Below, in pieces: positions 1 to 64,000 of a stretch of DNA of 64,000 nt (position 1 is its first letter; the number at the start of each line of letters is the position of its first letter). The translations under genes and the position numbers were made by a program. Source of the DNA: Bacilli bacterium (GTDB lineage: Bacteria; Bacillota_I; Bacilli_A; RF39; UBA660); assembly GCA_017460745.1 (NCBI GenBank), contig JAFUAL010000045.1, positions 75,741 through 139,740 of the forward strand, in the 5' to 3' direction. The notes under the pieces are model-generated. The model made no database searches and had not been told where the DNA came from. It saw nothing but the letters and a program-made list of their open reading frames with translations.

Positions 1-27
1 TTTATATATTATAATTATATCATAATC

Positions 28-621
28 ATGGGGCAAAGGAGATGTGACATGATTTTAACATATCAAAAAGCATTGCGAAAATATAAAACGACTTTTTATT
101 TTCAAAAGGCATTAAAAAATGGAGAAATTAAAAGAATAGATAGAGGATTGTATTTCAAAAATAATGATGATAAATACAATGAATTAGAATATGTAGTAAA
201 AAAGTTTCCTAATTTGATTTTTACTATGGATAGTGCTTTTTATTATTTAGGAATATTGAAAGAAAAACCAAAGTTTTATCATTTAGCTTCTAACAGAACT
301 TCCATAAGAATTAAGGATACACGTTTTAAAAAAATTATACAGTATTATCAATTAGATAATATTTTTAAAATAGGAAAAACTACTTTAAAAGTGGATAGAA
401 TAAAAATTAATATTTATGATAGAGAAAGATTATTAATAGAATTAATACGTAATAGAAATAAAGTAGATAAAAAAATATATGATGAAGTAATTACTTATTA
501 TATTAATAATAAAAATATAATAAATGAAAAGAAATTAACTAGATATATTAAGAAATTTAAAGTAAATAAAACTATTATTAAGACTATAAATAATAGTTTA
601 AATGTTACAATTAGTGTTTGA
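28..621 (+). CDS. AbiEi-like (type IV TA antitoxin) winged-HTH protein
   Basis: RIDRGLY N-terminal motif and IYDRERLLIELIRNR C-terminal motif resemble AbiEi antitoxins; no toxin gene seen downstream. Confidence 0.6.
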   Translation: MGQRRCDMILTYQKALRKYKTTFYFQKALKNGEIKRIDRGLYFKNNDDKYNELEYVVKKFPNLIFTMDSAFYYLGILKEKPKFYHLASNRTSIRIKDTRFKKIIQYYQLDNIFKIGKTTLKVDRIKINIYDRERLLIELIRNRNKVDKKIYDEVITYYINNKNIINEKKLTRYIKKFKVNKTIIKTINNSLNVTISV

Positions 622-696
622 CATTTATTTGTCAAATAACTTTTTTTTTAGACAATAATATTCTATAATGTATATAGAATAGAGGATAGATGAAAG

Positions 697-1314
697 ATGA
701 ATGAAAGTCAATTTAAAAATATATGTAATTTATCAACTAATTTTTTTCAAATATTAAAAGATGAATATAATATTTATTTATCAGATAGAAAAAAAGAGTT
801 TATTGATAATTTAAATATTTTTAAATTTTATAAAGTAATTAATGACTCTAAGATGCCAAATATCTTTTTTTTAGGTGGTACTTATTATTTAAATTCCTAT
901 TATGATTTAAGTAATATTGAATCTTTTATACCTTTTCTATGTTTTTCATCTATTGTCAGTAATATTAATCCTTTAAAAATAGGATTAATTGAAGAAGAAA
1001 TAGTATATTTAAATAATAAATATAATTTAGATATAAAAACAAATTTTCCAGACGAATTAGAAGTTGCAAGTATTGTATCTCAATCTATTTTAAATAATAT
1101 TCCTTTTAAAGTTATTTTTAAAGATAGTGATAGTGATATTGTAAATTATTTACAAGAAGAAACCAGTAGTGATATTGCAATATGTTATTATAGCGTTTCA
1201 AAACAAATGAAAAATATGAGAAAAGTTGATGATTATTTTAATGTTAATAAAAGATTAGATTATTCAAATATATGTGACTATTTATATGACTTTATTGGTC
1301 GTAAAGTAAAATAA
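697..1314 (+). CDS. hypothetical protein
   Basis: 205-aa ORF with AGGA upstream; no motif recognised. Confidence 0.5.
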   Translation: MNESQFKNICNLSTNFFQILKDEYNIYLSDRKKEFIDNLNIFKFYKVINDSKMPNIFFLGGTYYLNSYYDLSNIESFIPFLCFSSIVSNINPLKIGLIEEEIVYLNNKYNLDIKTNFPDELEVASIVSQSILNNIPFKVIFKDSDSDIVNYLQEETSSDIAICYYSVSKQMKNMRKVDDYFNVNKRLDYSNICDYLYDFIGRKVK

Positions 1315-1488
1315 TTTATATAGTTTTGAACTAAAAAGTGAAGAATATAATATTTATTTTGAAATATACAGATTAAAATAAATGTATTTTTTTATGTGTT
1401 ATGTTAATTTTATTGAATTGTAAAAAAGAGTATGTTATACTTACACCATGAAAGTGGAAGTATAACTTTTACTTTTTGGAGGTAAAAA

Positions 1489-2727
1489 ATGTTAATAGAA
1501 AAATGGAAAAGAGAAAATAATCTTTTTAAATTTGCAACAAAAGAAACAAGTCAAGACTCTTTCTTTTCTTGGGTTATTCAAGGAATTAATTGTAATTATC
1601 CTGATAGAATTGAAAATTATAATTTAGCAAAAGAATTTTTAAAAGAGATATCTCCACAAGGACTTAAAGAAGATATAGATAAAGTATATGAAGTAAAAAT
1701 AATAAGACAGTTTCTAAATATTGATATTCTATTAGTTTTAAATATGAGTAATGGAAAACAAAAATTTTTAATTATAGAAAATAAAACAAGTAGTGGTTTG
1801 AGAAATAATCAAAAGGAGTCTATTTTATACTATACAAAGTTTTTAGATGAAATAAAAAATAAAAGAAGTATGAATATATTTGATAGTTGGGAAATTTATT
1901 GCAATAGTGATAATATAGAAGATAATATATACTCTGTTTTAATAAGAACCAATTTGGAATTAAGAGACGATTTTAATCATGATGAAAATGAAATTAAAAA
2001 ATATTTAATGAAGTTAGATAGAAATTACGATTTTTTAAAAAATGATAATTTCTTTGATCAACATATAAATTTTATTAATAATAAAGAAAAAATAGAAAAA
2101 ATAGTTGAACTATTTAAAAAATACCAAAATACTGATAAATTAATAAAAGATTATTACGATGCATTAGTATTTAATTTAGAAAATGACAGTGTATTAAACA
2201 GTAGTGAAAATAGTATTGAATTTATTAATAAAAATGGAATATTAGAAGAAGATAAAACTCATTTTAGAACAGCTTACATGTGTCTTGCATGTTTTAATAA
2301 TATATTAAAAAATCCAATAAAAATAGATGAAGAAAAGATTAATACTAGAAGTAGTGTAAGAATAGTAGATGTTGATATAAACCCTAATACTGATACTCAA
2401 AGAAGAAAAATCATTGTATTAACGCTAGACTTTAATAATGGTAATGAATTTGGCAACTTTTTTATTCAAGATAATATTTGGCAAGAAAATCAAGAAAAAG
2501 AAAGTACAGATGATATAAGATATGTATATTTATTTACAAAAGAAAATGACTGCTTTAATAATACTTACTATACTTTTAGAGGTTTATTTAGATTTTTAAA
2601 AAGAGTCAATAACATTAAGTATTGGAAGAAATGTAGAATTGGCGAACATGGAAAAATTTCTATTAAAAAAGAAGATATAGAAAAATATATTAAAATTGAA
2701 GAAGATTTAGGTAATGATAATGCTTAA
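1489..2727 (+). CDS. PD-(D/E)xK nuclease family protein
   Basis: KETSQDSFFSW ... IDILLV ... LIIENKT catalytic pattern; GGAGG RBS. Confidence 0.65.
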   Translation: MLIEKWKRENNLFKFATKETSQDSFFSWVIQGINCNYPDRIENYNLAKEFLKEISPQGLKEDIDKVYEVKIIRQFLNIDILLVLNMSNGKQKFLIIENKTSSGLRNNQKESILYYTKFLDEIKNKRSMNIFDSWEIYCNSDNIEDNIYSVLIRTNLELRDDFNHDENEIKKYLMKLDRNYDFLKNDNFFDQHINFINNKEKIEKIVELFKKYQNTDKLIKDYYDALVFNLENDSVLNSSENSIEFINKNGILEEDKTHFRTAYMCLACFNNILKNPIKIDEEKINTRSSVRIVDVDINPNTDTQRRKIIVLTLDFNNGNEFGNFFIQDNIWQENQEKESTDDIRYVYLFTKENDCFNNTYYTFRGLFRFLKRVNNIKYWKKCRIGEHGKISIKKEDIEKYIKIEEDLGNDNA

Positions 2728-2956
2728 AAGTTATATGAAAATGATTTCTTTATTAGAGAGAGATATTAAAAGAAAATACAACAAATCTATTTTCTTTAAG
2801 AAATATTATAAAAATGAAAGAGAAATAATAAATGATTTACTTATGCAACAATATAAAATTCATTATAAAGTAAAATTGTAATTAAAAAAGTATATTAGTG
2901 AATTTAATATACTTTTTTTATTAGATAAAAATAATCAGTTTTGATTATAAATTTAT

Positions 2957-3595
2957 ATGCTAAAATATAGGTTGAAAATTTTGAAAGGAGTGATTAATGT
3001 GAAAATTAAAGATATTTTTAAGGAAGTATTTGTTGGAGTTAATTTAAGTAATTATTCTAAAAATGATGAAACAGAAGAAGTTTATATGTTTAAAAAAGAT
3101 AATATTGTATTCAATTCAATTTTATACAATAATTATGGTTATACAAAATTTAATAAAGAGCCTTATAAGTATTTGCCAAATAAGGACTTAATTAAAGTTA
3201 AAGTTTCAAAAAAAATTAAAGATAAATATTATTTAAGATTTGGAGATGTTGTTATATCAGTAAAGAAACCATACAAAACTTTTAATGATGTAATTGTTAA
3301 GAATAATAAAATAATGGTAAATAACAATTATATAGTCTTAAGAAAAATAGATAGTGATAAATATTACGAACCATATATTTCGATGTATCTTGAATTTGTA
3401 GGAATAGAAAAGTATTTGAAAAACGATGGAAAAAAATTAAATAGCGAATTATCTATTGAGGATATAAAAAACATTGAAATTCCAGATATTTCTAAAAAGA
3501 AGCAAATTAATTTATATTTTACAACACTGTCTTATATAAGAAATATTATAGAATCACAAGAAAGTATTCAAAAAATATTAAGAGAAGATGATTAA
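2957..3595 (+). CDS. type I RM specificity-subunit-like (single TRD) protein
   Basis: KIKDIF..VFVG, LRFGDVVIS, NYIVLR, LSIEDIKNIEIPDI..KQ pattern of HsdS half-domains; no HsdM/HsdR nearby. Confidence 0.5.
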   Translation: MLKYRLKILKGVINVKIKDIFKEVFVGVNLSNYSKNDETEEVYMFKKDNIVFNSILYNNYGYTKFNKEPYKYLPNKDLIKVKVSKKIKDKYYLRFGDVVISVKKPYKTFNDVIVKNNKIMVNNNYIVLRKIDSDKYYEPYISMYLEFVGIEKYLKNDGKKLNSELSIEDIKNIEIPDISKKKQINLYFTTLSYIRNIIESQESIQKILREDD

Positions 3596-3673
3596 TTGTA
3601 ATTAAAATACTAAATTTTTATAAAAAAATATAGGATATATAATATATGAAAAAAATGTATTAAGGGGGCATTT

Positions 3674-4939
3674 ATGATAAATGAAAGTAAAATATTTAAT
3701 AATATTATAGGTTATGATAATATAAAAACAACGTTATTAAGGATTATTGATGTACTAAATAATCAGAAAAAATACAAAAAAATAGGTTCAACAATACCAA
3801 ATGGTTTGCTATTATATGGTCCACCAGGAACTGGTAAAACAAGTATAGCTAAAGAATTTATAAATAATATTAATAGAAAAAAATATATTGTAAGAAAAGT
3901 AAAATCAAATGGAAGATTTATTGACTATATAAATGATATTTTTAAAGAGGCAAAGGAAAATCAACCATCAATTATATTATTAGATGATTTAGACAAATTT
4001 TCAGAAAATGATAATAAAACTAATAATGAGGAATATGTCACTATTCAATCATTGATTGATGATATAAAAAATGAAGATATATTTGTTATTGCAACTGCTA
4101 ACAATATAAATGTGCTTCCATATTCATTAAAGCGAGCAGGAAGATTTGATATTAAAATAGAATTTGGTAATCCAAAAGATGAAGATGCCTTTAAAATATT
4201 TAGTCATTATTTAAAAAATAAAAAAATAGATCAAGATATTAATATTAGAAATCTTTCATATATTTTAACTAATTGTTCTTGCGCTGAACTTGAAAAAGTT
4301 TGCAATCAAGCAGGTATATATGCTGGATATAAAAATAAGGATAGTATTGGAATGGAAGAATTATTAAGAGCAGCATTAGAACTGAAATATAATACAAATA
4401 TAGAAGAAGAAAAAGAAGATAAATATACAATTAGAACAGCTTATCATGAGGGAGGACATATTTTAATAAGAGAAATTTTAGAACCGAATTCTGTATTATT
4501 TGCAACAACTATAAATGTTGAAAGTACTACAAAAGGATTAACTGTGTATAGTAATAATGAAAATTATTCTGATGATATTCAATTTATGAAAAATACAATA
4601 AAATCACTTTTAGCAGGAAAGGCTGCTACAGAAATTGTATATCACACTGCAGATACTGGTTGTAATTCTGATTTGCATAAAGTGTATAATATTGCAAGAG
4701 AAATTGTTGATAATTATTGTGCTTATGGTTTTGATTCTTGGTTTCATTTTTCAAATGAAACATCAGAAAAAGTGAAAGAATCAAAAGATGATAAAGTTAA
4801 TAAATTAATCAGTGATTACTATGTTGAAGTTAAAGAAATATTAATTGAAAATAGAAACAAATTAGATAGAATAGCAACAGAATTAAAAAATAAAAAAATA
4901 CTATTTAAAGATGAAATAGAAAAATTAATTAAGTGTTAA
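3674..4939 (+). CDS. soluble FtsH-like AAA+ ATPase / M41 metallopeptidase
   Basis: Walker A GPPGTGKT, Walker B IILLDD, SRH RAGRFD, TAYHEGGH zinc motif, LLAGKAATE; no N-terminal TM helices. Confidence 0.8.
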   Translation: MINESKIFNNIIGYDNIKTTLLRIIDVLNNQKKYKKIGSTIPNGLLLYGPPGTGKTSIAKEFINNINRKKYIVRKVKSNGRFIDYINDIFKEAKENQPSIILLDDLDKFSENDNKTNNEEYVTIQSLIDDIKNEDIFVIATANNINVLPYSLKRAGRFDIKIEFGNPKDEDAFKIFSHYLKNKKIDQDINIRNLSYILTNCSCAELEKVCNQAGIYAGYKNKDSIGMEELLRAALELKYNTNIEEEKEDKYTIRTAYHEGGHILIREILEPNSVLFATTINVESTTKGLTVYSNNENYSDDIQFMKNTIKSLLAGKAATEIVYHTADTGCNSDLHKVYNIAREIVDNYCAYGFDSWFHFSNETSEKVKESKDDKVNKLISDYYVEVKEILIENRNKLDRIATELKNKKILFKDEIEKLIKC

Positions 4940-5048
4940 AATATATATTTTTTGTATATACATTTTTATTTTTTCTTAATAATAAAATTTTATGTTATAA
5001 TCTAATTATAGATGTGAAAAAATAATTGTATAATTATTAGGAGAAAGT

Positions 5049-6535
5049 ATGAATTTATCAAAATCAAGATATATGTTAGGTTGTAGATATATAAAATTAT
5101 TACGGTTATCGTGTTATAAAAAAAGAACAAGAAGAAATAAATAATGAAATTATTTTAGAAAATGGTAATAAAGTTGGAAATTTGGCCAGACATTTATTTG
5201 GTAATGATTATAATTTTAGTTGATTATAATAAAAATGTAGATTCAATGATAAATGAAACAAATAAACATATTAAAAATGCGCCAAACATAGTATGTGAAG
5301 CTTCATTTAATTATAATGGTAATTTTTGTTCAGTTGATATATTAAAAAATGATAAAGATGGTGTAGAGATATATGAAGTTAAATCATCAACAGAGATTAG
5401 AGGTATTCATATAGATGATATTTCATATCAAACTTGGATATTAAAGAAATGTGGTTTGAAGGTAAAAAAGTCATATATAGCATATGTTAATGATGAGTAT
5501 ATAAAAAATGGAGAATTAAATATAAACAAATATTTTAATATAGAAGATGTATCATCATTAATCAATTTAAAAAAGGTAGAAAAAGAGGTTGAAAAATGAA
5601 AAAGTATAATTAATTCTAATAAAGAACCAAAGATTGATATTTCTCGTGCTTGTAAAAAAAGTAAAAATGTTTCTTATGACTGTCCATTTTTTAAATATTG
5701 TATTAAGAATTTACCAAATCCAAATGTGTTTGATATTGGTTGGAAGACAAAATTTGATAAGAAATTAGAAATGTATTATCAAAATAAAATAACATATGAT
5801 GAAATTTTAAAATCAGGTGGCTTTAATAAGAAAGCTGAAGAACAAATAAAATTTGAATTATATGATTTAGAACCTAAAATAAATAAAAATGTAATAAAAG
5901 AATTTTTAGAATCGTTAACGTATCCTGTATATTTTTTAGATTTTGAGACATATAAAGTTGCAATTCCTACTATTAATGGGACTAAAACTTATCAACAAAT
6001 ATGTTTTCAATATAGTTTGCACTACTATTTAGATAAAAATGAAAAATTATATCATAAAGAATTTTTAAGCAGTGATTATAACGGAAATCCTATGTATGAT
6101 TTATGTAAACAATTATGTGAAGATATTCCTTTAAATTCATGTGTTTTAGTTTATAATGAAAGTTTTGAAAAAACAAGATTAAGAGAAATGGCAGAATTAT
6201 TTCCAGAGTTTAGAAATCATTTATTTAATATAAGAAATAATATCGTTGATTTATGGAAAATTTTTGATAATCATGATTATTATGTTAAAGAAATTGGGTC
6301 AAGGTCATCTATTAAGGTTGTTTTACCAGCATTATTTCCAAATGATCCATCGCTTGATTATCATAACTTGGATCAGATCCATAAAGGAGACGAAGCAAGT
6401 AGTGCATATTTATCGTTAAAAAATCTTTCTAAATTAGAGGAAGAAAAATTGAGAAAAAACATGCTTAAATATTGTGAGTTAGATACTTATGCTATGGTTA
6501 AAATATATGAAAAGTTAAAGGAAAGTGTTAAGTAA
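5049..6535 (+). pseudogene. disrupted DUF2779-family protein (PD-(D/E)xK N-domain + RNase H-like C-domain)
   Basis: Starts MNLSKSRY after an RBS. Frameshift at the A7 run 5118-5124, second frameshift near 5210, in-frame TGA at 5597-5599 (ORFs 5162 and 5726 share a frame). Motifs VDIL..YEVKSST, FLDFET, FQYSLH, YCELDT. Confidence 0.75.
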
Positions 6536-6590
6536 ATTTAATTAATTTAAAAGATGTTTTCAAATAAAAAGGTAAAGAGGTAATAATGTT

Positions 6591-7559
6591 ATGGTAGCTA
6601 AAGATAATAATGTTGAAGAATCAAAAAAAATGAAAAAAATAGCAGAATTTAAATACATACAATGTACGAGAGATTTGAAACTGTATTATATGTGTGAATA
6701 TATTAATGGAAAGTTAGAATTAAGAAAACAAATTCCATTTTTTAAAAACGATTATTGTCATTTTCAATTAGAAGAAAAATCTGGTGAATATATAATAAGA
6801 AGAAGTAAAAAAGGTGCCATACTTGGAAAATGTGAAGATAATGGAGATGGGACAGCGAATATAACAAAGGTGTATATAAGTAATAAGTTTGAAGAAGATG
6901 ATGGTTTTAGTAGTAATCCGTATAATTTGATTGAAAATATTAATGAACTTACTGAAGAATATGTAAATAAATATTTTAAACTTTATTATGATTTAATAGA
7001 ATTTTGTAACGAACAATATAATAGTAATTATTCAAAAGTTACAGCTTTAAAATTTTATTACTTAGTAAGGGAAATGTTTGAAAGCAATGAAATATTTAAA
7101 GATAAATATGTTTTTTCGGAACCTAATTGTTTTATTCTTAACGAAAAAAATGGTATAGAATATGATGCATTAATATTAAGAAAAGGTAAAGAAGACAATA
7201 TTATTAGAGGATTTTATTCTGAAAAAGAAATAATAGCAACAGTTGAATTAAAAGGTGGTGGTTTTATTGCTGCTAAAAAAAATTTAAATAAAAAAATTGC
7301 AAAGTATTTAAAAAGAGAAGCGGTTAGTAATATTCCACACATTTATATTTCTCTTTTTGAGTCATCTGTTAAAAAAAATGGTCATGCGTTCTCAAACTAT
7401 GAAAAAATAATTAAAGGAATACACTCACTTAATGATGAAGGCGTTCCAGTCAAACCACTCATATTATCAACTAAAAACGATAATCAACGTTTCATGGTAT
7501 CTAAAGATTGTTCTGTTGAAGGAATAATAAAATTTATTGAACAAAATGAAAAAATTTAA
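6591..7559 (+). CDS. hypothetical protein, possible PD-(D/E)xK nuclease C-domain
   Basis: EYDALIL ... VELKGGG resembles a D..ExK motif. Confidence 0.4.
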   Translation: MVAKDNNVEESKKMKKIAEFKYIQCTRDLKLYYMCEYINGKLELRKQIPFFKNDYCHFQLEEKSGEYIIRRSKKGAILGKCEDNGDGTANITKVYISNKFEEDDGFSSNPYNLIENINELTEEYVNKYFKLYYDLIEFCNEQYNSNYSKVTALKFYYLVREMFESNEIFKDKYVFSEPNCFILNEKNGIEYDALILRKGKEDNIIRGFYSEKEIIATVELKGGGFIAAKKNLNKKIAKYLKREAVSNIPHIYISLFESSVKKNGHAFSNYEKIIKGIHSLNDEGVPVKPLILSTKNDNQRFMVSKDCSVEGIIKFIEQNEKI

Positions 7560-7595
7560 AAATAAAATTATATTAATTTTAGGAGGTGTTATTGA

Positions 7596-8351
7596 GTGGA
7601 AGTTTTTTCTAAAGAAATAATGCATATTATTATGTCTAACTTATCAAAAGAAAGACATATATTTTGTTCAGAAGCAGATTTTCAGTTTGCGTTAGCCAAT
7701 AAAATTGAACGCTATTTAGAAGAAAAAAAAGTAGAAAAATATAATATATTTCATGAATGGTGTTTTGAAGTACCAGATAAAAAAAATCCTGAAATTTTTT
7801 ATAAAATGTATGTAGATATTTTAGTTGTAATAAATGATAAATATTATCCAATTGAACTAAAATATAAGACAAAAGGCAATATAAAAAAAGATTATAAGTA
7901 TTTAACATATAATGATAATAATGAAATGGAATATGTATTAAAAAATCATGTAGCTTATAATTTAAATTGTTATAGTTATGTTAAAGATATTGACAGATTA
8001 GAACAAATTAAAAAACACATAAGGATGGTTGATTGTTGCTATGCAATAATGTTGACAAATGAACCAATATATTGGATTGGCCCTAAAGAAAAAAGTTCAT
8101 ATCGTGATTTTGTTATTAAGGAATATGAAAATAAATTTGATACCAAAAAATATGCAATTCCTCGAGGAAAATTATTGAGGTGGTATAATAAAAGTGGTAA
8201 TTCAATTAGTGATGGAGAAATTGAATTAGATAATTCATATGAAATGGATTGGAGAGACTATGGAACAAATCTTGATGATAACAGATTTAATATTAAAAAT
8301 AATTTGGAAAATGTTCGTCAATTTAGATATATTATTAGTGAAATAAAATAG
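7596..8351 (+). CDS. PD-(D/E)xK-fold nuclease-like protein
   Basis: SEADFQFALA, VDILVV, PIELKYKT, KDIDRLE; AGGAGG RBS with GTG start. Confidence 0.6.
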   Translation: MEVFSKEIMHIIMSNLSKERHIFCSEADFQFALANKIERYLEEKKVEKYNIFHEWCFEVPDKKNPEIFYKMYVDILVVINDKYYPIELKYKTKGNIKKDYKYLTYNDNNEMEYVLKNHVAYNLNCYSYVKDIDRLEQIKKHIRMVDCCYAIMLTNEPIYWIGPKEKSSYRDFVIKEYENKFDTKKYAIPRGKLLRWYNKSGNSISDGEIELDNSYEMDWRDYGTNLDDNRFNIKNNLENVRQFRYIISEIK

Positions 8352-8430
8352 CATATAATTAATTGTAAAAAAATTGTTATAAAAAATTAGCAAGATAATT
8401 GAATTATATGTTTCAATAATTTAATATAAA

Positions 8431-8485
8431 AAATAGCCTTCTTCTTTATTTCTACTTATACGAGAAATAAAGTCAAGGGCTATTT
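8431..8485. terminator. hairpin between convergent genes
   Basis: AAATAGCC/GGCTATTT outer stem and CTTTATTTCT/AGAAATAAAG inner stem. Confidence 0.55.
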
Positions 8486-8657
8486 ACATTATTTTTTATT
8501 AGTTTTTTTTATTAAATTATAAAGTTTAATACTTTGTTATTTTGTTTATACATTATAAAATACATTTAATAAACAGTACTTTTTAATTTTATAATAGGTC
8601 AAGGAGTAACAATAAAATTAATAAAAAACAAATAATGACAACTATATATTTTTTAAA

Positions 8658-9656
8658 TTATTTAGTATATACTAAATCTTTATAATTTACTTTTTCTTTT
8701 AGTTCTCCTGCATTTATCATAATGTCTTGCAAATGATCAAAAGATTCTTCAGTAAATTCTGTTGTAGCAGGCCAAGTATCAACAGATTTGTATCGTTCTA
8801 TAACAGTTGCCAGATCTGAAATACCTGTATCTGGAAATTCATCTTTAATTACTTCGGCTATTTCCATACTTGTGTGTGAATGAACATAGTCAAGTCCTTT
8901 TTGAATTGCTTTTATAAAATTTTCAATTATATCGGGATTTTCTTCTATATAAGAACTTCTTGCATTATATGCAGTATATGGTACGGTACCACCAAGTTCA
9001 CCAAGACTTGCAACAATAAATCCGTATCCTTCTTGTTCTACAGCTGTTGCATTTGGTTCAAATAGAGAAACAAAGTCTCCTGTTCCACCAATAAATGCCC
9101 CTTGCATAGCAGAAAATGCAACACTTGTATCTAGATTTATATCAGTTTTTGGATTAATTCCATTTTTGGTTAAGATATATTCTAAAGTCATCTCAGGCAT
9201 ACCACCAACACGACCAGCAATATAATTTTTCCCTTTTAGATCTTCTAATTTAAAATTATCAATTTTTTCTCTTGAAACTATAAAACTTCCATCTTTTTGG
9301 GTTAACCCTGCAAATGTTTTTAAGTAATCTTTTTCTCCTTGATTATATACATAAATTGTTGTTTCACTTCCTGAAAAACCAATTTCGACATCATTTGATA
9401 AAACAGCAGCCGTTACTTTATCAGCACCTGGTGTTAGTATAAATTCAACATCTAGTCCATAGTCTTCAAAGAACCCTTTGTGAAGAGAAACATAACTTGG
9501 TGCATAAAAAACACTATGTGCAACTTCAGCAACTCTAATTTTCTTTAAATTAGAATCTTTTTTATTGTTTAATAAAACTCCAAATATAATTACTAAAAGT
9601 ATAATAAATGAAAAAATCACAATTAATTTTTTCTTCATATAAATTTTTTCCTCCAA
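8658..9656 (-). CDS. ABC transporter substrate-binding protein (NMT1/THI5/SsuA-like)
   Basis: N-terminal anchor, AEVAHSVFYAP, GFFEDYGLDVE, LFEPNA motifs. Confidence 0.85.
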   Translation of the reverse strand: MEEKIYMKKKLIVIFSFIILLVIIFGVLLNNKKDSNLKKIRVAEVAHSVFYAPSYVSLHKGFFEDYGLDVEFILTPGADKVTAAVLSNDVEIGFSGSETTIYVYNQGEKDYLKTFAGLTQKDGSFIVSREKIDNFKLEDLKGKNYIAGRVGGMPEMTLEYILTKNGINPKTDINLDTSVAFSAMQGAFIGGTGDFVSLFEPNATAVEQEGYGFIVASLGELGGTVPYTAYNARSSYIEENPDIIENFIKAIQKGLDYVHSHTSMEIAEVIKDEFPDTGISDLATVIERYKSVDTWPATTEFTEESFDHLQDIMINAGELKEKVNYKDLVYTK

Positions 9657-9768
9657 TCAAGATATTATATGATTAATTATGTATTAAGTTATCTAAAAAT
9701 AAAAAAATCACTTTGTTTTTTTGTAATTATTTGTTATACTAAATTTGATTTAATTCAAGGAGGTAATT

Positions 9769-10308
9769 ATGGAATTAAAAGGAAGTAAAACATATGAAAA
9801 TTTACTTGCTGCCTTTGCAGGAGAATCTCAAGCAAGAAATAAATATACATATTTTGCAAGTAAAGCTAAAAAAGATGGTTATGAGCAAATAGCAGCCATA
9901 TTTGAAGAAACAGCAAATCAAGAAAAAGAACATGCTAAAATGTGGTTTAAAGAATTGCATGGTGGAAGTGTTCCTGAAACACTTGATAATTTAAAAGATG
10001 CAGCTGATGGAGAAAATTATGAGTGGACAGATATGTATTCTGAATTTGCAAGAATTGCTGAAGAAGAAGGATTTACAGCGATTGCTAAAAAATTTAGAGG
10101 CGTTGCAGAAATAGAAAAAATGCATGAAGAACGTTATAGAAAGCTAATTAATAACATAGAAGAAGGATTAGTATTTTCAAGAGATGGAGATACAATTTGG
10201 CAATGTAGAAATTGTGGACATATAGTAATTGGAAAAGAAGCTCCAAAGGTATGTCCTGTGTGTGCTCATCCACAAAGTTATTTTGAAATAAAAAAAGAAA
10301 ATTATTAA
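9769..10308 (+). CDS. rbr: rubrerythrin
   Basis: [17 protein letters not shown] and EKMHE di-iron motifs; C-terminal CRNCG...CPVC rubredoxin site. Confidence 0.95.
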
Positions 10309-10344
10309 TTAATAGAAAGATAGGTTATGTAATATAACTTATTT

Positions 10345-10375
10345 TTTAATAATTTTTTTTAAAAAGCATATAATT
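10345..10375 (+). promoter_or_regulatory. possible sigma-E-type promoter of spoVD
   Basis: TAATAAT...GCATATAAT resembles ATA-n-CATAcaaT; spacing is slightly short and the AT-rich background makes this weak. Confidence 0.25.
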
Positions 10376-10389
10376 TTTTGGTGAATGAT

Positions 10390-11270
10390 ATGTTCAATAA
10401 AAAGATTGATAGTCGAATTAAATTAATTTTAATTTTTTTTATTAGTTTTTTTGTTGTTATTTTATTAAAAGTTGTATATATTGAAATGATAGATTATAAA
10501 AAATTATCAAGTTTAGCAATGGATTTATGGAGTCGTGATTTACCAATTGAAGCAGATAGGGGACTTATTTTGGATAGAAATGGCGTGGTACTTGCTGATA
10601 ATATTACAACAACAAGTTTGGTTTTAGTTCCAAATCAAATTGATAACAAAGAAGAAGTTACTAAAGTTTTAGCAGATATTTTAAATGTTACTTATGAAGA
10701 AATGGAGAGCCATGTTTTTAAAAAAACTTCTATTGAAAGAGTGCATCCTGAGGGTAGAAGATTAAGTTTTGATATAGCCGATAAAATAAATTCTTATAAT
10801 TTTAGAGGAGTATATTTGGTTAAGGAATCTAAAAGATATTATCCATATGGAGAAACTTTGTCTCATGTTCTCGGCTATGTTGGAATAGATAATCAAGGAC
10901 TTGGTGGGATAGAGCTTATGTATGATGAGTATTTAACTGGAGAAAATGGTGCTATTAAATATTTCAGTGATGCTAAAGGTAATAAAATAAATTTAAGTGA
11001 AATTTACTTAGAACCAGCAAGTGGAATGAATATAACTTTAACAATTGATATAAATATTCAAATGTCGGTTGAACGTGAGCTTAATAATGTTGAAAGTACA
11101 TTAAAACCTGATAATTCTCTTGCAATTGTTGTTGATCCTAATACACTTGAAATTCTTGCAATGTCTAGTCGTCCAACTTTTAATCCAAATAATTATAAGT
11201 TATTTTCAACAGAAGTACTAAATAGAAATTTACCAATTTGGATGACATATGAACCAGGAAGTACATTTAA
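10390..11270 (+). CDS. spoVD: SpoVD-type PBP, fragment 1 (TM anchor, dimerisation domain, up to the SxxK motif)
   Basis: WSRDLPIEADRGLILDRNG, RYYPYG, NRNLPIWMTYEPGSTFK match my recollection of B. subtilis SpoVD; homology stops at the Lys codon and NIATIP* follows. Confidence 0.92.
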
Positions 11271-11289
11271 AAACATAGCAACCATACCG
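11251..11289. other. attL of element 1
   Basis: Core AA 11269-11270; arm AACATAGCAACCATACCG (11272-11289) is a 17/18 inverted match to 29290-29307. Confidence 0.9.
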
Positions 11290-11403
11290 TGACCAGTATT
11301 TATAAGGGTTTGAGAATATTAATTTATTCTCTTTTTATTTGATATTATGCTCGTTAATTTTATGAAACACGATAAAATATATTATCACGGAGGATGTGAT
11401 AGT

Positions 11404-12078
11404 ATGGTCTTTAGAGAAGATAATAGAATTAATTATACAAAAATATCTAATGAATTATTAAAAGATAAAGAATTAAGTTTACCAGCTAAAGGTTTATTAA
11501 TTACTATGTTATCACTACCTGATGACTGGTCCTATTCAACATTAGGACTTACTTCTATTGTTAAAGAAAGCAAAAATACTATCCATAGGTTGTTAAAAGA
11601 ATTGGAATCAAAAAACTATTTAATTAGAAAGTCTATAAGAGATGATAAGGGAAGGTTTGTTAAGTATGATTATGTTATATATGAATTACCATATCCCAAT
11701 ATACGGGATACGGAATTACCAGATATGGAAATTAGGGATGATAATAAATTAAATAATAATAAAGATGAAATAGATAAAACACTACCAAGTGGTTATACAA
11801 GTGAGTTAATTAGACGAGGATTCATTAGTGAAAATGATTTTGAATTAGATAAATATAATACTTTGTTTGATGAGTTAAAGAAAGAATATGACTATCAGTT
11901 AATATATAAGTGTAGTAATTATATTATCAAGATGATGAAGTTAAATAAGAATAAGGATGAGTATGATAATCCGATAGAAGATAAATATAATTACTTTAAA
12001 ACAAGCTTGATTAATAATTTAAGATATATTACTCAAGATATATCATTGTGGGACTTTGATGACGATGAAATTAGTTAA
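11404..12078 (+). CDS. phage-type replication initiator-like HTH protein
   Basis: NYTKISNELLKDKELSLPAKGLL..MLSLPDDW N-terminal wHTH typical of replisome-organiser-like proteins; GGAGG RBS. Confidence 0.7.
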   Translation: MVFREDNRINYTKISNELLKDKELSLPAKGLLITMLSLPDDWSYSTLGLTSIVKESKNTIHRLLKELESKNYLIRKSIRDDKGRFVKYDYVIYELPYPNIRDTELPDMEIRDDNKLNNNKDEIDKTLPSGYTSELIRRGFISENDFELDKYNTLFDELKKEYDYQLIYKCSNYIIKMMKLNKNKDEYDNPIEDKYNYFKTSLINNLRYITQDISLWDFDDDEIS

Positions 12079-12250
12079 TAAGTCCTGTGGTCTTGTTTGG
12101 AGTATCATATTCTCACAGAATCAACAAAATAGTATAAATATATTAGAATTAGTTAAAACTCCATATATTGAGAATAAACAAGCAATAATTTAGTTCTGGT
12201 TATTTTGATAAAAAGCACTGACAAATAAAAAAGTACTCGATATAATTTAG

Positions 12251-12694
12251 TTGGAGGAAGATATTTGTATGAGTAGTATTAGTAAAAGATTATTAGATAA
12301 ACTATTTCAAGATAAAGAGTATCAAGAATATATTAATGAGTATGAAAATAAGAATAGTATTAATTTAGATAAATTAGAATCATTACTTAATAACCATATT
12401 GATTTATACAGGCTATTCTTGAAAGTTAATATCTTTTTATATAGATATGATACTAAATTACTTGAAGATGATTTAAAAGCTTTTAGTCAATTAAATGGAA
12501 CTACATTACGTATGGATGATATTGATAAAATAATGGATTATTACTTTAATAATTATAAAAGATGTAAGGATGAATTACATAGAATATGTATTCTTCATTG
12601 GAGACCACCAGCTGAAAATAGAATTATTAATAAGATAATTAGTAGAAAAACAGAAAAAGAAATAAAAGATATACCTAAAAGTGAATTAGATTAA
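12251..12694 (+). CDS. hypothetical protein
   Basis: ORF with GGAGG RBS before the internal ATG. Confidence 0.5.
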   Translation: MEEDICMSSISKRLLDKLFQDKEYQEYINEYENKNSINLDKLESLLNNHIDLYRLFLKVNIFLYRYDTKLLEDDLKAFSQLNGTTLRMDDIDKIMDYYFNNYKRCKDELHRICILHWRPPAENRIINKIISRKTEKEIKDIPKSELD

Positions 12695-12896
12695 CTTTTT
12701 AATTCAAAATGGAAAAAACACAGTATAATAAATTAAAACTATGGAGGTGTAGGAATATGGATGACATAACTAAATCACTATTAGATATAAAAGAAAAAAT
12801 ATCAAGTATTGAAATTAGTAGTGTTGAAAATCTAAAACAAATATTAGAAAATACAAGCGAAATTAAAAAAATTATAGACGAAATTACAAAGAAACA

Positions 12897-13175
12897 ATGA
12901 AAGGAGTTAATGTTGATATGAATATCTACCAAAAAATAGTAGTAGAAATATTAAAGTTTTTAGAAAAGATGGATAATGATGAAGAGTTTAAAAAGACTTG
13001 TCCAGATATTACAGCAGCAGAATATCTAATAGCAAAAGCTAATCCTGATATTAAACCACAAAGATTAATTAATATACTTAGTGGTAAAGCTAAAAGAATA
13101 ACATTACAAGAACTGTGTATTATATGTTACTGGTTAGATATTGAATTAAAAGATTTATTTAAAAATATAGAATAA
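12897..13175 (+). CDS. Cro/C1-type HTH protein
   Basis: RLINILSGKAKRITLQELCIICYWLDIELKDLF. Confidence 0.55.
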   Translation: MKGVNVDMNIYQKIVVEILKFLEKMDNDEEFKKTCPDITAAEYLIAKANPDIKPQRLINILSGKAKRITLQELCIICYWLDIELKDLFKNIE

Positions 13176-13287
13176 TTTATATTGATAGAATTAAAGCTTC
13201 TATCTTTTATTTTGTCTAAATACGAGATTTTTGTTAAAAAATATGGTATACTTTTTATGTAGAGGTAATACTTTGAGGAGGTATATT

Positions 13288-14988
13288 ATGTTAGATGAAA
13301 CAATTAATAAAAGTAAAGAAGACTTAATTTCGGAAATTGAAAAAAGAGTTGAAGATAAGATTATAGAAAAATCAAATGCTGATTTGCTTATTAAACTAAT
13401 TAATAATTCTGATAGTTTATCAGAAGCAATTTCTATAGCTCAACTTGGAACTACTTATAAAAGAACGGGATTCCACTTTGATAAACGACTTGAAAAGATG
13501 GATAATACAATTAAGTATTTTAAGAAAAATAATAAGTTAAGCTTTAAAAATGATGAATCTAAATTAACTCACAAATTAATTATTGGAGATAACTATGATG
13601 CGCTATTAAACCTACTTGTTGAATATAGAAACAAAATAGATGTCATATATATAGATCCACCCTATGGAAAAGATAGTATGGGTGAGTTTGCTGAAACTAA
13701 TTATAACAATGCGATAACAAGAGATAATCTATTATCAATGCTATATCCTAGATTAGAGTTAGCAAAGCAATTATTAAATAAAGAAACTGGTGTAATTATC
13801 TGCAGCATTGATGACAGGAATCAATCTTACGTTAAATGTATGTTCGATGAAATATTTGGTGAAATAGGTTTTTTATTCGTAGCACCACGAATTACTAAAA
13901 AAGGTGGAAAATCTACAACTACTATTCAAAAAAACCATGATTATGTTTTAGCCTACGCAATGCCTGGTAATGAAATAATTTTTTCAATGGATGAAATGGA
14001 TGATTCTGGGTATAATTTAGAAGATGAATATGTAGATAAAAGAGGAAAATACAAGTTAAGTCAATGCTTAGATTATGATAGTTTATCTTATAGTAAGTCT
14101 TTAGATTACCCAATTGATTACAACGGTCAAACAATATATCCTGGTGGTGATTACGAAAAATATAAAGAACGTCAGTCTGGAAAATATAAAAAAGCAGACT
14201 GGGCATGGAGATGGAGCAAAGATAAATATGAATTTGGATTAAAAAATGGATTCATAGTTGTAAAAAATGGTAATAATGGAAAACCAAGAATATACACTAA
14301 AACTTATTTAAATTGTTCTTTAGAAAAGGATAATACTGGGAAAATATATATTAAGTATACTGATAAAGCAGGTAAATATTATACAACTTTATCTTTTATG
14401 GATAATGATTGTTCAAATGATTATGGAAAAAAGGAACTTGATAAAATATTTAAGAATTCAAATGATTTATTTAAAAATCCTAAACCAATAAATTTAATAT
14501 CAAAATTGATTAAAATGTCATGTTTAAAAGATGATGCTATTGTGTTAGATTTTTTTGCTGGTTCTGGTACTACTGGACAATCTGTTATGGAATTAAATAG
14601 AGAAGATGGCGGTAATAGAAAGTTTATTTTATGCACTAATAATGAAATTACTAATATGAATCCTAATGGTATTGCTTACGATGTAACTACTAAGAGATTA
14701 AAAAGAATAATGTCTGGTAAATGTTATGATGGCAATAAAGAATTTGATTGGATAAATAATAACGAACCCTATGGCGACAACTTAGATGTATATGAAATTG
14801 CTAAAGTTGCTAATTTTGAATCTGCAGAAAATAAAACTCCATTTGATGTTATAGATGAAACATTATATGGATTAAATAAATTTAACTCTATTAAAGATAA
14901 AATTGAATGGGTATGCAATAACTTTGAACACACTCAAAAGAATATTGAATCTGATAATGCCTGGAAAGAAAGGTTGGAGAACGAATAA
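13288..14988 (+). CDS. mod: type III RM methyltransferase (Mod)
   Basis: IYIDPPY and LDFFAGSGTT in beta order; translationally coupled to Res. Confidence 0.9.
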   Translation: MLDETINKSKEDLISEIEKRVEDKIIEKSNADLLIKLINNSDSLSEAISIAQLGTTYKRTGFHFDKRLEKMDNTIKYFKKNNKLSFKNDESKLTHKLIIGDNYDALLNLLVEYRNKIDVIYIDPPYGKDSMGEFAETNYNNAITRDNLLSMLYPRLELAKQLLNKETGVIICSIDDRNQSYVKCMFDEIFGEIGFLFVAPRITKKGGKSTTTIQKNHDYVLAYAMPGNEIIFSMDEMDDSGYNLEDEYVDKRGKYKLSQCLDYDSLSYSKSLDYPIDYNGQTIYPGGDYEKYKERQSGKYKKADWAWRWSKDKYEFGLKNGFIVVKNGNNGKPRIYTKTYLNCSLEKDNTGKIYIKYTDKAGKYYTTLSFMDNDCSNDYGKKELDKIFKNSNDLFKNPKPINLISKLIKMSCLKDDAIVLDFFAGSGTTGQSVMELNREDGGNRKFILCTNNEITNMNPNGIAYDVTTKRLKRIMSGKCYDGNKEFDWINNNEPYGDNLDVYEIAKVANFESAENKTPFDVIDETLYGLNKFNSIKDKIEWVCNNFEHTQKNIESDNAWKERLENE

Positions 14989-17093
14989 TGTTAAAGGAAG
15001 CTATTGAACTCCAACAAAATGCAGTGTCAAAATTAGTAGAATTAATTGAAGAAAGAGATGAATTAACTTTTAGAGCTCCTACTGGTAGTGGAAAAACATA
15101 TATGATGGCTGATTTTATGAACAGAATACTAGATGAAAATGAGGATGTTATATTTCTAGTTTCTACTCTATCTAAAGGAAATTTAGCACAACAAAATTTT
15201 GATAAGTTTCGAGAATATAAAGATAAAGGTAGATTTAAAAAAATAAATCCCTATTTAATATCAAGTGAAATAAGTGGTGAGGAATCATTATTTGTCCCTA
15301 CTGATTATAATGTATATATCCTACCTAGAGATTTATATAAACAAGGTGGAAGACTTATGCAAGGAGCTATGGATAACTTTTTACAAATAATGACTTTAAA
15401 TGACTGGCTTGGTGGAAAAGATAAAAAAATATATTTAATTAAAGATGAGTGTCATGTTGCTACAAACAATTTGGATACACTTTCAAATGATTACTTTGAT
15501 AAAGTTTTAAATTTTTCTGCTACTCCTAAACTAAGAAGACGTCAAATTCCTGACGTAGAAATAACTGATACTGAAGCAGTTAATGCAAAACTAATTAAAT
15601 ATATTGAATTAAGTGATGATGAAGATATTGGAGTAGCAATTAATAAATTTGAAGAAATTAAAGAAAAATACAGAGATTTATTAGGTGTTAATCCTTGCTT
15701 AATAATACAAATTTCTAATAAAGATAAAGCAGATTATGAATTAAATAACATCATTTTTCCTGAATTAAATAAAGCTGAACATCAAGACCTTAAATGGATG
15801 TTAATTGTTGATAAGGATGATAAATGCGATACAAATGATACATTTAAAGCAAAAAAATTACCTGTCTCTAAATGGAAAGATTATGCTAAAGAAAATTCTT
15901 CAACAATAGATATTATTATATTTAAGATGGTTATATCTGAAGGATGGGATATTCCTAGAGCATGTATGTTATTTCAAATAAGAGATACTCAAAGTAAGCA
16001 ATTAGATGAACAAGTTATAGGTAGAGTTAGAAGAAACCCAAGATTATTAGATTTTGAAAGTTTATCTGATGAAGCACAAAAATTAGCAATGACTTCATGG
16101 GTATGGGGAATTATTCCTGATGATGGAAAGAAAGTTAGAAATGTTAAACTTTATGATGAACCAACTGATATTACTAATAATATTCAAATTAAAACAACTG
16201 TAATAAATGATTTAAGTAAAAAGGTAAATTTCAATGTTGAAGAATATCTAAATAATAATGAAAATCATAATCATTATATGAGTATATTTGAAATGTTTAG
16301 GAAGTTAGATAAATCTGACAATGAAATCAAAAAGATGTGTTATGATTACTCTGATAATTATCAAAAATGGTGGAAGTTTAATGAAAATATTGATAAGATT
16401 AAAACCGAAAATGATAAGTATGAGTGTGATTACCTTACTAGTATGTCGTTAAGAAAAGATGATTCTGGTGAGGAAATAATATCGTCATTCCCTATTTCAA
16501 GTATGTATGTTGATAATGGTAACTATGTTAATATAAGTGATTGGGTTTGGAAAAGAACTGATGGAGCTGATAAATTTGCTTTTGATAGCGAAGCAGAACG
16601 TGAATGGGCCAGCATATTAAAGGATCTATCTACTTCACATATTAAAAAGATTACTACAGGCAAATTGAATCCAAATAGTAAATTTTATAAAAAGGATTTA
16701 TTAGGAAATGATGTACCTGAAAGATTAGAAGAATATGATAAATATTTATGGGGAAAGAATTATATATCTAATTCAGATATTAAATATGAATATTATTTAG
16801 ATGGTATTCACTCATCATATCCTGACTTTGTATTAGTAGACAATGATAATAAATTACATTTATTTGAAGTAAAGAGTGTTAATTTTTCAAATGGACAAAA
16901 TGCTAATTTTGATTCAGAAGCCTATAAAAGAAAAGTTGATGAATTAAAGAAATGTTATTTAATTGCTTCAAGTCTTACAGGTCATATATTCTATCTACCT
17001 GTACAAAGAAATGATGTTTGGAATATAATAAAACTAGAAAATGGAACTGAAACAAATTTAACTATTGAAATGTTTAAAGAATCATTTGCATAA
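14988..17093 (+). CDS. res: type III RM restriction subunit (Res)
   Basis: APTGSGKT, DECH, SATP, EGWD, QVIGRVRR helicase motifs; C-terminal YPDF...FEVKS nuclease. Confidence 0.85.
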   Translation: MLKEAIELQQNAVSKLVELIEERDELTFRAPTGSGKTYMMADFMNRILDENEDVIFLVSTLSKGNLAQQNFDKFREYKDKGRFKKINPYLISSEISGEESLFVPTDYNVYILPRDLYKQGGRLMQGAMDNFLQIMTLNDWLGGKDKKIYLIKDECHVATNNLDTLSNDYFDKVLNFSATPKLRRRQIPDVEITDTEAVNAKLIKYIELSDDEDIGVAINKFEEIKEKYRDLLGVNPCLIIQISNKDKADYELNNIIFPELNKAEHQDLKWMLIVDKDDKCDTNDTFKAKKLPVSKWKDYAKENSSTIDIIIFKMVISEGWDIPRACMLFQIRDTQSKQLDEQVIGRVRRNPRLLDFESLSDEAQKLAMTSWVWGIIPDDGKKVRNVKLYDEPTDITNNIQIKTTVINDLSKKVNFNVEEYLNNNENHNHYMSIFEMFRKLDKSDNEIKKMCYDYSDNYQKWWKFNENIDKIKTENDKYECDYLTSMSLRKDDSGEEIISSFPISSMYVDNGNYVNISDWVWKRTDGADKFAFDSEAEREWASILKDLSTSHIKKITTGKLNPNSKFYKKDLLGNDVPERLEEYDKYLWGKNYISNSDIKYEYYLDGIHSSYPDFVLVDNDNKLHLFEVKSVNFSNGQNANFDSEAYKRKVDELKKCYLIASSLTGHIFYLPVQRNDVWNIIKLENGTETNLTIEMFKESFA

Positions 17094-17102
17094 GAATTAA
17101 AA

Positions 17103-17138
17103 AAACTCAAGATTTTATGTAATTATAATCTTGAGTTT
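17103..17138. terminator. bidirectional terminator
   Basis: AAACTCAAGATT / AATCTTGAGTTT 12-bp stem between convergent genes. Confidence 0.7.
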
Positions 17139-17140
17139 AT

Positions 17141-17410
17141 TTATATTCTATTTGGAACGTCTTTGTGAGTGTCGTCATATTTAAGTAATAAATATGTTTC
17201 AATATTTAATGCTTTTGCTAATGAATCAATAGTTTTAAGTGAAGGGTCATAAAGTTGTCTTTCTAAATCAGAGATATATTTATCTGTTAATCCCACTATT
17301 TCACTTAGTTTTTCTTGTGATATATTAGATTTAATCCTATAATATTTTAAATTTTGACTAAATACTTCCCTTATATCTATTTCTTTTTCTTTACTAGACA
17401 TTTCTACCAC
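17141..17410 (-). CDS. XRE-family HTH regulator
   Basis: NLKYYR...SQEKLSE...YISDLER...PSLKTI. Confidence 0.85.
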   Translation of the reverse strand: MVEMSSKEKEIDIREVFSQNLKYYRIKSNISQEKLSEIVGLTDKYISDLERQLYDPSLKTIDSLAKALNIETYLLLKYDDTHKDVPNRI

Positions 17411-17435
17411 CTCATAATAAAATTATATAAGTATG

Positions 17436-17471
17436 ACTTTGAGAAAATAACCTAGTACCACTTTGAGAAAA
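17436..17471. repeat. 12-bp direct repeat, candidate operator
   Basis: ACTTTGAGAAAA at 17436 and 17460 in the divergent promoter region. Confidence 0.5.
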
Positions 17472-17532
17472 ATTGATTTTATGTTATACTTTTATTATAT
17501 CAAAGTTTCACTTTGATATATGGAGGTGTGAT

Positions 17533-17946
17533 ATGGCATTAATGAAATGTCCTGAGTGTAATAAAGAAATAAGTGATACTACAAATGTATGTATTCATTG
17601 TGGATATAAAATAGGAAATAATAGTCAAATATATATACATCCATTTATTAAAAAAATTGTGCCTATCATATTTGTATTATTGGTAATATTTATTATAATA
17701 AATATAAATAAAAACAATGAAAGTGATAGTTCAGATAATTTAGTTAGTTGTGATGACCTTAGTTATTTTGTTGATACTTCAAAAACTAATTATGCTAATG
17801 AACATGGTTATAGTATTAATAAAACAAGTTGTGAGTTTGCTGGCTATATAAAATATACTGATACCGGAGAATATGGAATATCTATTGCTTGTGATTCACC
17901 GAACAAATTATATCATAAGACATTTAAATATAAATGTAGTAAATAA
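17533..17946 (+). CDS. zinc-ribbon membrane protein
   Basis: CPEC...CIHCG followed by a TM helix. Confidence 0.75.
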   Translation: MALMKCPECNKEISDTTNVCIHCGYKIGNNSQIYIHPFIKKIVPIIFVLLVIFIIININKNNESDSSDNLVSCDDLSYFVDTSKTNYANEHGYSINKTSCEFAGYIKYTDTGEYGISIACDSPNKLYHKTFKYKCSK

Positions 17947-17967
17947 AATATAAAGGAGGAATAAGTT

Positions 17968-18198
17968 GTGATTAATAAAAAGGATGTTATAGAAATTAAA
18001 AATGGTGTAATACCCTATGATAAGATTAAAGACCAAAAAGATATTACTTTTGTAATAATAACAAAAGATGAAAAAGTATTAGAAGAATCTATAAGAGCAA
18101 TTACAAAAGTTAAAGAAGATTATAAAGATAAAGACTTTAATGTTGTAATATCAAGTAGCTATGAGAAACTTTATACACTTAGTAATGGTAAGTTTTAA
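17968..18198 (+). CDS. hypothetical protein
   Basis: AAGGAGG RBS, GTG start. Confidence 0.5.
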   Translation: MINKKDVIEIKNGVIPYDKIKDQKDITFVIITKDEKVLEESIRAITKVKEDYKDKDFNVVISSSYEKLYTLSNGKF

Positions 18199-18312
18199 TT
18201 GAGATAGTATAAATTACTATCTTTTATTTTGTACTTTGTTTATATATTAATTATGATGTTAGAGATAAAGTCTGATAGTATCTGATAGCATTTGATAAAG
18301 GAGGTATTAATT

Positions 18313-18681
18313 ATGGACCAATGTTATAAAATAAAAGACCTATCAAGGATGACAGGAATTCCTTATATTACTTTATATAGAGAATTAAAAGATTGTCATT
18401 TAACTGGTTTTAAAGTTCGAGGAGCATGGTATGTATCAAAAGCCGACTGGTTATCATATCAATTTATACATGTATTTCAAGGTCTAGGAATAGATATGAA
18501 AGAATATATGAGACAATTAAAAAAAGAGAGAGATGATGCAATGAAGGAAATAATCGAAGCAGTTAATAAAAGTAAAGTATTAAATTCAAATAAAGAAGAA
18601 AAAATTACAGATGTAGAAAGAGAAAACGACCCATTATATCAATGCTTATTAAAAGTGTTTGAACCATATATGCAAAAATAA
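18313..18681 (+). CDS. excisionase/AlpA-like HTH protein
   Basis: YKIKDLSRMTGIPYITLYRELK...GFKVRGAWYV matches the Xis-like wHTH pattern. Confidence 0.65.
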   Translation: MDQCYKIKDLSRMTGIPYITLYRELKDCHLTGFKVRGAWYVSKADWLSYQFIHVFQGLGIDMKEYMRQLKKERDDAMKEIIEAVNKSKVLNSNKEEKITDVERENDPLYQCLLKVFEPYMQK

Positions 18682-18702
18682 ATAATATTTAGGAGATGAA
18701 TT

Positions 18703-18957
18703 ATGTATAGTAAGTTAATATGTATTGACAATGATAAAGATGTTCTTGTTTATAGTGATGGGGTTGCTGTTGTTATTATTGAAAAAGAAAATTTGTTATC
18801 AAACGAATTAGAAAGATTAAATATTAAATTAATAGATAGAAATCGGGAATCAATAGGTTCATCAAATGATAGGTATAAATTTATTTTAAATAAAATATTG
18901 ATGCTTCCTAAAGATAAGCTAGATGAAATAAAGAAATTAATTAATCATAAAGAGTAA
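18703..18957 (+). CDS. hypothetical protein
   Basis: AGGAG RBS. Confidence 0.45.
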   Translation: MYSKLICIDNDKDVLVYSDGVAVVIIEKENLLSNELERLNIKLIDRNRESIGSSNDRYKFILNKILMLPKDKLDEIKKLINHKE

Positions 18958-19097
18958 AATTCTGGTGTACATAAAACATTTGATTATCATTACATTATAA
19001 ATTAATTAAAAACGGGCTCTCAAAAGCTCGTTTTTACGTTATATTTGTAATAGAAACTATTTTTATGTTTTTTATTACAAAGAGGAGTGATTAGATT

Positions 19098-19721
19098 ATG
19101 GAATATTGTAGTAATGTTAAAAGAGGATATTGCAGGTGTTCTCTGGATGAAAAAAGAGATATGCAAAGTGTTAATCATCAAATTGAAGAATTAAAAAAAG
19201 CTGGTGTACCTGAAGAAAATATAGAATATGAATATATAAGTGGTACTAAAGAAAATAAACCTAAATTACAGGAATTACTTAACAAATGTAATGAAGGCGA
19301 TATTATTTATTGTTATGAACTTAGCAGAATATCAAGGTCATTTAAAGACTTCTTTAATACAGTTCAAATTTTAAAAGAAAAGAAATTAAAATTAGAATTA
19401 TTACTTAATGGTATAAGTGTAGATTTTACTAGAGATAAATTAGACCCATTTACTGATTTCTTTCTAAATATTATGATGGCTTTTAATAGTCTTGAAGTTG
19501 AAGTTATAAGAGAAAGAGTTCGTTCTGGTTTAGAAGGCGCTAGAAGTAAAGGAAAAATATTAGGTAGACCTAAACTTACTAAAGATGATATACCTGATAA
19601 ATTTTATAGAAAGCTTGATTTATTTAATAAAGGTGAAATTAATAAAACTGAATTTGCTAATGTTATGGGTTGGTCTAGACCTAAATTAAATAGGATTCTT
19701 GAATTAAATAATGTTAAATAA
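19098..19721 (+). CDS. small serine recombinase (resolvase/invertase)
   Basis: GYCRCS catalytic motif, SRISRS, ERVRSGL...GRP, C-terminal HTH. Confidence 0.9.
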   Translation: MEYCSNVKRGYCRCSLDEKRDMQSVNHQIEELKKAGVPEENIEYEYISGTKENKPKLQELLNKCNEGDIIYCYELSRISRSFKDFFNTVQILKEKKLKLELLLNGISVDFTRDKLDPFTDFFLNIMMAFNSLEVEVIRERVRSGLEGARSKGKILGRPKLTKDDIPDKFYRKLDLFNKGEINKTEFANVMGWSRPKLNRILELNNVK

Positions 19722-19728
19722 TATAGAA

Positions 19729-20913
19729 TTACTTTTGTAAGTTTGTAAGTTTCTTTCTATTAGTTTTATCATATTTATCTTTACATTTTTTCACATTTTG
19801 CCATTTTATAAAATTTGGAACTGACGATGATTCGTCTTTTTCTAATGCAGATAATTCATTTTGAAATAGTTGTTTTTCTTCTTCATTTTTAATTCTTTTA
19901 ATATGATTTTTAATTAATTCTTTTATATGTTCACAACAATAATTAGTTCCGTTGTTAGCAGGTTTACCGCATTTTTCACATTTTATTTTATTAACAGAGA
20001 ATAAATTAAGTAATGATTCTAAACATATACGTAATACTGTATGGTGTATTTCCGATTTCTTTGTAAAAGCATTAGGATCATAATCTGATAAGTTCATAAT
20101 GTTAGGATTATACTTATTTACTCTTAATTCAGGGTATGGTATATCAATCATATTCAAGTATATAGCTAATACTATATTAAAGTTGATAAGATAACTTGTT
20201 ATTTCATTTATAAAAGTAATATTTATTTTGTGTACATATTTGTATTCTATTTTATTTATATCAAGCTCATTATTTTCTTGATATTGAAATGCTTCTTTTT
20301 TAAATCTCTTATATAAAGAAGGAAATGTTTCAAGTTCTTTTTCAAGTTTTTGATACATATAACTTCTATTTTTATTATTTGCTAATTTTTTTAAAGTATC
20401 GTTTATATTATTTATTAAATAATAAGTTAAAGCAGTATTAATAATTGGATATAATTCAAATATGTGTGCTTCTCGATATTCTTCACAAGTACCTAGTTTT
20501 ATATCATCATATACATAACTATTTGCCGTTTGAATACCGTAAATGTTAAAAAATTCTATTATTAGTTTTTTTACATCGTTAGATAAAATTATATTTTTTA
20601 TTGATTCATCATATTGAAATAATTCGTCGGTAAAATTCATGCTATATAATTTTGAAAGTTGTTTACTATTTTTATCATATTTAGTGATTAATTTGTCGAT
20701 AGTATCATTTATTATAATTGGCTTTTTATTTAAATCACTTATTGCTTTTCCTATATTATTTATTGAATCTTTAATATCTAGAGTATTACATTTTTTAGTT
20801 TCAAGCCTTTTTATTTTTTCTCCCAATACTAAAAGTGAATCAGGAAAATCTATTTTACCTATGCTATATTTCTCATATTCTATTGTTTGTAATAGAATTT
20901 TTTTATTATTCAT
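19729..20913 (-). CDS. hypothetical protein with C-terminal Cys/His cluster
   Basis: AAGGAGG RBS before the ATG at 20913; CEKCGK...YCCEH. Confidence 0.55.
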   Translation of the reverse strand: MNNKKILLQTIEYEKYSIGKIDFPDSLLVLGEKIKRLETKKCNTLDIKDSINNIGKAISDLNKKPIIINDTIDKLITKYDKNSKQLSKLYSMNFTDELFQYDESIKNIILSNDVKKLIIEFFNIYGIQTANSYVYDDIKLGTCEEYREAHIFELYPIINTALTYYLINNINDTLKKLANNKNRSYMYQKLEKELETFPSLYKRFKKEAFQYQENNELDINKIEYKYVHKINITFINEITSYLINFNIVLAIYLNMIDIPYPELRVNKYNPNIMNLSDYDPNAFTKKSEIHHTVLRICLESLLNLFSVNKIKCEKCGKPANNGTNYCCEHIKELIKNHIKRIKNEEEKQLFQNELSALEKDESSSVPNFIKWQNVKKCKDKYDKTNRKKLTNLQK

Positions 20914-21154
20914 AATCTTCCTCCTTTTCCGAATTTTTCCGATACTATTTAATCGCTTTTTACAGGTTATTTTTTTTATGAAATAATTAATGCGTGCACA
21001 GGAAATAATGTCATTTGTGGTTGTGATTATTTCTTTATAATGCAAGTTGTCGTTAATGACATTTATTGTATATTAAAGCCACTTAAAAGTCTATTGGTAT
21101 TTTTCACCAAAAAAAATAGACTTATAAGCGAGAAAAAAATAGTAATTAAGGAGG

Positions 21155-21655
21155 ATGCTGCAATGTACGATTCTCGCTAATACATTTGTAGTAAAGAAAA
21201 ATATGGAAGAAACATTAAAAAATGGAGAATTAACTGAAAAACAAATGAGACGTTTGGAGATTTTAAGAAATTACAAACAAAACGAAAGAGCTAAAGGTTC
21301 TTATAACCCAGAAGAAGGAATATATGACGTTATTATTAGCAATATATCGTTAAGAGAAAATATTAATGGTAATCCTTTTATTCAAGTTATGTGTCTTAAT
21401 AAAGATAAAAAAGGATGTAAACGTTTATATGCTAGTTATTATCTTACTGATGGTACCGATGATTCTAGTATCACAGAATTGAGATGTCTATTAAGTGAAT
21501 ATGAACAAGATGATTTTAAAGATGAAGAAGTAATAAATGATTATTCTATTATGGAACGCATGCAAGTTTTAATTGGAGAAACAGCTCAAATTGTAATTGA
21601 AAATCAAGATGGTTTTATGAACGGAAGGCTTTATAGGGAAGTTCCTAGTGAATAA
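21155..21655 (+). CDS. DUF669-like phage ssDNA-binding protein candidate
   Basis: PEEGIYDVII...NGNPFIQV pattern; directly upstream of and overlapping the PolB gene. Confidence 0.45.
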   Translation: MLQCTILANTFVVKKNMEETLKNGELTEKQMRRLEILRNYKQNERAKGSYNPEEGIYDVIISNISLRENINGNPFIQVMCLNKDKKGCKRLYASYYLTDGTDDSSITELRCLLSEYEQDDFKDEEVINDYSIMERMQVLIGETAQIVIENQDGFMNGRLYREVPSE

Positions 21656-23483
21656 TCTTATATTTTATGACTTTGAAGTATTCTATCAAGACTGGCTATT
21701 TGTAGCTAGTCTTGATGATAACTTTATTATTATACACAATAAAAAAAGTGATTTGGAGACTTTTATAAAGAATCATATAGATTACTGGTTTGTTGGATAC
21801 AATAATTATCGTTATGACGACTTGATACTTTCAGATATTTTAAATGGAAATAACCCATATAATCTTAGTAAAAAAATCATTAATTGTGATGAGGATGATA
21901 ATACTTATTGTGTTACCTTATTACCAAATTTTAAAAGCTTAGATTTATCGCAAGATATAAAAAGAGAAAATAATAATAAACGTATAAGTCTTAAAAAAGT
22001 TATGGGAAATTTAGGAATGTCTATTATTGAAAGTTCTGTATCTTTTAGTATTGAGAGAAGTCTTACTTTAGATGAATTAGAAACTATAACAAAATATTGT
22101 TGTAATGATGTTTTAGGTGCTAAAAGATTATACGATTATCGTAGTCAATACTTTGAGGCTAAATTTGCATTAATAAAAGATTTTAATTTACCTATCGAAA
22201 CAATAAAAGTTGATGAAAACAAATTAGTATCACTTATATTAAAGTGTAAAAAGTATAATGAACCACGTGATTATCTATCAATTAATTATTGTAATAATAT
22301 CAATTTTAAATTAATACCAGATGAAGTTTTAGACTTTTATGCGAATATTGAATACAACTACTTTAATGGAACTGATTATTATGATGCTATCAATAATAGT
22401 GGTAATGTAATTGTTAAAAACAAAAAAATTGGTAAATATAAAACTAAATTATTAGGAGTACCCGCTGTATATGGTTTTGGTGGACTACATGCTTGTACTA
22501 AAGCAAGAATGTTTGTGAATAACATAATGCAAGTAGATGTTAAATCTTATTACCCAACCCTAATTATTAATAATCATTTTTATAGTAGGTCTTTTGATAA
22601 ACCAGAATTATATGACTACATATACCAGAAACGATTAAAACTAAAAGAAATTGATGAAGTAAGGTCTGACGCATATAAACTAATTTTGAATAAGGTTACG
22701 GGTTGTATGAGAAGTAATCAGATTATGCAAGATTATCATAATGGGAATAATATTGTAATAAATGGTCAATTAATACTTACACAATTAATTATAGAATTAG
22801 GCAAATACATTATTTTGCTTCAGGCAAATACTGATAGTATTACTTTTAAATATAATCCTAAGAATTATGATGAAATAATTAATATTATAAATGATTTTGA
22901 AAACAGATTTAAGTTGAAATTTGATAAAGATAGAATTAAGTTTTTATATCAAAAAAATATTAATAACTATTTCTTAATAACTGAGGATAATGAAACAAAA
23001 TTTAAGGGACAAGATTTTAAAAATTATGAATCTAATAAGTCGATGTATTACAGTAATAGTCGTAGTATTATTAGCAAATGTTTAGTTGAATATTATAAAT
23101 CAAAAACACCAATAGAAGAAACAGTCTATAAATGCTATGAAAACAATGAAATTGAAAGATTCCAATTAATTGTTAGCTATGGTAAAACATACGATAAATG
23201 TTTTTCTGAATATAACGGACAACTTATAGAGCAACCACAAAAAATCAATAGAGTTTTTGCTGTTAAAGATATTAGCTATGGATATATTTATAAATGTAAA
23301 AAGGTTGATTTACCCAAAAAATGTAAAAACATATTTGAGTATAACGGAACATTTTATCAAAGAGAAAAAATGCCAAATTCGTATGACCATTGTTACGTTT
23401 TTAATGATTCTGTGGATAAATTTGATAAGTCAATGTTAGATTTAGATTATTATATTAATCTTTGCAAAAAGGAGTTAAGGTAA
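21648..23483 (+). CDS. family B DNA polymerase (phage type) with 3'-5' exonuclease
   Basis: Exo I FYDFE, Exo [10 protein letters not shown], Exo III YCCND; Pol motifs [20 protein letters not shown]. Confidence 0.85.
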
Positions 23484-23485
23484 TT

Positions 23486-25045
23486 ATGAATAAGGATTAT
23501 TACAAAATATTAGGTGTAGATAAAAATGCAACACAAGAAGAAATTAAAAAAGCTTATAAGAAATTAGCAAAAAAGTATCACCCTGATAATAAAGAAACAG
23601 GAGATGAGAAAAAGTTTAAGGAAGTAAAAGAAGCTTATGATATTTTAAGTGATAATATGAAAAGATTTGCTTATGATGAATTATATAATAATGGCTCAAA
23701 GCAAAAAGATAATTACAATGATTCGGAACAAAAAGATAATTATAATGATAATTCTGAAAATGAAGATTTAAATGATATATTTGGACCTGATTTAGCAAAA
23801 AATCGTATTCGTGTTTTGTCATATATAGCTGAATATCTTAGTAATAAATATGATTTTAAACTATATAATGGTGTGCTATATGGTAGATTTGATACCAAAT
23901 ATATAAGCGATACGAAACAATTGGCATATAGAATAAATCAAGATATTAAATTAACTAAGAATCAATTTAAAGAACTTTTATATCAGCTGGAATTATATGC
24001 AGATAAGATTACAACCCAAATAAATAAAATCAGATTAAATAATGGTATTTTAACATTAACAGATAATGGATCCTATGAGGTAATTAAGGATGATGGAAGT
24101 TTTTGTCCATACAACCTTGATATTGATTATAACAGTAAATTAGAAGACGAAAAAGTTATTAAATTCTTAAATGATGTGAGTTGCAATAATAAAGACATTA
24201 CAAATATGCTTACAGAAATGATTGGTAGTATTTTAATAACTGAACCTAAGGCTCAATTTATGTTTTTTATATATGGTGTTAAAGGCAGAAATGGTAAAAG
24301 TACATTAACTTCTGCCCTAAGAGAATTTGTAGGAAAAGATTTGGCTTCAAATATTAGTATTACTGGTTTTAAAGATGATACTAAACTTTATTCACTTGCT
24401 GGTAAATTACTTAATATTGCCGATGATGCTGATTATGAAAAAATATATTTAGAGCGTTCACAAACCTTAAAATCGCTTGCTAGTGGTGAATTAATTTCTT
24501 GTAGACCAATATATAGAAATCCAGTAAGTTTTATGAATACAGCAACTATTATTTGTACAACAAATACAATGCCAGAATTTGCTGATAAAAGTGGTGGTAC
24601 TCGTAGAAGATTAATAATAATTGAATTTAATATGGTCGTAGACAAAAATAACAATAACCCTAACTTACTTGAAGAATTAACCACTGATTCTGCTAAAACG
24701 ACTTTTTTAAATATTGCTATTAAGGGTATGAATAGATTATTACAAAATAATTATTATATTACCGAAAATGAAACACTTACTAAAACATTAAATGAATATT
24801 ATCATAATTCTGATACAGTAAAAGATTTTATTGATAGTGGTATTAATGAAATAGAAAATCAATTTGTAGCTGATGTGTATAGTTCATACGAAACATTTTG
24901 CAGCGAAATTATTTGCAAAGAACCAGTAAAAAAGAATATCTTTGGTAGTCGCATGAAGCAATATGGTTATGTATCCAAAGTTGATACTAGACCAAGAGAT
25001 GATAGAAAGAAAGTTTCTAAAAGAATTTATGTTAAGAGTGAGTAA
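23486..25045 (+). CDS. J-domain (DnaJ) fused to P4/D5-type SF3 helicase
   Basis: DYYKILGV...KKYHPD...EAYDILSD J-domain; Walker A GRNGKST, Walker B LLNIADD, motif C ICTTN, RRRL; one continuous ORF. Confidence 0.88.
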
Positions 25046-25109
25046 TATTACATACTTACATACTTACAAACAAAAAATATTAAATATTATAAAAAAGGAG
25101 AAATTAAAA

Positions 25110-25409
25110 ATGAAAAAGATTAAAAATGAAATTGTAGAAGGAAATACAATTATAGATAATGTAGTTTCAAGCTTCTTTTTTGAAGAAGATGAAGCAGAAA
25201 AAATATTCTTAAGCAGATATATTAAAAATCGTATAGAAATGCTTAAATTGGAAGATTTAATCAACAAGAAAAGTATAGGAATAGCTAATTTTTTAGCCGA
25301 TTTTATACATTGCAAAGATTTGAATTTTATAACTAAAGTAATGGATATTACAAATAATGATTTAGATAATAAAAATATAATTTTAGGAGATGTAACAAAT
25401 GAAAAATAA
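25110..25409 (+). CDS. hypothetical protein
   Basis: AAGGAG RBS. Confidence 0.5.
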   Translation: MKKIKNEIVEGNTIIDNVVSSFFFEEDEAEKIFLSRYIKNRIEMLKLEDLINKKSIGIANFLADFIHCKDLNFITKVMDITNNDLDNKNIILGDVTNEK

Positions 25410-25917
25410 TTATTATTCTACAAATGAAATGATAGAAAATGTAAGTAAAAAAATGGAAAAAAATATAACAGATTTTGAAAAGACTTATAAAGGTATTTAT
25501 AAAGATTTAGATGAACTGACTAGTACAATAAATAATAACATGGATTGTTTATTAAGAAGTGATGTTTACAATCTTATAAAACATATTGAAAAAATTTTAC
25601 AAAGAGAAAATTCTGAACCTATTTTAAAAGAAAATACTAATTCTATTAATAATCTTAAAGTTACTTATTTAGCATTAAAAAACAAACTACAGGATCTATT
25701 TAAATCGGATAATAGAGAGTATTGCTATAAAAATGTAGACTATACAAGTCCTAATTATATAGATTTTGCAAATTTTATTTATAATACTTTGTCTCATAAA
25801 TTTACTTATGAAGAAAAGAAAATTATAGAGGATAAATTAGAAGAATTAAATAATCGTATTGAAGCTAATACTATGCCTGAATACTATTCAAATGCTTTTT
25901 GTGAAATGAAATACTAA
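25399..25917 (+). CDS. hypothetical protein
   Basis: AGGAG RBS; overlaps the previous stop. Confidence 0.5.
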   Translation: MKNNYYSTNEMIENVSKKMEKNITDFEKTYKGIYKDLDELTSTINNNMDCLLRSDVYNLIKHIEKILQRENSEPILKENTNSINNLKVTYLALKNKLQDLFKSDNREYCYKNVDYTSPNYIDFANFIYNTLSHKFTYEEKKIIEDKLEELNNRIEANTMPEYYSNAFCEMKY

Positions 25918-26072
25918 TTAAATACAATTAGTGTACTTTTTCTTAAAATTACGACATAATATTATGCTCAGAAAGCTTTGTAAAACATAATTAGATATTT
26001 TTCTAAAGGAATTATTTAATCAGTATTACATAAACTTTAATGATTAACTATCAAATGGAAAGGAATAAATTT

Positions 26073-26216
26073 ATGAATATAAATAAGATAACTGAAGTAC
26101 AAATGAAAATTATTATTAATACTAGTCTTTATAAAAAGAAAGTAATTGACGAACATACATTTTCAGCTGTAAATGATGTTCTGTTAAAAACTCTTAAAGG
26201 ACTACAAACAGCTTAA
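26073..26216 (+). CDS. 47-aa protein upstream of LSR1 (not in ORF track)
   Basis: GGAAAGGA RBS; MNINKITEVQMKIIINTSLYKKKVIDEHTF... shares a motif with 56804-57049. Confidence 0.65.
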   Translation: MNINKITEVQMKIIINTSLYKKKVIDEHTFSAVNDVLLKTLKGLQTA

Positions 26217-26246
26217 TAAAAACTTTAAGTAAGAAGGAGGAAGATT

Positions 26247-27983
26247 ATGAATTATGATGATATTGTTAGTGCAATCGCTCGTGGTGAAAAGATTTATAAT
26301 CTTCCACTTAGAGTTACTTATTATTGTAGAGTATCTACTGATAGTGATGTACAATTAAACTCATTGGATAATCAGTTAGATTATTATGAAGATTATATTA
26401 AATCAAAACCTGATTGGACATTTGTATCTGGATATGTTGAAGAAGGTGTAACTGGCGTTAGAGTTGATAAAAGACCAAGTTTTAAGCGCATGATTAGAGA
26501 TGCCAAATTGAATAGATTTGATTTAATTATTACAAAAGAGGCTTCAAGATTTGCTCGTGATTTAGAAGATTCAATTCACTATATCAGAGAATTAAAAAAA
26601 AATAATGTTGGGGTATTTTTTGAAAATCAAAATTTAAACACATTTGATTCTAACACAGAAGTATTTCTTAATATGATGTTTAATATTGCTCAAGAAGAAA
26701 GTAAAAAATTATCTGCTCGTGTTAAATTTGGCCATAGACAAGCAATAGCAAAAGGACACGTATTAGGTTCTTCAAATATAACCGGATATAAAAAAGATAA
26801 GTGTAAATTAATAATTGTTCCTGAAGAAGCTAAATTTATTAGAACAGTATTTGAATTATATGCTACTGGTGAGTATGGATTCCATAAATTAGCAAAGAAA
26901 TTAGCTACCTTAGGATATTATAATAAAAAAGGAAGATTTTATGATAAAGATACATTAAAACGTATGATTAGTAATCCAAAGTATAAGGGCTTTTATCGTG
27001 GACACACATACGAGATAATGGATTATCGAACTAAAAGAAGAAGAACTATTCCAAAGGATGAACAAGTATTAGGATCAGAAAAATGTACTGATGGTTCTAT
27101 ACCAGCTATTGTGTCTGAAGAAATATGGGATAAAGCAAACGAAATATTAAGCACAAGAACAGCTAGTTATCAAAATAATAATTATTGGTCCGGGGGATTA
27201 AAATACCCTTTTAGTTCAAAAATTTATTGTAAGGAACATAATACAAATTTTCAAAGGTCTCACGGTAATAGAAGAAAGAATAGACCTACTTGGAGTTGCG
27301 GTATGTATTTAAATTATAGACTTGAAGCTTGTGCCTCACCTGTTATTGCTGAAAAAGATTTATTAAATATTATGAATATAATAATGAATAATATTATTCC
27401 ACAAAAAAATACTATTATTGAAAGTATGTTAGAGTTGTATAAAAATATTGATATAAATAATAAATATGATGAGGAACTGAAAAGCATTGAACGAAGTATT
27501 AAAAGAATTGAAGATAAAAAGACACTTGCTCTTGATTTAGTATTAGATGGTGAGTTAAAGAAAGAAGAACTTAAAGTGCAATTTGCTAACTATGAAATAG
27601 ATTTAAAAAGACTTGTTAGAGATAAAGAAAATATATTAAAAGAAGTTGATAAAATAAAAGAAAGCAATATTAATATAGATAAAATGTCCAGGTCTATTCA
27701 AGAAGAAATTGAAGGAGGTTCTTTGGAAGAATTTGTTAGAAAGTTTGTAGATGAAATAATAGTTTCAAAAATTGATGACGATAGATATAATATAATATTA
27801 GATATATACTTAAACTTATTTGCAGAAGAAAGACCTAGAATTAAAGGCGCTAGACATATTGATGGCCCTACAGAAGATGAAATACTTTATTTAGAAAATC
27901 AGCAATGCGATAGTATTGAAATAGTAAGACCAGATAGGAATATGAATAAATTTACTTATAATGTATACGTAGAAACATTATAA
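26247..27983 (+). CDS. large serine recombinase (integrase of element 1)
   Basis: YCRVSTD, SRFARD, recombinase domain NPKYKG, zinc ribbon CKEH...WSC...C, coiled coil. Confidence 0.95.
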   Translation: MNYDDIVSAIARGEKIYNLPLRVTYYCRVSTDSDVQLNSLDNQLDYYEDYIKSKPDWTFVSGYVEEGVTGVRVDKRPSFKRMIRDAKLNRFDLIITKEASRFARDLEDSIHYIRELKKNNVGVFFENQNLNTFDSNTEVFLNMMFNIAQEESKKLSARVKFGHRQAIAKGHVLGSSNITGYKKDKCKLIIVPEEAKFIRTVFELYATGEYGFHKLAKKLATLGYYNKKGRFYDKDTLKRMISNPKYKGFYRGHTYEIMDYRTKRRRTIPKDEQVLGSEKCTDGSIPAIVSEEIWDKANEILSTRTASYQNNNYWSGGLKYPFSSKIYCKEHNTNFQRSHGNRRKNRPTWSCGMYLNYRLEACASPVIAEKDLLNIMNIIMNNIIPQKNTIIESMLELYKNIDINNKYDEELKSIERSIKRIEDKKTLALDLVLDGELKKEELKVQFANYEIDLKRLVRDKENILKEVDKIKESNINIDKMSRSIQEEIEGGSLEEFVRKFVDEIIVSKIDDDRYNIILDIYLNLFAEERPRIKGARHIDGPTEDEILYLENQQCDSIEIVRPDRNMNKFTYNVYVETL

Positions 27984-28049
27984 GTTTTTTTATTGAAAAT
28001 TAATTTATAAAACTGTGTAAATGATATAATATTATTACGGAGGTACTAT

Positions 28050-29282
28050 ATGGTTATAAGAAAAATAAGTTGTGATAATATTAATTATAAAAATGTATGT
28101 GGTGAATTAGATATTGAACATAGAGTTTTGCGTCTTAATTTAGATAATCAAGAATTTAAGAACTTATTTGATTTTTATGTTGATGAGCTATCAGATAATT
28201 CAAGTAAATTAAATGTTTATAAGATTTGCTATTTAGTTGATGACAAGGGCATTTATTATACTTGTAATGGTTGTATTTGGGGATATAGTAGAAAAGATAA
28301 ATATAGTTCTGTTAAAGTATATACAGCTCCTATTGATGTTATTTATGAGAACAAAATAGTTCTAGATAGCAATGTTGATAAAATAAAAATTACACGCTTA
28401 TTATTAAAAACATCATATCCATTGTACACGGAATTTAAATGGCATATTGCAAAATTTAGTATGAAGTATGATAGCAGAAAAACAATAAGCATATTAACTT
28501 CTAAAAGTGATGATAAATTTTATATTGACTTATTAGTTGAAAGTAATACTGATACTACTTTTAAAACTTTATCTAAAATTTTATATTCAATTCTTGAATT
28601 AATTTTTTTGATTTTTGGAGATATTCCAAAATTAGAAAACATAATTTTATATGATAAAAATACTGAATTTAAGTTGTATCGAGAATTAGTAGATAAATAC
28701 CACCAAAGAGAACAAATTAATCCTAAAAATGAAATAATTAGTAATATTGATTCACATATTATTACTCCTAAATTAATTCAAAAATTTATAGAATTTAGAA
28801 AAGAAACAAAAATATTATTTGATATGCTTATGATTGCTATGAATAATAATGGATATTTAGAAATTAATAATTCATCATTACTTCAGCTTTTGGATGGCTT
28901 GTCTAAAACAATTGGGCCATTTTCAAATGAAAATTTTAGGGAAATATTAGATTATTATTTCAAAGATAACAATAGTACAAATTATTTACTATCAAAAAGA
29001 GATAAGAAGATGATTAATGTTGGTACAAGTACTGATAAAGATTACATATTTATTATAAAAGCAGTTGGTCATAGAAATTATTTATCCCATTTGGATATAA
29101 AAAGAAATAGAAAAGTTTTTATAAATTTTGAAAACAATTATGCTTATTGGAAATTATCTATATGTCTAAGACTTTATATAGCTGATTATCTTGGTATTAC
29201 AGTTGACAAACAATTAGTAAAAAGTTTACTAATATTAATCGATAAGTGGGCTGTTAATAAACATTTTAGATATAAAATTTAA
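28050..29282 (+). CDS. HEPN-domain protein (ApeA-like), candidate anti-phage RNase
   Basis: C-terminal RNYLSH (RxxxxH) after a helical domain; beta-rich N-terminus. Confidence 0.55.
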   Translation: MVIRKISCDNINYKNVCGELDIEHRVLRLNLDNQEFKNLFDFYVDELSDNSSKLNVYKICYLVDDKGIYYTCNGCIWGYSRKDKYSSVKVYTAPIDVIYENKIVLDSNVDKIKITRLLLKTSYPLYTEFKWHIAKFSMKYDSRKTISILTSKSDDKFYIDLLVESNTDTTFKTLSKILYSILELIFLIFGDIPKLENIILYDKNTEFKLYRELVDKYHQREQINPKNEIISNIDSHIITPKLIQKFIEFRKETKILFDMLMIAMNNNGYLEINNSSLLQLLDGLSKTIGPFSNENFREILDYYFKDNNSTNYLLSKRDKKMINVGTSTDKDYIFIIKAVGHRNYLSHLDIKRNRKVFINFENNYAYWKLSICLRLYIADYLGITVDKQLVKSLLILIDKWAVNKHFRYKI

Positions 29283-29289
29283 TATGTGT

Positions 29290-29328
29290 CGGTATGGTTG
29301 CTACGTTCAAAATAATAACTATGTCAAG
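29290..29328. other. attR of element 1
   Basis: Arm CGGTATGGTTGCTACGTT 29290-29307; core AA 29309-29310; spoVD resumes with IITMSSA. Confidence 0.9.
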
Positions 29329-29475
29329 TGCTGTAGAAGAAAAAGTCATAGATATTTATAATGATCATTTTTATGATTCAGGAAGTGTTCATATAAATGG
29401 AACAAGAATAGGGTGTTGGAAAAGTGGAGGTCATGGAGATCAAACATTCTTGCAAGTTTTAGAAAATTCATGTAA
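29311..29475 (+). CDS. spoVD: SpoVD-type PBP, fragment 2 (165 bp between the two elements)
   Basis: IITMSSAVEEKV...RIGCWKSGGHGDQTFLQVLENSCN is the SxxK-to-SxN segment of SpoVD. Confidence 0.92.
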
Positions 29476-29497
29476 TCTTGGAATAAATACAGGAACA
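29456..29497. other. attL of element 2
   Basis: Core AA 29474-29475 (shared AATC); arm CTTGGAATAAATACAGGAACA 29477-29497 is a 17/21 inverted match to 58762-58782. Confidence 0.88.
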
Positions 29498-29616
29498 TAT
29501 TTGAATTTGAAGAAAAACTTGCAAATAATATAAATTACTCTACCAAAGTTGAGGTTTGTTCTACATACAATTTAATATATGATGGAGTTCAATATTCTAA
29601 TAGTGAGGTAATTGAT

Positions 29617-30402
29617 ATGTCTAAAACTAGTGTTATTTCTAATGTAGATAAAGAAGCATCTAAAAGAAAATCAAAATTATTAAATGTAGATACAAGTTGT
29701 TATGAAAATATAATTTATAATAAAAAAGATATTGCTATTAAGTTATTTGATGAATTTGATAAACAAATCTTAAATATAAGTAATGATATTAAAAGAAATT
29801 ATTTAATTAAAAATGTTGCATATAAACTTGTTAAAAAAATAATTGAAGTACAAGTTGATCAATCTGATATTTTAATATCGTTTTATAAAGATATAAAACA
29901 ATTTGATTATGAAAATAAATTGTCTATAAGAAAAGGATATGAAAAATCTAGTTTATGTTATTTTATTAAAATAGATAATATGGAAGAATTAACTTATATT
30001 ATTGAATTATGTAAAAAACTATACTATTATTTGTCTGAATCCAGAGTTGATCCAGTAGATAGTTTATTTAAAACTCTTTCTATTAAGATTAATGCAATTA
30101 ATTCTAATGTTACTTCTCATATTACTAATAAAGGACTAATGTTTAAAAGTAGAAGAAACTTTACTATCCTATCTAAAAAGAAGTATGGTATTTATGTAAG
30201 ATTATTAAATGTTGAAGACAATAGCAATATTCTTAATATAGTTGGTAGATCAAATTATGAACCATTGTGTAGATATTTCAAAGTTATAAATGAAAATGAT
30301 ATAGATGTAATAATACCATATATAATAAAAAGTTATGAATTATCTAAATATAATCCAATAGATTTAAAAAATAATTTTATTAATTTATATTATTCAGAAT
30401 AA
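29617..30402 (+). CDS. tandem DUF5655-like domain protein
   Basis: Two similar ~115-aa units (LFDEFDKQILNI..VAYK..LCYFIKI / LFKTLSIKINAI..LMFK..LCRYFKV..IIKSY); GAGGT RBS; frame open back to attL2. Confidence 0.55.
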   Translation: MSKTSVISNVDKEASKRKSKLLNVDTSCYENIIYNKKDIAIKLFDEFDKQILNISNDIKRNYLIKNVAYKLVKKIIEVQVDQSDILISFYKDIKQFDYENKLSIRKGYEKSSLCYFIKIDNMEELTYIIELCKKLYYYLSESRVDPVDSLFKTLSIKINAINSNVTSHITNKGLMFKSRRNFTILSKKKYGIYVRLLNVEDNSNILNIVGRSNYEPLCRYFKVINENDIDVIIPYIIKSYELSKYNPIDLKNNFINLYYSE

Positions 30403-30487
30403 TATAAATTTTTTTATACACTCATTTAAGTAAAATTCAAAAAAATATGATATAATTATTTATATAACGAACGGAAGTGATATTATT

Positions 30488-31597
30488 ATGGCTAAAAATA
30501 CTCAATTAGCAAATGCTAAAAAAGAAAAAGATGATGAATTTTATACTGAATATTCAGATATAGAAAAAGAAATGAATGCCTATTTAGAATATAATCCAGA
30601 TGTTTTTAAAGATAAAACTATATTACTTCCATGTGATGATCCAGAATGGAGTAATTTTACAAGATATTTTGCACAAAATTTTGAATTATTAGGATTAAAA
30701 AAATTAATTAGTACAAGTTATGCAAATGATAAAAAAAGTGCAGTGTTCGTTCAATTATCATTATTTGAGCAAGAGAGTCCTAAGTTTGATAAGAACAAAA
30801 CAAATTCACATGGTAAAATATTTACCTTAGATCGAGATACAAATAAGTCTGGTAAAATAGATATTAATGATTTAGAATGGGATTATTTAAAGGGTGATGG
30901 TGATTTTAGATCTGACGAAGTAAAAAAATTAAGAGATGAAGCAGATATTATAATAACTAATCCACCATTTTCATTATTTAGGGAGTTTCTTGCATGGTTA
31001 ATCGATGGAAAAAAACAATTTATAATTATTGGTAATGAAAACGATGCTACAACTAAAGAAACTTTTCCTTTAATTAGAGATGGAATTATATGGTTAGGTA
31101 AAAATGCTGGTGATATGGCTTTTAAAGTTCCAAAAGATTCAGAGCCAAGAGATACTAGATTTTGGATTGATGAAAAAGGTCAAAAATGGCGTAGTATGGG
31201 TAATATTTGTTGGTACACAAATATAGATTTAAAAAGAAGACATACAGAGCTAAAATTAATGACTATGGAAGATAATTTAAGATATAATAAGCCATTAATA
31301 AAAAAACTTGAAAAAGATTATGGTGATAATAAATATCCAACTTTTGATAACTATAAAGCAATAGAAGTGCCTAGATATGATGCTATACCATCTGATTACT
31401 CTGGTGTTATGGGTGTTCCAATTACTTTCTTAAAATTTCATAATCCAAAACAATTTAGGATAATTGGTCATACACATTCTGGTGATACGACAAAAGAAGT
31501 TGAAGAATTAAGAACTATTCCTTCTTTACGACATAGAGGTCATATTAATGGGAAACAAATTTATGATAGAATTTTAATTCAGAAAGTAGATGAATAA
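30488..31597 (+). CDS. adenine-specific DNA methyltransferase, M.EcoRI family
   Basis: [38 protein letters not shown]. Confidence 0.88.
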
Positions 31598-32786
31598 TAT
31601 TATGGAAACAATTTTAAGAACAGATTTAAAAATTAAAGATATTTGTGAGGGATTTCAATATAGTGAAAGTGAAGAAAAAGGATTATTTGGTTGGAGTGGC
31701 AAATTAACAATTCAACCAGAATATCAAAGAAATTATATTTATGCAAATGGAAAAGATGATGTTGCAGTAATTGATTCTTTGTTAAAAGGTTATCCAATAG
31801 GTTTAATATATTTTGTTGAATCAGAAAAAGATAAATATGAGATATTAGATGGTCAACAAAGAATTACTAGTATTGGTAGATATATTACAAATTGGTTTGC
31901 TTGGATTGATGATTCAGGTATTCCATATAAGTTTAATTCATTACCAGAAGATAAACAAAAAAAGATTTTAGAAACAGAATTAACAATATATATATGTAAA
32001 GGTGAAGAATCAGAAATAAAAGAATGGTTTAAAACTATTAATATTGCAGGTAAACCATTAAATGATCAAGAATTATTAAATGCTATTTATAGTGGAAGTT
32101 TTATTTCAAAGGCTAAAGAAGTATTTAGTAATAGTCAAAATTCTAATCTTCATAAATGGCTAAGTTATATGAAAGTTGATGTTAAAAGACAAGGATTACT
32201 TGAGGTTGCACTTGGTTGGGTTTCTAAAGATTGGGAAAAAGATGGAAATTTAGAGCATTATATGGCAGAACATAGAAAAGATGACAATATTAATGAATTA
32301 AATTCTTATTTCAATGATGTAATTAATTGGGTATCAACAGTCTTTACTGATGTAGAAGATGAAATGCAAAGTGTTAATTGGGGTAAAATGTATGAAAAGT
32401 ATCATAAAAATCCATATAATTCTCAAGAAGTTTCAAAAAAACTTCATGAGCTATATAGTGATTTCTTTGTCAAAGATAGAAAAGGATGCTATGAATATAT
32501 TTTAAATGGTTGTAAGGCAGAAGATATAAAATTATTAAATATTAGATTATTTGATGAACCAGTAAAAAAGACTGTATATGCTAAACAAACTCAGGAAGCA
32601 AAATCAAAAGAAATATCAAATTGTCCTATGTGTGTATTAGAGGGTTTGAGCAACAAAAATAAAATATGGGAATATAAAGATATGGATGCAGATCATGTAA
32701 CTGCTTGGAGTAAAGGTGGATCTACTGATATTTCAAACTGCCAAATGTTATGTAGAACACATAATCATATCAAAGGAAATAGATAA
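31590..32786 (+). CDS. DUF262 (GmrS-like) + HNH endonuclease
   Basis: [19 protein letters not shown]; C-terminal CPMC...DADH...GGST...NCQMLC..HN..K. Confidence 0.88.
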
Positions 32787-32787
32787 A

Positions 32788-32819
32788 AAAAGAAATAGTC
32801 GTTAATGATTATTTCTTTT
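32788..32819. terminator. bidirectional terminator
   Basis: AAAAGAAATAGTC / GATTATTTCTTTT stem between convergent genes. Confidence 0.6.
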
Positions 32820-33096
32820 GCTTTTCGTCTATTCTATTAAAACTAGTTTTATGGTTTGCATCGTATTTAATTAAATCAGAAGCAGTCATATTAAGTTTAG
32901 AATCAATGTTGTCGTTCATACCAGTTGCAATTTTATCTAACATATCTATTGTTGGTTTTCTATGACAATTTTCTAATTCATTAATATAGACTAAGTTACT
33001 ACCAACTTTCTCAGCAAACTTCTCTTGAGATAAGTTATATTTTTGTCTATAAAACTTTAAATTCATAGAAAGTATTTCTTTGCTAGAGTGTTTCAT
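32809..33096 (-). CDS. XRE-family HTH regulator
   Basis: NLKFYR...SQEKFAE...YINELEN...PTIDML. Confidence 0.85.
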   Translation of the reverse strand: MKHSSKEILSMNLKFYRQKYNLSQEKFAEKVGSNLVYINELENCHRKPTIDMLDKIATGMNDNIDSKLNMTASDLIKYDANHKTSFNRIDEKQKK

Positions 33097-33246
33097 TTTC
33101 TTACCTCACTTTCAAGATTTATTTTATACAAGTGTTAAATAATTGTCTTTTGCACAACTGTTTAAGCAAAACACTTGTAATTTTGAGAAAAAACCTATAT
33201 TATATTTATAGGAAGTTGCCTTTCTCATATACAAGGAGGTGTAAAA

Positions 33247-33498
33247 ATGACTAAAAAAATTTTTAGAGGAATCTTTATAGCATTGTCTTTTATTCTGTTT
33301 ATATTCCTTGTTAAGTATTTTTATTTTGATACTAAAATGGGATTTAATACTGAAATACTAGAATTAAATTATAGTGCTTTTCCTATGTGGTTTGATGTTC
33401 TTATCTCAGTAGTCTTTATGCCATTAATAGTATTTGCAATTTTTGATGAATTATATGATAGAGTTTCTAACTTCTGTGTAGAAAAATTTAATATGTAA
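33247..33498 (+). CDS. small two-TM membrane protein
   Basis: AAGGAGGT RBS; two hydrophobic segments. Confidence 0.6.
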   Translation: MTKKIFRGIFIALSFILFIFLVKYFYFDTKMGFNTEILELNYSAFPMWFDVLISVVFMPLIVFAIFDELYDRVSNFCVEKFNM

Positions 33499-33598
33499 TT
33501 TACATTGCATATTTTTTTCTAACTTTTTATGGCAAAAACATTGATATTTTTTGTTAATGTGTCATAATATAATAAATAGTAAATTTTGAGGTGCATTT

Positions 33599-33931
33599 AT
33601 GGAAGTAGTAAATAATAATGTAGAATCAAAAGGGAATATTTTGGAGTATTTGAAAAGTATAAATGTTAATTCTAGTAATATACATGAAGAATTTGAATTA
33701 GATAATTATATAGCAAGTGTTGTTATGATTACTACTAGTTCCACTACTATAAATGGTAGTGATGAAGAATATGTAGTTTATTCTTTATTTCAAGATAAAA
33801 AAGATAATAAAATTTATGGTAAGTATTTTAATCAAGAATTTAACAACAAAGATGAAGCAGAAAAATATTATGATGATTTAAAAAGTAAAGTTAGAACACT
33901 AACAAACGATGATATACTTAGCCTTATTTAA
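33599..33931 (+). CDS. hypothetical protein
   Basis: GAGGT RBS. Confidence 0.5.
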   Translation: MEVVNNNVESKGNILEYLKSINVNSSNIHEEFELDNYIASVVMITTSSTTINGSDEEYVVYSLFQDKKDNKIYGKYFNQEFNNKDEAEKYYDDLKSKVRTLTNDDILSLI

Positions 33932-34005
33932 TTATAGTATGTATAAGGGTTTTAATAAAATACATCAAAATAAATTAAAATAAATTATTTTACATTGAAA
34001 TATTG

Positions 34006-34033
34006 TTGACTTAGACAAGTCAAGTGGTAAAAT
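34006..34033 (+). promoter_or_regulatory. sigma-A-like promoter with overlapping palindrome
   Basis: TTGACT...TGGTAAAAT; TTGACTT-agac-AAGTCAA inverted repeat covers the -35 and spacer. Confidence 0.5.
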
Positions 34034-34307
34034 ATAGTAAAATCGATGAATTATACCAAACAGGACAAATTCATCGTTTTTTGTTGCTTTTTTAGGAAAA
34101 TTATGGAAAAAGCATTGACATTATAAAAAATAAACATTAGAATAATAACCAATATTTTGAAAGAAATTGATTTAGTTATGTTTGAAGTGATTGTAGTAGT
34201 ATTTGATGACTTCTTATAAGAGTAAGGTGATAGAATATGAATAATCATGTATTAAAACAATTTGTTTACAACTTATATAACTTAAATTGTAGTTCTCTTA
34301 CTGAAAT

Positions 34308-34357
34308 GAGAGGAACTTATATAGGGATAAAAACCCCTTTATAAGTTTCTCTTTTTT
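34308..34357 (+). terminator. intrinsic terminator just upstream of the transfer-region genes
   Basis: GAGAGGAACTTATA / TATAAGTTTCTCT stem followed by a T run. Confidence 0.55.
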
Positions 34358-34385
34358 GTTGGTTGTTTTGAAATGGAGGGTTTTA

Positions 34386-34919
34386 ATGGATAATTTAATG
34401 TTAGAAAAAGAAGAATTATTAGACAACGAATTACTATCAAAAATGGATCTGGTAGATTATGATCTTGATAGGACATTTTATCGTGTGTGTAAGTTTATGA
34501 AAAAATACAGAAAATTAAAAAGTAAACATTATGATGAGATGCCTATTAAGATCACGACTAAATATAAATATATTTATGTCGATGAGGGTACTAAAAGTAT
34601 TAATGAATATACTAAACTAGATAAATATTTAGATGATGATACTGAATATCAAAAATTATCTAAACAAATATGTCTTGTAACAGAAACATTTAGTCAAGAA
34701 GAACTTGTCTATTATACTATCTGTTTATACCAACAAAAATCAGAAACTCGTGCCTTTAAAGAAATCGGTTGTTCTAATTATGGACTAATACCAATTAAAA
34801 ATAGTTGTATTGTAAAATTTGCTAGTGCATTTGATATAGAAGTTTATAAAGATGATGGCTTTGGTGATGACGAAGAAGAACAAAAATATCAAGAATTTTT
34901 AGAGTTAATTAAAATGTGA
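34386..34919 (+). CDS. hypothetical protein, possibly ArpU-like regulator
   Basis: GGAGG RBS; first gene of the co-oriented transfer region; family is a guess. Confidence 0.35.
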   Translation: MDNLMLEKEELLDNELLSKMDLVDYDLDRTFYRVCKFMKKYRKLKSKHYDEMPIKITTKYKYIYVDEGTKSINEYTKLDKYLDDDTEYQKLSKQICLVTETFSQEELVYYTICLYQQKSETRAFKEIGCSNYGLIPIKNSCIVKFASAFDIEVYKDDGFGDDEEEQKYQEFLELIKM

Positions 34920-35035
34920 TTTAGATTCACATTTTTTTTATTACATTAAAGGAGGTGGTTTTATGATTGTATTTAGCAATTCTGATGATTTGACAAACTA
35001 ATTAATGAGAGGTACCATTCAAGAAAGGTGGTATT

Positions 35036-35656
35036 ATGAAATATATTATTTTTAAAATCATTAAAGTATTATCATGTATCTTTGTCTTATTATTATTAAC
35101 TATTCCAATTTCTACTTTATTTGAAAATGCTAGTGAAAATTTAAGACAAAGTAATAATGTTCAAGAAAATGAACTTAATAATAATGATATTATTGAATCA
35201 GATCAAAAAGAATTGCAAATAGAACAAAAAGAAGAAAAACAAGAAATAGTAGAAAAACAAAAGGAAAAAGAAAAATCTACTTCTTCAAACAAGTCTATAA
35301 CAAATAATACTAATCAAGAAACTAATGTAATTATTAAAGAAGAAACTACTTCTACTACATCAGCTAATAATAATGTTGAAGTACATGAAGAAGCACCAAA
35401 ACAAGAAACTAATAATAATGTAAATCAATATATTGGTGTTCCTAATCCAAATGATTTTTATTATTCATTTCATCATGGTAAAATTGAATATTCCAATATG
35501 GATAGTTGTCTAGCAGATGTTCCTAGAATATCATTTAAAGACACAGTAGATATTATTAATTCTTGGTGTATTGATGTTGTAGATGGTCAAGGTACAATTT
35601 TAGGACAATATTTATATATAAATTGTAGTTCTGGAAATTGTGATAAGTATAAATAG
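35036..35656 (+). CDS. membrane-anchored protein with low-complexity stalk and Cys-containing C-domain
   Basis: N-terminal TM, E/K/N/T-rich linker, four C-terminal Cys. Confidence 0.6.
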   Translation: MKYIIFKIIKVLSCIFVLLLLTIPISTLFENASENLRQSNNVQENELNNNDIIESDQKELQIEQKEEKQEIVEKQKEKEKSTSSNKSITNNTNQETNVIIKEETTSTTSANNNVEVHEEAPKQETNNNVNQYIGVPNPNDFYYSFHHGKIEYSNMDSCLADVPRISFKDTVDIINSWCIDVVDGQGTILGQYLYINCSSGNCDKYK

Positions 35657-35691
35657 TCAGTTCAAACTGGCTTTTTTATTTGGAGGAAACT

Positions 35692-35820
35692 ATGAAAATT
35701 TTATTATTTATAGGTATTGCACTAGTAATTTTATTAGTGCTTTTTATTTATTCTGCTTGTGTTATTTCAAGTAGATGTTCACGAGAGGAGGAAAAGATAG
35801 AAAGTGAAAAAATTAAGTAA
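35692..35820 (+). CDS. 42-aa membrane peptide (not in ORF track)
   Basis: GGAGG RBS; MKILLFIGIALVILLVLFIYSACVISSRCSREEEK... Confidence 0.55.
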   Translation: MKILLFIGIALVILLVLFIYSACVISSRCSREEEKIESEKIK

Positions 35821-38254
35821 AATATTATTTATGTTCATTGGTGCTTTTGTAACTATGGTTGTTGGTTTACAAAATGTTTTTGCAGCTACACTTCAAATGG
35901 ATTTTACTGGTTATTGGTATGAACGAAGTGATAATGGATCTAATTATTCATCTTGGAAACTAGAAAACTATTATGTAGATGGTAATGTAGCATTTTGTAT
36001 TGAGCCAGGTATTCCAGAAGGGACTACCATGCAACAAGGAACTTGGGAAGATACTGGATTATCTAATAATATAAAACAAAGAGTTTTATTACTTGCATAT
36101 TATGGTTATCAATACAATGGACATCAAACTCAAGCATATCGAGCAGCTACTCAAGCACTTATTTGGGAAACTATATTAGGTGGTAATACTCGTGTTACTT
36201 ATAGCACTGAAAGATATGGTGCTGGTACACCTTATAATGTGGATGCTGAAAGAAATGTAATAAATTCTTTAGTTGCAAATCATTATACAAAACCTAGTTT
36301 TAATGGTACAACAGTTACTGCTCAAGTTGGTACTTCTGTTACTTTAACTGATACAAATAATGTTTTAAGTAATTATGAAGTTTATGCATCCAATAATGCT
36401 AATGTTAGTATTAATGGAAACCAATTAACAATTACCCCTACTGAGATAGGTGATGTAACTCTACAATTTGTTAAAAAGCAAATTTATAGTAGATCATATT
36501 TAATTTATTATGGTGATGGCATTCAAAATATGCTTAGTGGTGGAAATGTAGATCCAGTTTATTTCTCTGTAAATCTAAAAGCATTAGGTGGTAAAGTTGA
36601 AATAAATAAAGTGGATTCTGCTAGTATGACTACTACACCACAAGGAGAGGCATCTTTATCTGGTGCTAAATTTAATATAATAGATAAATTTGGTAATGTA
36701 ATTCAAACTTTAACTACTGATGAAAATGGTTATGCTATTAGTGATTACTTACCATATTTTGGACAATATACATTAAAAGAAGTTAGTCCAAGCAATGGCT
36801 ACTTATTAAGTGATGAAGTCGTTCCTTTTGATAGTACCAAAGATAGTATGCTAACTTATGTAAAATTTAAGGAAGATGTCATTACTAGAGATTATGAATT
36901 TACTAAAATTTATTCATCTGATAAAACTGGTATTATGACACCAGAAGTTGGTATAAAATTTGGTATATATGATAAGAACAATAACTTAGTTCAAGAGAAA
37001 ACTACTGATAGTGAGGGTAAAATATATGTTACCTTACCTTATGGAGCTTATACTTTAAAACAATTAACTTCTACCCATAATTTTGAAAAGATGGAAGATT
37101 ATAAATTTGAAGTTCGTGAAGTTGGTGATACTATCAATAAAGTTTTTGGTAATGCAGAAATAACTGCTAAATTAAAAGTAATTAAAGTAGATTCAGAAAC
37201 TGGACAAGTAATTGAAAGATCTAATATTAAATTTAAAATATTTGATGTTAAAAATAATGAATATGTATCTCAAACAATTACTTATCCTACTGCTAAGACT
37301 ATTGATACTTTTGAAACTGATGATAATGGTATTTTAATAACACCTTATCCATTAAAAAGTGGTACTTACTACTTAGAAGAAGTTGATCAAGTTATAGATG
37401 GTTATTTATGGAATGATAAATCAGTAGAATTTGAGATTGGAGAAGATGCTAATTTAATTACTGATAATGAATTTGGAATCTTATTTGAAGTAAAATTTGA
37501 AAATACACCAGTTAAAGGTAGTATTGAAATAAATAAAACTGGTGAAGAAGTTGAATTAACTGATAATGGTTATGTATATACTAAGATTAATCTTGAGGGA
37601 GTTAAAATTGGTTTATATGCTAGTGATAATATATATGATGCTTTAGGTAATTTAAAGTATAAGAAAGATACCTTAATCAAGGAATTAATAACAGATGAAA
37701 ATGGTTATGTGTCTTTAGATAATTTGTATTTAGGTAAATACTATTTACAAGAAATATCTACTATAAATAACCATGTATTAGATAAAACTAAATATTCATT
37801 TGAATTAAAATATAAGGATCAATATACTTCAGTCGTAACATTTACAATTACACTAGAGAATCATTTACCAAAAGGAACTTTAGAATTTACTAAAACTGAT
37901 TTTAGTACAAGTGAAACTCTACCAAATACTCTTATAGAAATTTATACTGAAAACGATGAATTAGTTTATTCTGGTCGTACTGATGAAAATGGGAAAATTG
38001 TTATTACTGATTTACCAGTTGGCAAATACTACATTTTAGAAAAGGAAGCACCAGAAAACTATAAACTTAATGAAGAAAAAATGTTTTTTGAAATAACTGA
38101 AGATGGTCAAGTTGTTCAATGTACTATGACAGATGAAGTGTTTGAAGTTCCAAGCACTGGCAAATCAAATATAAATTATGAATTAATTGGAAGTATTGTA
38201 TTAGTAATATCTGGTTTAGGATTGTGTATATATGGCATCAAAAAAAGAAAATAG
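35804..38254 (+). CDS. thioester-domain adhesin with SpaA/CnaB repeats and sortase signal
   Basis: Signal peptide, AFCIEPG + ATQALIW (Cys-Gln), repeated G.Y.L.E..P.GY, VPSTG + TM + KKRK. Confidence 0.85.
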   Translation: MKKLSKILFMFIGAFVTMVVGLQNVFAATLQMDFTGYWYERSDNGSNYSSWKLENYYVDGNVAFCIEPGIPEGTTMQQGTWEDTGLSNNIKQRVLLLAYYGYQYNGHQTQAYRAATQALIWETILGGNTRVTYSTERYGAGTPYNVDAERNVINSLVANHYTKPSFNGTTVTAQVGTSVTLTDTNNVLSNYEVYASNNANVSINGNQLTITPTEIGDVTLQFVKKQIYSRSYLIYYGDGIQNMLSGGNVDPVYFSVNLKALGGKVEINKVDSASMTTTPQGEASLSGAKFNIIDKFGNVIQTLTTDENGYAISDYLPYFGQYTLKEVSPSNGYLLSDEVVPFDSTKDSMLTYVKFKEDVITRDYEFTKIYSSDKTGIMTPEVGIKFGIYDKNNNLVQEKTTDSEGKIYVTLPYGAYTLKQLTSTHNFEKMEDYKFEVREVGDTINKVFGNAEITAKLKVIKVDSETGQVIERSNIKFKIFDVKNNEYVSQTITYPTAKTIDTFETDDNGILITPYPLKSGTYYLEEVDQVIDGYLWNDKSVEFEIGEDANLITDNEFGILFEVKFENTPVKGSIEINKTGEEVELTDNGYVYTKINLEGVKIGLYASDNIYDALGNLKYKKDTLIKELITDENGYVSLDNLYLGKYYLQEISTINNHVLDKTKYSFELKYKDQYTSVVTFTITLENHLPKGTLEFTKTDFSTSETLPNTLIEIYTENDELVYSGRTDENGKIVITDLPVGKYYILEKEAPENYKLNEEKMFFEITEDGQVVQCTMTDEVFEVPSTGKSNINYELIGSIVLVISGLGLCIYGIKKRK

Positions 38255-38870
38255 ACATACTGATTTAATAAAATGTATTGGTCTATTTCTTTTTGTTTGT
38301 GGTGCTTTTATGCTTATTTATAATTATTCAATAAAAGCAAGATTAAACGAAGAAAACGATTTAAAAATTGAAGAATTTTTAGAAAGTGATACTAATGAAG
38401 AAATAGAAATTTTAGAGGAAGATACTAAAGAAGAAACTACTACTTCCAAAGTTTCATCTTATGATTATATTGCAGTTTTAGAAATACCATCTATTAATCT
38501 AAAACGAGGTTTAGTAGATCCTAGTAGTAAATATAATAATGTAAATTATAATATTCAAATTATTAATAAATCTACTATGCCAGATGTAGTCAATGGTAAC
38601 TTAGTTCTTGCAGGTCATAATGGAGCTAGTTATATATCTTTCTTTAAAAACTTAGATAAATTAAATATTAATGATAAGATTTATGTTTATTATGGTGGGT
38701 ATAAATACATTTATTCTTTAAGTAAAATATATGATACACCTAAAGATGGTAATATTGAAGTTCATAGAGATAATAGTAAAACTACTATAACTTTAATTAC
38801 TTGTAAGAGAAATAGTAAAGATACTCAAGTTGTCTATATTGGTTATTTAGATAGTAAGGAGCTATATTAG
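38232..38870 (+). CDS. sortase
   Basis: LEIPSINL, LAGHN, TLITC. Confidence 0.88.
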   Translation: MASKKENRHTDLIKCIGLFLFVCGAFMLIYNYSIKARLNEENDLKIEEFLESDTNEEIEILEEDTKEETTTSKVSSYDYIAVLEIPSINLKRGLVDPSSKYNNVNYNIQIINKSTMPDVVNGNLVLAGHNGASYISFFKNLDKLNINDKIYVYYGGYKYIYSLSKIYDTPKDGNIEVHRDNSKTTITLITCKRNSKDTQVVYIGYLDSKELY

Positions 38871-39127
38871 TGAGTAATGATTATTTAAAGATACCAGACT
38901 TTGTATTAAGTAGTAAAAAGATTTGTGCCACATCTAAAATTCTTTATGGATATATTTCTCTTTTATGTCATCAAAATGGTTTTTGTTATGCTACAAATAG
39001 TTTTTTAGGTAAAACATTAAGAGTAACACCTAGAACTATTACAAGACTTATAAGAGAATTAAAAGATGCTAAACTAATTACTATTTCATATACAGAGGAT
39101 CGTGTTAGAAGATTATACCTAGTCTAA
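38870..39127 (+). CDS. winged-HTH protein
   Basis: CYATNSFLGKTL..TPRTITRLIRELK. Confidence 0.7.
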   Translation: MSNDYLKIPDFVLSSKKICATSKILYGYISLLCHQNGFCYATNSFLGKTLRVTPRTITRLIRELKDAKLITISYTEDRVRRLYLV

Positions 39128-39272
39128 TTTTTCTACTTTATTAATCAAAAATGACCATCCATTGTAGATGCACTTTACTAATAAATATAATAAATAAAAT
39201 ATAAAGAAAAAATATAATAAATAAATTTAATTTAATAAATTAATTTTAATTAAATTAATTGGAGGTGGTAAC

Positions 39273-39713
39273 ATTCATAAAAACAAAGTTGAATTAATTG
39301 GAAAGATTACTAGTATTTCAGATATTAAAATAGACATAAACAATAATAAGTTTATGTTTTTTGATATAGTACAAAATGAAATGATAGATAACAAAATATA
39401 TAATTCATCTTTTTATAAAGTTAGGTTAAATAATGATTTAATTACTAAATATCAAAATCTATTAATTAAAGGTAATAATTTATATATTGATGGTTACCTA
39501 CATTCATATAAAAAAGATACTAGATTAATTTATTATATATATCCAAAAGAAATTTTAAAACTTGATAAAGATTTCAATTTTGAAGATGAAATTTCTATGA
39601 TTAGTTATGATACTGATGGTGTTATGCTTTGGCATGGTAAAAGGTGTGAATCAATACCACCTACTGAGGAAGAATTAAAAGAAATGGAAGATTTATTAAG
39701 TGAATTTAGATAA
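39273..39713 (+). CDS. SSB-like OB-fold protein, probable ATT start
   Basis: GGAGGT RBS then ATT; the open frame adds NKVELIG before the annotated ATG at 39354; KGNNLYIDGYL. Confidence 0.55.
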   Translation: MHKNKVELIGKITSISDIKIDINNNKFMFFDIVQNEMIDNKIYNSSFYKVRLNNDLITKYQNLLIKGNNLYIDGYLHSYKKDTRLIYYIYPKEILKLDKDFNFEDEISMISYDTDGVMLWHGKRCESIPPTEEELKEMEDLLSEFR

Positions 39714-39716
39714 GGA

Positions 39717-40100
39717 GTGATGATATTGCAAAGAACTATTGATGTTCTTTATATAGAACCCAACAAATTACCAGTAAAAAAAACTATAAAGAATACCCTA
39801 GAAGATAAGCAAAAATTAGTTGGTGGTTATATTGAATATACTTACCTAAATGATTGTGATGATGTTGCAGTTGTTTGTAATGAGGAAGGTAAAATTTATG
39901 GACTACCACCAAATAGAGATATAGGACATGACATTATAGTTGGTAATTTTTTTATAGTTGGTGATGATCCAGAAATTGGTGAAGATCGTTCACTAACAGA
40001 AGAACAGATTTCTAAATATACTAAATTATTTGGAAAGGAATCTATTGAAAAAACTACTAAAAGATATAATCAAATTCTTTCTAGTAGTTTAGATATGTAA
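39717..40100 (+). CDS. DUF3846-like protein
   Basis: QKLVGGYIE, CNEEGK..GLPPNR, IVGNFFIVG. Confidence 0.75.
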   Translation: MMILQRTIDVLYIEPNKLPVKKTIKNTLEDKQKLVGGYIEYTYLNDCDDVAVVCNEEGKIYGLPPNRDIGHDIIVGNFFIVGDDPEIGEDRSLTEEQISKYTKLFGKESIEKTTKRYNQILSSSLDM

Positions 40101-40110
40101 AGGAGGTGAT

Positions 40111-40458
40111 TTGATGAATAATACTTATTTTATTGGAAGATTAGTTACTGATCCAGAATTAAAAGAATTAGAAAACGACAAAAAAGTTGTTAATGTTACA
40201 ATAGCAGTCCCTAGAAGTTACAAAAATAAAGATGGTGAATATGATGCAGACTTCTTAGATTGTACTTTCTGGGATCATAATGCAGATTATGTTTCTAAAA
40301 TGGAAAAAGGTAACAAAATAGCAGTTCAAGGTAGAACTGAAACTAAACTTTATGAAAAAGATGGTAAAACATTTAAAGATTATAAAGTTGTAGTTGATCA
40401 TTGTGAAAACTTGGATTATGTAAAAGAAAAAGATAATTCAAACGAAATGGACATTTAG
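40111..40458 (+). CDS. ssb: single-stranded DNA-binding protein
   Basis: IGRLVTDPEL, ADFLDC, KGNKIAVQGR. Confidence 0.9.
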   Translation: MMNNTYFIGRLVTDPELKELENDKKVVNVTIAVPRSYKNKDGEYDADFLDCTFWDHNADYVSKMEKGNKIAVQGRTETKLYEKDGKTFKDYKVVVDHCENLDYVKEKDNSNEMDI

Positions 40459-40645
40459 TTATGAAATTAGAGCAAAATAAAAGAGTTAGCCCTAACTAAC
40501 TCAGTGTTATTCTTTATAATGTCAAAAGACATAATAAAGTGGTTTAATAACAAACTAATTATATCACTATTTTGCTCTTTTTCTAAATTTATTAGTTTAA
40601 AGGAGGATGATATAATGAATTTTATTAACTTTAGGAGGATGTCTA

Positions 40646-40957
40646 TTGTTTAAATTCGTAGGTACTTCCCTTACTAATTTAGGGAACACTATGAATTTAT
40701 TAGCAATTAATAAATTAGATGGTGGTAATTATAATATTGATTCAATATTAAAAGCCATCAAAACTCTTACAGATTGGTGTTTAAGAGTTGGAATAGCCTT
40801 AGCAGGTGTTTCACTTGTTATAGGTTTTGTTATGTATGCAGTTGCAGATGTGGATAGAAAAGCCCATGTAAAACAAAGGATTATTCAAACTATGTTTGGT
40901 ATAGTTGGAATTATATTAGCCATTTCATTAGTAAACTTAATTATCAGTCTATTCTAG
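40646..40957 (+). CDS. VirB2/TrbC-like pilin
   Basis: Small protein with two TM helices directly before the VirB6-like gene. Confidence 0.6.
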   Translation: MFKFVGTSLTNLGNTMNLLAINKLDGGNYNIDSILKAIKTLTDWCLRVGIALAGVSLVIGFVMYAVADVDRKAHVKQRIIQTMFGIVGIILAISLVNLIISLF

Positions 40958-40964
40958 GTGATAT

Positions 40965-42341
40965 ATGTTAAAAGCACTTGATTTACTTAGAAGATTAGGT
41001 TGGGCAGTAATTGACTTTATCTATAATTTAATTGATACTTTATTTAATATACTTAAAGAATTAAATTTATATGATATTGTAGATAGTGTTTCAGATAATA
41101 CAATATTTAAAAATTTTCATTCTGGAATAATTGCTATTGCCATAACCTTATTAGCACTATTTATTGCTTGGAGATTTGTCATGAAAATTCTAGAACCAGA
41201 TGAGGGTTTATCTACTCATCAAATAGTTATGGAAATTGTTAAATGTAGTGTGCTTGTGTTAATGAGTGTTTTCTTGTTTACACAAGCCAATACTTTATCT
41301 ATGAAATTAAGTGGTTATACTTCTAATATTTTTACAAGTAATGGTACTACTTTGTCAGATTCTATGCTTACTATGTATGTTAATCATTCTGAGGGTTATA
41401 AAGCAAGTGATGAATTTAAAAACGAGGATATTGGTGCTAATATTAAAAATGATAAATTTACTAAAAAAAGGATGTTTAATGATAAATATGTTACTAATTC
41501 AAGATGGATATTACCAGATGAAAAAGATTATAAATATGATATAAATTGGATAATGGCTATTATTGTTGGTGGCTTTTTTCTATATGCATTATTCTTTAGT
41601 GGTATGATGTTGGCTCGTAGGCAAATAGAATTTTTATTTCTATTTCTGATAAGTCCAATAGTCTTTGCTACTTCTATTGGTAATAAACAACGAAGAAGTG
41701 CAGTTATAGAACAATTAGTTTCTCTTATGTTGCAAGGTGCAGTTGTAATGATGATAATTGGAATCACAGTAATAGTGATGCAATCTATTAATAGTACAAC
41801 TTTCTTTGCTAATTCTACATTTAAAGATATGGCTTTAAAATCATTAATGTTTATTGGATGTGGTACTTTCCTACTTACTGGATCACAAGTTATTAATAGA
41901 TTTATTGGAGCAAATGTATCTGCTAATTCTGGTCGTGAGCAATTAATGAGTTTAATGAGCTATGGACATACTATGTCAATGGCTACTCATGTTGGTAGTA
42001 ATGCTCTTACTGGTGCAGGTGCTTTTGGTCTAGGTGTTGCATCATCAGCTGTTGGTAAAGTTGGTGGTAATAAAGTCGTTAATAAAGTTGGTAATGCTAT
42101 TCAAAAATTTGGTAATAGTATTAAAGGATCTGGTGGAACTTCTAGTAGTCCTATTGGAAATATGGTTAGAGGTGGTATTGGAAATACTATTGAAAAATTT
42201 GGTGGTAAAGTCAAAAATTCAACTCCATCTAATATTGGTAAATCTATGAGGATGAGAGGTCGTGAAAATATGGGAGAAGCAGTTAGTTCCATAATGCCCC
42301 AAAGAAATATGTATCGTAGAAGATATAGGTCAAGGGAGTGA
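40965..42341 (+). CDS. VirB6/TrbL-like polytopic conjugation protein
   Basis: Multiple TMs, RRQIEFLFLFLISPI, Gly-rich tail. Confidence 0.7.
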   Translation: MLKALDLLRRLGWAVIDFIYNLIDTLFNILKELNLYDIVDSVSDNTIFKNFHSGIIAIAITLLALFIAWRFVMKILEPDEGLSTHQIVMEIVKCSVLVLMSVFLFTQANTLSMKLSGYTSNIFTSNGTTLSDSMLTMYVNHSEGYKASDEFKNEDIGANIKNDKFTKKRMFNDKYVTNSRWILPDEKDYKYDINWIMAIIVGGFFLYALFFSGMMLARRQIEFLFLFLISPIVFATSIGNKQRRSAVIEQLVSLMLQGAVVMMIIGITVIVMQSINSTTFFANSTFKDMALKSLMFIGCGTFLLTGSQVINRFIGANVSANSGREQLMSLMSYGHTMSMATHVGSNALTGAGAFGLGVASSAVGKVGGNKVVNKVGNAIQKFGNSIKGSGGTSSSPIGNMVRGGIGNTIEKFGGKVKNSTPSNIGKSMRMRGRENMGEAVSSIMPQRNMYRRRYRSRE

Positions 42342-42347
42342 TAAGTT

Positions 42348-42665
42348 ATGTATATAACAATTAAAAGTATAAAAAAGACTTTAGGTAAATTTATAGAAAT
42401 GACAGACTTATATATTGGACTTCCTATGCTTATGATTTTTTTAGTATTGTTTGCTTTTACTAATTTAAAAATTGAAGCATTAATGTTCTTATCTGTTTGT
42501 GCATTTTTATTAATACCTATAAATCTTTCTAAGAAGAATCGTATGTATAAAGTTGTGATTCTTCTTTTTAATTATTTATTTAGAAACAAAAATTATTGTT
42601 TCTTTAATGAAGAACTTAAAGATAGTAAAATTAAAACTTTAAGTAAATATATAAAAGCAAATTAA
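42348..42665 (+). CDS. PrgI/VirB3-like membrane protein
   Basis: Two TMs, positioned between VirB6-like and VirB4. Confidence 0.55.
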   Translation: MYITIKSIKKTLGKFIEMTDLYIGLPMLMIFLVLFAFTNLKIEALMFLSVCAFLLIPINLSKKNRMYKVVILLFNYLFRNKNYCFFNEELKDSKIKTLSKYIKAN

Positions 42666-42685
42666 AAAGAAAGTAAGGTGATAAT

Positions 42686-45155
42686 ATCGGGTTATTCCCT
42701 AAAAAAGAGAAAAAATCAAATAAAGATCAAGTTTTAGATAAACAAAAGAAAAAACTTGATAAACAACAACCTAAGTTTGTAATTAAAAAACGAATGAAAA
42801 AAAGAATTAAAAACTCTCAAATATTTTCAAATGTTAAGTCAGTTGCAGATGATGGTTTAATAAATTTAAAAACTGGTGAAGTTGCATCTTTAATAGAAGT
42901 TAAGGCTATTGATTTATCCTTAACTTCTAAATCAGAGAAGCAAAACTTTTTTTATGCTCTAAAAAGTTTATATCAAGTAAAAGGACTTAATCTTAAATGT
43001 TATAAGTTAGATCAAAAAAATAAATCTTAATAATAACAAAATTAATTTAGATGAATTAATTGATTATTATAAGGAAGATACACAAAAACATAAATTACTT
43101 GATGAAAGTAAAAGATTAATAGAAGAATTGGAAGAAAATCACTACACTATATCTAGTGTATATTATTTAGTTGTAATTGCTAAAGACTTAAATATCTTAG
43201 AAAAGCAATTAGATGAAATTGAAGATATTATTGCAAATATACAGCCTAGAATTAATATGGAGGTAATTGATAACAGATTAGAAATATATAAATTCTTAAC
43301 TAATTTATATATGAATCCTAAAGCATTGGATGATTTAATCTGGAGTGATTTACCATCATTACTTTCCCCACTAAATATACAAGAAAGAACTAATATGCTT
43401 AAAATTGATGATATAGAGGCTCAAATGGTTACTATTAAAAATATTCCACCTTTTGTTGATGAGTTATTCTTTGAAGAAATATTTAATGTTCCAGATGTAA
43501 GGGCTTGTATTAGTATTAAAGATGCTATTAGTCAAGATGAGCTAGTTCGTTGGGTAAATTCACAATATCAGTTTTTACTATCTGATAGAAGCACTACCAA
43601 AAAATTAAGTGATGCTACTGAATTAGATACTCAAAAAGAAAACTTCCAACAATTAATGTTAGAAATCAAAAATGGTGATGAGAAGATTAAAGAAGTTTCT
43701 TTAACTCTTATTATTACTGGTACTAGAAAAGAAAGAGAAAATACATTTAGAGATTTAAAAAGACTTGTAGATAGATACCAAATAAAACTTGATATTCCAA
43801 AATTAAGACAAATGGAGTGTTGGCAAAACTTTGATCTTACTACATTATCTTTAAATGATTATTCTATCTATTTACCTACTTTAACATTAAGTGCAGGTTT
43901 TCCATTTACCAAAACTTATTTTAATGATTCTAAAGGCTATATGTTAGGTGTGGATTTACATACTTCTTTACCTATATTCTTTGATCCATTTACTTTAAAT
44001 AATCAAAGAACTTCTCATAATATAGCAATAGTTTCATCTACTGGTGGTGGTAAAAGTTTTACTATGAAAAAAATGATTATTAATGAATATGCTCGTGGTA
44101 CTAAAATTTTTATTTGGGATGCAGAAAACGAATATAAAAATTTAGTTATTTCTAATGGTGGTGAATATATAGATCTCTACTCTAAAAAGGGTGGTATTAT
44201 TAATCCACTTCAAATTAGATATATTCCTAGTGATGATGAAGATAAAGAAACAAAAGAAACAGATTGTCCTTTAGCAAAACATTTAGGTTTTCTAGAGGCA
44301 TTCTTTAAAACTGCTTTTGAGAATATTACTGAAAAAGAATTAGTAATGTTATTATCAGTAGTTGAATCTTTATATAATACTAAGGGAATATTTAAAAATA
44401 CATCTATTAATACTTTACAAAGTTTAAGTCCTACTGATTATCCAATATTTAGTGAGCTATATGAATATTTACCAGTTTATAAAAAGCAATTAGATAGTAA
44501 TGAGAAAAAGAAATTAATAGATCAATTAGAAATATTAGTTTCTAGATTTTTAACTGGAACTGATTCATTCCTATTTGATGGTCATACTAATATTGATTTA
44601 TCAAATGATTTAATTGCTTTCAATTTACAAGAATTATTATATAGTGGAAATCAAAGACTAATTAATACTCAAACATTAAATTTACTTACTTACCTAAATA
44701 ATAGTATTGTTGCAAATAAAATACAAAATGAAAAATCTGGTAATAAGAAAAAACATATAAGTATTGTAGTTGATGAATTCCACTTATTCATTGATGAGAA
44801 CAATAATGAAGTTCTTAAAAATTTTGGACAACTTGCTCGTAGAGTTCGTAAGTATTCTACAAATTTAGTTGTCAGCACTCAAAGTGTAAAAGACTTTGTA
44901 GGTAATGCTAGTGTATTAAGACACGCAACAGCTATTTTCAATAACTGCCAATATACTATGGTTGGTATGTTAAAAGAAGATGATTTACTAGCATACTTAG
45001 AATTATTTAAAAATAATCCACTTACAGATACTCAAAAAGCATTCTTATTATCTGCTAAACGAGGTGAATTCCTACTTAATGTAGATAATAAAAATAGACT
45101 TAGAGTTTGGATTCGTGCTACTGAATTAGAACGAACTATGATGGGAGAAAACTAA
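42686..45155 (+). pseudogene. virB4: VirB4/TraE ATPase, frameshifted near the 5' end
   Basis: SSTGGGKS, WDAENEY, INPL, VVDEFH, STQS; removing one A from A7 (43014-43020) joins ORF 42794 to ORF 43128 without stops; possible ATC start at 42686. Confidence 0.8.
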
Positions 45156-45478
45156 TGGATACTAATTATAAATATGAGGATGATTTAGCAGTAGAATTAG
45201 TAAATTATGCTAAGGATTTTGATCCTTATGAATATAACGATGCTTATGATAATGATGATCGTGCTTTTGAAGATATGAAAAAAAGCTTATTTTCAAAAGA
45301 TGGTATTGAAGTTTTAATTGAATCACTATGTAATGATATTCATTATTTTGCTAGTGAAAATGATTTAAGCAATAAAGATATTTCTGATTTATCTAAAAGA
45401 GCATATAATCTACTTACTAAACTTAATCAGTATTCTAAAACATTAGAAAAGCAAGAAGATAAAGAGATGGATATGTAA
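45155..45478 (+). CDS. hypothetical acidic protein
   Basis: Translationally coupled ORF. Confidence 0.55.
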   Translation: MDTNYKYEDDLAVELVNYAKDFDPYEYNDAYDNDDRAFEDMKKSLFSKDGIEVLIESLCNDIHYFASENDLSNKDISDLSKRAYNLLTKLNQYSKTLEKQEDKEMDM

Positions 45479-46383
45479 TGAAAAAAATACTAGCCTTACT
45501 CTTATCATCTACTACTGGATTAATTATTCTTTTATTAATTATATTAGTTCCAGTTTTAATGATACTTGATTTTTTTGGTGCAAATATAACAGATGGTTAT
45601 GTTGAGGATAATATGGAATATGCAGAGCAATATAAGTCTGTTGTAAATAAAAATGTCAAAAATAATAATGGTTATGTGTCTTTAGAAAGAATTTTATATT
45701 TTTATCTTGAAGATGAAAAACTAACTTTTGATGAAATATATTCAGATAACTTAGATAAAGAAAGTAAAAAAATGTTGCCTATAAGTGATGTTTGTGAGCT
45801 TTCAAAATATAAGAATTTTGATGTATGCAAAGATGAAAATATTTTAGAAAGTGGTCAGATAAATGAAGAACAAGAAAAGCCATTTTCCTCACCAATAGAT
45901 TTTACTAGTTCTAGTGTAACTAGTTTTTTTATGGAACAAAGAGTTGTCTTTGGTAAAGATGATGTTCATGAAGCATGGGATCTTGCAAACTCAGCCCAAA
46001 CACCAGTTTATTCAACTTGTGATGGAAAAGTTGAATCTGTATCTTTTACTCAAAGCCAAAATGTAACTGATACTTCTAATGGTGGTGGAAATCAAATTAA
46101 GATAAGTTGTGAAGTAAATGATTTGACTTATCAAGTTTGGTATGCTCATCTTTATCCAAATAGTGCCAAAGTTTCTAAAGGACAGCCAGTAACTAAAGGA
46201 CAACAAATTGCTAGTGTTGGAACTACTGGTTATAGTACTGGGAATCATTTACATTATCAAGTTTCATTAGATGGTAAAACAATAGATGGTATGAGTTTAA
46301 TTGATTTTACTTATGAGAATGATAATACATTTAAACCTAATATTGATTATCCTAGTCCATCTTTACCATCCTATAAAAATTAA
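45478..46383 (+). CDS. M23 metallopeptidase (conjugative cell-wall hydrolase)
   Basis: HEAWD, GGNQI, YAHL, GTTGYSTGNHLHY; N-terminal TM. Confidence 0.88.
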   Translation: MKKILALLLSSTTGLIILLLIILVPVLMILDFFGANITDGYVEDNMEYAEQYKSVVNKNVKNNNGYVSLERILYFYLEDEKLTFDEIYSDNLDKESKKMLPISDVCELSKYKNFDVCKDENILESGQINEEQEKPFSSPIDFTSSSVTSFFMEQRVVFGKDDVHEAWDLANSAQTPVYSTCDGKVESVSFTQSQNVTDTSNGGGNQIKISCEVNDLTYQVWYAHLYPNSAKVSKGQPVTKGQQIASVGTTGYSTGNHLHYQVSLDGKTIDGMSLIDFTYENDNTFKPNIDYPSPSLPSYKN

Positions 46384-46397
46384 TAAAAATAATAATT

Positions 46398-46615
46398 TAG
46401 GATGAAAACACGAAAGTAAAACACCCCTAAAATAAAAGGAAAAATAAGATATTAACCTTAATATCAACCTACGAAGTAGGATGAATTTCGTAAGTACGAA
46501 ATAAGAATAGCCCCATAACAAACCCTTATGAAATAAGGACAAAGTTTGTTTTGTGGGGCTATCTTCTTATCCTGCTTTTTTAGATACCTTACAATTTAGG
46601 GGTGTTTTCATCCTA
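46398..46615. promoter_or_regulatory. candidate oriT with nested inverted repeats
   Basis: AAAACACCCCTAAA/TTTAGGGGTGTTTT, TAGGATGAAAACAC/GTGTTTTCATCCTA, TAGCCCCA/TGGGGCTA, CCTTAT/ATAAGG; upstream of the relaxase operon. Confidence 0.55.
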
Positions 46616-46633
46616 TTAAAGATTGGAGGTCTT

Positions 46634-46813
46634 ATGAAAATATTTAAGTTATATTTGCCATTAGATCTATTTAATAGAATTAAATTAATGGCTACATATT
46701 ATAAAGTTTCAATTTCTAAAACTATGACACAGTTATTAGAAATTGGTTATTTAGAAATGATAAAACAAGGAGGTTATGATAATGAAATCGGAACAAAAAC
46801 TAACGATAAATAA
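46634..46813 (+). CDS. small ribbon-helix-helix-like protein
   Basis: FKLYLPLDLFNRIK...SISKTM..LL; GGAGG RBS. Confidence 0.55.
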   Translation: MKIFKLYLPLDLFNRIKLMATYYKVSISKTMTQLLEIGYLEMIKQGGYDNEIGTKTNDK

Positions 46814-47219
46814 ATTAATAGCAAATGATATTGTAAACTATGCTTTAGATGATGCAGTATGTGAAAACTATAATGTATCATTAGAAACATACTTAAAAAA
46901 CTTTGATGAAGAATCAAAAAAATATATAAATGAAAATATTGATATCATACTCAAAGATATTGAAAATCATGAAAGTGTTCTTGATTTAGAGGTTAGAAAA
47001 GATGATAAAGTAACAGAAATTGATATGATTTTTTATATTGAAAAATTATATAGTAATGAAGTTGAAAAACGAATTGGTGATACTGCTGAAGTTCTTGGTG
47101 TTAAAATTGAACTACCAGAGATTCAAGATATGGCAGTCAAAATTTTAGATGATGATGAGTTTAATGATGACTTGATAAATCGTTTAAAATATTTTGATAA
47201 GGGAAAGGATCTATGTTAA
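46776..47219 (+). CDS. hypothetical protein
   Basis: ORF in the relaxase operon. Confidence 0.5.
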   Translation: MIMKSEQKLTINKLIANDIVNYALDDAVCENYNVSLETYLKNFDEESKKYINENIDIILKDIENHESVLDLEVRKDDKVTEIDMIFYIEKLYSNEVEKRIGDTAEVLGVKIELPEIQDMAVKILDDDEFNDDLINRLKYFDKGKDLC

Positions 47220-47620
47220 TGAAAATTCGTTTATATACCGATGCTGAAATTGCTAAATTAGAGCAATCTGTTTTTGTTAGAAGTGTAAAGTATAAACGAG
47301 AATTAGAATACGAGCCATTATTCAAATTATGGACTATTGTATTAAAACATGATTTTCCAGAACTTACTGCAAGAGAAATCTTTGCTCGTGGTGGATTAGA
47401 TATAAATATACTTCATAAAAAACTACCACAAAGAAGAATTAAGGAATGGATGGATAATTATAAAAAGTTTGGTATAAGATACTTCTTACCAGAAAATGAA
47501 TATTATAAAAGTATTACTTATACTAAAGATAATCAAGTTTATTATGATAGTTTAAAATTACAACTTATGGATTTTGTCTTAAATAGATTAAAGGAAATAA
47601 GCAATGAAGAAAATAGATAA
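47213..47620 (+). CDS. hypothetical protein
   Basis: ORF in the relaxase operon. Confidence 0.5.
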   Translation: MLMKIRLYTDAEIAKLEQSVFVRSVKYKRELEYEPLFKLWTIVLKHDFPELTAREIFARGGLDINILHKKLPQRRIKEWMDNYKKFGIRYFLPENEYYKSITYTKDNQVYYDSLKLQLMDFVLNRLKEISNEENR

Positions 47621-47924
47621 ACATATTTATTTTACTAATGAAGAATATGCTCGTATTAAAGATTATCAAGATAAGAACAAATTGTCTTTCTCAGAGGCAG
47701 TTTGTTCTCTTTCTATATCTGCTTTAAATGGTAGTGATATTTTAGATAGAATTAATAAATTAGAATCTAGTTTAAATTACATTATTAAGAAATTAATATA
47801 TGTTTCATCTTTAGGTGAGCAAATATATTCTGATATGGATTTTGATAATTTAACAGATCCTAAAAATAGTAAAGCCTTAATTGAATTTCATAAAAAGATG
47901 AGGAATAATTATATAGATGACTAA
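47604..47924 (+). CDS. relaxosome accessory (RHH/MobC-like) protein
   Basis: HIYFTNEEY..IK...LSFSE; overlaps the relaxase start. Confidence 0.55.
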   Translation: MKKIDKHIYFTNEEYARIKDYQDKNKLSFSEAVCSLSISALNGSDILDRINKLESSLNYIIKKLIYVSSLGEQIYSDMDFDNLTDPKNSKALIEFHKKMRNNYIDD

Positions 47925-49227
47925 TAGTCCTAAAGTTATATTTAACTCTATTTTTACTTTTGCTTTAAATAACCCAGATAGTAAATATAGAAATCATAAT
48001 AAAAGTATTATGAGAGTTAAAAAAATGTTTGATTATTATACTAATGAAGAAAAAAGAGCTATGTCTATGTTTGATTATTATACTGGTAAACTTACTAAAG
48101 AAGATACAATGAATTTAGTTATAGAAAATGGTAAATTTGCTACTGAAAAAGAAGTTGATAAAAGAAAAAAGTTAGCAGTTAAATACTTAGAAAATTCTAA
48201 TCTATGGCAAGGTGTATTATCTTTTAATAATGATTATTTAAATGAAAATATTGATGTACATAAATTAGAGCAAGAACTTGCTACTAACATATTACCTAAG
48301 TTCTTTAAAAAATGTGGTTTTAAAGATCCTAAAAAAATGTTTTATCAACTAGCACTTCATACTGATACAGATAATTTACACTTTCATTTTTCATTTATGG
48401 AAAAAGAGCCTAACTATGAATATACAAAAAATAAAGTTGGTTATCGTAGAACTGGTGAGCTATCTCAAAGTGAAATTGATTTTTTAAAAGCACAAGTTAT
48501 CCATACAATAGAAAAAGAAAAGATATATACCCCTTTAGTTATAGAAACTAATAAAGAAATTGAAGAATTAAAAAAGTATTTTAATCCTAAGGAAAAAAAT
48601 TATCTTTTAAGAAATAAAAAAGATTTAATACTTGAAGAAAAGATATTAAGACTTGGTCAGTTACTTTATAATGATAGACTTGGTAAAGATACTAAAATAA
48701 AGTATGTATCAATTAAGAATAAAGAAATAATATCTCTAACTAAAGATATTAAGAATTATATCTTTTCTAAATCAAATGATAATTTTAAATTGGAATATGA
48801 TAATTTTAAAAAATCATTAAATAAGATAAATGATTATTTCTACAAGATTAATGAAGATAATAATATCAAAGATATTAATGTAGATACTACTGCCATTGAT
48901 AATAAAAATAAGCATGTAGATAATTATATCTATAATGCTATTGTAAACTATGCAAATTATAATTACAAAAAGGAATCTAAAAATATATCTAAAATTAAAG
49001 AAAATGATATTATACAAGAAATTATACTAAAGCATTATCTTAATAATAAAAAACAAACTAGAAAAGATATATTAAAAAATTATTTATCTAATCCTAGTCC
49101 AAAACAACAATTTAGAAATAAAAAAGAAATAGAAAATGCTATTAGAAATATTAATGATGAAATGGAAGAAGCACAAAAGAAATTCAGTAAATTATTTCAA
49201 GATAACTCATATAATAAAAATCTATAA
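47917..49227 (+). CDS. relaxase (MobP2/MobL-like)
   Basis: FDYY, LWQGVLSF, LHTDTDNLHFHFSFMEKEP (HUH). Confidence 0.82.
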   Translation: MTNSPKVIFNSIFTFALNNPDSKYRNHNKSIMRVKKMFDYYTNEEKRAMSMFDYYTGKLTKEDTMNLVIENGKFATEKEVDKRKKLAVKYLENSNLWQGVLSFNNDYLNENIDVHKLEQELATNILPKFFKKCGFKDPKKMFYQLALHTDTDNLHFHFSFMEKEPNYEYTKNKVGYRRTGELSQSEIDFLKAQVIHTIEKEKIYTPLVIETNKEIEELKKYFNPKEKNYLLRNKKDLILEEKILRLGQLLYNDRLGKDTKIKYVSIKNKEIISLTKDIKNYIFSKSNDNFKLEYDNFKKSLNKINDYFYKINEDNNIKDINVDTTAIDNKNKHVDNYIYNAIVNYANYNYKKESKNISKIKENDIIQEIILKHYLNNKKQTRKDILKNYLSNPSPKQQFRNKKEIENAIRNINDEMEEAQKKFSKLFQDNSYNKNL

Positions 49228-49300
49228 TTGACAAGATATGACAATTTTGTTATGTTTATTTTGTCAGTTGAGCAGTAATGTAGTACAACTGATGTAGTAT

Positions 49301-49330
49301 AGCATCTGCTAGTATAGGGATGCTTTTTTT
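49301..49330 (+). terminator. intrinsic terminator
   Basis: AGCATC...GATGCT + T run. Confidence 0.6.
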
Positions 49331-49433
49331 ATTTTGAAAAAAATGTTATAATTATATAGAAAAAAAGAAACTAAACTAACAGTCGAGTTCATATCTATTT
49401 TTTTATAGTATAATGGTTTTGAGGTGAGTAATT

Positions 49434-50450
49434 ATGGATAACAATAAAATAGGAAAATTTATTGCATCTCGTAGAAAAGAAAAAGGCTTAACACAACAAG
49501 AACTTGGTAATAATTTATTTGTAACCGATAAAGCAGTTAGTAAGTGGGAACGAGGATTAAGTTTACCAGATATAACTATCATTGAAAAGTTGGCAAATGA
49601 GTTAGATACAGATATTTATAGTATTCTACAAGTAGAAAAAAAGGATGATATAAATATTGAAAAAATTTTACAAGAAGAAAGAATAAAAATTAAAAGACAA
49701 TTAAAAAGAAAAACACTAATATTTGTATTACCAATCATTTTTGTTGGTTGTATTATCTTATTTAAACTAATCCCTTTTGGTTATAATATTGAACATATAA
49801 GATATACTCATACTGAAAATAAAATAATTAATTTAGGTGTTCCCAAATTTTCATTTCTAAAAAAGAATAATGAAAATAGTTATTCTTATAAAAGTTTTAG
49901 AGGAAAAAGTATATTAAAAAGTGAATTAAAAAATTATGTAAATACTTTGGAGCATATTTCTTGCAATAACACTACATATTTTTATGATTCTGATGCTAAT
50001 ATTACTATTATTGATTATTATGTTAAAGGAAATATATTTTATAATACTATTTCTTATAATATTAGAAATGGAAACTATTGTAATGATTGGCAAATAAAAG
50101 AATATTCTAAAAAATTAGGAGTATTGAATGCATTTCGTACTTTGTATGACGAGGAATCAAACTTAATAATACAATTTTTACCTAGTTTAAAAATTAATAA
50201 TAATCAAAATGAATGGATTGCTACTTTAGATATTTATTATAATGATGGGAAAACTAAAAAAGTGATTGAAAGATCATCTGGAACATTTGAAATTATAAAT
50301 GATGAATTGATTTATTATAGAACTAAAATCATGGAACATGAGAATGATATAGAAATTCCAAATGTTTCAAACTTTGTTATAAAGGAACAAAAATTAATAC
50401 TAAAAGAAAACTATCTAAAAGATTATGAAAAAAGTATTACATTAAAATAA
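49434..50450 (+). CDS. XRE HTH-TM-extracellular domain regulator
   Basis: IGKFIA..RKEKGLTQ..VTDKAVSKWERG..LPD then a TM helix. Confidence 0.85.
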   Translation: MDNNKIGKFIASRRKEKGLTQQELGNNLFVTDKAVSKWERGLSLPDITIIEKLANELDTDIYSILQVEKKDDINIEKILQEERIKIKRQLKRKTLIFVLPIIFVGCIILFKLIPFGYNIEHIRYTHTENKIINLGVPKFSFLKKNNENSYSYKSFRGKSILKSELKNYVNTLEHISCNNTTYFYDSDANITIIDYYVKGNIFYNTISYNIRNGNYCNDWQIKEYSKKLGVLNAFRTLYDEESNLIIQFLPSLKINNNQNEWIATLDIYYNDGKTKKVIERSSGTFEIINDELIYYRTKIMEHENDIEIPNVSNFVIKEQKLILKENYLKDYEKSITLK

Positions 50451-50451
50451 G

Positions 50452-51582
50452 GTGATGATTATGAAAAAAATATTAAATAAAATAAAAAACAATATATTTA
50501 TTTATGATTTACTTTTTATTGGTATTAATATATTAATTAATTTTATCTTATATTTAATGAATATGAGATTTAGGCTTTGGGTTATTATTCTTATAATTTT
50601 AATATCTATTACTGGATTTATAGTTGGTATATTTCAACAAATATATATATCTTCTAATAATAAAAAGAAAGTTGTGATTTTTTCGTTGTTAGGAACTATC
50701 CCTTTTATATTGCTTTTTGTTATTCTTATGCCTATTATTGGATTTGTTGCAATTTTTAGTTATAAACCTGAACATACCACAACTTTAGATAATAAGAAAT
50801 ATGTTGCAGTTGTTTCTTCCTTTCTTCATGTTGATGTTGATTATTATGATTCTTATGGTTTCCTTTTAATGGGAACAAAAGTAAAAGTGCATGGTGACTT
50901 TGGTAAAGGTGGATATGATCCTTTTGATAATCCAAATGTTCCAGATAGTGTTGAATATACATATTATGATAATAATGGTAAAATAAAATCTAAAAGAACA
51001 GAAACTTTTGTTAAAAATAAAGATGGAAAAATAATAGATAAAAATAATTATAATATAGATATTGATAAATCTGATAGTATAGATGATAGTGATAATTATT
51101 TACTACCAGAAAATGAAGAAGTATTATATGAAAAAAAATTTGACAAGACAATATTAAGATTTAGTAAAGTTGATAATGTTTTAGGTCAAAATATGTTAGT
51201 CCATGTTTTAAGAAGTAAAGATAAAGGTAAAAACTTTTATGTTGTATCTGATGATGTAATTCAAGTTAGTAATGAGGCAAAATTTATTTTCCTAAATGAA
51301 AACTTAGGATTTGCTATTTCTACTGGTAAAGTTTACTTAGATAATAATAAAACAGGTTTATATGTTACTAGTGATAGTGGTAAAACTTTTATATCTGCTA
51401 GTTTTAAATATACAAATGAAAATGCTGATTATATTAGTATAGAGGGAGTTCCCTATTATAAGGAAAATAAATTAAAGATAAAATGTTCAGTTTATCAAAT
51501 TAATTCAAATAAGGATGGTTATGAAAATAAAGAATTAATATTTATTAGTAATGATAATGGATTAACTTGGAATTTAGAATAA
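50452..51582 (+). CDS. membrane protein with BNR/Asp-box repeats
   Basis: Three TMs; SKDKGKNF, TSDSGKTF, SNDNGLTW. Confidence 0.7.
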   Translation: MMIMKKILNKIKNNIFIYDLLFIGINILINFILYLMNMRFRLWVIILIILISITGFIVGIFQQIYISSNNKKKVVIFSLLGTIPFILLFVILMPIIGFVAIFSYKPEHTTTLDNKKYVAVVSSFLHVDVDYYDSYGFLLMGTKVKVHGDFGKGGYDPFDNPNVPDSVEYTYYDNNGKIKSKRTETFVKNKDGKIIDKNNYNIDIDKSDSIDDSDNYLLPENEEVLYEKKFDKTILRFSKVDNVLGQNMLVHVLRSKDKGKNFYVVSDDVIQVSNEAKFIFLNENLGFAISTGKVYLDNNKTGLYVTSDSGKTFISASFKYTNENADYISIEGVPYYKENKLKIKCSVYQINSNKDGYENKELIFISNDNGLTWNLE

Positions 51583-51608
51583 CTAAACATTTGAGGAGTG
51601 TTAATTTT

Positions 51609-52130
51609 ATGAGGAAAAAAATATTTTTAATTGGTTCATTGCTATTAATAGTTTTGTCGGTGGGATGTTCAAAAAATGATATTAAGATAGAATATAAGGA
51701 TGATATAGAACATCAATTTTCTAACAATTATACATATAAATTTGTAGGTGAATCAGAACATTTTTATTTTCAGACAGGTAAGGTGTATTATAATAACAAC
51801 GAAAGAGAAATATTAATTAGTAATTTTAATTTTAAAAAATCAATGAACAAAAATATTACTTATTTAGTTAATCTATATTTTAATAACAGATTATTATATG
51901 GTAATGAATATGGAAAAGTAGATATGAATCAAAAAGAGTATAAGGATGTTGTTATAGGAGAAAATGGTTTATTAGGAGAAAAAGACAAAAATGGTAATGT
52001 TATTGGCGAATCTGATTCTTTTCTGGAAACAACAAAGGAAACTTTTAAAGATAGTATTAAATTAGAAATAATATATTGTCAAAATAAAAAGTGTTATACA
52101 GAAGAAATGAAATTTACCTATATTCAATAA
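51609..52130 (+). CDS. lipoprotein
   Basis: MRKK-hydrophobic-SVGC lipobox. Confidence 0.7.
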   Translation: MRKKIFLIGSLLLIVLSVGCSKNDIKIEYKDDIEHQFSNNYTYKFVGESEHFYFQTGKVYYNNNEREILISNFNFKKSMNKNITYLVNLYFNNRLLYGNEYGKVDMNQKEYKDVVIGENGLLGEKDKNGNVIGESDSFLETTKETFKDSIKLEIIYCQNKKCYTEEMKFTYIQ

Positions 52131-52131
52131 T

Positions 52132-52533
52132 ATGGAGGGAAAAATGGAGTTTAATGATGAAGAAGAAATTATTAAAACTAAGAGCAAAATGTATACTATA
52201 ACTATTTTATCGGTTATAGGGGTTATAATTTTATTTATTACTATATTTGTATTTTCAGTTAAATCTTTCTTTAATGATGCTTCTAATCATAAATATTATG
52301 TTTTAGATGTAAATACTGAAAACAAGGACAAAATTATTTCTCTTTTGAAAGAGGAAAATATAAAATATTGTGAATCAATTTATAAAATAGAATATGAACA
52401 ATTATTTCCAAATGATAAAAGTGCTAAAATATATTGCCGAAATGAGAAAGATGTAGAATTTACTATTTCTGATAATAAAGAGAGCCAACTTGCTAATTAT
52501 ATTTATAATAATGGAATTTTAGAAAGGAAATAA
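52132..52533 (+). CDS. membrane-anchored hypothetical protein
   Basis: Single TM. Confidence 0.55.
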   Translation: MEGKMEFNDEEEIIKTKSKMYTITILSVIGVIILFITIFVFSVKSFFNDASNHKYYVLDVNTENKDKIISLLKEENIKYCESIYKIEYEQLFPNDKSAKIYCRNEKDVEFTISDNKESQLANYIYNNGILERK

Positions 52534-52541
52534 TATAGTTT

Positions 52542-52997
52542 ATGAGTAAAAAAATAAAGTTTATAATAATACCTTTAATTATTTTATTAATTATTTTTCT
52601 ATCTTTTATCTTATTAAATAGATATAATAAAGCAAATGAAAAGAGATTAAATGAAAATAGGTATAATGAGATAAGAAAAAGTGTGGAAAAAGCAGTCAAA
52701 TGGAATATAGGTGCTATGTATCCTAATTGTGAAATATCTGATGGTTTTAAAGATTTATCAGGTACACACTATAATTCATCATTTTTAATAAATAATGGTT
52801 ACATAAAGAAAGAGGAATTATTAGATATAGATAATAAATCATATTGTGATGTATATGTAGATATAAGCACAGAGTATAAAGATAAGTTAGATCATCAAAG
52901 AGATTGTAAAATTTACTATAGGATTTATTTAAAATGTAATGAATATGCAGATAAAGGATATATAGATTGGGATGAGGGATTTGAGTCAAGGAATTGA
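52542..52997 (+). CDS. membrane-anchored hypothetical protein
   Basis: N-terminal TM; LINNGYI and YLKC segments with paired Cys. Confidence 0.55.
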   Translation: MSKKIKFIIIPLIILLIIFLSFILLNRYNKANEKRLNENRYNEIRKSVEKAVKWNIGAMYPNCEISDGFKDLSGTHYNSSFLINNGYIKKEELLDIDNKSYCDVYVDISTEYKDKLDHQRDCKIYYRIYLKCNEYADKGYIDWDEGFESRN

Positions 52998-53015
52998 TAA
53001 ATTACAATTAATCGA

Positions 53016-53046
53016 GCAGATCATGTTATAAGTGATCTGTTTTTTT
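53016..53046 (+). terminator. intrinsic terminator
   Basis: GCAGATCA...TGATCTGT + T run. Confidence 0.65.
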
Positions 53047-53070
53047 ATACAATAAATTTTAAAAGGAGGA

Positions 53071-53334
53071 ATGTTTATAAATAAAATTGGAAAAATATTA
53101 AAACAAGAAAGATTAAAAAATAATTTAACTTTAGAAGCACTATCTAATATTTCTAATATCTCTATCTCTACTCTTAGTAAGCTGGAAAATGATAAGATAA
53201 GAAATGTTAGTAGTGTTTATTTATATAGATTAAGTAATATATTAAATATAGATTATGAATATTTAACTAGGCAAAGGTGGGATATATTTCCTACCTTTTT
53301 TTATGAAAGGAATCATAAATTTGCAAGTAAATAA
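53071..53334 (+). CDS. XRE-family HTH protein
   Basis: IGKILKQER...LTLEALS...STLSKLEN. Confidence 0.8.
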   Translation: MFINKIGKILKQERLKNNLTLEALSNISNISISTLSKLENDKIRNVSSVYLYRLSNILNIDYEYLTRQRWDIFPTFFYERNHKFASK

Positions 53335-54040
53335 GATATACAACGAGGATTGTCTAGTAGGTCTTAAAAAAATACCAGATAACTCTATTGATTTAGTAGT
53401 CATAGATCCACCTTATGATATTTGTACTAAAGGTGGTAAAAAAGGATCTGGTAGATTATGTCATGATTTAACTAAGTTAGAAAATGAATTAAAAGAAAGT
53501 AATTTAGTTAATGGTTATGATTTATCTGTCTTAGATGAGCTAATAAGAGTTATGAAAGAAATTAATATCTATATATGGTGTAATGGCAGACAAATACCTA
53601 CTTACATGAAGTATTTCGTTGAACAACTTGGGTGCAAATTAGAAATTATTATATGGGGTAAAACTAACCCTATGCCTTTATATAGTAATAAGTATTTAGG
53701 TGATAAAGAATATTGCTTATATTTTAGAAAAGGAGGTTATTGTAAACCAAACTCTTATGAAGATGCTAAAACAATATATTTATCTACTTTAAATGTAAAA
53801 GATAAGCAAATGTATGGACATCCTACTATAAAACCACTTCCTTTAATTAGGAAACTAATAAGGAATAGTTCAAAAGAAAATGAAATAGTTTTAGATTGTT
53901 TTATTGGTAGTGGCACAACAGCAGTTGCTAGTATGCTAGAAAATAGAAAATTTATAGGGTTTGAAATTAATAAAAAATATTATGATATTGCTTTAAAAAG
54001 AATATCAGAAACAAGTAAGGAGGATGATATTAATGACTAA
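53303..54040 (+). CDS. orphan beta-class N4/N6 DNA methyltransferase
   Basis: IDPPY, HPTIKP, LDCFIGSGTT, GFEI. Confidence 0.88.
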   Translation: MKGIINLQVNKIYNEDCLVGLKKIPDNSIDLVVIDPPYDICTKGGKKGSGRLCHDLTKLENELKESNLVNGYDLSVLDELIRVMKEINIYIWCNGRQIPTYMKYFVEQLGCKLEIIIWGKTNPMPLYSNKYLGDKEYCLYFRKGGYCKPNSYEDAKTIYLSTLNVKDKQMYGHPTIKPLPLIRKLIRNSSKENEIVLDCFIGSGTTAVASMLENRKFIGFEINKKYYDIALKRISETSKEDDIND

Positions 54041-54488
54041 TAAATATGATGAAATAAAAGAAAAACATCAGAAGATAGTTAATGAATTTCCAATGAAATT
54101 TGCTTTCTCTGATGAACAATTTAATCAAGGTATGAAAGAATTAGGACTAGATCCTAAAGATACAGATAAAGTTGTGTCTATTGGTGGAGGTGGATTTATT
54201 AGAAAAACTGATGCAAAAAGATTTGGTGATATGTGGGATACTTTAAGAAAAGAACATAATGACTTAATCAAAGCAGATAAAACTGGTGAGGGTTATATTA
54301 AGGATATGTTTGTTAGTGAACTAGAAAATCACGAATATGGTTATACTTATGAATTAGATGATACTTTAGATGCTATAGAATTAACTAGAGAACAAATTGC
54401 TAATAGTCCTACTTTAAAACATGGACTTGAACTTGCTAGAAAAGAAGTTTTACATAAAGAATCAGAGGTAGATTATGAATATGAATAA
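54024..54488 (+). CDS. hypothetical protein
   Basis: AAGGAGG RBS; FAFS..QF, ELENHEY. Confidence 0.55.
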   Translation: MILMTNKYDEIKEKHQKIVNEFPMKFAFSDEQFNQGMKELGLDPKDTDKVVSIGGGGFIRKTDAKRFGDMWDTLRKEHNDLIKADKTGEGYIKDMFVSELENHEYGYTYELDDTLDAIELTREQIANSPTLKHGLELARKEVLHKESEVDYEYE

Positions 54489-54696
54489 TATTGATGAGAA
54501 ATTTGATGATTTACAAACAATTCTACATTCATCTAAAGAATTTAGTTTTGAAGATGGTACTATCTTAAAATTAAGACAATACTATGGTAATAAGGAAGTT
54601 CGTTTAGACTTATCTAAATTAGATATAGATATGTTTGAGGAACTATACTATGATCCAGAAAAAGAACTAGATTCTGAGGAGGATTATGAATTATAG
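54475..54696 (+). CDS. hypothetical acidic protein
   Basis: GAGGT RBS. Confidence 0.5.
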   Translation: MNMNNIDEKFDDLQTILHSSKEFSFEDGTILKLRQYYGNKEVRLDLSKLDIDMFEELYYDPEKELDSEEDYEL

Positions 54697-54720
54697 CAAT
54701 AGATTAATGAGGGATAGATA

Positions 54721-56763
54721 ATGAATTTATCCCTTTTAATTTTATTGCTATTTATTGTTTTATTTATTATAGGTTTTATGTATATAGAGCCTATTATATC
54801 TAAACATAAAGTTAAAAATAATAATGAATATGGATCAGCAAGGTTTTCTACTGAATCAGAAATAAATAAGTATTTTGCTAAAGAAAGAATATCTAATATT
54901 AATGAAGTTGGTTTTCCAGTATATTATGATAAAAATGTATCTCATGTATGGTTTGATAAAGAAACACCCCATTATGTTTATTTAGGATCAAGTGGATCTG
55001 GTAAAAGTGTTACTTGTGTTATTAATATGGTAACTTTTATAGCAAATGCCAAAAAATCAAGAAGTGTCTTTGTAACTGATCCTAAGGGTGAAATATACCA
55101 AACTACTTCTAAAATGCTACATGATAAGGGATATAAAGTCTTAACAATAGATTTTAGGCATCCAGAATTATCTAACCATATAAATATATTAGAGCCTATT
55201 ATTCGTGAATATGAAAACTATATTAAATATGAAAAATTGGCTAATGAAACAAATGAAGAAAATTTAAAACTAGAATATCAAAATAATTCTATTTCTAGTT
55301 ATGCAGAAACTAATAGATTAATTACATCTCTAGCATCTATGATTACTTATGATAAAACACAAGGTAAAGATCCTTTCTGGAATAATAGTGCTAAAAACTT
55401 ATTAGAGGGTTTAATTGGTTTCTTTTTAGAAGAATATAAAGATAATAAAATTAAAAGAGAACAAATTACTATGACTTCTATTCGTAAGTTTCAAAACTCT
55501 ACTATGGAAGATAAAAACTCTAAAAAGTTTAAATTCTATATAGAACAAAAACCTTATGGATCTAAGTCAAAAGATAGTTTAATACCAATACTTTCATCTA
55601 GTGAGAATACCTATAAGAGTATAACGAGTGTTTTCTCGGAAAAAATGGCAATATTTGATGATGTCAATGTTGCTAATGTTACTAGTAAATCAGATTTTGA
55701 TTTTGATATATTAGGTAAAGAAAAGTCAGCTATCTTTTGTATTATTCCAGATGAAGATAAAATTTACTATTCTTTAGTTACCATTATATTAGGTTTATTT
55801 TATAAAGAATTAGTAAAACTTGCTAACTCTACTGATAGTAAAAAAGTTCCAATAGAAATTGATTGGATTTGTGATGAGTTTTCAAATTGTCCACCACTAA
55901 TAGAACCTAGTATAGAATCTATAATTAGTGTGGCTAGATCAAGAGGACTTCGTTATCACTTATTTATACAAAGTTTAAGTCAATTAGATAATGTATATGG
56001 CAAAGAAGTAGCACAAATCATACTTGATAACTCTGGACTTGCTTATCTTAAAACTAACACAATGGATACTGCAGAGGCTATTAGTAAAAGACTTGGTAAA
56101 AAAACTATTGAGGCTAGTTCAATTAGTCAATCTGTTAGTTTAATGAATTATAATGGGAATAAATCTACTTCTTTAATTGCTCGTGATTTACTAACACCAG
56201 ATGAAGTTAAGAATCTACATTATAAAACAATTATATTTCCAAACATAGGCTATCCAATATTTAGGGATACAGTTATATATAAAAAATTATCTTGCTATTC
56301 TAGTGGTGAATTACCTAGAGAAATTACACCTTTAAAAGATTTAAGTAATACTTATTTTGTAGTTGAAAACATTGAAACTAAATATGATAGATTATCAAGA
56401 AATAGAAACAATAAAAGTATATATAAAGAAGAATTATCGGCTTATGATAGGTTTAAAGAAGAAGAAATAGCAAAATTAAATAACATTGTTGAAGTTATAC
56501 AAAATTTATTAAAAGATAAAATAAATTTATTTGAATATAAAGAAAATAATAATCGTACTTTTGCAAGTTTTGAATTAAAAGAAAAACTTACTACAAAAGA
56601 ATTAACTTTTATAAAAGGTAAAGTAAATAAAGAAGTATTTCATGTTGAAATAGATAATGGAAATAATACTAAATCTACAATAGAAATTCATTTAAAGAAT
56701 CCACTTGAAATAGATAATACTCTACAAAAAGAGATAACTACTTCAAGTATGAAAAATGAATAA
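54721..56763 (+). CDS. virD4: VirD4/TraG type IV coupling protein
   Basis: YGSARF, GSSGSGKS, TDPKGE, DPFW, DEF, QSLSQL..VYG, RDLLTPDEV. Confidence 0.92.
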   Translation: MNLSLLILLLFIVLFIIGFMYIEPIISKHKVKNNNEYGSARFSTESEINKYFAKERISNINEVGFPVYYDKNVSHVWFDKETPHYVYLGSSGSGKSVTCVINMVTFIANAKKSRSVFVTDPKGEIYQTTSKMLHDKGYKVLTIDFRHPELSNHINILEPIIREYENYIKYEKLANETNEENLKLEYQNNSISSYAETNRLITSLASMITYDKTQGKDPFWNNSAKNLLEGLIGFFLEEYKDNKIKREQITMTSIRKFQNSTMEDKNSKKFKFYIEQKPYGSKSKDSLIPILSSSENTYKSITSVFSEKMAIFDDVNVANVTSKSDFDFDILGKEKSAIFCIIPDEDKIYYSLVTIILGLFYKELVKLANSTDSKKVPIEIDWICDEFSNCPPLIEPSIESIISVARSRGLRYHLFIQSLSQLDNVYGKEVAQIILDNSGLAYLKTNTMDTAEAISKRLGKKTIEASSISQSVSLMNYNGNKSTSLIARDLLTPDEVKNLHYKTIIFPNIGYPIFRDTVIYKKLSCYSSGELPREITPLKDLSNTYFVVENIETKYDRLSRNRNNKSIYKEELSAYDRFKEEEIAKLNNIVEVIQNLLKDKINLFEYKENNNRTFASFELKEKLTTKELTFIKGKVNKEVFHVEIDNGNNTKSTIEIHLKNPLEIDNTLQKEITTSSMKNE

Positions 56764-56803
56764 CTTATCTTTCTAGTTCATATTTTTTAACTGGAGGCAT
56801 TCT

Positions 56804-57049
56804 ATGTTAGAAAATGATATAGAAGTAAGATTTAGTACAAAACATTTACCTTTTGAATATAAGTTACTTGAATATAGATTAATTATTAATAAAGAATTAT
56901 ACGATGAAAAAGTTATTGATCTTAGAACTTATAATGAAATGGAAGTTTCTATAATGTCTAGATTAAAAAAAATACGAAATGAATATTCCAAAATAACTGA
57001 GGATGATTTGACAATCCTTTCCAAGAGAGGTACCATGCAATCATCCTAG
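56804..57049 (+). CDS. small protein upstream of LSR2
   Basis: GGAGG RBS; RLIINKELYDEKVIDLRTY shares a motif with 26073-26216. Confidence 0.65.
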   Translation: MLENDIEVRFSTKHLPFEYKLLEYRLIINKELYDEKVIDLRTYNEMEVSIMSRLKKIRNEYSKITEDDLTILSKRGTMQSS

Positions 57050-57081
57050 TTATCTTGGGTTTGAAGAACACATGAAAGGAA

Positions 57082-58800
57082 GTGTTAGATATGGATATAA
57101 AAAAAGCAAGAGAAGATCTAAGAAAAGGGAAAACTATTTATGATATGCAATTAAAAGTTGCTTACTATGGTCGTGTTTCTACTGATAAAGATGATCAATT
57201 AAACTCACTTGAAAATCAACAGAATTATTTTGAAGATATGATAAAAGAAAATAAAAATTGGATTTTTACTCGTGGTTATATTGATGAAGGAATTAGTGGT
57301 ACAGCAGTTAAAAATCGTGATTCATTTTTAAAGATGATTGAAGATGCTACTCTAGGTAAAATTGATTTAATATTAACTAAAGAAATTTCTAGATTTTCAA
57401 GAAACACAGTTGATAGCATTAAATATACTGAATATCTATTAAAACAAGGTGTTATTGTTTACTTCCTTTCTGATAATTTGAATACTATTCAAGAAGATGC
57501 TGAATTTAGACTTACTATTATGTCTAGTATGGCACAAGATGAAGTTCGTAAATTATCTGAAAGAGTTAAATTTGGTATTAATAGAATGATTAAAGATAGA
57601 AAATTAATAGGTGGCAACTTAACTGGTTATTATAAAAAAGATGGAAGATATGAGATAAATCCAAACGAAGCACCAATGATAAAGTATTTATTTACTACTT
57701 ATGCAAGTGGTAGTGTTGGCTTAAAAAAGATTGGTGAAGAATTGGCAGAAATGGGATATGTAAATTCTAAAGGAAAACCTTATTGTCAGACTACTTTAGC
57801 AAAGATGTTATCTAATCCTAGATATAAGGGTTACTATACTGCAAAATTAAGTGAAGTTGAAGATTATAAAACTCATAAGAAAAAGAAATTACCTAAGGAA
57901 GAAAATATTATAGAAAAAGATGATAGAATTCCACCAATAGTATCAGAAGAATTATGGAATAAAGCAAATTTGTTACACGAGAAAAGAAAAAAGTTACCAT
58001 CTAGGCATGTGCTTAATTCTGAGGAACATATTAAGAAATATAAATATTCTGCAAAGTTATTTTGTAAAGATTGTAATAGTATCTTTATTCGTAGTGGTGG
58101 CTCAAATCGTGCATTAAATCCAACATGGGCTTGTAGAACTTATAAAGTCGATGGTGTATCAAAATGTGAATCACCAATTATAAAAGAAAGTTATTTAGAT
58201 AAAATATTTGTAGATGTCTTTACTGATTTTATTAAGCATAAAAAAGATTATTTAGGACAAGTCTTAACTGAATATAAAAACATTGTTAAAAATTTTACTA
58301 CTGATATTGATACAGAAGATATTAAAAGAAAAATAGATCAAATTGAAAAACAAAAAGATAAATTATTAGATTTAAGTTTAAAAGGAATAATTGATGACTT
58401 TGAGTTTAAAAAAAGAAATGATAAATTTAATCAAGAATTATTTACATTACAAAAACAAATTGATAATTCACAAAATCAAAATTTAGAAGAAGAAAGATTA
58501 AGAAATAAATTAAAAGAAATAGAATCTTGCTTAACTACTAAATTAGATATTAAAGAGAATTTACCATTCTTAGTAAATTTATTAGTTGATAAAGTTATCG
58601 TTGAAAAAGTTAATAATGATAGAAAACATATTAGATTATATATTTATTTTGATTTTAATACACCAGATATAGATATAGATTTAGATATGAACGAAAAAGT
58701 AGAACTTAAAGATAAGACATTAAAAACTATGGCTTGTCGTAGAGATTCTTCTGTCCTAAAGTGTTCGTGTATTGATACAAAGCAATCCAGGCTTTGTTAA
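57082..58800 (+). CDS. large serine recombinase (integrase of element 2); ORF crosses attR
   Basis: YGRVSTD, SRFSRN, NPRYKG, CKDC...WAC...C; stop codon lies inside spoVD fragment 3. Confidence 0.95.
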   Translation: MLDMDIKKAREDLRKGKTIYDMQLKVAYYGRVSTDKDDQLNSLENQQNYFEDMIKENKNWIFTRGYIDEGISGTAVKNRDSFLKMIEDATLGKIDLILTKEISRFSRNTVDSIKYTEYLLKQGVIVYFLSDNLNTIQEDAEFRLTIMSSMAQDEVRKLSERVKFGINRMIKDRKLIGGNLTGYYKKDGRYEINPNEAPMIKYLFTTYASGSVGLKKIGEELAEMGYVNSKGKPYCQTTLAKMLSNPRYKGYYTAKLSEVEDYKTHKKKKLPKEENIIEKDDRIPPIVSEELWNKANLLHEKRKKLPSRHVLNSEEHIKKYKYSAKLFCKDCNSIFIRSGGSNRALNPTWACRTYKVDGVSKCESPIIKESYLDKIFVDVFTDFIKHKKDYLGQVLTEYKNIVKNFTTDIDTEDIKRKIDQIEKQKDKLLDLSLKGIIDDFEFKKRNDKFNQELFTLQKQIDNSQNQNLEEERLRNKLKEIESCLTTKLDIKENLPFLVNLLVDKVIVEKVNNDRKHIRLYIYFDFNTPDIDIDLDMNEKVELKDKTLKTMACRRDSSVLKCSCIDTKQSRLC

Positions 58801-58805
58801 ACTTG
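58762..58805. other. attR of element 2
   Basis: Arm TGTTCGTGTATTGATACAAAG 58762-58782; core AA 58784-58785; spoVD resumes with PGFVKLG. Confidence 0.88.
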
Positions 58806-59650
58806 GTCAATTATTAGGTAAAGAAAAATTATTTTCATATTTTGATTTATTTGGTTTTGGAGAAAAAACAGGCATTGATTTAAATGGTGAAGGAAGCGGA
58901 ATAATGTTTTCTCTTGATCGAGTTGGAGAACTAGAACTTGTAACAAGTGCATTCGGTCAAGGAATAAGTGTAACTCCTATTCAACAAGTTACAGCTGTTT
59001 CAAGTGTTGTAAATGGAGGAAGTCTTTATAAACCATATATTGTTAAAAGTATAAATGAACCTGTTAATAATACAGTAATTGTTTCAAATAGTCCAACTTT
59101 TGTTCGTAAAACTATAAGTAAAGAAACAAGTGATACCATGAAATATGCCTTGGAATCAGTTGTTGCAAGGGGTGGAGGAAGGTATGCCTATATTGATGGA
59201 TATCGAGTAGGTGGTAAAACCGGTACTGCTCAAAAGGTTGAAAATGGAAGGTATTTAGAAAATAATTACATAATGAGTTTTATGTCAGTTGTTCCTGCAA
59301 ATGACCCAAAAGCAATCCTTTATGTTGCAATTGATAATCCAAAAAATACAGCATTACTTTCAAGTTATACAACAGCACCTGTTGCAAGAAGAATACTGCT
59401 TGATATAGTTGATATTTTAGATATAAAAAGACAAGAAGATGCAATAGAAAAAGTTCATTATTGGGATGATGAAGTTTATTACACTTTACCAGATACGATT
59501 GGTAAAACCAAACGTGAAGCAGCTCGTGATTTATTCTATTATAATGTTGAATATTCAGGAAATGGCGATATCGTAATTGACCAAAGTCCAACTGGTGGAA
59601 CATATCTTGCGGCCTCATCTACAGTACGTTTACTACTTGGAAATTCATAA
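58786..59650 (+). CDS. spoVD: SpoVD-type PBP, fragment 3 (rest of transpeptidase domain + PASTA)
   Basis: PGFVKLG..LGKEKLF, KTGIDL, AFGQG..VTPIQQ, GGKTGTAQK, one PASTA domain. Confidence 0.92.
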
Positions 59651-59685
59651 TTTTTGATATATAATGGTTATTAATAGGAGTTTAT

Positions 59686-60246
59686 ATGATAGAAATACTA
59701 AAATCAGGTTTATTAGAAATGAAAAATGATTTAAAAAATGGTAACATAAAAAGACAATTTGCAAATATACTTACATTATCAAGATTATTTTCACCATTTG
59801 TATTACTGCCTCTATATTACTTAAATAAACATACTTTATTTATTATAATGATAATTATCTTCTGTTTAACTGATACTTTTGATGGTTATTTTTCAAGACG
59901 CTATAATGCAATTAGTTTATTTGGAAAATACTTAGATGCTTTTGTTGATAAAATATTTGTTGCAACTTTATTAATTCCTATTTTATCAGGATATTTATAT
60001 TTTATTTTAATATTAGAATTTTTAATAACTATTGTAAATTTATACGAATTTTATAAAAAATTAAATCCTAAAACTAAATATATTGGTAAGGTTAAAACAA
60101 CTTTTTTATTTATTTTAATTGGCCTTTTATATTTAAGAAAATTTTTAACTTTTGGTGATAGTATTTTATTAATTGCTACTATTACTACAATTGTTTTACA
60201 AGTAGTAACTTTAATTTCATATATTATGGTATTAAAAAAAAGATAA
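59686..60246 (+). CDS. CDP-alcohol phosphatidyltransferase (PgsA-like)
   Basis: ANILTLSR, TDTFDGYFSRR...FGKYLDAFVDK. Confidence 0.88.
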   Translation: MIEILKSGLLEMKNDLKNGNIKRQFANILTLSRLFSPFVLLPLYYLNKHTLFIIMIIIFCLTDTFDGYFSRRYNAISLFGKYLDAFVDKIFVATLLIPILSGYLYFILILEFLITIVNLYEFYKKLNPKTKYIGKVKTTFLFILIGLLYLRKFLTFGDSILLIATITTIVLQVVTLISYIMVLKKR

Positions 60247-60256
60247 ATTTAATAAA

Positions 60257-60766
60257 TTATAAATTTATCTTTATATTTTCGTTTGTTCTTCCAGTTAAAT
60301 AATCTAAACTTACGTTAAAGTATTTTGCATAGTTGTAAAGAAAAGCTGTTAAAATTAAAGTCTTTCCATTTTCATAAGAACTAATATTTGATTGAGTAGT
60401 ATTTAGTACTTTAGCAAGTTCTTTTTGAGTTAAATTATTTTTCATTCTAACTTGTTTTAAACGTCTTCCAATTTCTACTGAATCCAATTTATGTTTTTTA
60501 GCTACATGTGTATTTGTTTTTGTTAAATTACAAACATAATCCATCGTAACATGAAATTTATTACAAAAATTGTTTAAATGTTTAAGAGGTATTATATGTT
60601 CTCCTGTTTCGAAGTAGTTATAGCTTGATTTACTTATTTTTAAAAGCTTTGCCATTTCTCTTTGCGTTAATTCATATGATTCTCTTATTCTTTTCAAATT
60701 ATAAAACATTATTGACCACCAACTAAATTTTCTCATTAATTGCCAATATTTACCAATATTGTCCAT
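60257..60766 (-). CDS. double-HTH XRE regulator
   Basis: Two XRE domains (LKRIRE..LTQ; LKQVRM..LTQ...VSLDYLTGR). Confidence 0.85.
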   Translation of the reverse strand: MDNIGKYWQLMRKFSWWSIMFYNLKRIRESYELTQREMAKLLKISKSSYNYFETGEHIIPLKHLNNFCNKFHVTMDYVCNLTKTNTHVAKKHKLDSVEIGRRLKQVRMKNNLTQKELAKVLNTTQSNISSYENGKTLILTAFLYNYAKYFNVSLDYLTGRTNENIKINL

Positions 60767-61006
60767 AGATTATGATAAAAATGCATATGTATAAATTCTG
60801 AAAAAATAAAAACTTTATTATTTAAATTAATTTGTACTTTTTTAAATTAAAAAAATTTTTATGTATTTTTTATATTAATGCATTATATGAATAAAAAAAT
60901 ATTTATAGTAATTAGTAAATTTTTCAAAAAAAATTAAACAAAGGTACAATATGATTGACAAAATCATTATTTTATCTTAAAATTATATTTGACAATAGGA
61001 GGATAT

Positions 61007-61447
61007 ATGGGAATGGATAAACTTAAAGGTTTTTTTGGTGGAACAAGCGATAATGAAGTTCGAGAGAATGAAAATATTAATGAAGATGAATTTTATGATG
61101 CGGAATCTAAAGCATTTACTACAACCGGAAATGGTAGTAAAATGATTTTATTTGAACCACGTGCATATTCTGAAAGTCAACAAATTGCTGATTATTTAAA
61201 GAAAAGAAATGCCGTTGTTGTTAATTTAAAAAGAGTAACACCAGATCAAGCAAAAAGAATTGTAGATTTTTTAAGTGGAACCTTATATGCAATAAATGGT
61301 GGCCTTCAGAAACTTGGTACAGGTATATTTTTGTGTACTCCAAATAATGTAGACGTTGAAGGAAGTATCACCGATGAAGTTAAAGAAGCCAAAGAAAAAG
61401 CATTAAAAAATAGTAAAGAAAATGATGAAGAAGAAGTTGAGTGGTAA
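61007..61447 (+). CDS. sepF: cell division protein SepF
   Basis: [13 protein letters not shown]...VVVNL...[10 protein letters not shown]...FLCTPNNV. Confidence 0.93.
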
Positions 61448-61527
61448 CTTCTTTTTTTAAAAAAGTATTGTATTAATTTTTTTTTAATGCTATAATTTAT
61501 TTATACTATGGAGAGGTGTTTGTATAT

Positions 61528-64000
61528 ATGAAAGATAAAAAAAGTTTTTTAATATTATTACCAGCATTGGTATTTGCACTTACCTTTACACTAATTTACG
61601 GATTTAGTGCATCATTTGCATGGAATACTGATACGGCAGTAGATTTAGGTGATGTGGTACCATCTGGTACAAAGTATAAGATGCTAAGAAAGAATACTTA
61701 TAGTTGGCATTTGATTACTCATAATTTTAGTAGTTTTAGTTCAACGAATGCATCTGGTACAAAATTAATCGAAACAGAAAGTAATATAAATGGTAAAAAG
61801 TATCAAGCAGTTGTTTTTTGTGCTGAGGAAGGAAAAACTTTATCATCAGATAGTAAAAGAACTAGATATTCACTTGATGATTCTAAAGTTACAGCTTTAA
61901 GTGCTAATAAAAAAAGTCAATTAAGTGCTGTTATGCCTTATATGTATCCTTATATAAATTTAGGAGCGACTTCAGGTGATTCTGGAACTTTAAAAGCGGT
62001 TTTAAAAAGTTCTGACAAAGGAATTGGCAGTACAGATTATGATAAGTATGAATTTGATAAATTAAATGTAAATGAAGCAATTACTGCTTCTCAAGCAGCA
62101 ATTTGGAATATTCAAAAAGGAAAAACATCTATTTATTATTCTTATAGAGGAACGATATCAAGTTTTTCTGCATTTGATAGTTGTGATGAGTACTATACAA
62201 ATAAAATTATTACTTCAGAAGAGGCAGCTTGGTATAATTCAAAGGGATGCAGTTCAGATGGTAATTTTTATAAATATGTTTATAGTCATAAAAAAGATAC
62301 ATATACAAAACAAAGAATAGATACTTTAATACAATGGTATATGTCAACACTTCAAACTAAATTGGCAAGTCTTGGAACAGCAGAATCAAAAACATTTAGT
62401 GTTACGGGTAATAATTTTGATTCATCAGCTAAGGTGTTAACAATAACTGCTAAAACTAATATTGATGATTATGAAATAACATTCAAGGATAATTCAGGAA
62501 ATACATTGGCAGCAACTAGAAGTGGAACAAGCGGCACTTATACTTATACAATATCGAATGTTCAAGATAATGTAAGTTCAGTTAATTGGGAAGTAAAAGC
62601 TAATGGAACAACGGATAATGTTTATTATTATAAAGCAAGTTCAGGACAAGACTTTATTGGATTGGAACGTGGTGGATATACTACAAGTGGAACAATTGTA
62701 ATCGAGAGAGTTCCTGAAAAAGCTAATCTTGTTCTTTACAAGGTTAGTGGAAGTGAAGATAAAATTATTGTAAAAGAACAAACTTCAGCAACTTATGAAT
62801 CAGCAACATGTGGAAGCAGTGAAACAGGATGTTTATCAAATGCTAAATTTGAATTATATTATAAATCAGGAGATAAAAAAGTTTTATATAAGGAAATAGA
62901 AACAAATTATAGTGATACTTCAAGTATTTTATTTACTGATTTGCCTCTTGGAACTTATTATTTAAGAGAAACTCAACCTGCTTATGGTTATGATTTATAT
63001 GCAAATGGAACAAGTATTTATGATGCAAGTGGTAATAATGTAGGTACAGTTGATGCAGAAGGATTTATTGAGATTGACTTAACATCATCAAAAACTATTG
63101 CAGTTGTTGTTAACAATGTCGCAACAGGTATTTGCTTTACAAAATTAGATGGTAAATCAGGAAGTCATGCTCTTGCTAATGCAAGATATCAAATAGAAGA
63201 TATAGATGGAATGGTTGTTGAAATATTTGACACATCTGCAAATAATGGTCAAGAAAAATATTGTGTTACAAATCTTCAAGCTGGATCATATTTTATTAGG
63301 GAAACTAAAGCACCAGAAGGGTATTCACTTGATACTAAAAAATATCATTTTGTATTGGGTAAGAGTGGTTCATCAATCGATAGTTTAGATGACGTAGGAA
63401 CATATACAACACTTACACCAACAAATGGACTTATAACGTTTACTGATGCAAAAGAAGTTGAAATATCAAAATCCGATATGACAACCGGTGCCTGTGTTCA
63501 AGGTGCTGAATTAGTTGTAAGAGATTCATCAGGCAATATAGTAAAAGATTCAACAGGACTTGAAATTGGTAAATGGACTTCAAAATGTACATGTGACGAT
63601 TCAACAACTGTTAGTGATGATGTTGAAGTATTAAATATAACTACATGTACAACAGGTTATAATGATTATTCGGATGGTGATGATGATTTAGGTGCTTATA
63701 TATGTACTGAAACTGAACAAGTTCAAACAAGCTGTGATGCTCATAAAATATCTCTTACTGCTGGTACATATACTTTAACTGAAACAATGACAGAAGAATT
63801 AAGACAACAAGGTTATTCATCTGAATCAGAAACAGTAACATTTACAGTAAAAGAAGATGGTACAGTTGCTGAGGCAGTAGATATGAAAGATGCACCTATT
63901 AAAGCATGTATTTATAAAGTTGAAAAAGGTTCGACTAAACCTCTTGCGGGTGCAACATTTAAATTATATAAAGAAGATGGAACTTTATATAAGACAATTA
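61528..64000 (+). CDS. large surface protein with thioester domain and SpaA/CnaB repeats (partial, runs off window; not in ORF track)
   Basis: GAGGT RBS, signal peptide, VFCAEEG + SQAAIW, LPLGTYYLRETQP, GSYFIRETKAPEGY. Confidence 0.8.
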   Translation, partial: MKDKKSFLILLPALVFALTFTLIYGFSASFAWNTDTAVDLGDVVPSGTKYKMLRKNTYSWHLITHNFSSFSSTNASGTKLIETESNINGKKYQAVVFCAEEGKTLSSDSKRTRYSLDDSKVTALSANKKSQLSAVMPYMYPYINLGATSGDSGTLKAVLKSSDKGIGSTDYDKYEFDKLNVNEAITASQAAIWNIQKGKTSIYYSYRGTISSFSAFDSCDEYYTNKIITSEEAAWYNSKGCSSDGNFYKYVYSHKKDTYTKQRIDTLIQWYMSTLQTKLASLGTAESKTFSVTGNNFDSSAKVLTITAKTNIDDYEITFKDNSGNTLAATRSGTSGTYTYTISNVQDNVSSVNWEVKANGTTDNVYYYKASSGQDFIGLERGGYTTSGTIVIERVPEKANLVLYKVSGSEDKIIVKEQTSATYESATCGSSETGCLSNAKFELYYKSGDKKVLYKEIETNYSDTSSILFTDLPLGTYYLRETQPAYGYDLYANGTSIYDASGNNVGTVDAEGFIEIDLTSSKTIAVVVNNVATGICFTKLDGKSGSHALANARYQIEDIDGMVVEIFDTSANNGQEKYCVTNLQAGSYFIRETKAPEGYSLDTKKYHFVLGKSGSSIDSLDDVGTYTTLTPTNGLITFTDAKEVEISKSDMTTGACVQGAELVVRDSSGNIVKDSTGLEIGKWTSKCTCDDSTTVSDDVEVLNITTCTTGYNDYSDGDDDLGAYICTETEQVQTSCDAHKISLTAGTYTLTETMTEELRQQGYSSESETVTFTVKEDGTVAEAVDMKDAPIKACIYKVEKGSTKPLAGATFKLYKEDGTLYKTI

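Follow-up and report, generated by a model that had tools for sequence, protein, structure and literature searches.

A J-domain fused in frame to a predicted D5-type SF3 helicase in a small element of a Bacilli bacterium

Introduction

What is a J-domain doing at the front of a putative replicative helicase in a bacterium? The question is raised by one gene in a 64,000-nucleotide window, the whole stretch of DNA analysed here, from an uncultured Bacilli bacterium of the pig gut. An earlier note, made from the sequence alone, had likened the gene product to the large T antigen of polyomaviruses, and had suggested that an element might use it to recruit host DnaK directly to load or remodel its helicase. 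There are precedents for the use of chaperones in replication. In the available excerpt of one account (PMC3486835), T antigens are described as using their J-domain for viral DNA replication, and the phages lambda, P1 and P2 as needing DnaK/DnaJ.

Domains of the fusion protein

The gene is a single ORF of 519 amino acids plus a stop codon, read from ATG to stop in both the ORF list and the sequence. Its features, together with its upstream signal, are:

23486..25045, + strand: J-domain/SF3-helicase fusion gene (ORF list and sequence; Pfam DnaJ, DUF5906 and VapE-like; AlphaFold2 (AF2) model of the whole protein, pLDDT 82.8)
23470..23474, + strand: Shine-Dalgarno-like AGGAG, 11 nt 5' of the ATG (direct sequence reading)
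23495..23677, + strand: J-domain, residues 4-64 (Pfam PF00226, phmmer, AF2 helices, dN/dS)
23579..23587, + strand: HPD tripeptide H32-P33-D34 (codons CAC CCT GAT)
23684..23767, + strand: disordered acidic/polar linker, residues 67-94, which holds a tandem duplication (pLDDT, alignment)
23768..24181, + strand: N-terminal D5_N-like collar domain of the helicase, residues 95-232 (AF2 model; alignment to SaPI5 primase-helicase and D5/E5)
24269..24607, + strand: predicted SF3 ATPase core, residues 262-374 (Pfam DUF5906), with Walker A at 24275-24304 and Walker B (DD) at 24422-24427
24773..25042, + strand: C-terminal helix/strand domain, residues 430-519 (phmmer match to a 7ola chain; Pox_D5 matches of relatives)

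The complete J-domain and intact HPD that the earlier note had read here are borne out by the codons and by three tools. Pfam places DnaJ at residues 4-64 (E 1.6e-24, 86 bits with a cut-off of 27.8), phmmer aligns the region with the J-domain chains of E. coli DnaJ (1xbl/5nro, E 2e-19), and the AF2 model has four helices (residues 5-9, 17-31, 41-54 and 57-72), with a block-mean pLDDT of 79-92 across residues 1-60. The residues that follow are rich in N, D, K, E and Q, and the G/F region, zinc-finger and C-terminal domain of DnaJ are absent by Pfam. With this fold, an HPD and none of those three regions, the protein would be classed as a class C (type III) J-domain protein.

The acidic tandem-repeat linker also proved real at the DNA level. 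A 27-nt unit (23702-23728, encoding QKDNYNDSE) is followed by a 30-nt unit (23729-23758), a duplication that TRF at score 40 does not list. Residues 70-91 have a pLDDT below 50 in the AF2 model, as is typical of the disorder that we assign to the linker.

The helicase body is modelled confidently. DUF5906 (PF19263) matches residues 262-374 (E 1.6e-17, 64.6 bits with a cut-off of 27.6) and a VapE-like family matches residues 233-381; besides these and DnaJ, no Pfam family matches at E ≤0.01. The D5_N and Pox_D5 families miss E 0.01 on the fusion protein but reach threshold on relatives, two of which (P0123 and P0125) match Pox_D5 at the position equivalent to residues 430-519. In the structure rows of the ESM Atlas, D5_N is named for the part aligned to the collar. 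Ten residues (G264, G267, G270, K271, T273, D313, D314, N360, R374 and R375) are invariant in 16 of 16 aligned sequences, and we take them to belong to Walker A, Walker B, motif C and the arginine finger. Walker A and B, the sensor and the arginine-finger positions are all intact.

Over collar, ATPase and C-terminal domain the protein is most similar, in sequence and in fold, to the SaPI5 primase-helicase/SaPI Rep (7OLA, 7OM0) and the C-terminal helicases of the P4 family. Query residues 220-515 align with residues 478-768 of the 7ola chain at E 5.9e-17 (phmmer), and Foldseek ranks 7OLA best (E 7e-20), followed by ASFV PrimPol, mpox E5 and vaccinia D5. The Foldseek alignments to the top SaPI5 chains span 361-430 columns with a TM of 0.57-0.67 and an identity of just 21-22%. 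Sequence and model agree in predicting that the helicase part is an SF3 helicase of the D5/P4/SaPI-Rep type with a collar and a winged-helix-like end, as the earlier note had proposed. Residues 430-519 are probably the winged-helix DNA-binding end seen in D5/SaPI-Rep helicases. By analogy with 7OLA and the D5 relatives this domain may bind the origin, and the helicase may form hexamers and unwind DNA. The J-domain was said to sit where a primase is often found, and this holds: distant relatives carry a Prim-Pol or DnaG-type primase at the N-terminus, and the 7OLA entry is itself titled primase-helicase.

Genomic neighbourhood

The fusion gene is the third and last of a conserved trio, which has a recombinase gene on each side. 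This small element is nested in a 47-kb conjugative element, which in turn splits a PBP gene. The features around the fusion gene are:

19098..19721, + strand: small resolvase-type recombinase, on the other side of the module from the large one (Pfam Resolvase, E 2e-29)
19729..21045, - strand: 438-aa ORF, divergent from the replication trio (no Pfam or PHROG match)
21155..21655, + strand: SSB-like gene, first of the trio (phrog_378, E 2.7e-5)
21648..23483, + strand: PolB-like DNA polymerase gene, directly upstream of the fusion gene (phrog_1252 'DNA polymerase', E 2e-102)
26247..27983, + strand: large serine recombinase, probably the integrase of the small element with the polymerase and helicase (Pfam Resolvase, Recombinase and Zn_ribbon_recom)

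The trio and its flanking recombinases are kept in five genomic loci, the present one and L001-L004, which points to a replication role for the helicase. SSB-like homologues hold the same position in L001, L002 and L004. An integrase of tyrosine or serine type lies 3' of the helicase in all four related loci, and upstream of the module L001 has a tyrosine recombinase and the other three a small resolvase. In place of the 438-aa ORF, L001, L002 and L004 have a minus-strand ORF of 362-441 aa; between it and the present ORF tblastn finds no similarity at 1e-5.

The polymerase has no Pfam match even at E 10 and no PDB sequence match, and its AF2 model (pLDDT 44) is unusable for fold comparison. 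Its phage homologues carry the annotations 'DNA polymerase' or 'B-like'. Among five sequences D8/E10, N52-D58, Y150/D154, D297/S300/Y302/P303, K344-G352 and T395/D396/S397 are invariant, and to our eye these resemble the exonuclease and polymerase motifs of PolB. Polymerase and fusion gene appear to be tightly coupled, since the polymerase stop codon (23481-23483) lies 2 nt from the ATG of the fusion gene and the AGGAG lies ahead of that ATG. A gap of 2-8 nt is kept with or without a J-domain. The arrangement is like the polymerase and helicase pairing in the replication regions of Firmicute siphophages, e.g. Paenibacillus phage Wanderer and Staphylococcus phage phiST9-C.

A search for an origin of replication found no convincing iterons; the candidates are a repeat of TTACATAC (x2.6) just 3' of the stop codon and a 14-nt inverted repeat at 21082-21128. 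The host genome encodes one DnaK, and its dnaK adjoins dnaJ. The only J-domains in that genome are the one of dnaJ and the one of the fusion gene.

Reality and distribution of the fusion

The stretch is present in 19 sequencing runs from 13 studies, or in 14 runs from 11 studies once five possible source runs are set aside; no RNA run is listed among them. Four of these runs were examined. Contigs from X6, which may be a source run of the present DNA, and from X8 span the end of the polymerase, the J-domain, the linker and the helicase, those from X10 and X12 span parts, and no indel was seen in the four. Because contigs of other runs bridge the junction, the J-domain/helicase fusion is not an assembly artefact.

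The fusion extends beyond this assembly, and is limited to one shallow clade of seven distinct sequences in five clusters. The HPD is kept in six of the seven; the exception, P0003 (the protein of L001), has HSD through a CCT to TCT change, and its cluster-mate has HPD. Two findings that would have told against the earlier note by its own terms, a fusion peculiar to this assembly and an HPD that homologues do not keep, are thus not borne out. Within the J-bearing clade, at 97-100% support, nests a J-less subclade (P0005-7) that is 81-84% identical to the fusion proteins P0001 and P0002 over the shared part. We call P0005-7 J-less on the basis of consistent 428-aa gene calls in many contigs and of the loci L002-L004, which also lack the J-domain and in which the helicase begins right at the polymerase stop codon. 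The nesting implies one gain and one loss of the J-domain, and makes the J-domain an accessory and not a requirement of the helicase. All deeper relatives are also without it. The helicase can therefore work, or at least persist, on its own.

How rare is the pairing? A word-indexed search gave 1364 matches, and the 120 listed comprise four DnaJ plus DUF5906 proteins, 14 DUF5906 proteins without a J-domain and 102 DnaJs of cellular type. When 1.84 billion representatives were searched exhaustively and the 162 related ones were screened with a J-domain HMM, no further lineage of J-helicases emerged; the representatives come from clustering at 50%, in which the query family is represented by the J-less P0010 and fusions may hide inside clusters. 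The screen of the 162 proteins brought up just P0122 (six J repeats and no helicase) and P0169, a 118-aa fragment of a further J-helicase. When residues 1-130 were searched against shorter proteins for split forms, 120 matches were listed among 407, and the nine inspected are all DnaJ fragments or unrelated J-proteins. P0169 is the sole J-helicase fragment recognised among the shorter proteins inspected.

Other collections gave a similar picture. Among viral contigs 48 pattern stretches were matched and none was a relative; genome contigs held four related loci, one of them with a J-domain; and the best 80 of 148 relatives on metagenome contigs had none. In 40 related genomes the helicase was not found save for a 25% match in G033, all other matches being cellular DnaJ. 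The best match in a plasmid collection is 37% identical and covers the helicase part alone (query residues 115-499). No free J-protein gene lies near 83 related J-less helicase loci, and the nearest ESM Atlas clusters, in a search of clusters with at least 50 members, include no DnaJ plus DUF5906 cluster. The literature searched describes no bacterial or phage J-domain/SF3 fusion, although the supplementary lists of surveys could contain such an architecture. The fusion is rare, which does not imply that it is absent elsewhere.

Origin of the J-domain and selection

The J-domain is 62-75% identical to cellular DnaJ of Bacilli and resembles class-A DnaJ of this group most closely. All fusion J-domains have the motifs YYKILG and EIKKAY, which none of the aligned cellular DnaJs has, and this suggests that they share one origin. 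The J-domain is an independent and probably recent capture from a cellular Bacilli DnaJ. The word 'convergent', used in the earlier note, suits this pattern, with a J-domain like a recent copy of the Bacilli gene and a helicase that groups in the D5 clade and not in the large-T clade. Judged by sequence, the domain pairing found in polyomavirus large T arose here independently, and it is rare.

Compared with L001, the dN/dS of the J-domain is about 0.10 and that of the helicase domains 0.065-0.17; the J-domain value is rough, as dS is near saturation (pS 0.68) and one sequence pair was used. The linker is 22% identical to that of L001 over just 18 aligned codons, and its length and sequence vary among P0001-P0004. 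These comparisons indicate purifying selection on the J-domain while the linker drifts. Across roughly 25% sequence divergence the reading frame through the fusion and its flexible tether has been preserved.

Discussion

The explanation that we favour, and think somewhat likelier to be right than wrong, is that the fused J-domain acts in cis as a co-chaperone, drawing host DnaK to the self-loading helicase of the element; in function it would be analogous to large T antigen without belonging to that family. The gene product would be a replicative, probably self-loading and origin-binding SF3 helicase of the D5/SaPI-Rep type, belonging to a small integrative element that also encodes the SSB-like protein and the PolB-like polymerase. 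Within a single shallow lineage, an in-frame insertion would have put the 5' part of a class-A dnaJ from Bacilli ahead of the helicase, bringing in a start codon and the J-domain but neither the G/F nor the zinc nor the C-terminal domain. Each ring subunit would then hold one J-domain on a flexible tether some 25 residues long. The HPD would trigger ATP hydrolysis by DnaK, the host's only Hsp70, leaving it locked onto the helicase or onto proteins directly associated with it, where it might help subunits assemble into, be activated in, or leave the origin complex. The proposed job parallels that of free DnaJ and DnaK on lambda P/DnaB and P1 RepA, and that of the built-in J-domain of SV40 large T. 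We know of no D5/P4/SaPI-type helicase for which dependence on chaperones has been reported. The nested J-less subclade, the J-less deeper relatives, the HSD of P0003 and a linker too acidic and polar to be a good DnaK-binding sequence count against this explanation. The shallowness of the fusion clade and the nested subclade weaken the earlier note's reading, in which DnaK recruitment to load or remodel the helicase was likewise reasoned from analogy.

An alternative that we regard as unlikely is that the J-domain acts on the host and not on the helicase, engaging DnaK to alter proteostasis or the stress response, or to weaken a defence that depends on DnaJ/DnaK. A ring would display six J-domains, and the helicase would be a convenient, early-expressed carrier. 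The sole characterised phage J-protein, Rki of RB43, does stabilise sigma-32 by acting on DnaK, rather than affecting replication, according to the excerpt available of PMC3486835, and a bacterial NLR-like defence protein uses DnaJ to sense phage, according to the part available of PMC12169576; that the helicase family functions without a J-domain also fits. Against this, a host-directed J-protein need not be fused at all, yet the fusion and its tether were retained in frame as the sequences diverged, and the 83 J-less loci have no free J-protein gene nearby.

We think it quite unlikely that the fusion is a nearly neutral accident, in which a 5' fragment of dnaJ arrived by illegitimate recombination, was tolerated and is on its way to loss. 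The single shallow clade, the renewed loss in P0005-7, the HSD variant and the failure to find a second lineage among the 162 representatives or a cluster in the Atlas search are what such an accident would leave. The J-domain, on the other hand, is modelled confidently, has a dN/dS as low as that of the helicase beside a freely drifting linker, and retains HPD in six of seven sequences; the cluster-mate of the HSD protein has HPD. It is very improbable that the protein is a D5/VapE-type interference or defence ATPase, with DnaK as part of sensing or killing. DUF5906 and VapE-like ATPases do occur in many islands of unknown role, but in five loci this one comes third, behind the SSB-like and polymerase genes, its pairing with a polymerase recurs in siphophage replication regions, and the solved structure nearest to it is that of a helicase that initiates replication.

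If the favoured explanation, a co-chaperone acting in cis, is correct, the protein would offer a simple system for studying the effect of Hsp70 on a ring helicase, would lengthen the short bacterial list of class-C J-proteins whose client is defined, and would be a documented case in which the replication machinery of a mobile element has recently acquired a chaperone module of the host. More tentatively, bacterial mobile elements may have independently invented the large-T solution, an Hsp70-recruiting J-domain hard-wired onto a self-loading SF3 initiator helicase; this is possible, and we hold it with rather less than even confidence. SF3 ring helicases would then share a general weak point, their assembly or activation with the help of chaperones, and elements in two domains of life would have solved it alike. 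In large T the part that the J-domain plays in replication has been difficult to tell apart from what it does in cell-cycle control. The bacterial protein has no Rb pathway to confuse matters, and its partner would be the well-studied DnaK. Moreover, P0001/P0002 and P0005-7 are natural helicases with and without the J-domain that are more than 80% identical, a ready matched pair for examining Hsp70 action on an SF3 helicase. Should the J-domain prove dispensable, the finding would be a mere curiosity of domain shuffling.

Comparison with known systems

How far does the likeness to large T go? The order stands: SV40 large T also has an N-terminal J-domain with HPD, a flexible linker and then an SF3 (AAA+) hexameric initiator helicase, and it is also encoded by a small DNA element otherwise dependent on its host. 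The rest of the proposed large-T-like architecture does not, as the origin-binding domain and the zinc/helicase domain of large T are not detected by Pfam in the fusion protein. Its ATPase groups with the D5/P4/SaPI-Rep branch, and no large-T chain is among the Foldseek rows shown. Sequence comparison and modelling thus place the protein outside the polyomavirus large T family, and what it has in common with that family is the architecture and, presumably, the mechanism. Polyomaviruses use the host polymerase, whereas the bacterial element carries its own. SaPI5 Rep is the initiator helicase of an integrative element, as is predicted for the present helicase; in relatives a primase domain takes the slot that the J-domain occupies here.

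Free phage J-proteins (Rki of RB43 and the DnaJ-like genes of mycobacteriophages and jumbo phages) are examples of a mobile element's own J-domain engaging host DnaK, in the excerpt available of PMC3486835; unlike the fusion, they are stand-alone proteins or full DnaJ copies. We found J-like genes in 43 phage records. No annotated match lies in a primase or helicase gene, and the two unannotated ones inspected are ordinary DnaJ genes in high-GC DNA. The DNA polymerases of HMO-2011-type phages also have a piece of DnaJ built into a replication enzyme, although the part available of PMC9038755 describes it as the zinc-finger (CXXCXGXG) part, in a family-A polymerase, and not the J-domain. Lacking HPD, that piece would not be a direct trigger of the Hsp70 ATPase. 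Pipolins and casposons, self-replicating integrative elements with a family-B polymerase, were considered for the surrounding element, whose polymerase is a candidate for family B by phrog_1252, the annotations of homologues and the motif-like residues.

The fusion gene and its product

The gene that we call J-helicase is a single ORF, and the stop codon of the preceding polymerase gene lies 2 nt before its ATG. Three Pfam families pass at E 0.01 or better.

Features of the J-helicase gene and product
23486-25045, + strand: J-helicase ORF, 519 codons
11 nt before the ATG, + strand: AGGAG, read from the sequence
Residues 4-64: DnaJ (Pfam), E 1.6e-24
Residues 233-381: VapE-like (Pfam)
Residues 262-374: DUF5906 (Pfam), E 1.6e-17
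23702-23758: 27-nt/30-nt tandem duplication in the linker (residues 73-81 and 82-91)

The HPD motif is encoded by CAC CCT GAT exactly at 23579-23587, where the earlier note had placed it, and N, D, K, E and Q abound in the linker. An AlphaFold2 model built from a 16-sequence alignment (mean pLDDT 82.8) gives the J-domain as four helices and a well-modelled helicase body, with pLDDT below 50 in the linker (residues 70-91). By sequence, the J-domain matches the E. coli and Thermus DnaJ J-domain structures (E about 1e-19) and residues 220-515 match the SaPI5 primase-helicase 7OLA (E 5.9e-17). The top fold match of the model is also 7OLA (E 7e-20), ahead of ASFV PrimPol, mpox E5 and vaccinia D5. 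The positions of Walker A, Walker B, motif C and the arginine finger are invariant across the helicase family alignment. The protein thus qualifies as a predicted class-C J-domain protein and as a predicted D5/P4-type SF3 helicase.

The fusion is real DNA. J-helicase or its variants are called on several independent contigs, and the 1.8-kb fusion stretch is present in 19 sequencing runs of 13 studies, labelled as gut, feces or manure metagenomes and mostly from pig; leaving out five runs (2 studies) that are possible assembly sources, 14 runs from 11 studies still carry it. In X6, itself a possible assembly source, one contig spans the entire stretch with 2 differences, and one contig of run X8 spans 23300-24843 with 1 difference. 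Run X12 joins the polymerase end to the J-domain and the first part of the linker, while two overlapping pieces in run X10 lead from the polymerase end into the J-domain and from the J-domain via the linker into the helicase. The contigs of these four runs are free of indels and of alternative joints. One member has an NCBI record, annotated 'hypothetical protein'.

Distribution and origin of the J-domain

The fusion is rare and phylogenetically shallow. Among the best 120 of 1364 matches from a word-indexed protein search, four combine DnaJ with DUF5906 (P0001-P0004, 71-100% identical), 14 have DUF5906 but lack a J-domain, and the other 102 are ordinary DnaJ. From 1.84 billion cluster representatives searched exhaustively, 162 related proteins were scanned with a local J-domain HMM; this added a 118-aa fragment of a further J-helicase (P0169), together with one unrelated protein that has six J-domains; cluster look-ups added P0389 and P0390. 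HPD is present in six of the seven distinct J-helicase sequences. In P0003, the copy in the related locus L001, a single CCT-to-TCT change gives HSD, and its cluster-mate P0390 has HPD. Except for L001, the fusion was absent from the 84 related loci scanned (including the best 80 of 148 metagenome relatives), and it was not found in phage records, plasmid records, 40 related genomes or the nearest ESM Atlas clusters.

More distant relatives (30-40% identity) are extended at the N-terminus by about 200 residues that match Prim-Pol weakly; in some other relatives the matches to Prim-Pol or DnaG-type primase domains are strong. Different accessory domains therefore occupy the N-terminal slot in this helicase family, as the earlier note had supposed.

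In a maximum-likelihood tree of the shared region (16 rows, none dropped, midpoint root), the four J-bearing sequences are arranged as a grade in the order P0004, P0003, P0001 plus P0002. Within this grade lie the J-less P0005-7, which are 81-84% identical to P0001 and P0002 across the shared region; the branch supports are 97-100. A single gain and a single loss of the J-domain would explain this tree with the fewest changes. Substitutions common to the fusion J-domains are absent from the aligned cellular DnaJs and so speak for a single origin. Identity is 62-75% to the J-domains of Bacilli class-A DnaJs with the same 10-residue stretch and 56-68% to the host's own DnaJ, and the fusion J-domain starts at the native DnaJ N-terminus. 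We infer that the captured piece was the 5′ end of a dnaJ from another Bacilli lineage, not that of the present host.

The first conserved helicase residues, DLNDIF (95-100; 23768-23785; NLNxIF where the J-domain is lacking), are similar to the end of the G/F region in cellular DnaJ, which contains the DIF motif (compare the DnaJ fragments P0269, P0270 and P0306). The likeness could be chance, or microhomology that aided the original dnaJ-helicase recombination.

A replication trio in a probable small nested element

J-helicase is the third gene of an SSB-like/polymerase/helicase trio.

Trio partners and flanking recombinases in the window
19098-19721: resolvase, upstream flank
21155-21655: SSB-like gene, first of the trio
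21648-23483: PolB-like polymerase, second of the trio (phrog_1252, E 2e-102; no Pfam match and no PDB sequence match)
26247-27983: large serine recombinase, downstream flank

The trio has the same order in four loci of other genomes (L001-L004), with 2-8 nt from polymerase stop to helicase start; on a further short contig (L015) the polymerase end adjoins the helicase. The upstream side of each of L001-L004 has a small resolvase or tyrosine recombinase, and a tyrosine or large serine integrase follows the helicase within about 0.2-0.4 kb. Outside the recombinases the flanks differ between loci. Since the trio and recombinases recur while the other flanks differ, the trio has the appearance of a replication core belonging to a small integrative element, nested here in a conjugative element. 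Distant homologues of the polymerase and helicase (26-29% identity) occur in Firmicute siphophages.

The recurring element (window 19098-27983; L001-L004) consists of a small recombinase, an ORF of ~400 aa on the opposite strand, the trio and an integrase, and none of it was recognised as a primase domain. A 14-nt inverted repeat (21082-21128; 93% complementary, 19-nt spacer) between the minus-strand ORF and the divergent SSB-like gene could serve as the operator of the replication operon. A perfect tandem repeat, TTACATAC x2.6 (25048-25068), starts 3 nt past the helicase stop and precedes the ribosome-binding site of the next gene. It might serve in regulation or as part of an origin, and L001 has no counterpart at the same place.

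Possible role of the J-domain

The host genome has one dnaK with an adjoining dnaJ, and the fusion supplies its only other J-domain. The simplest reading is that J-helicase would be a class-C J-protein with the helicase itself as the client-targeting part. Every subunit of the presumed hexamer would bear a tethered J-domain, which could fire the DnaK ATPase beside the helicase or its partners, and DnaK may thereby help the helicase to assemble, become active or be recycled at the origin of the element. On balance we lean towards this DnaK-assisted helicase, as the earlier note had proposed DnaK recruitment, because of its established precedents: DnaJ/DnaK/GrpE release lambda P from DnaB, DnaJ/DnaK activate P1 RepA, and the SV40 large-T J-domain promotes viral DNA replication. 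According to PMC3486835, T antigens use their J-domain in replicating viral DNA, and lambda, P1 and P2 depend on DnaK/DnaJ. Manipulation of the host via DnaK, as with the phage protein Rki, is unlikely; an ATPase with a non-replicative role, encoded beside a polymerase, seems very improbable.

The main weakness of the DnaK-assisted helicase is that close relatives have lost the J-domain again. That loss would suit a nearly neutral fusion, which we consider quite unlikely. In a Nei-Gojobori comparison (own script) of the window with L001 only, dN/dS is about 0.10 for the J-domain, 0.16 for the collar domain, 0.065 for the ATPase core and 0.17 for the C-terminal domain, ratios that are rough because synonymous sites are near saturation. 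The linker differs in length and is only 22% identical over 18 aligned codons, and the contrast in conservation between J-domain and linker is clear despite the rough ratios. The fusion is real and under selection, yet limited to a small lineage and evidently dispensable.

J-helicase and SV40-type large T are alike in architecture and presumed mechanism, a likeness that arose independently. Membership of the large-T family was rejected: Pfam detected no origin-binding or large-T zinc domain, and by fold the ATPase belongs to the D5 clade. According to PMC9038755, HMO-2011-type phage polymerases carry a DnaJ zinc-finger insert. The phage J-proteins that we found in the literature are stand-alone, whereas the J-domain here is fused to a helicase. 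The J-domain/SF3 fusion is apparently undescribed; for bacteria and phages, the literature searched gave no case of a J-domain joined to an SF3 or other replicative helicase, although survey tables or supplements could still list this architecture.

The surrounding conjugative element

The window has 20-31% G+C and comes from a 1.47-Mb, 65-contig genome that is 93% complete.

Features of the larger insertion
10378-11292: penicillin-binding protein, N-terminal part
about 39-57 kb: conjugation genes (T4SS pilin, VirB4-like ATPase, M23 peptidase, MobL relaxase, coupling protein)
57082-58800: large serine recombinase, at the end of the insertion
58772-59650: penicillin-binding protein, transpeptidase/PASTA part

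About 47 kb of inserted DNA separates the two parts of the penicillin-binding-protein gene, whose resumed frame overlaps the 3′ end of the recombinase gene. The split gene, the recombinase and the conjugation genes therefore place J-helicase within an integrative conjugative element that has gone into a cell-wall gene.

As cargo, the conjugative element carries an EcoRI-type adenine methylase with a GmrSD_N and HNH protein after it (30488-32786), and an N6/N4 methylase that precedes a ResIII-type helicase (13231-17093). Two surface proteins with thioester domains and SpaA repeats are encoded at 35804-38254 and from 61516 to the window end, with a sortase at 38232-38870. Outside the conjugative element, an FtsH-like AAA and M41 peptidase protein of only 421 aa adjoins a Cas4-like nuclease-domain protein and a DUF2779 protein (3674-4939, 5162-5599, 5726-6535), a possible defence or repair cluster.
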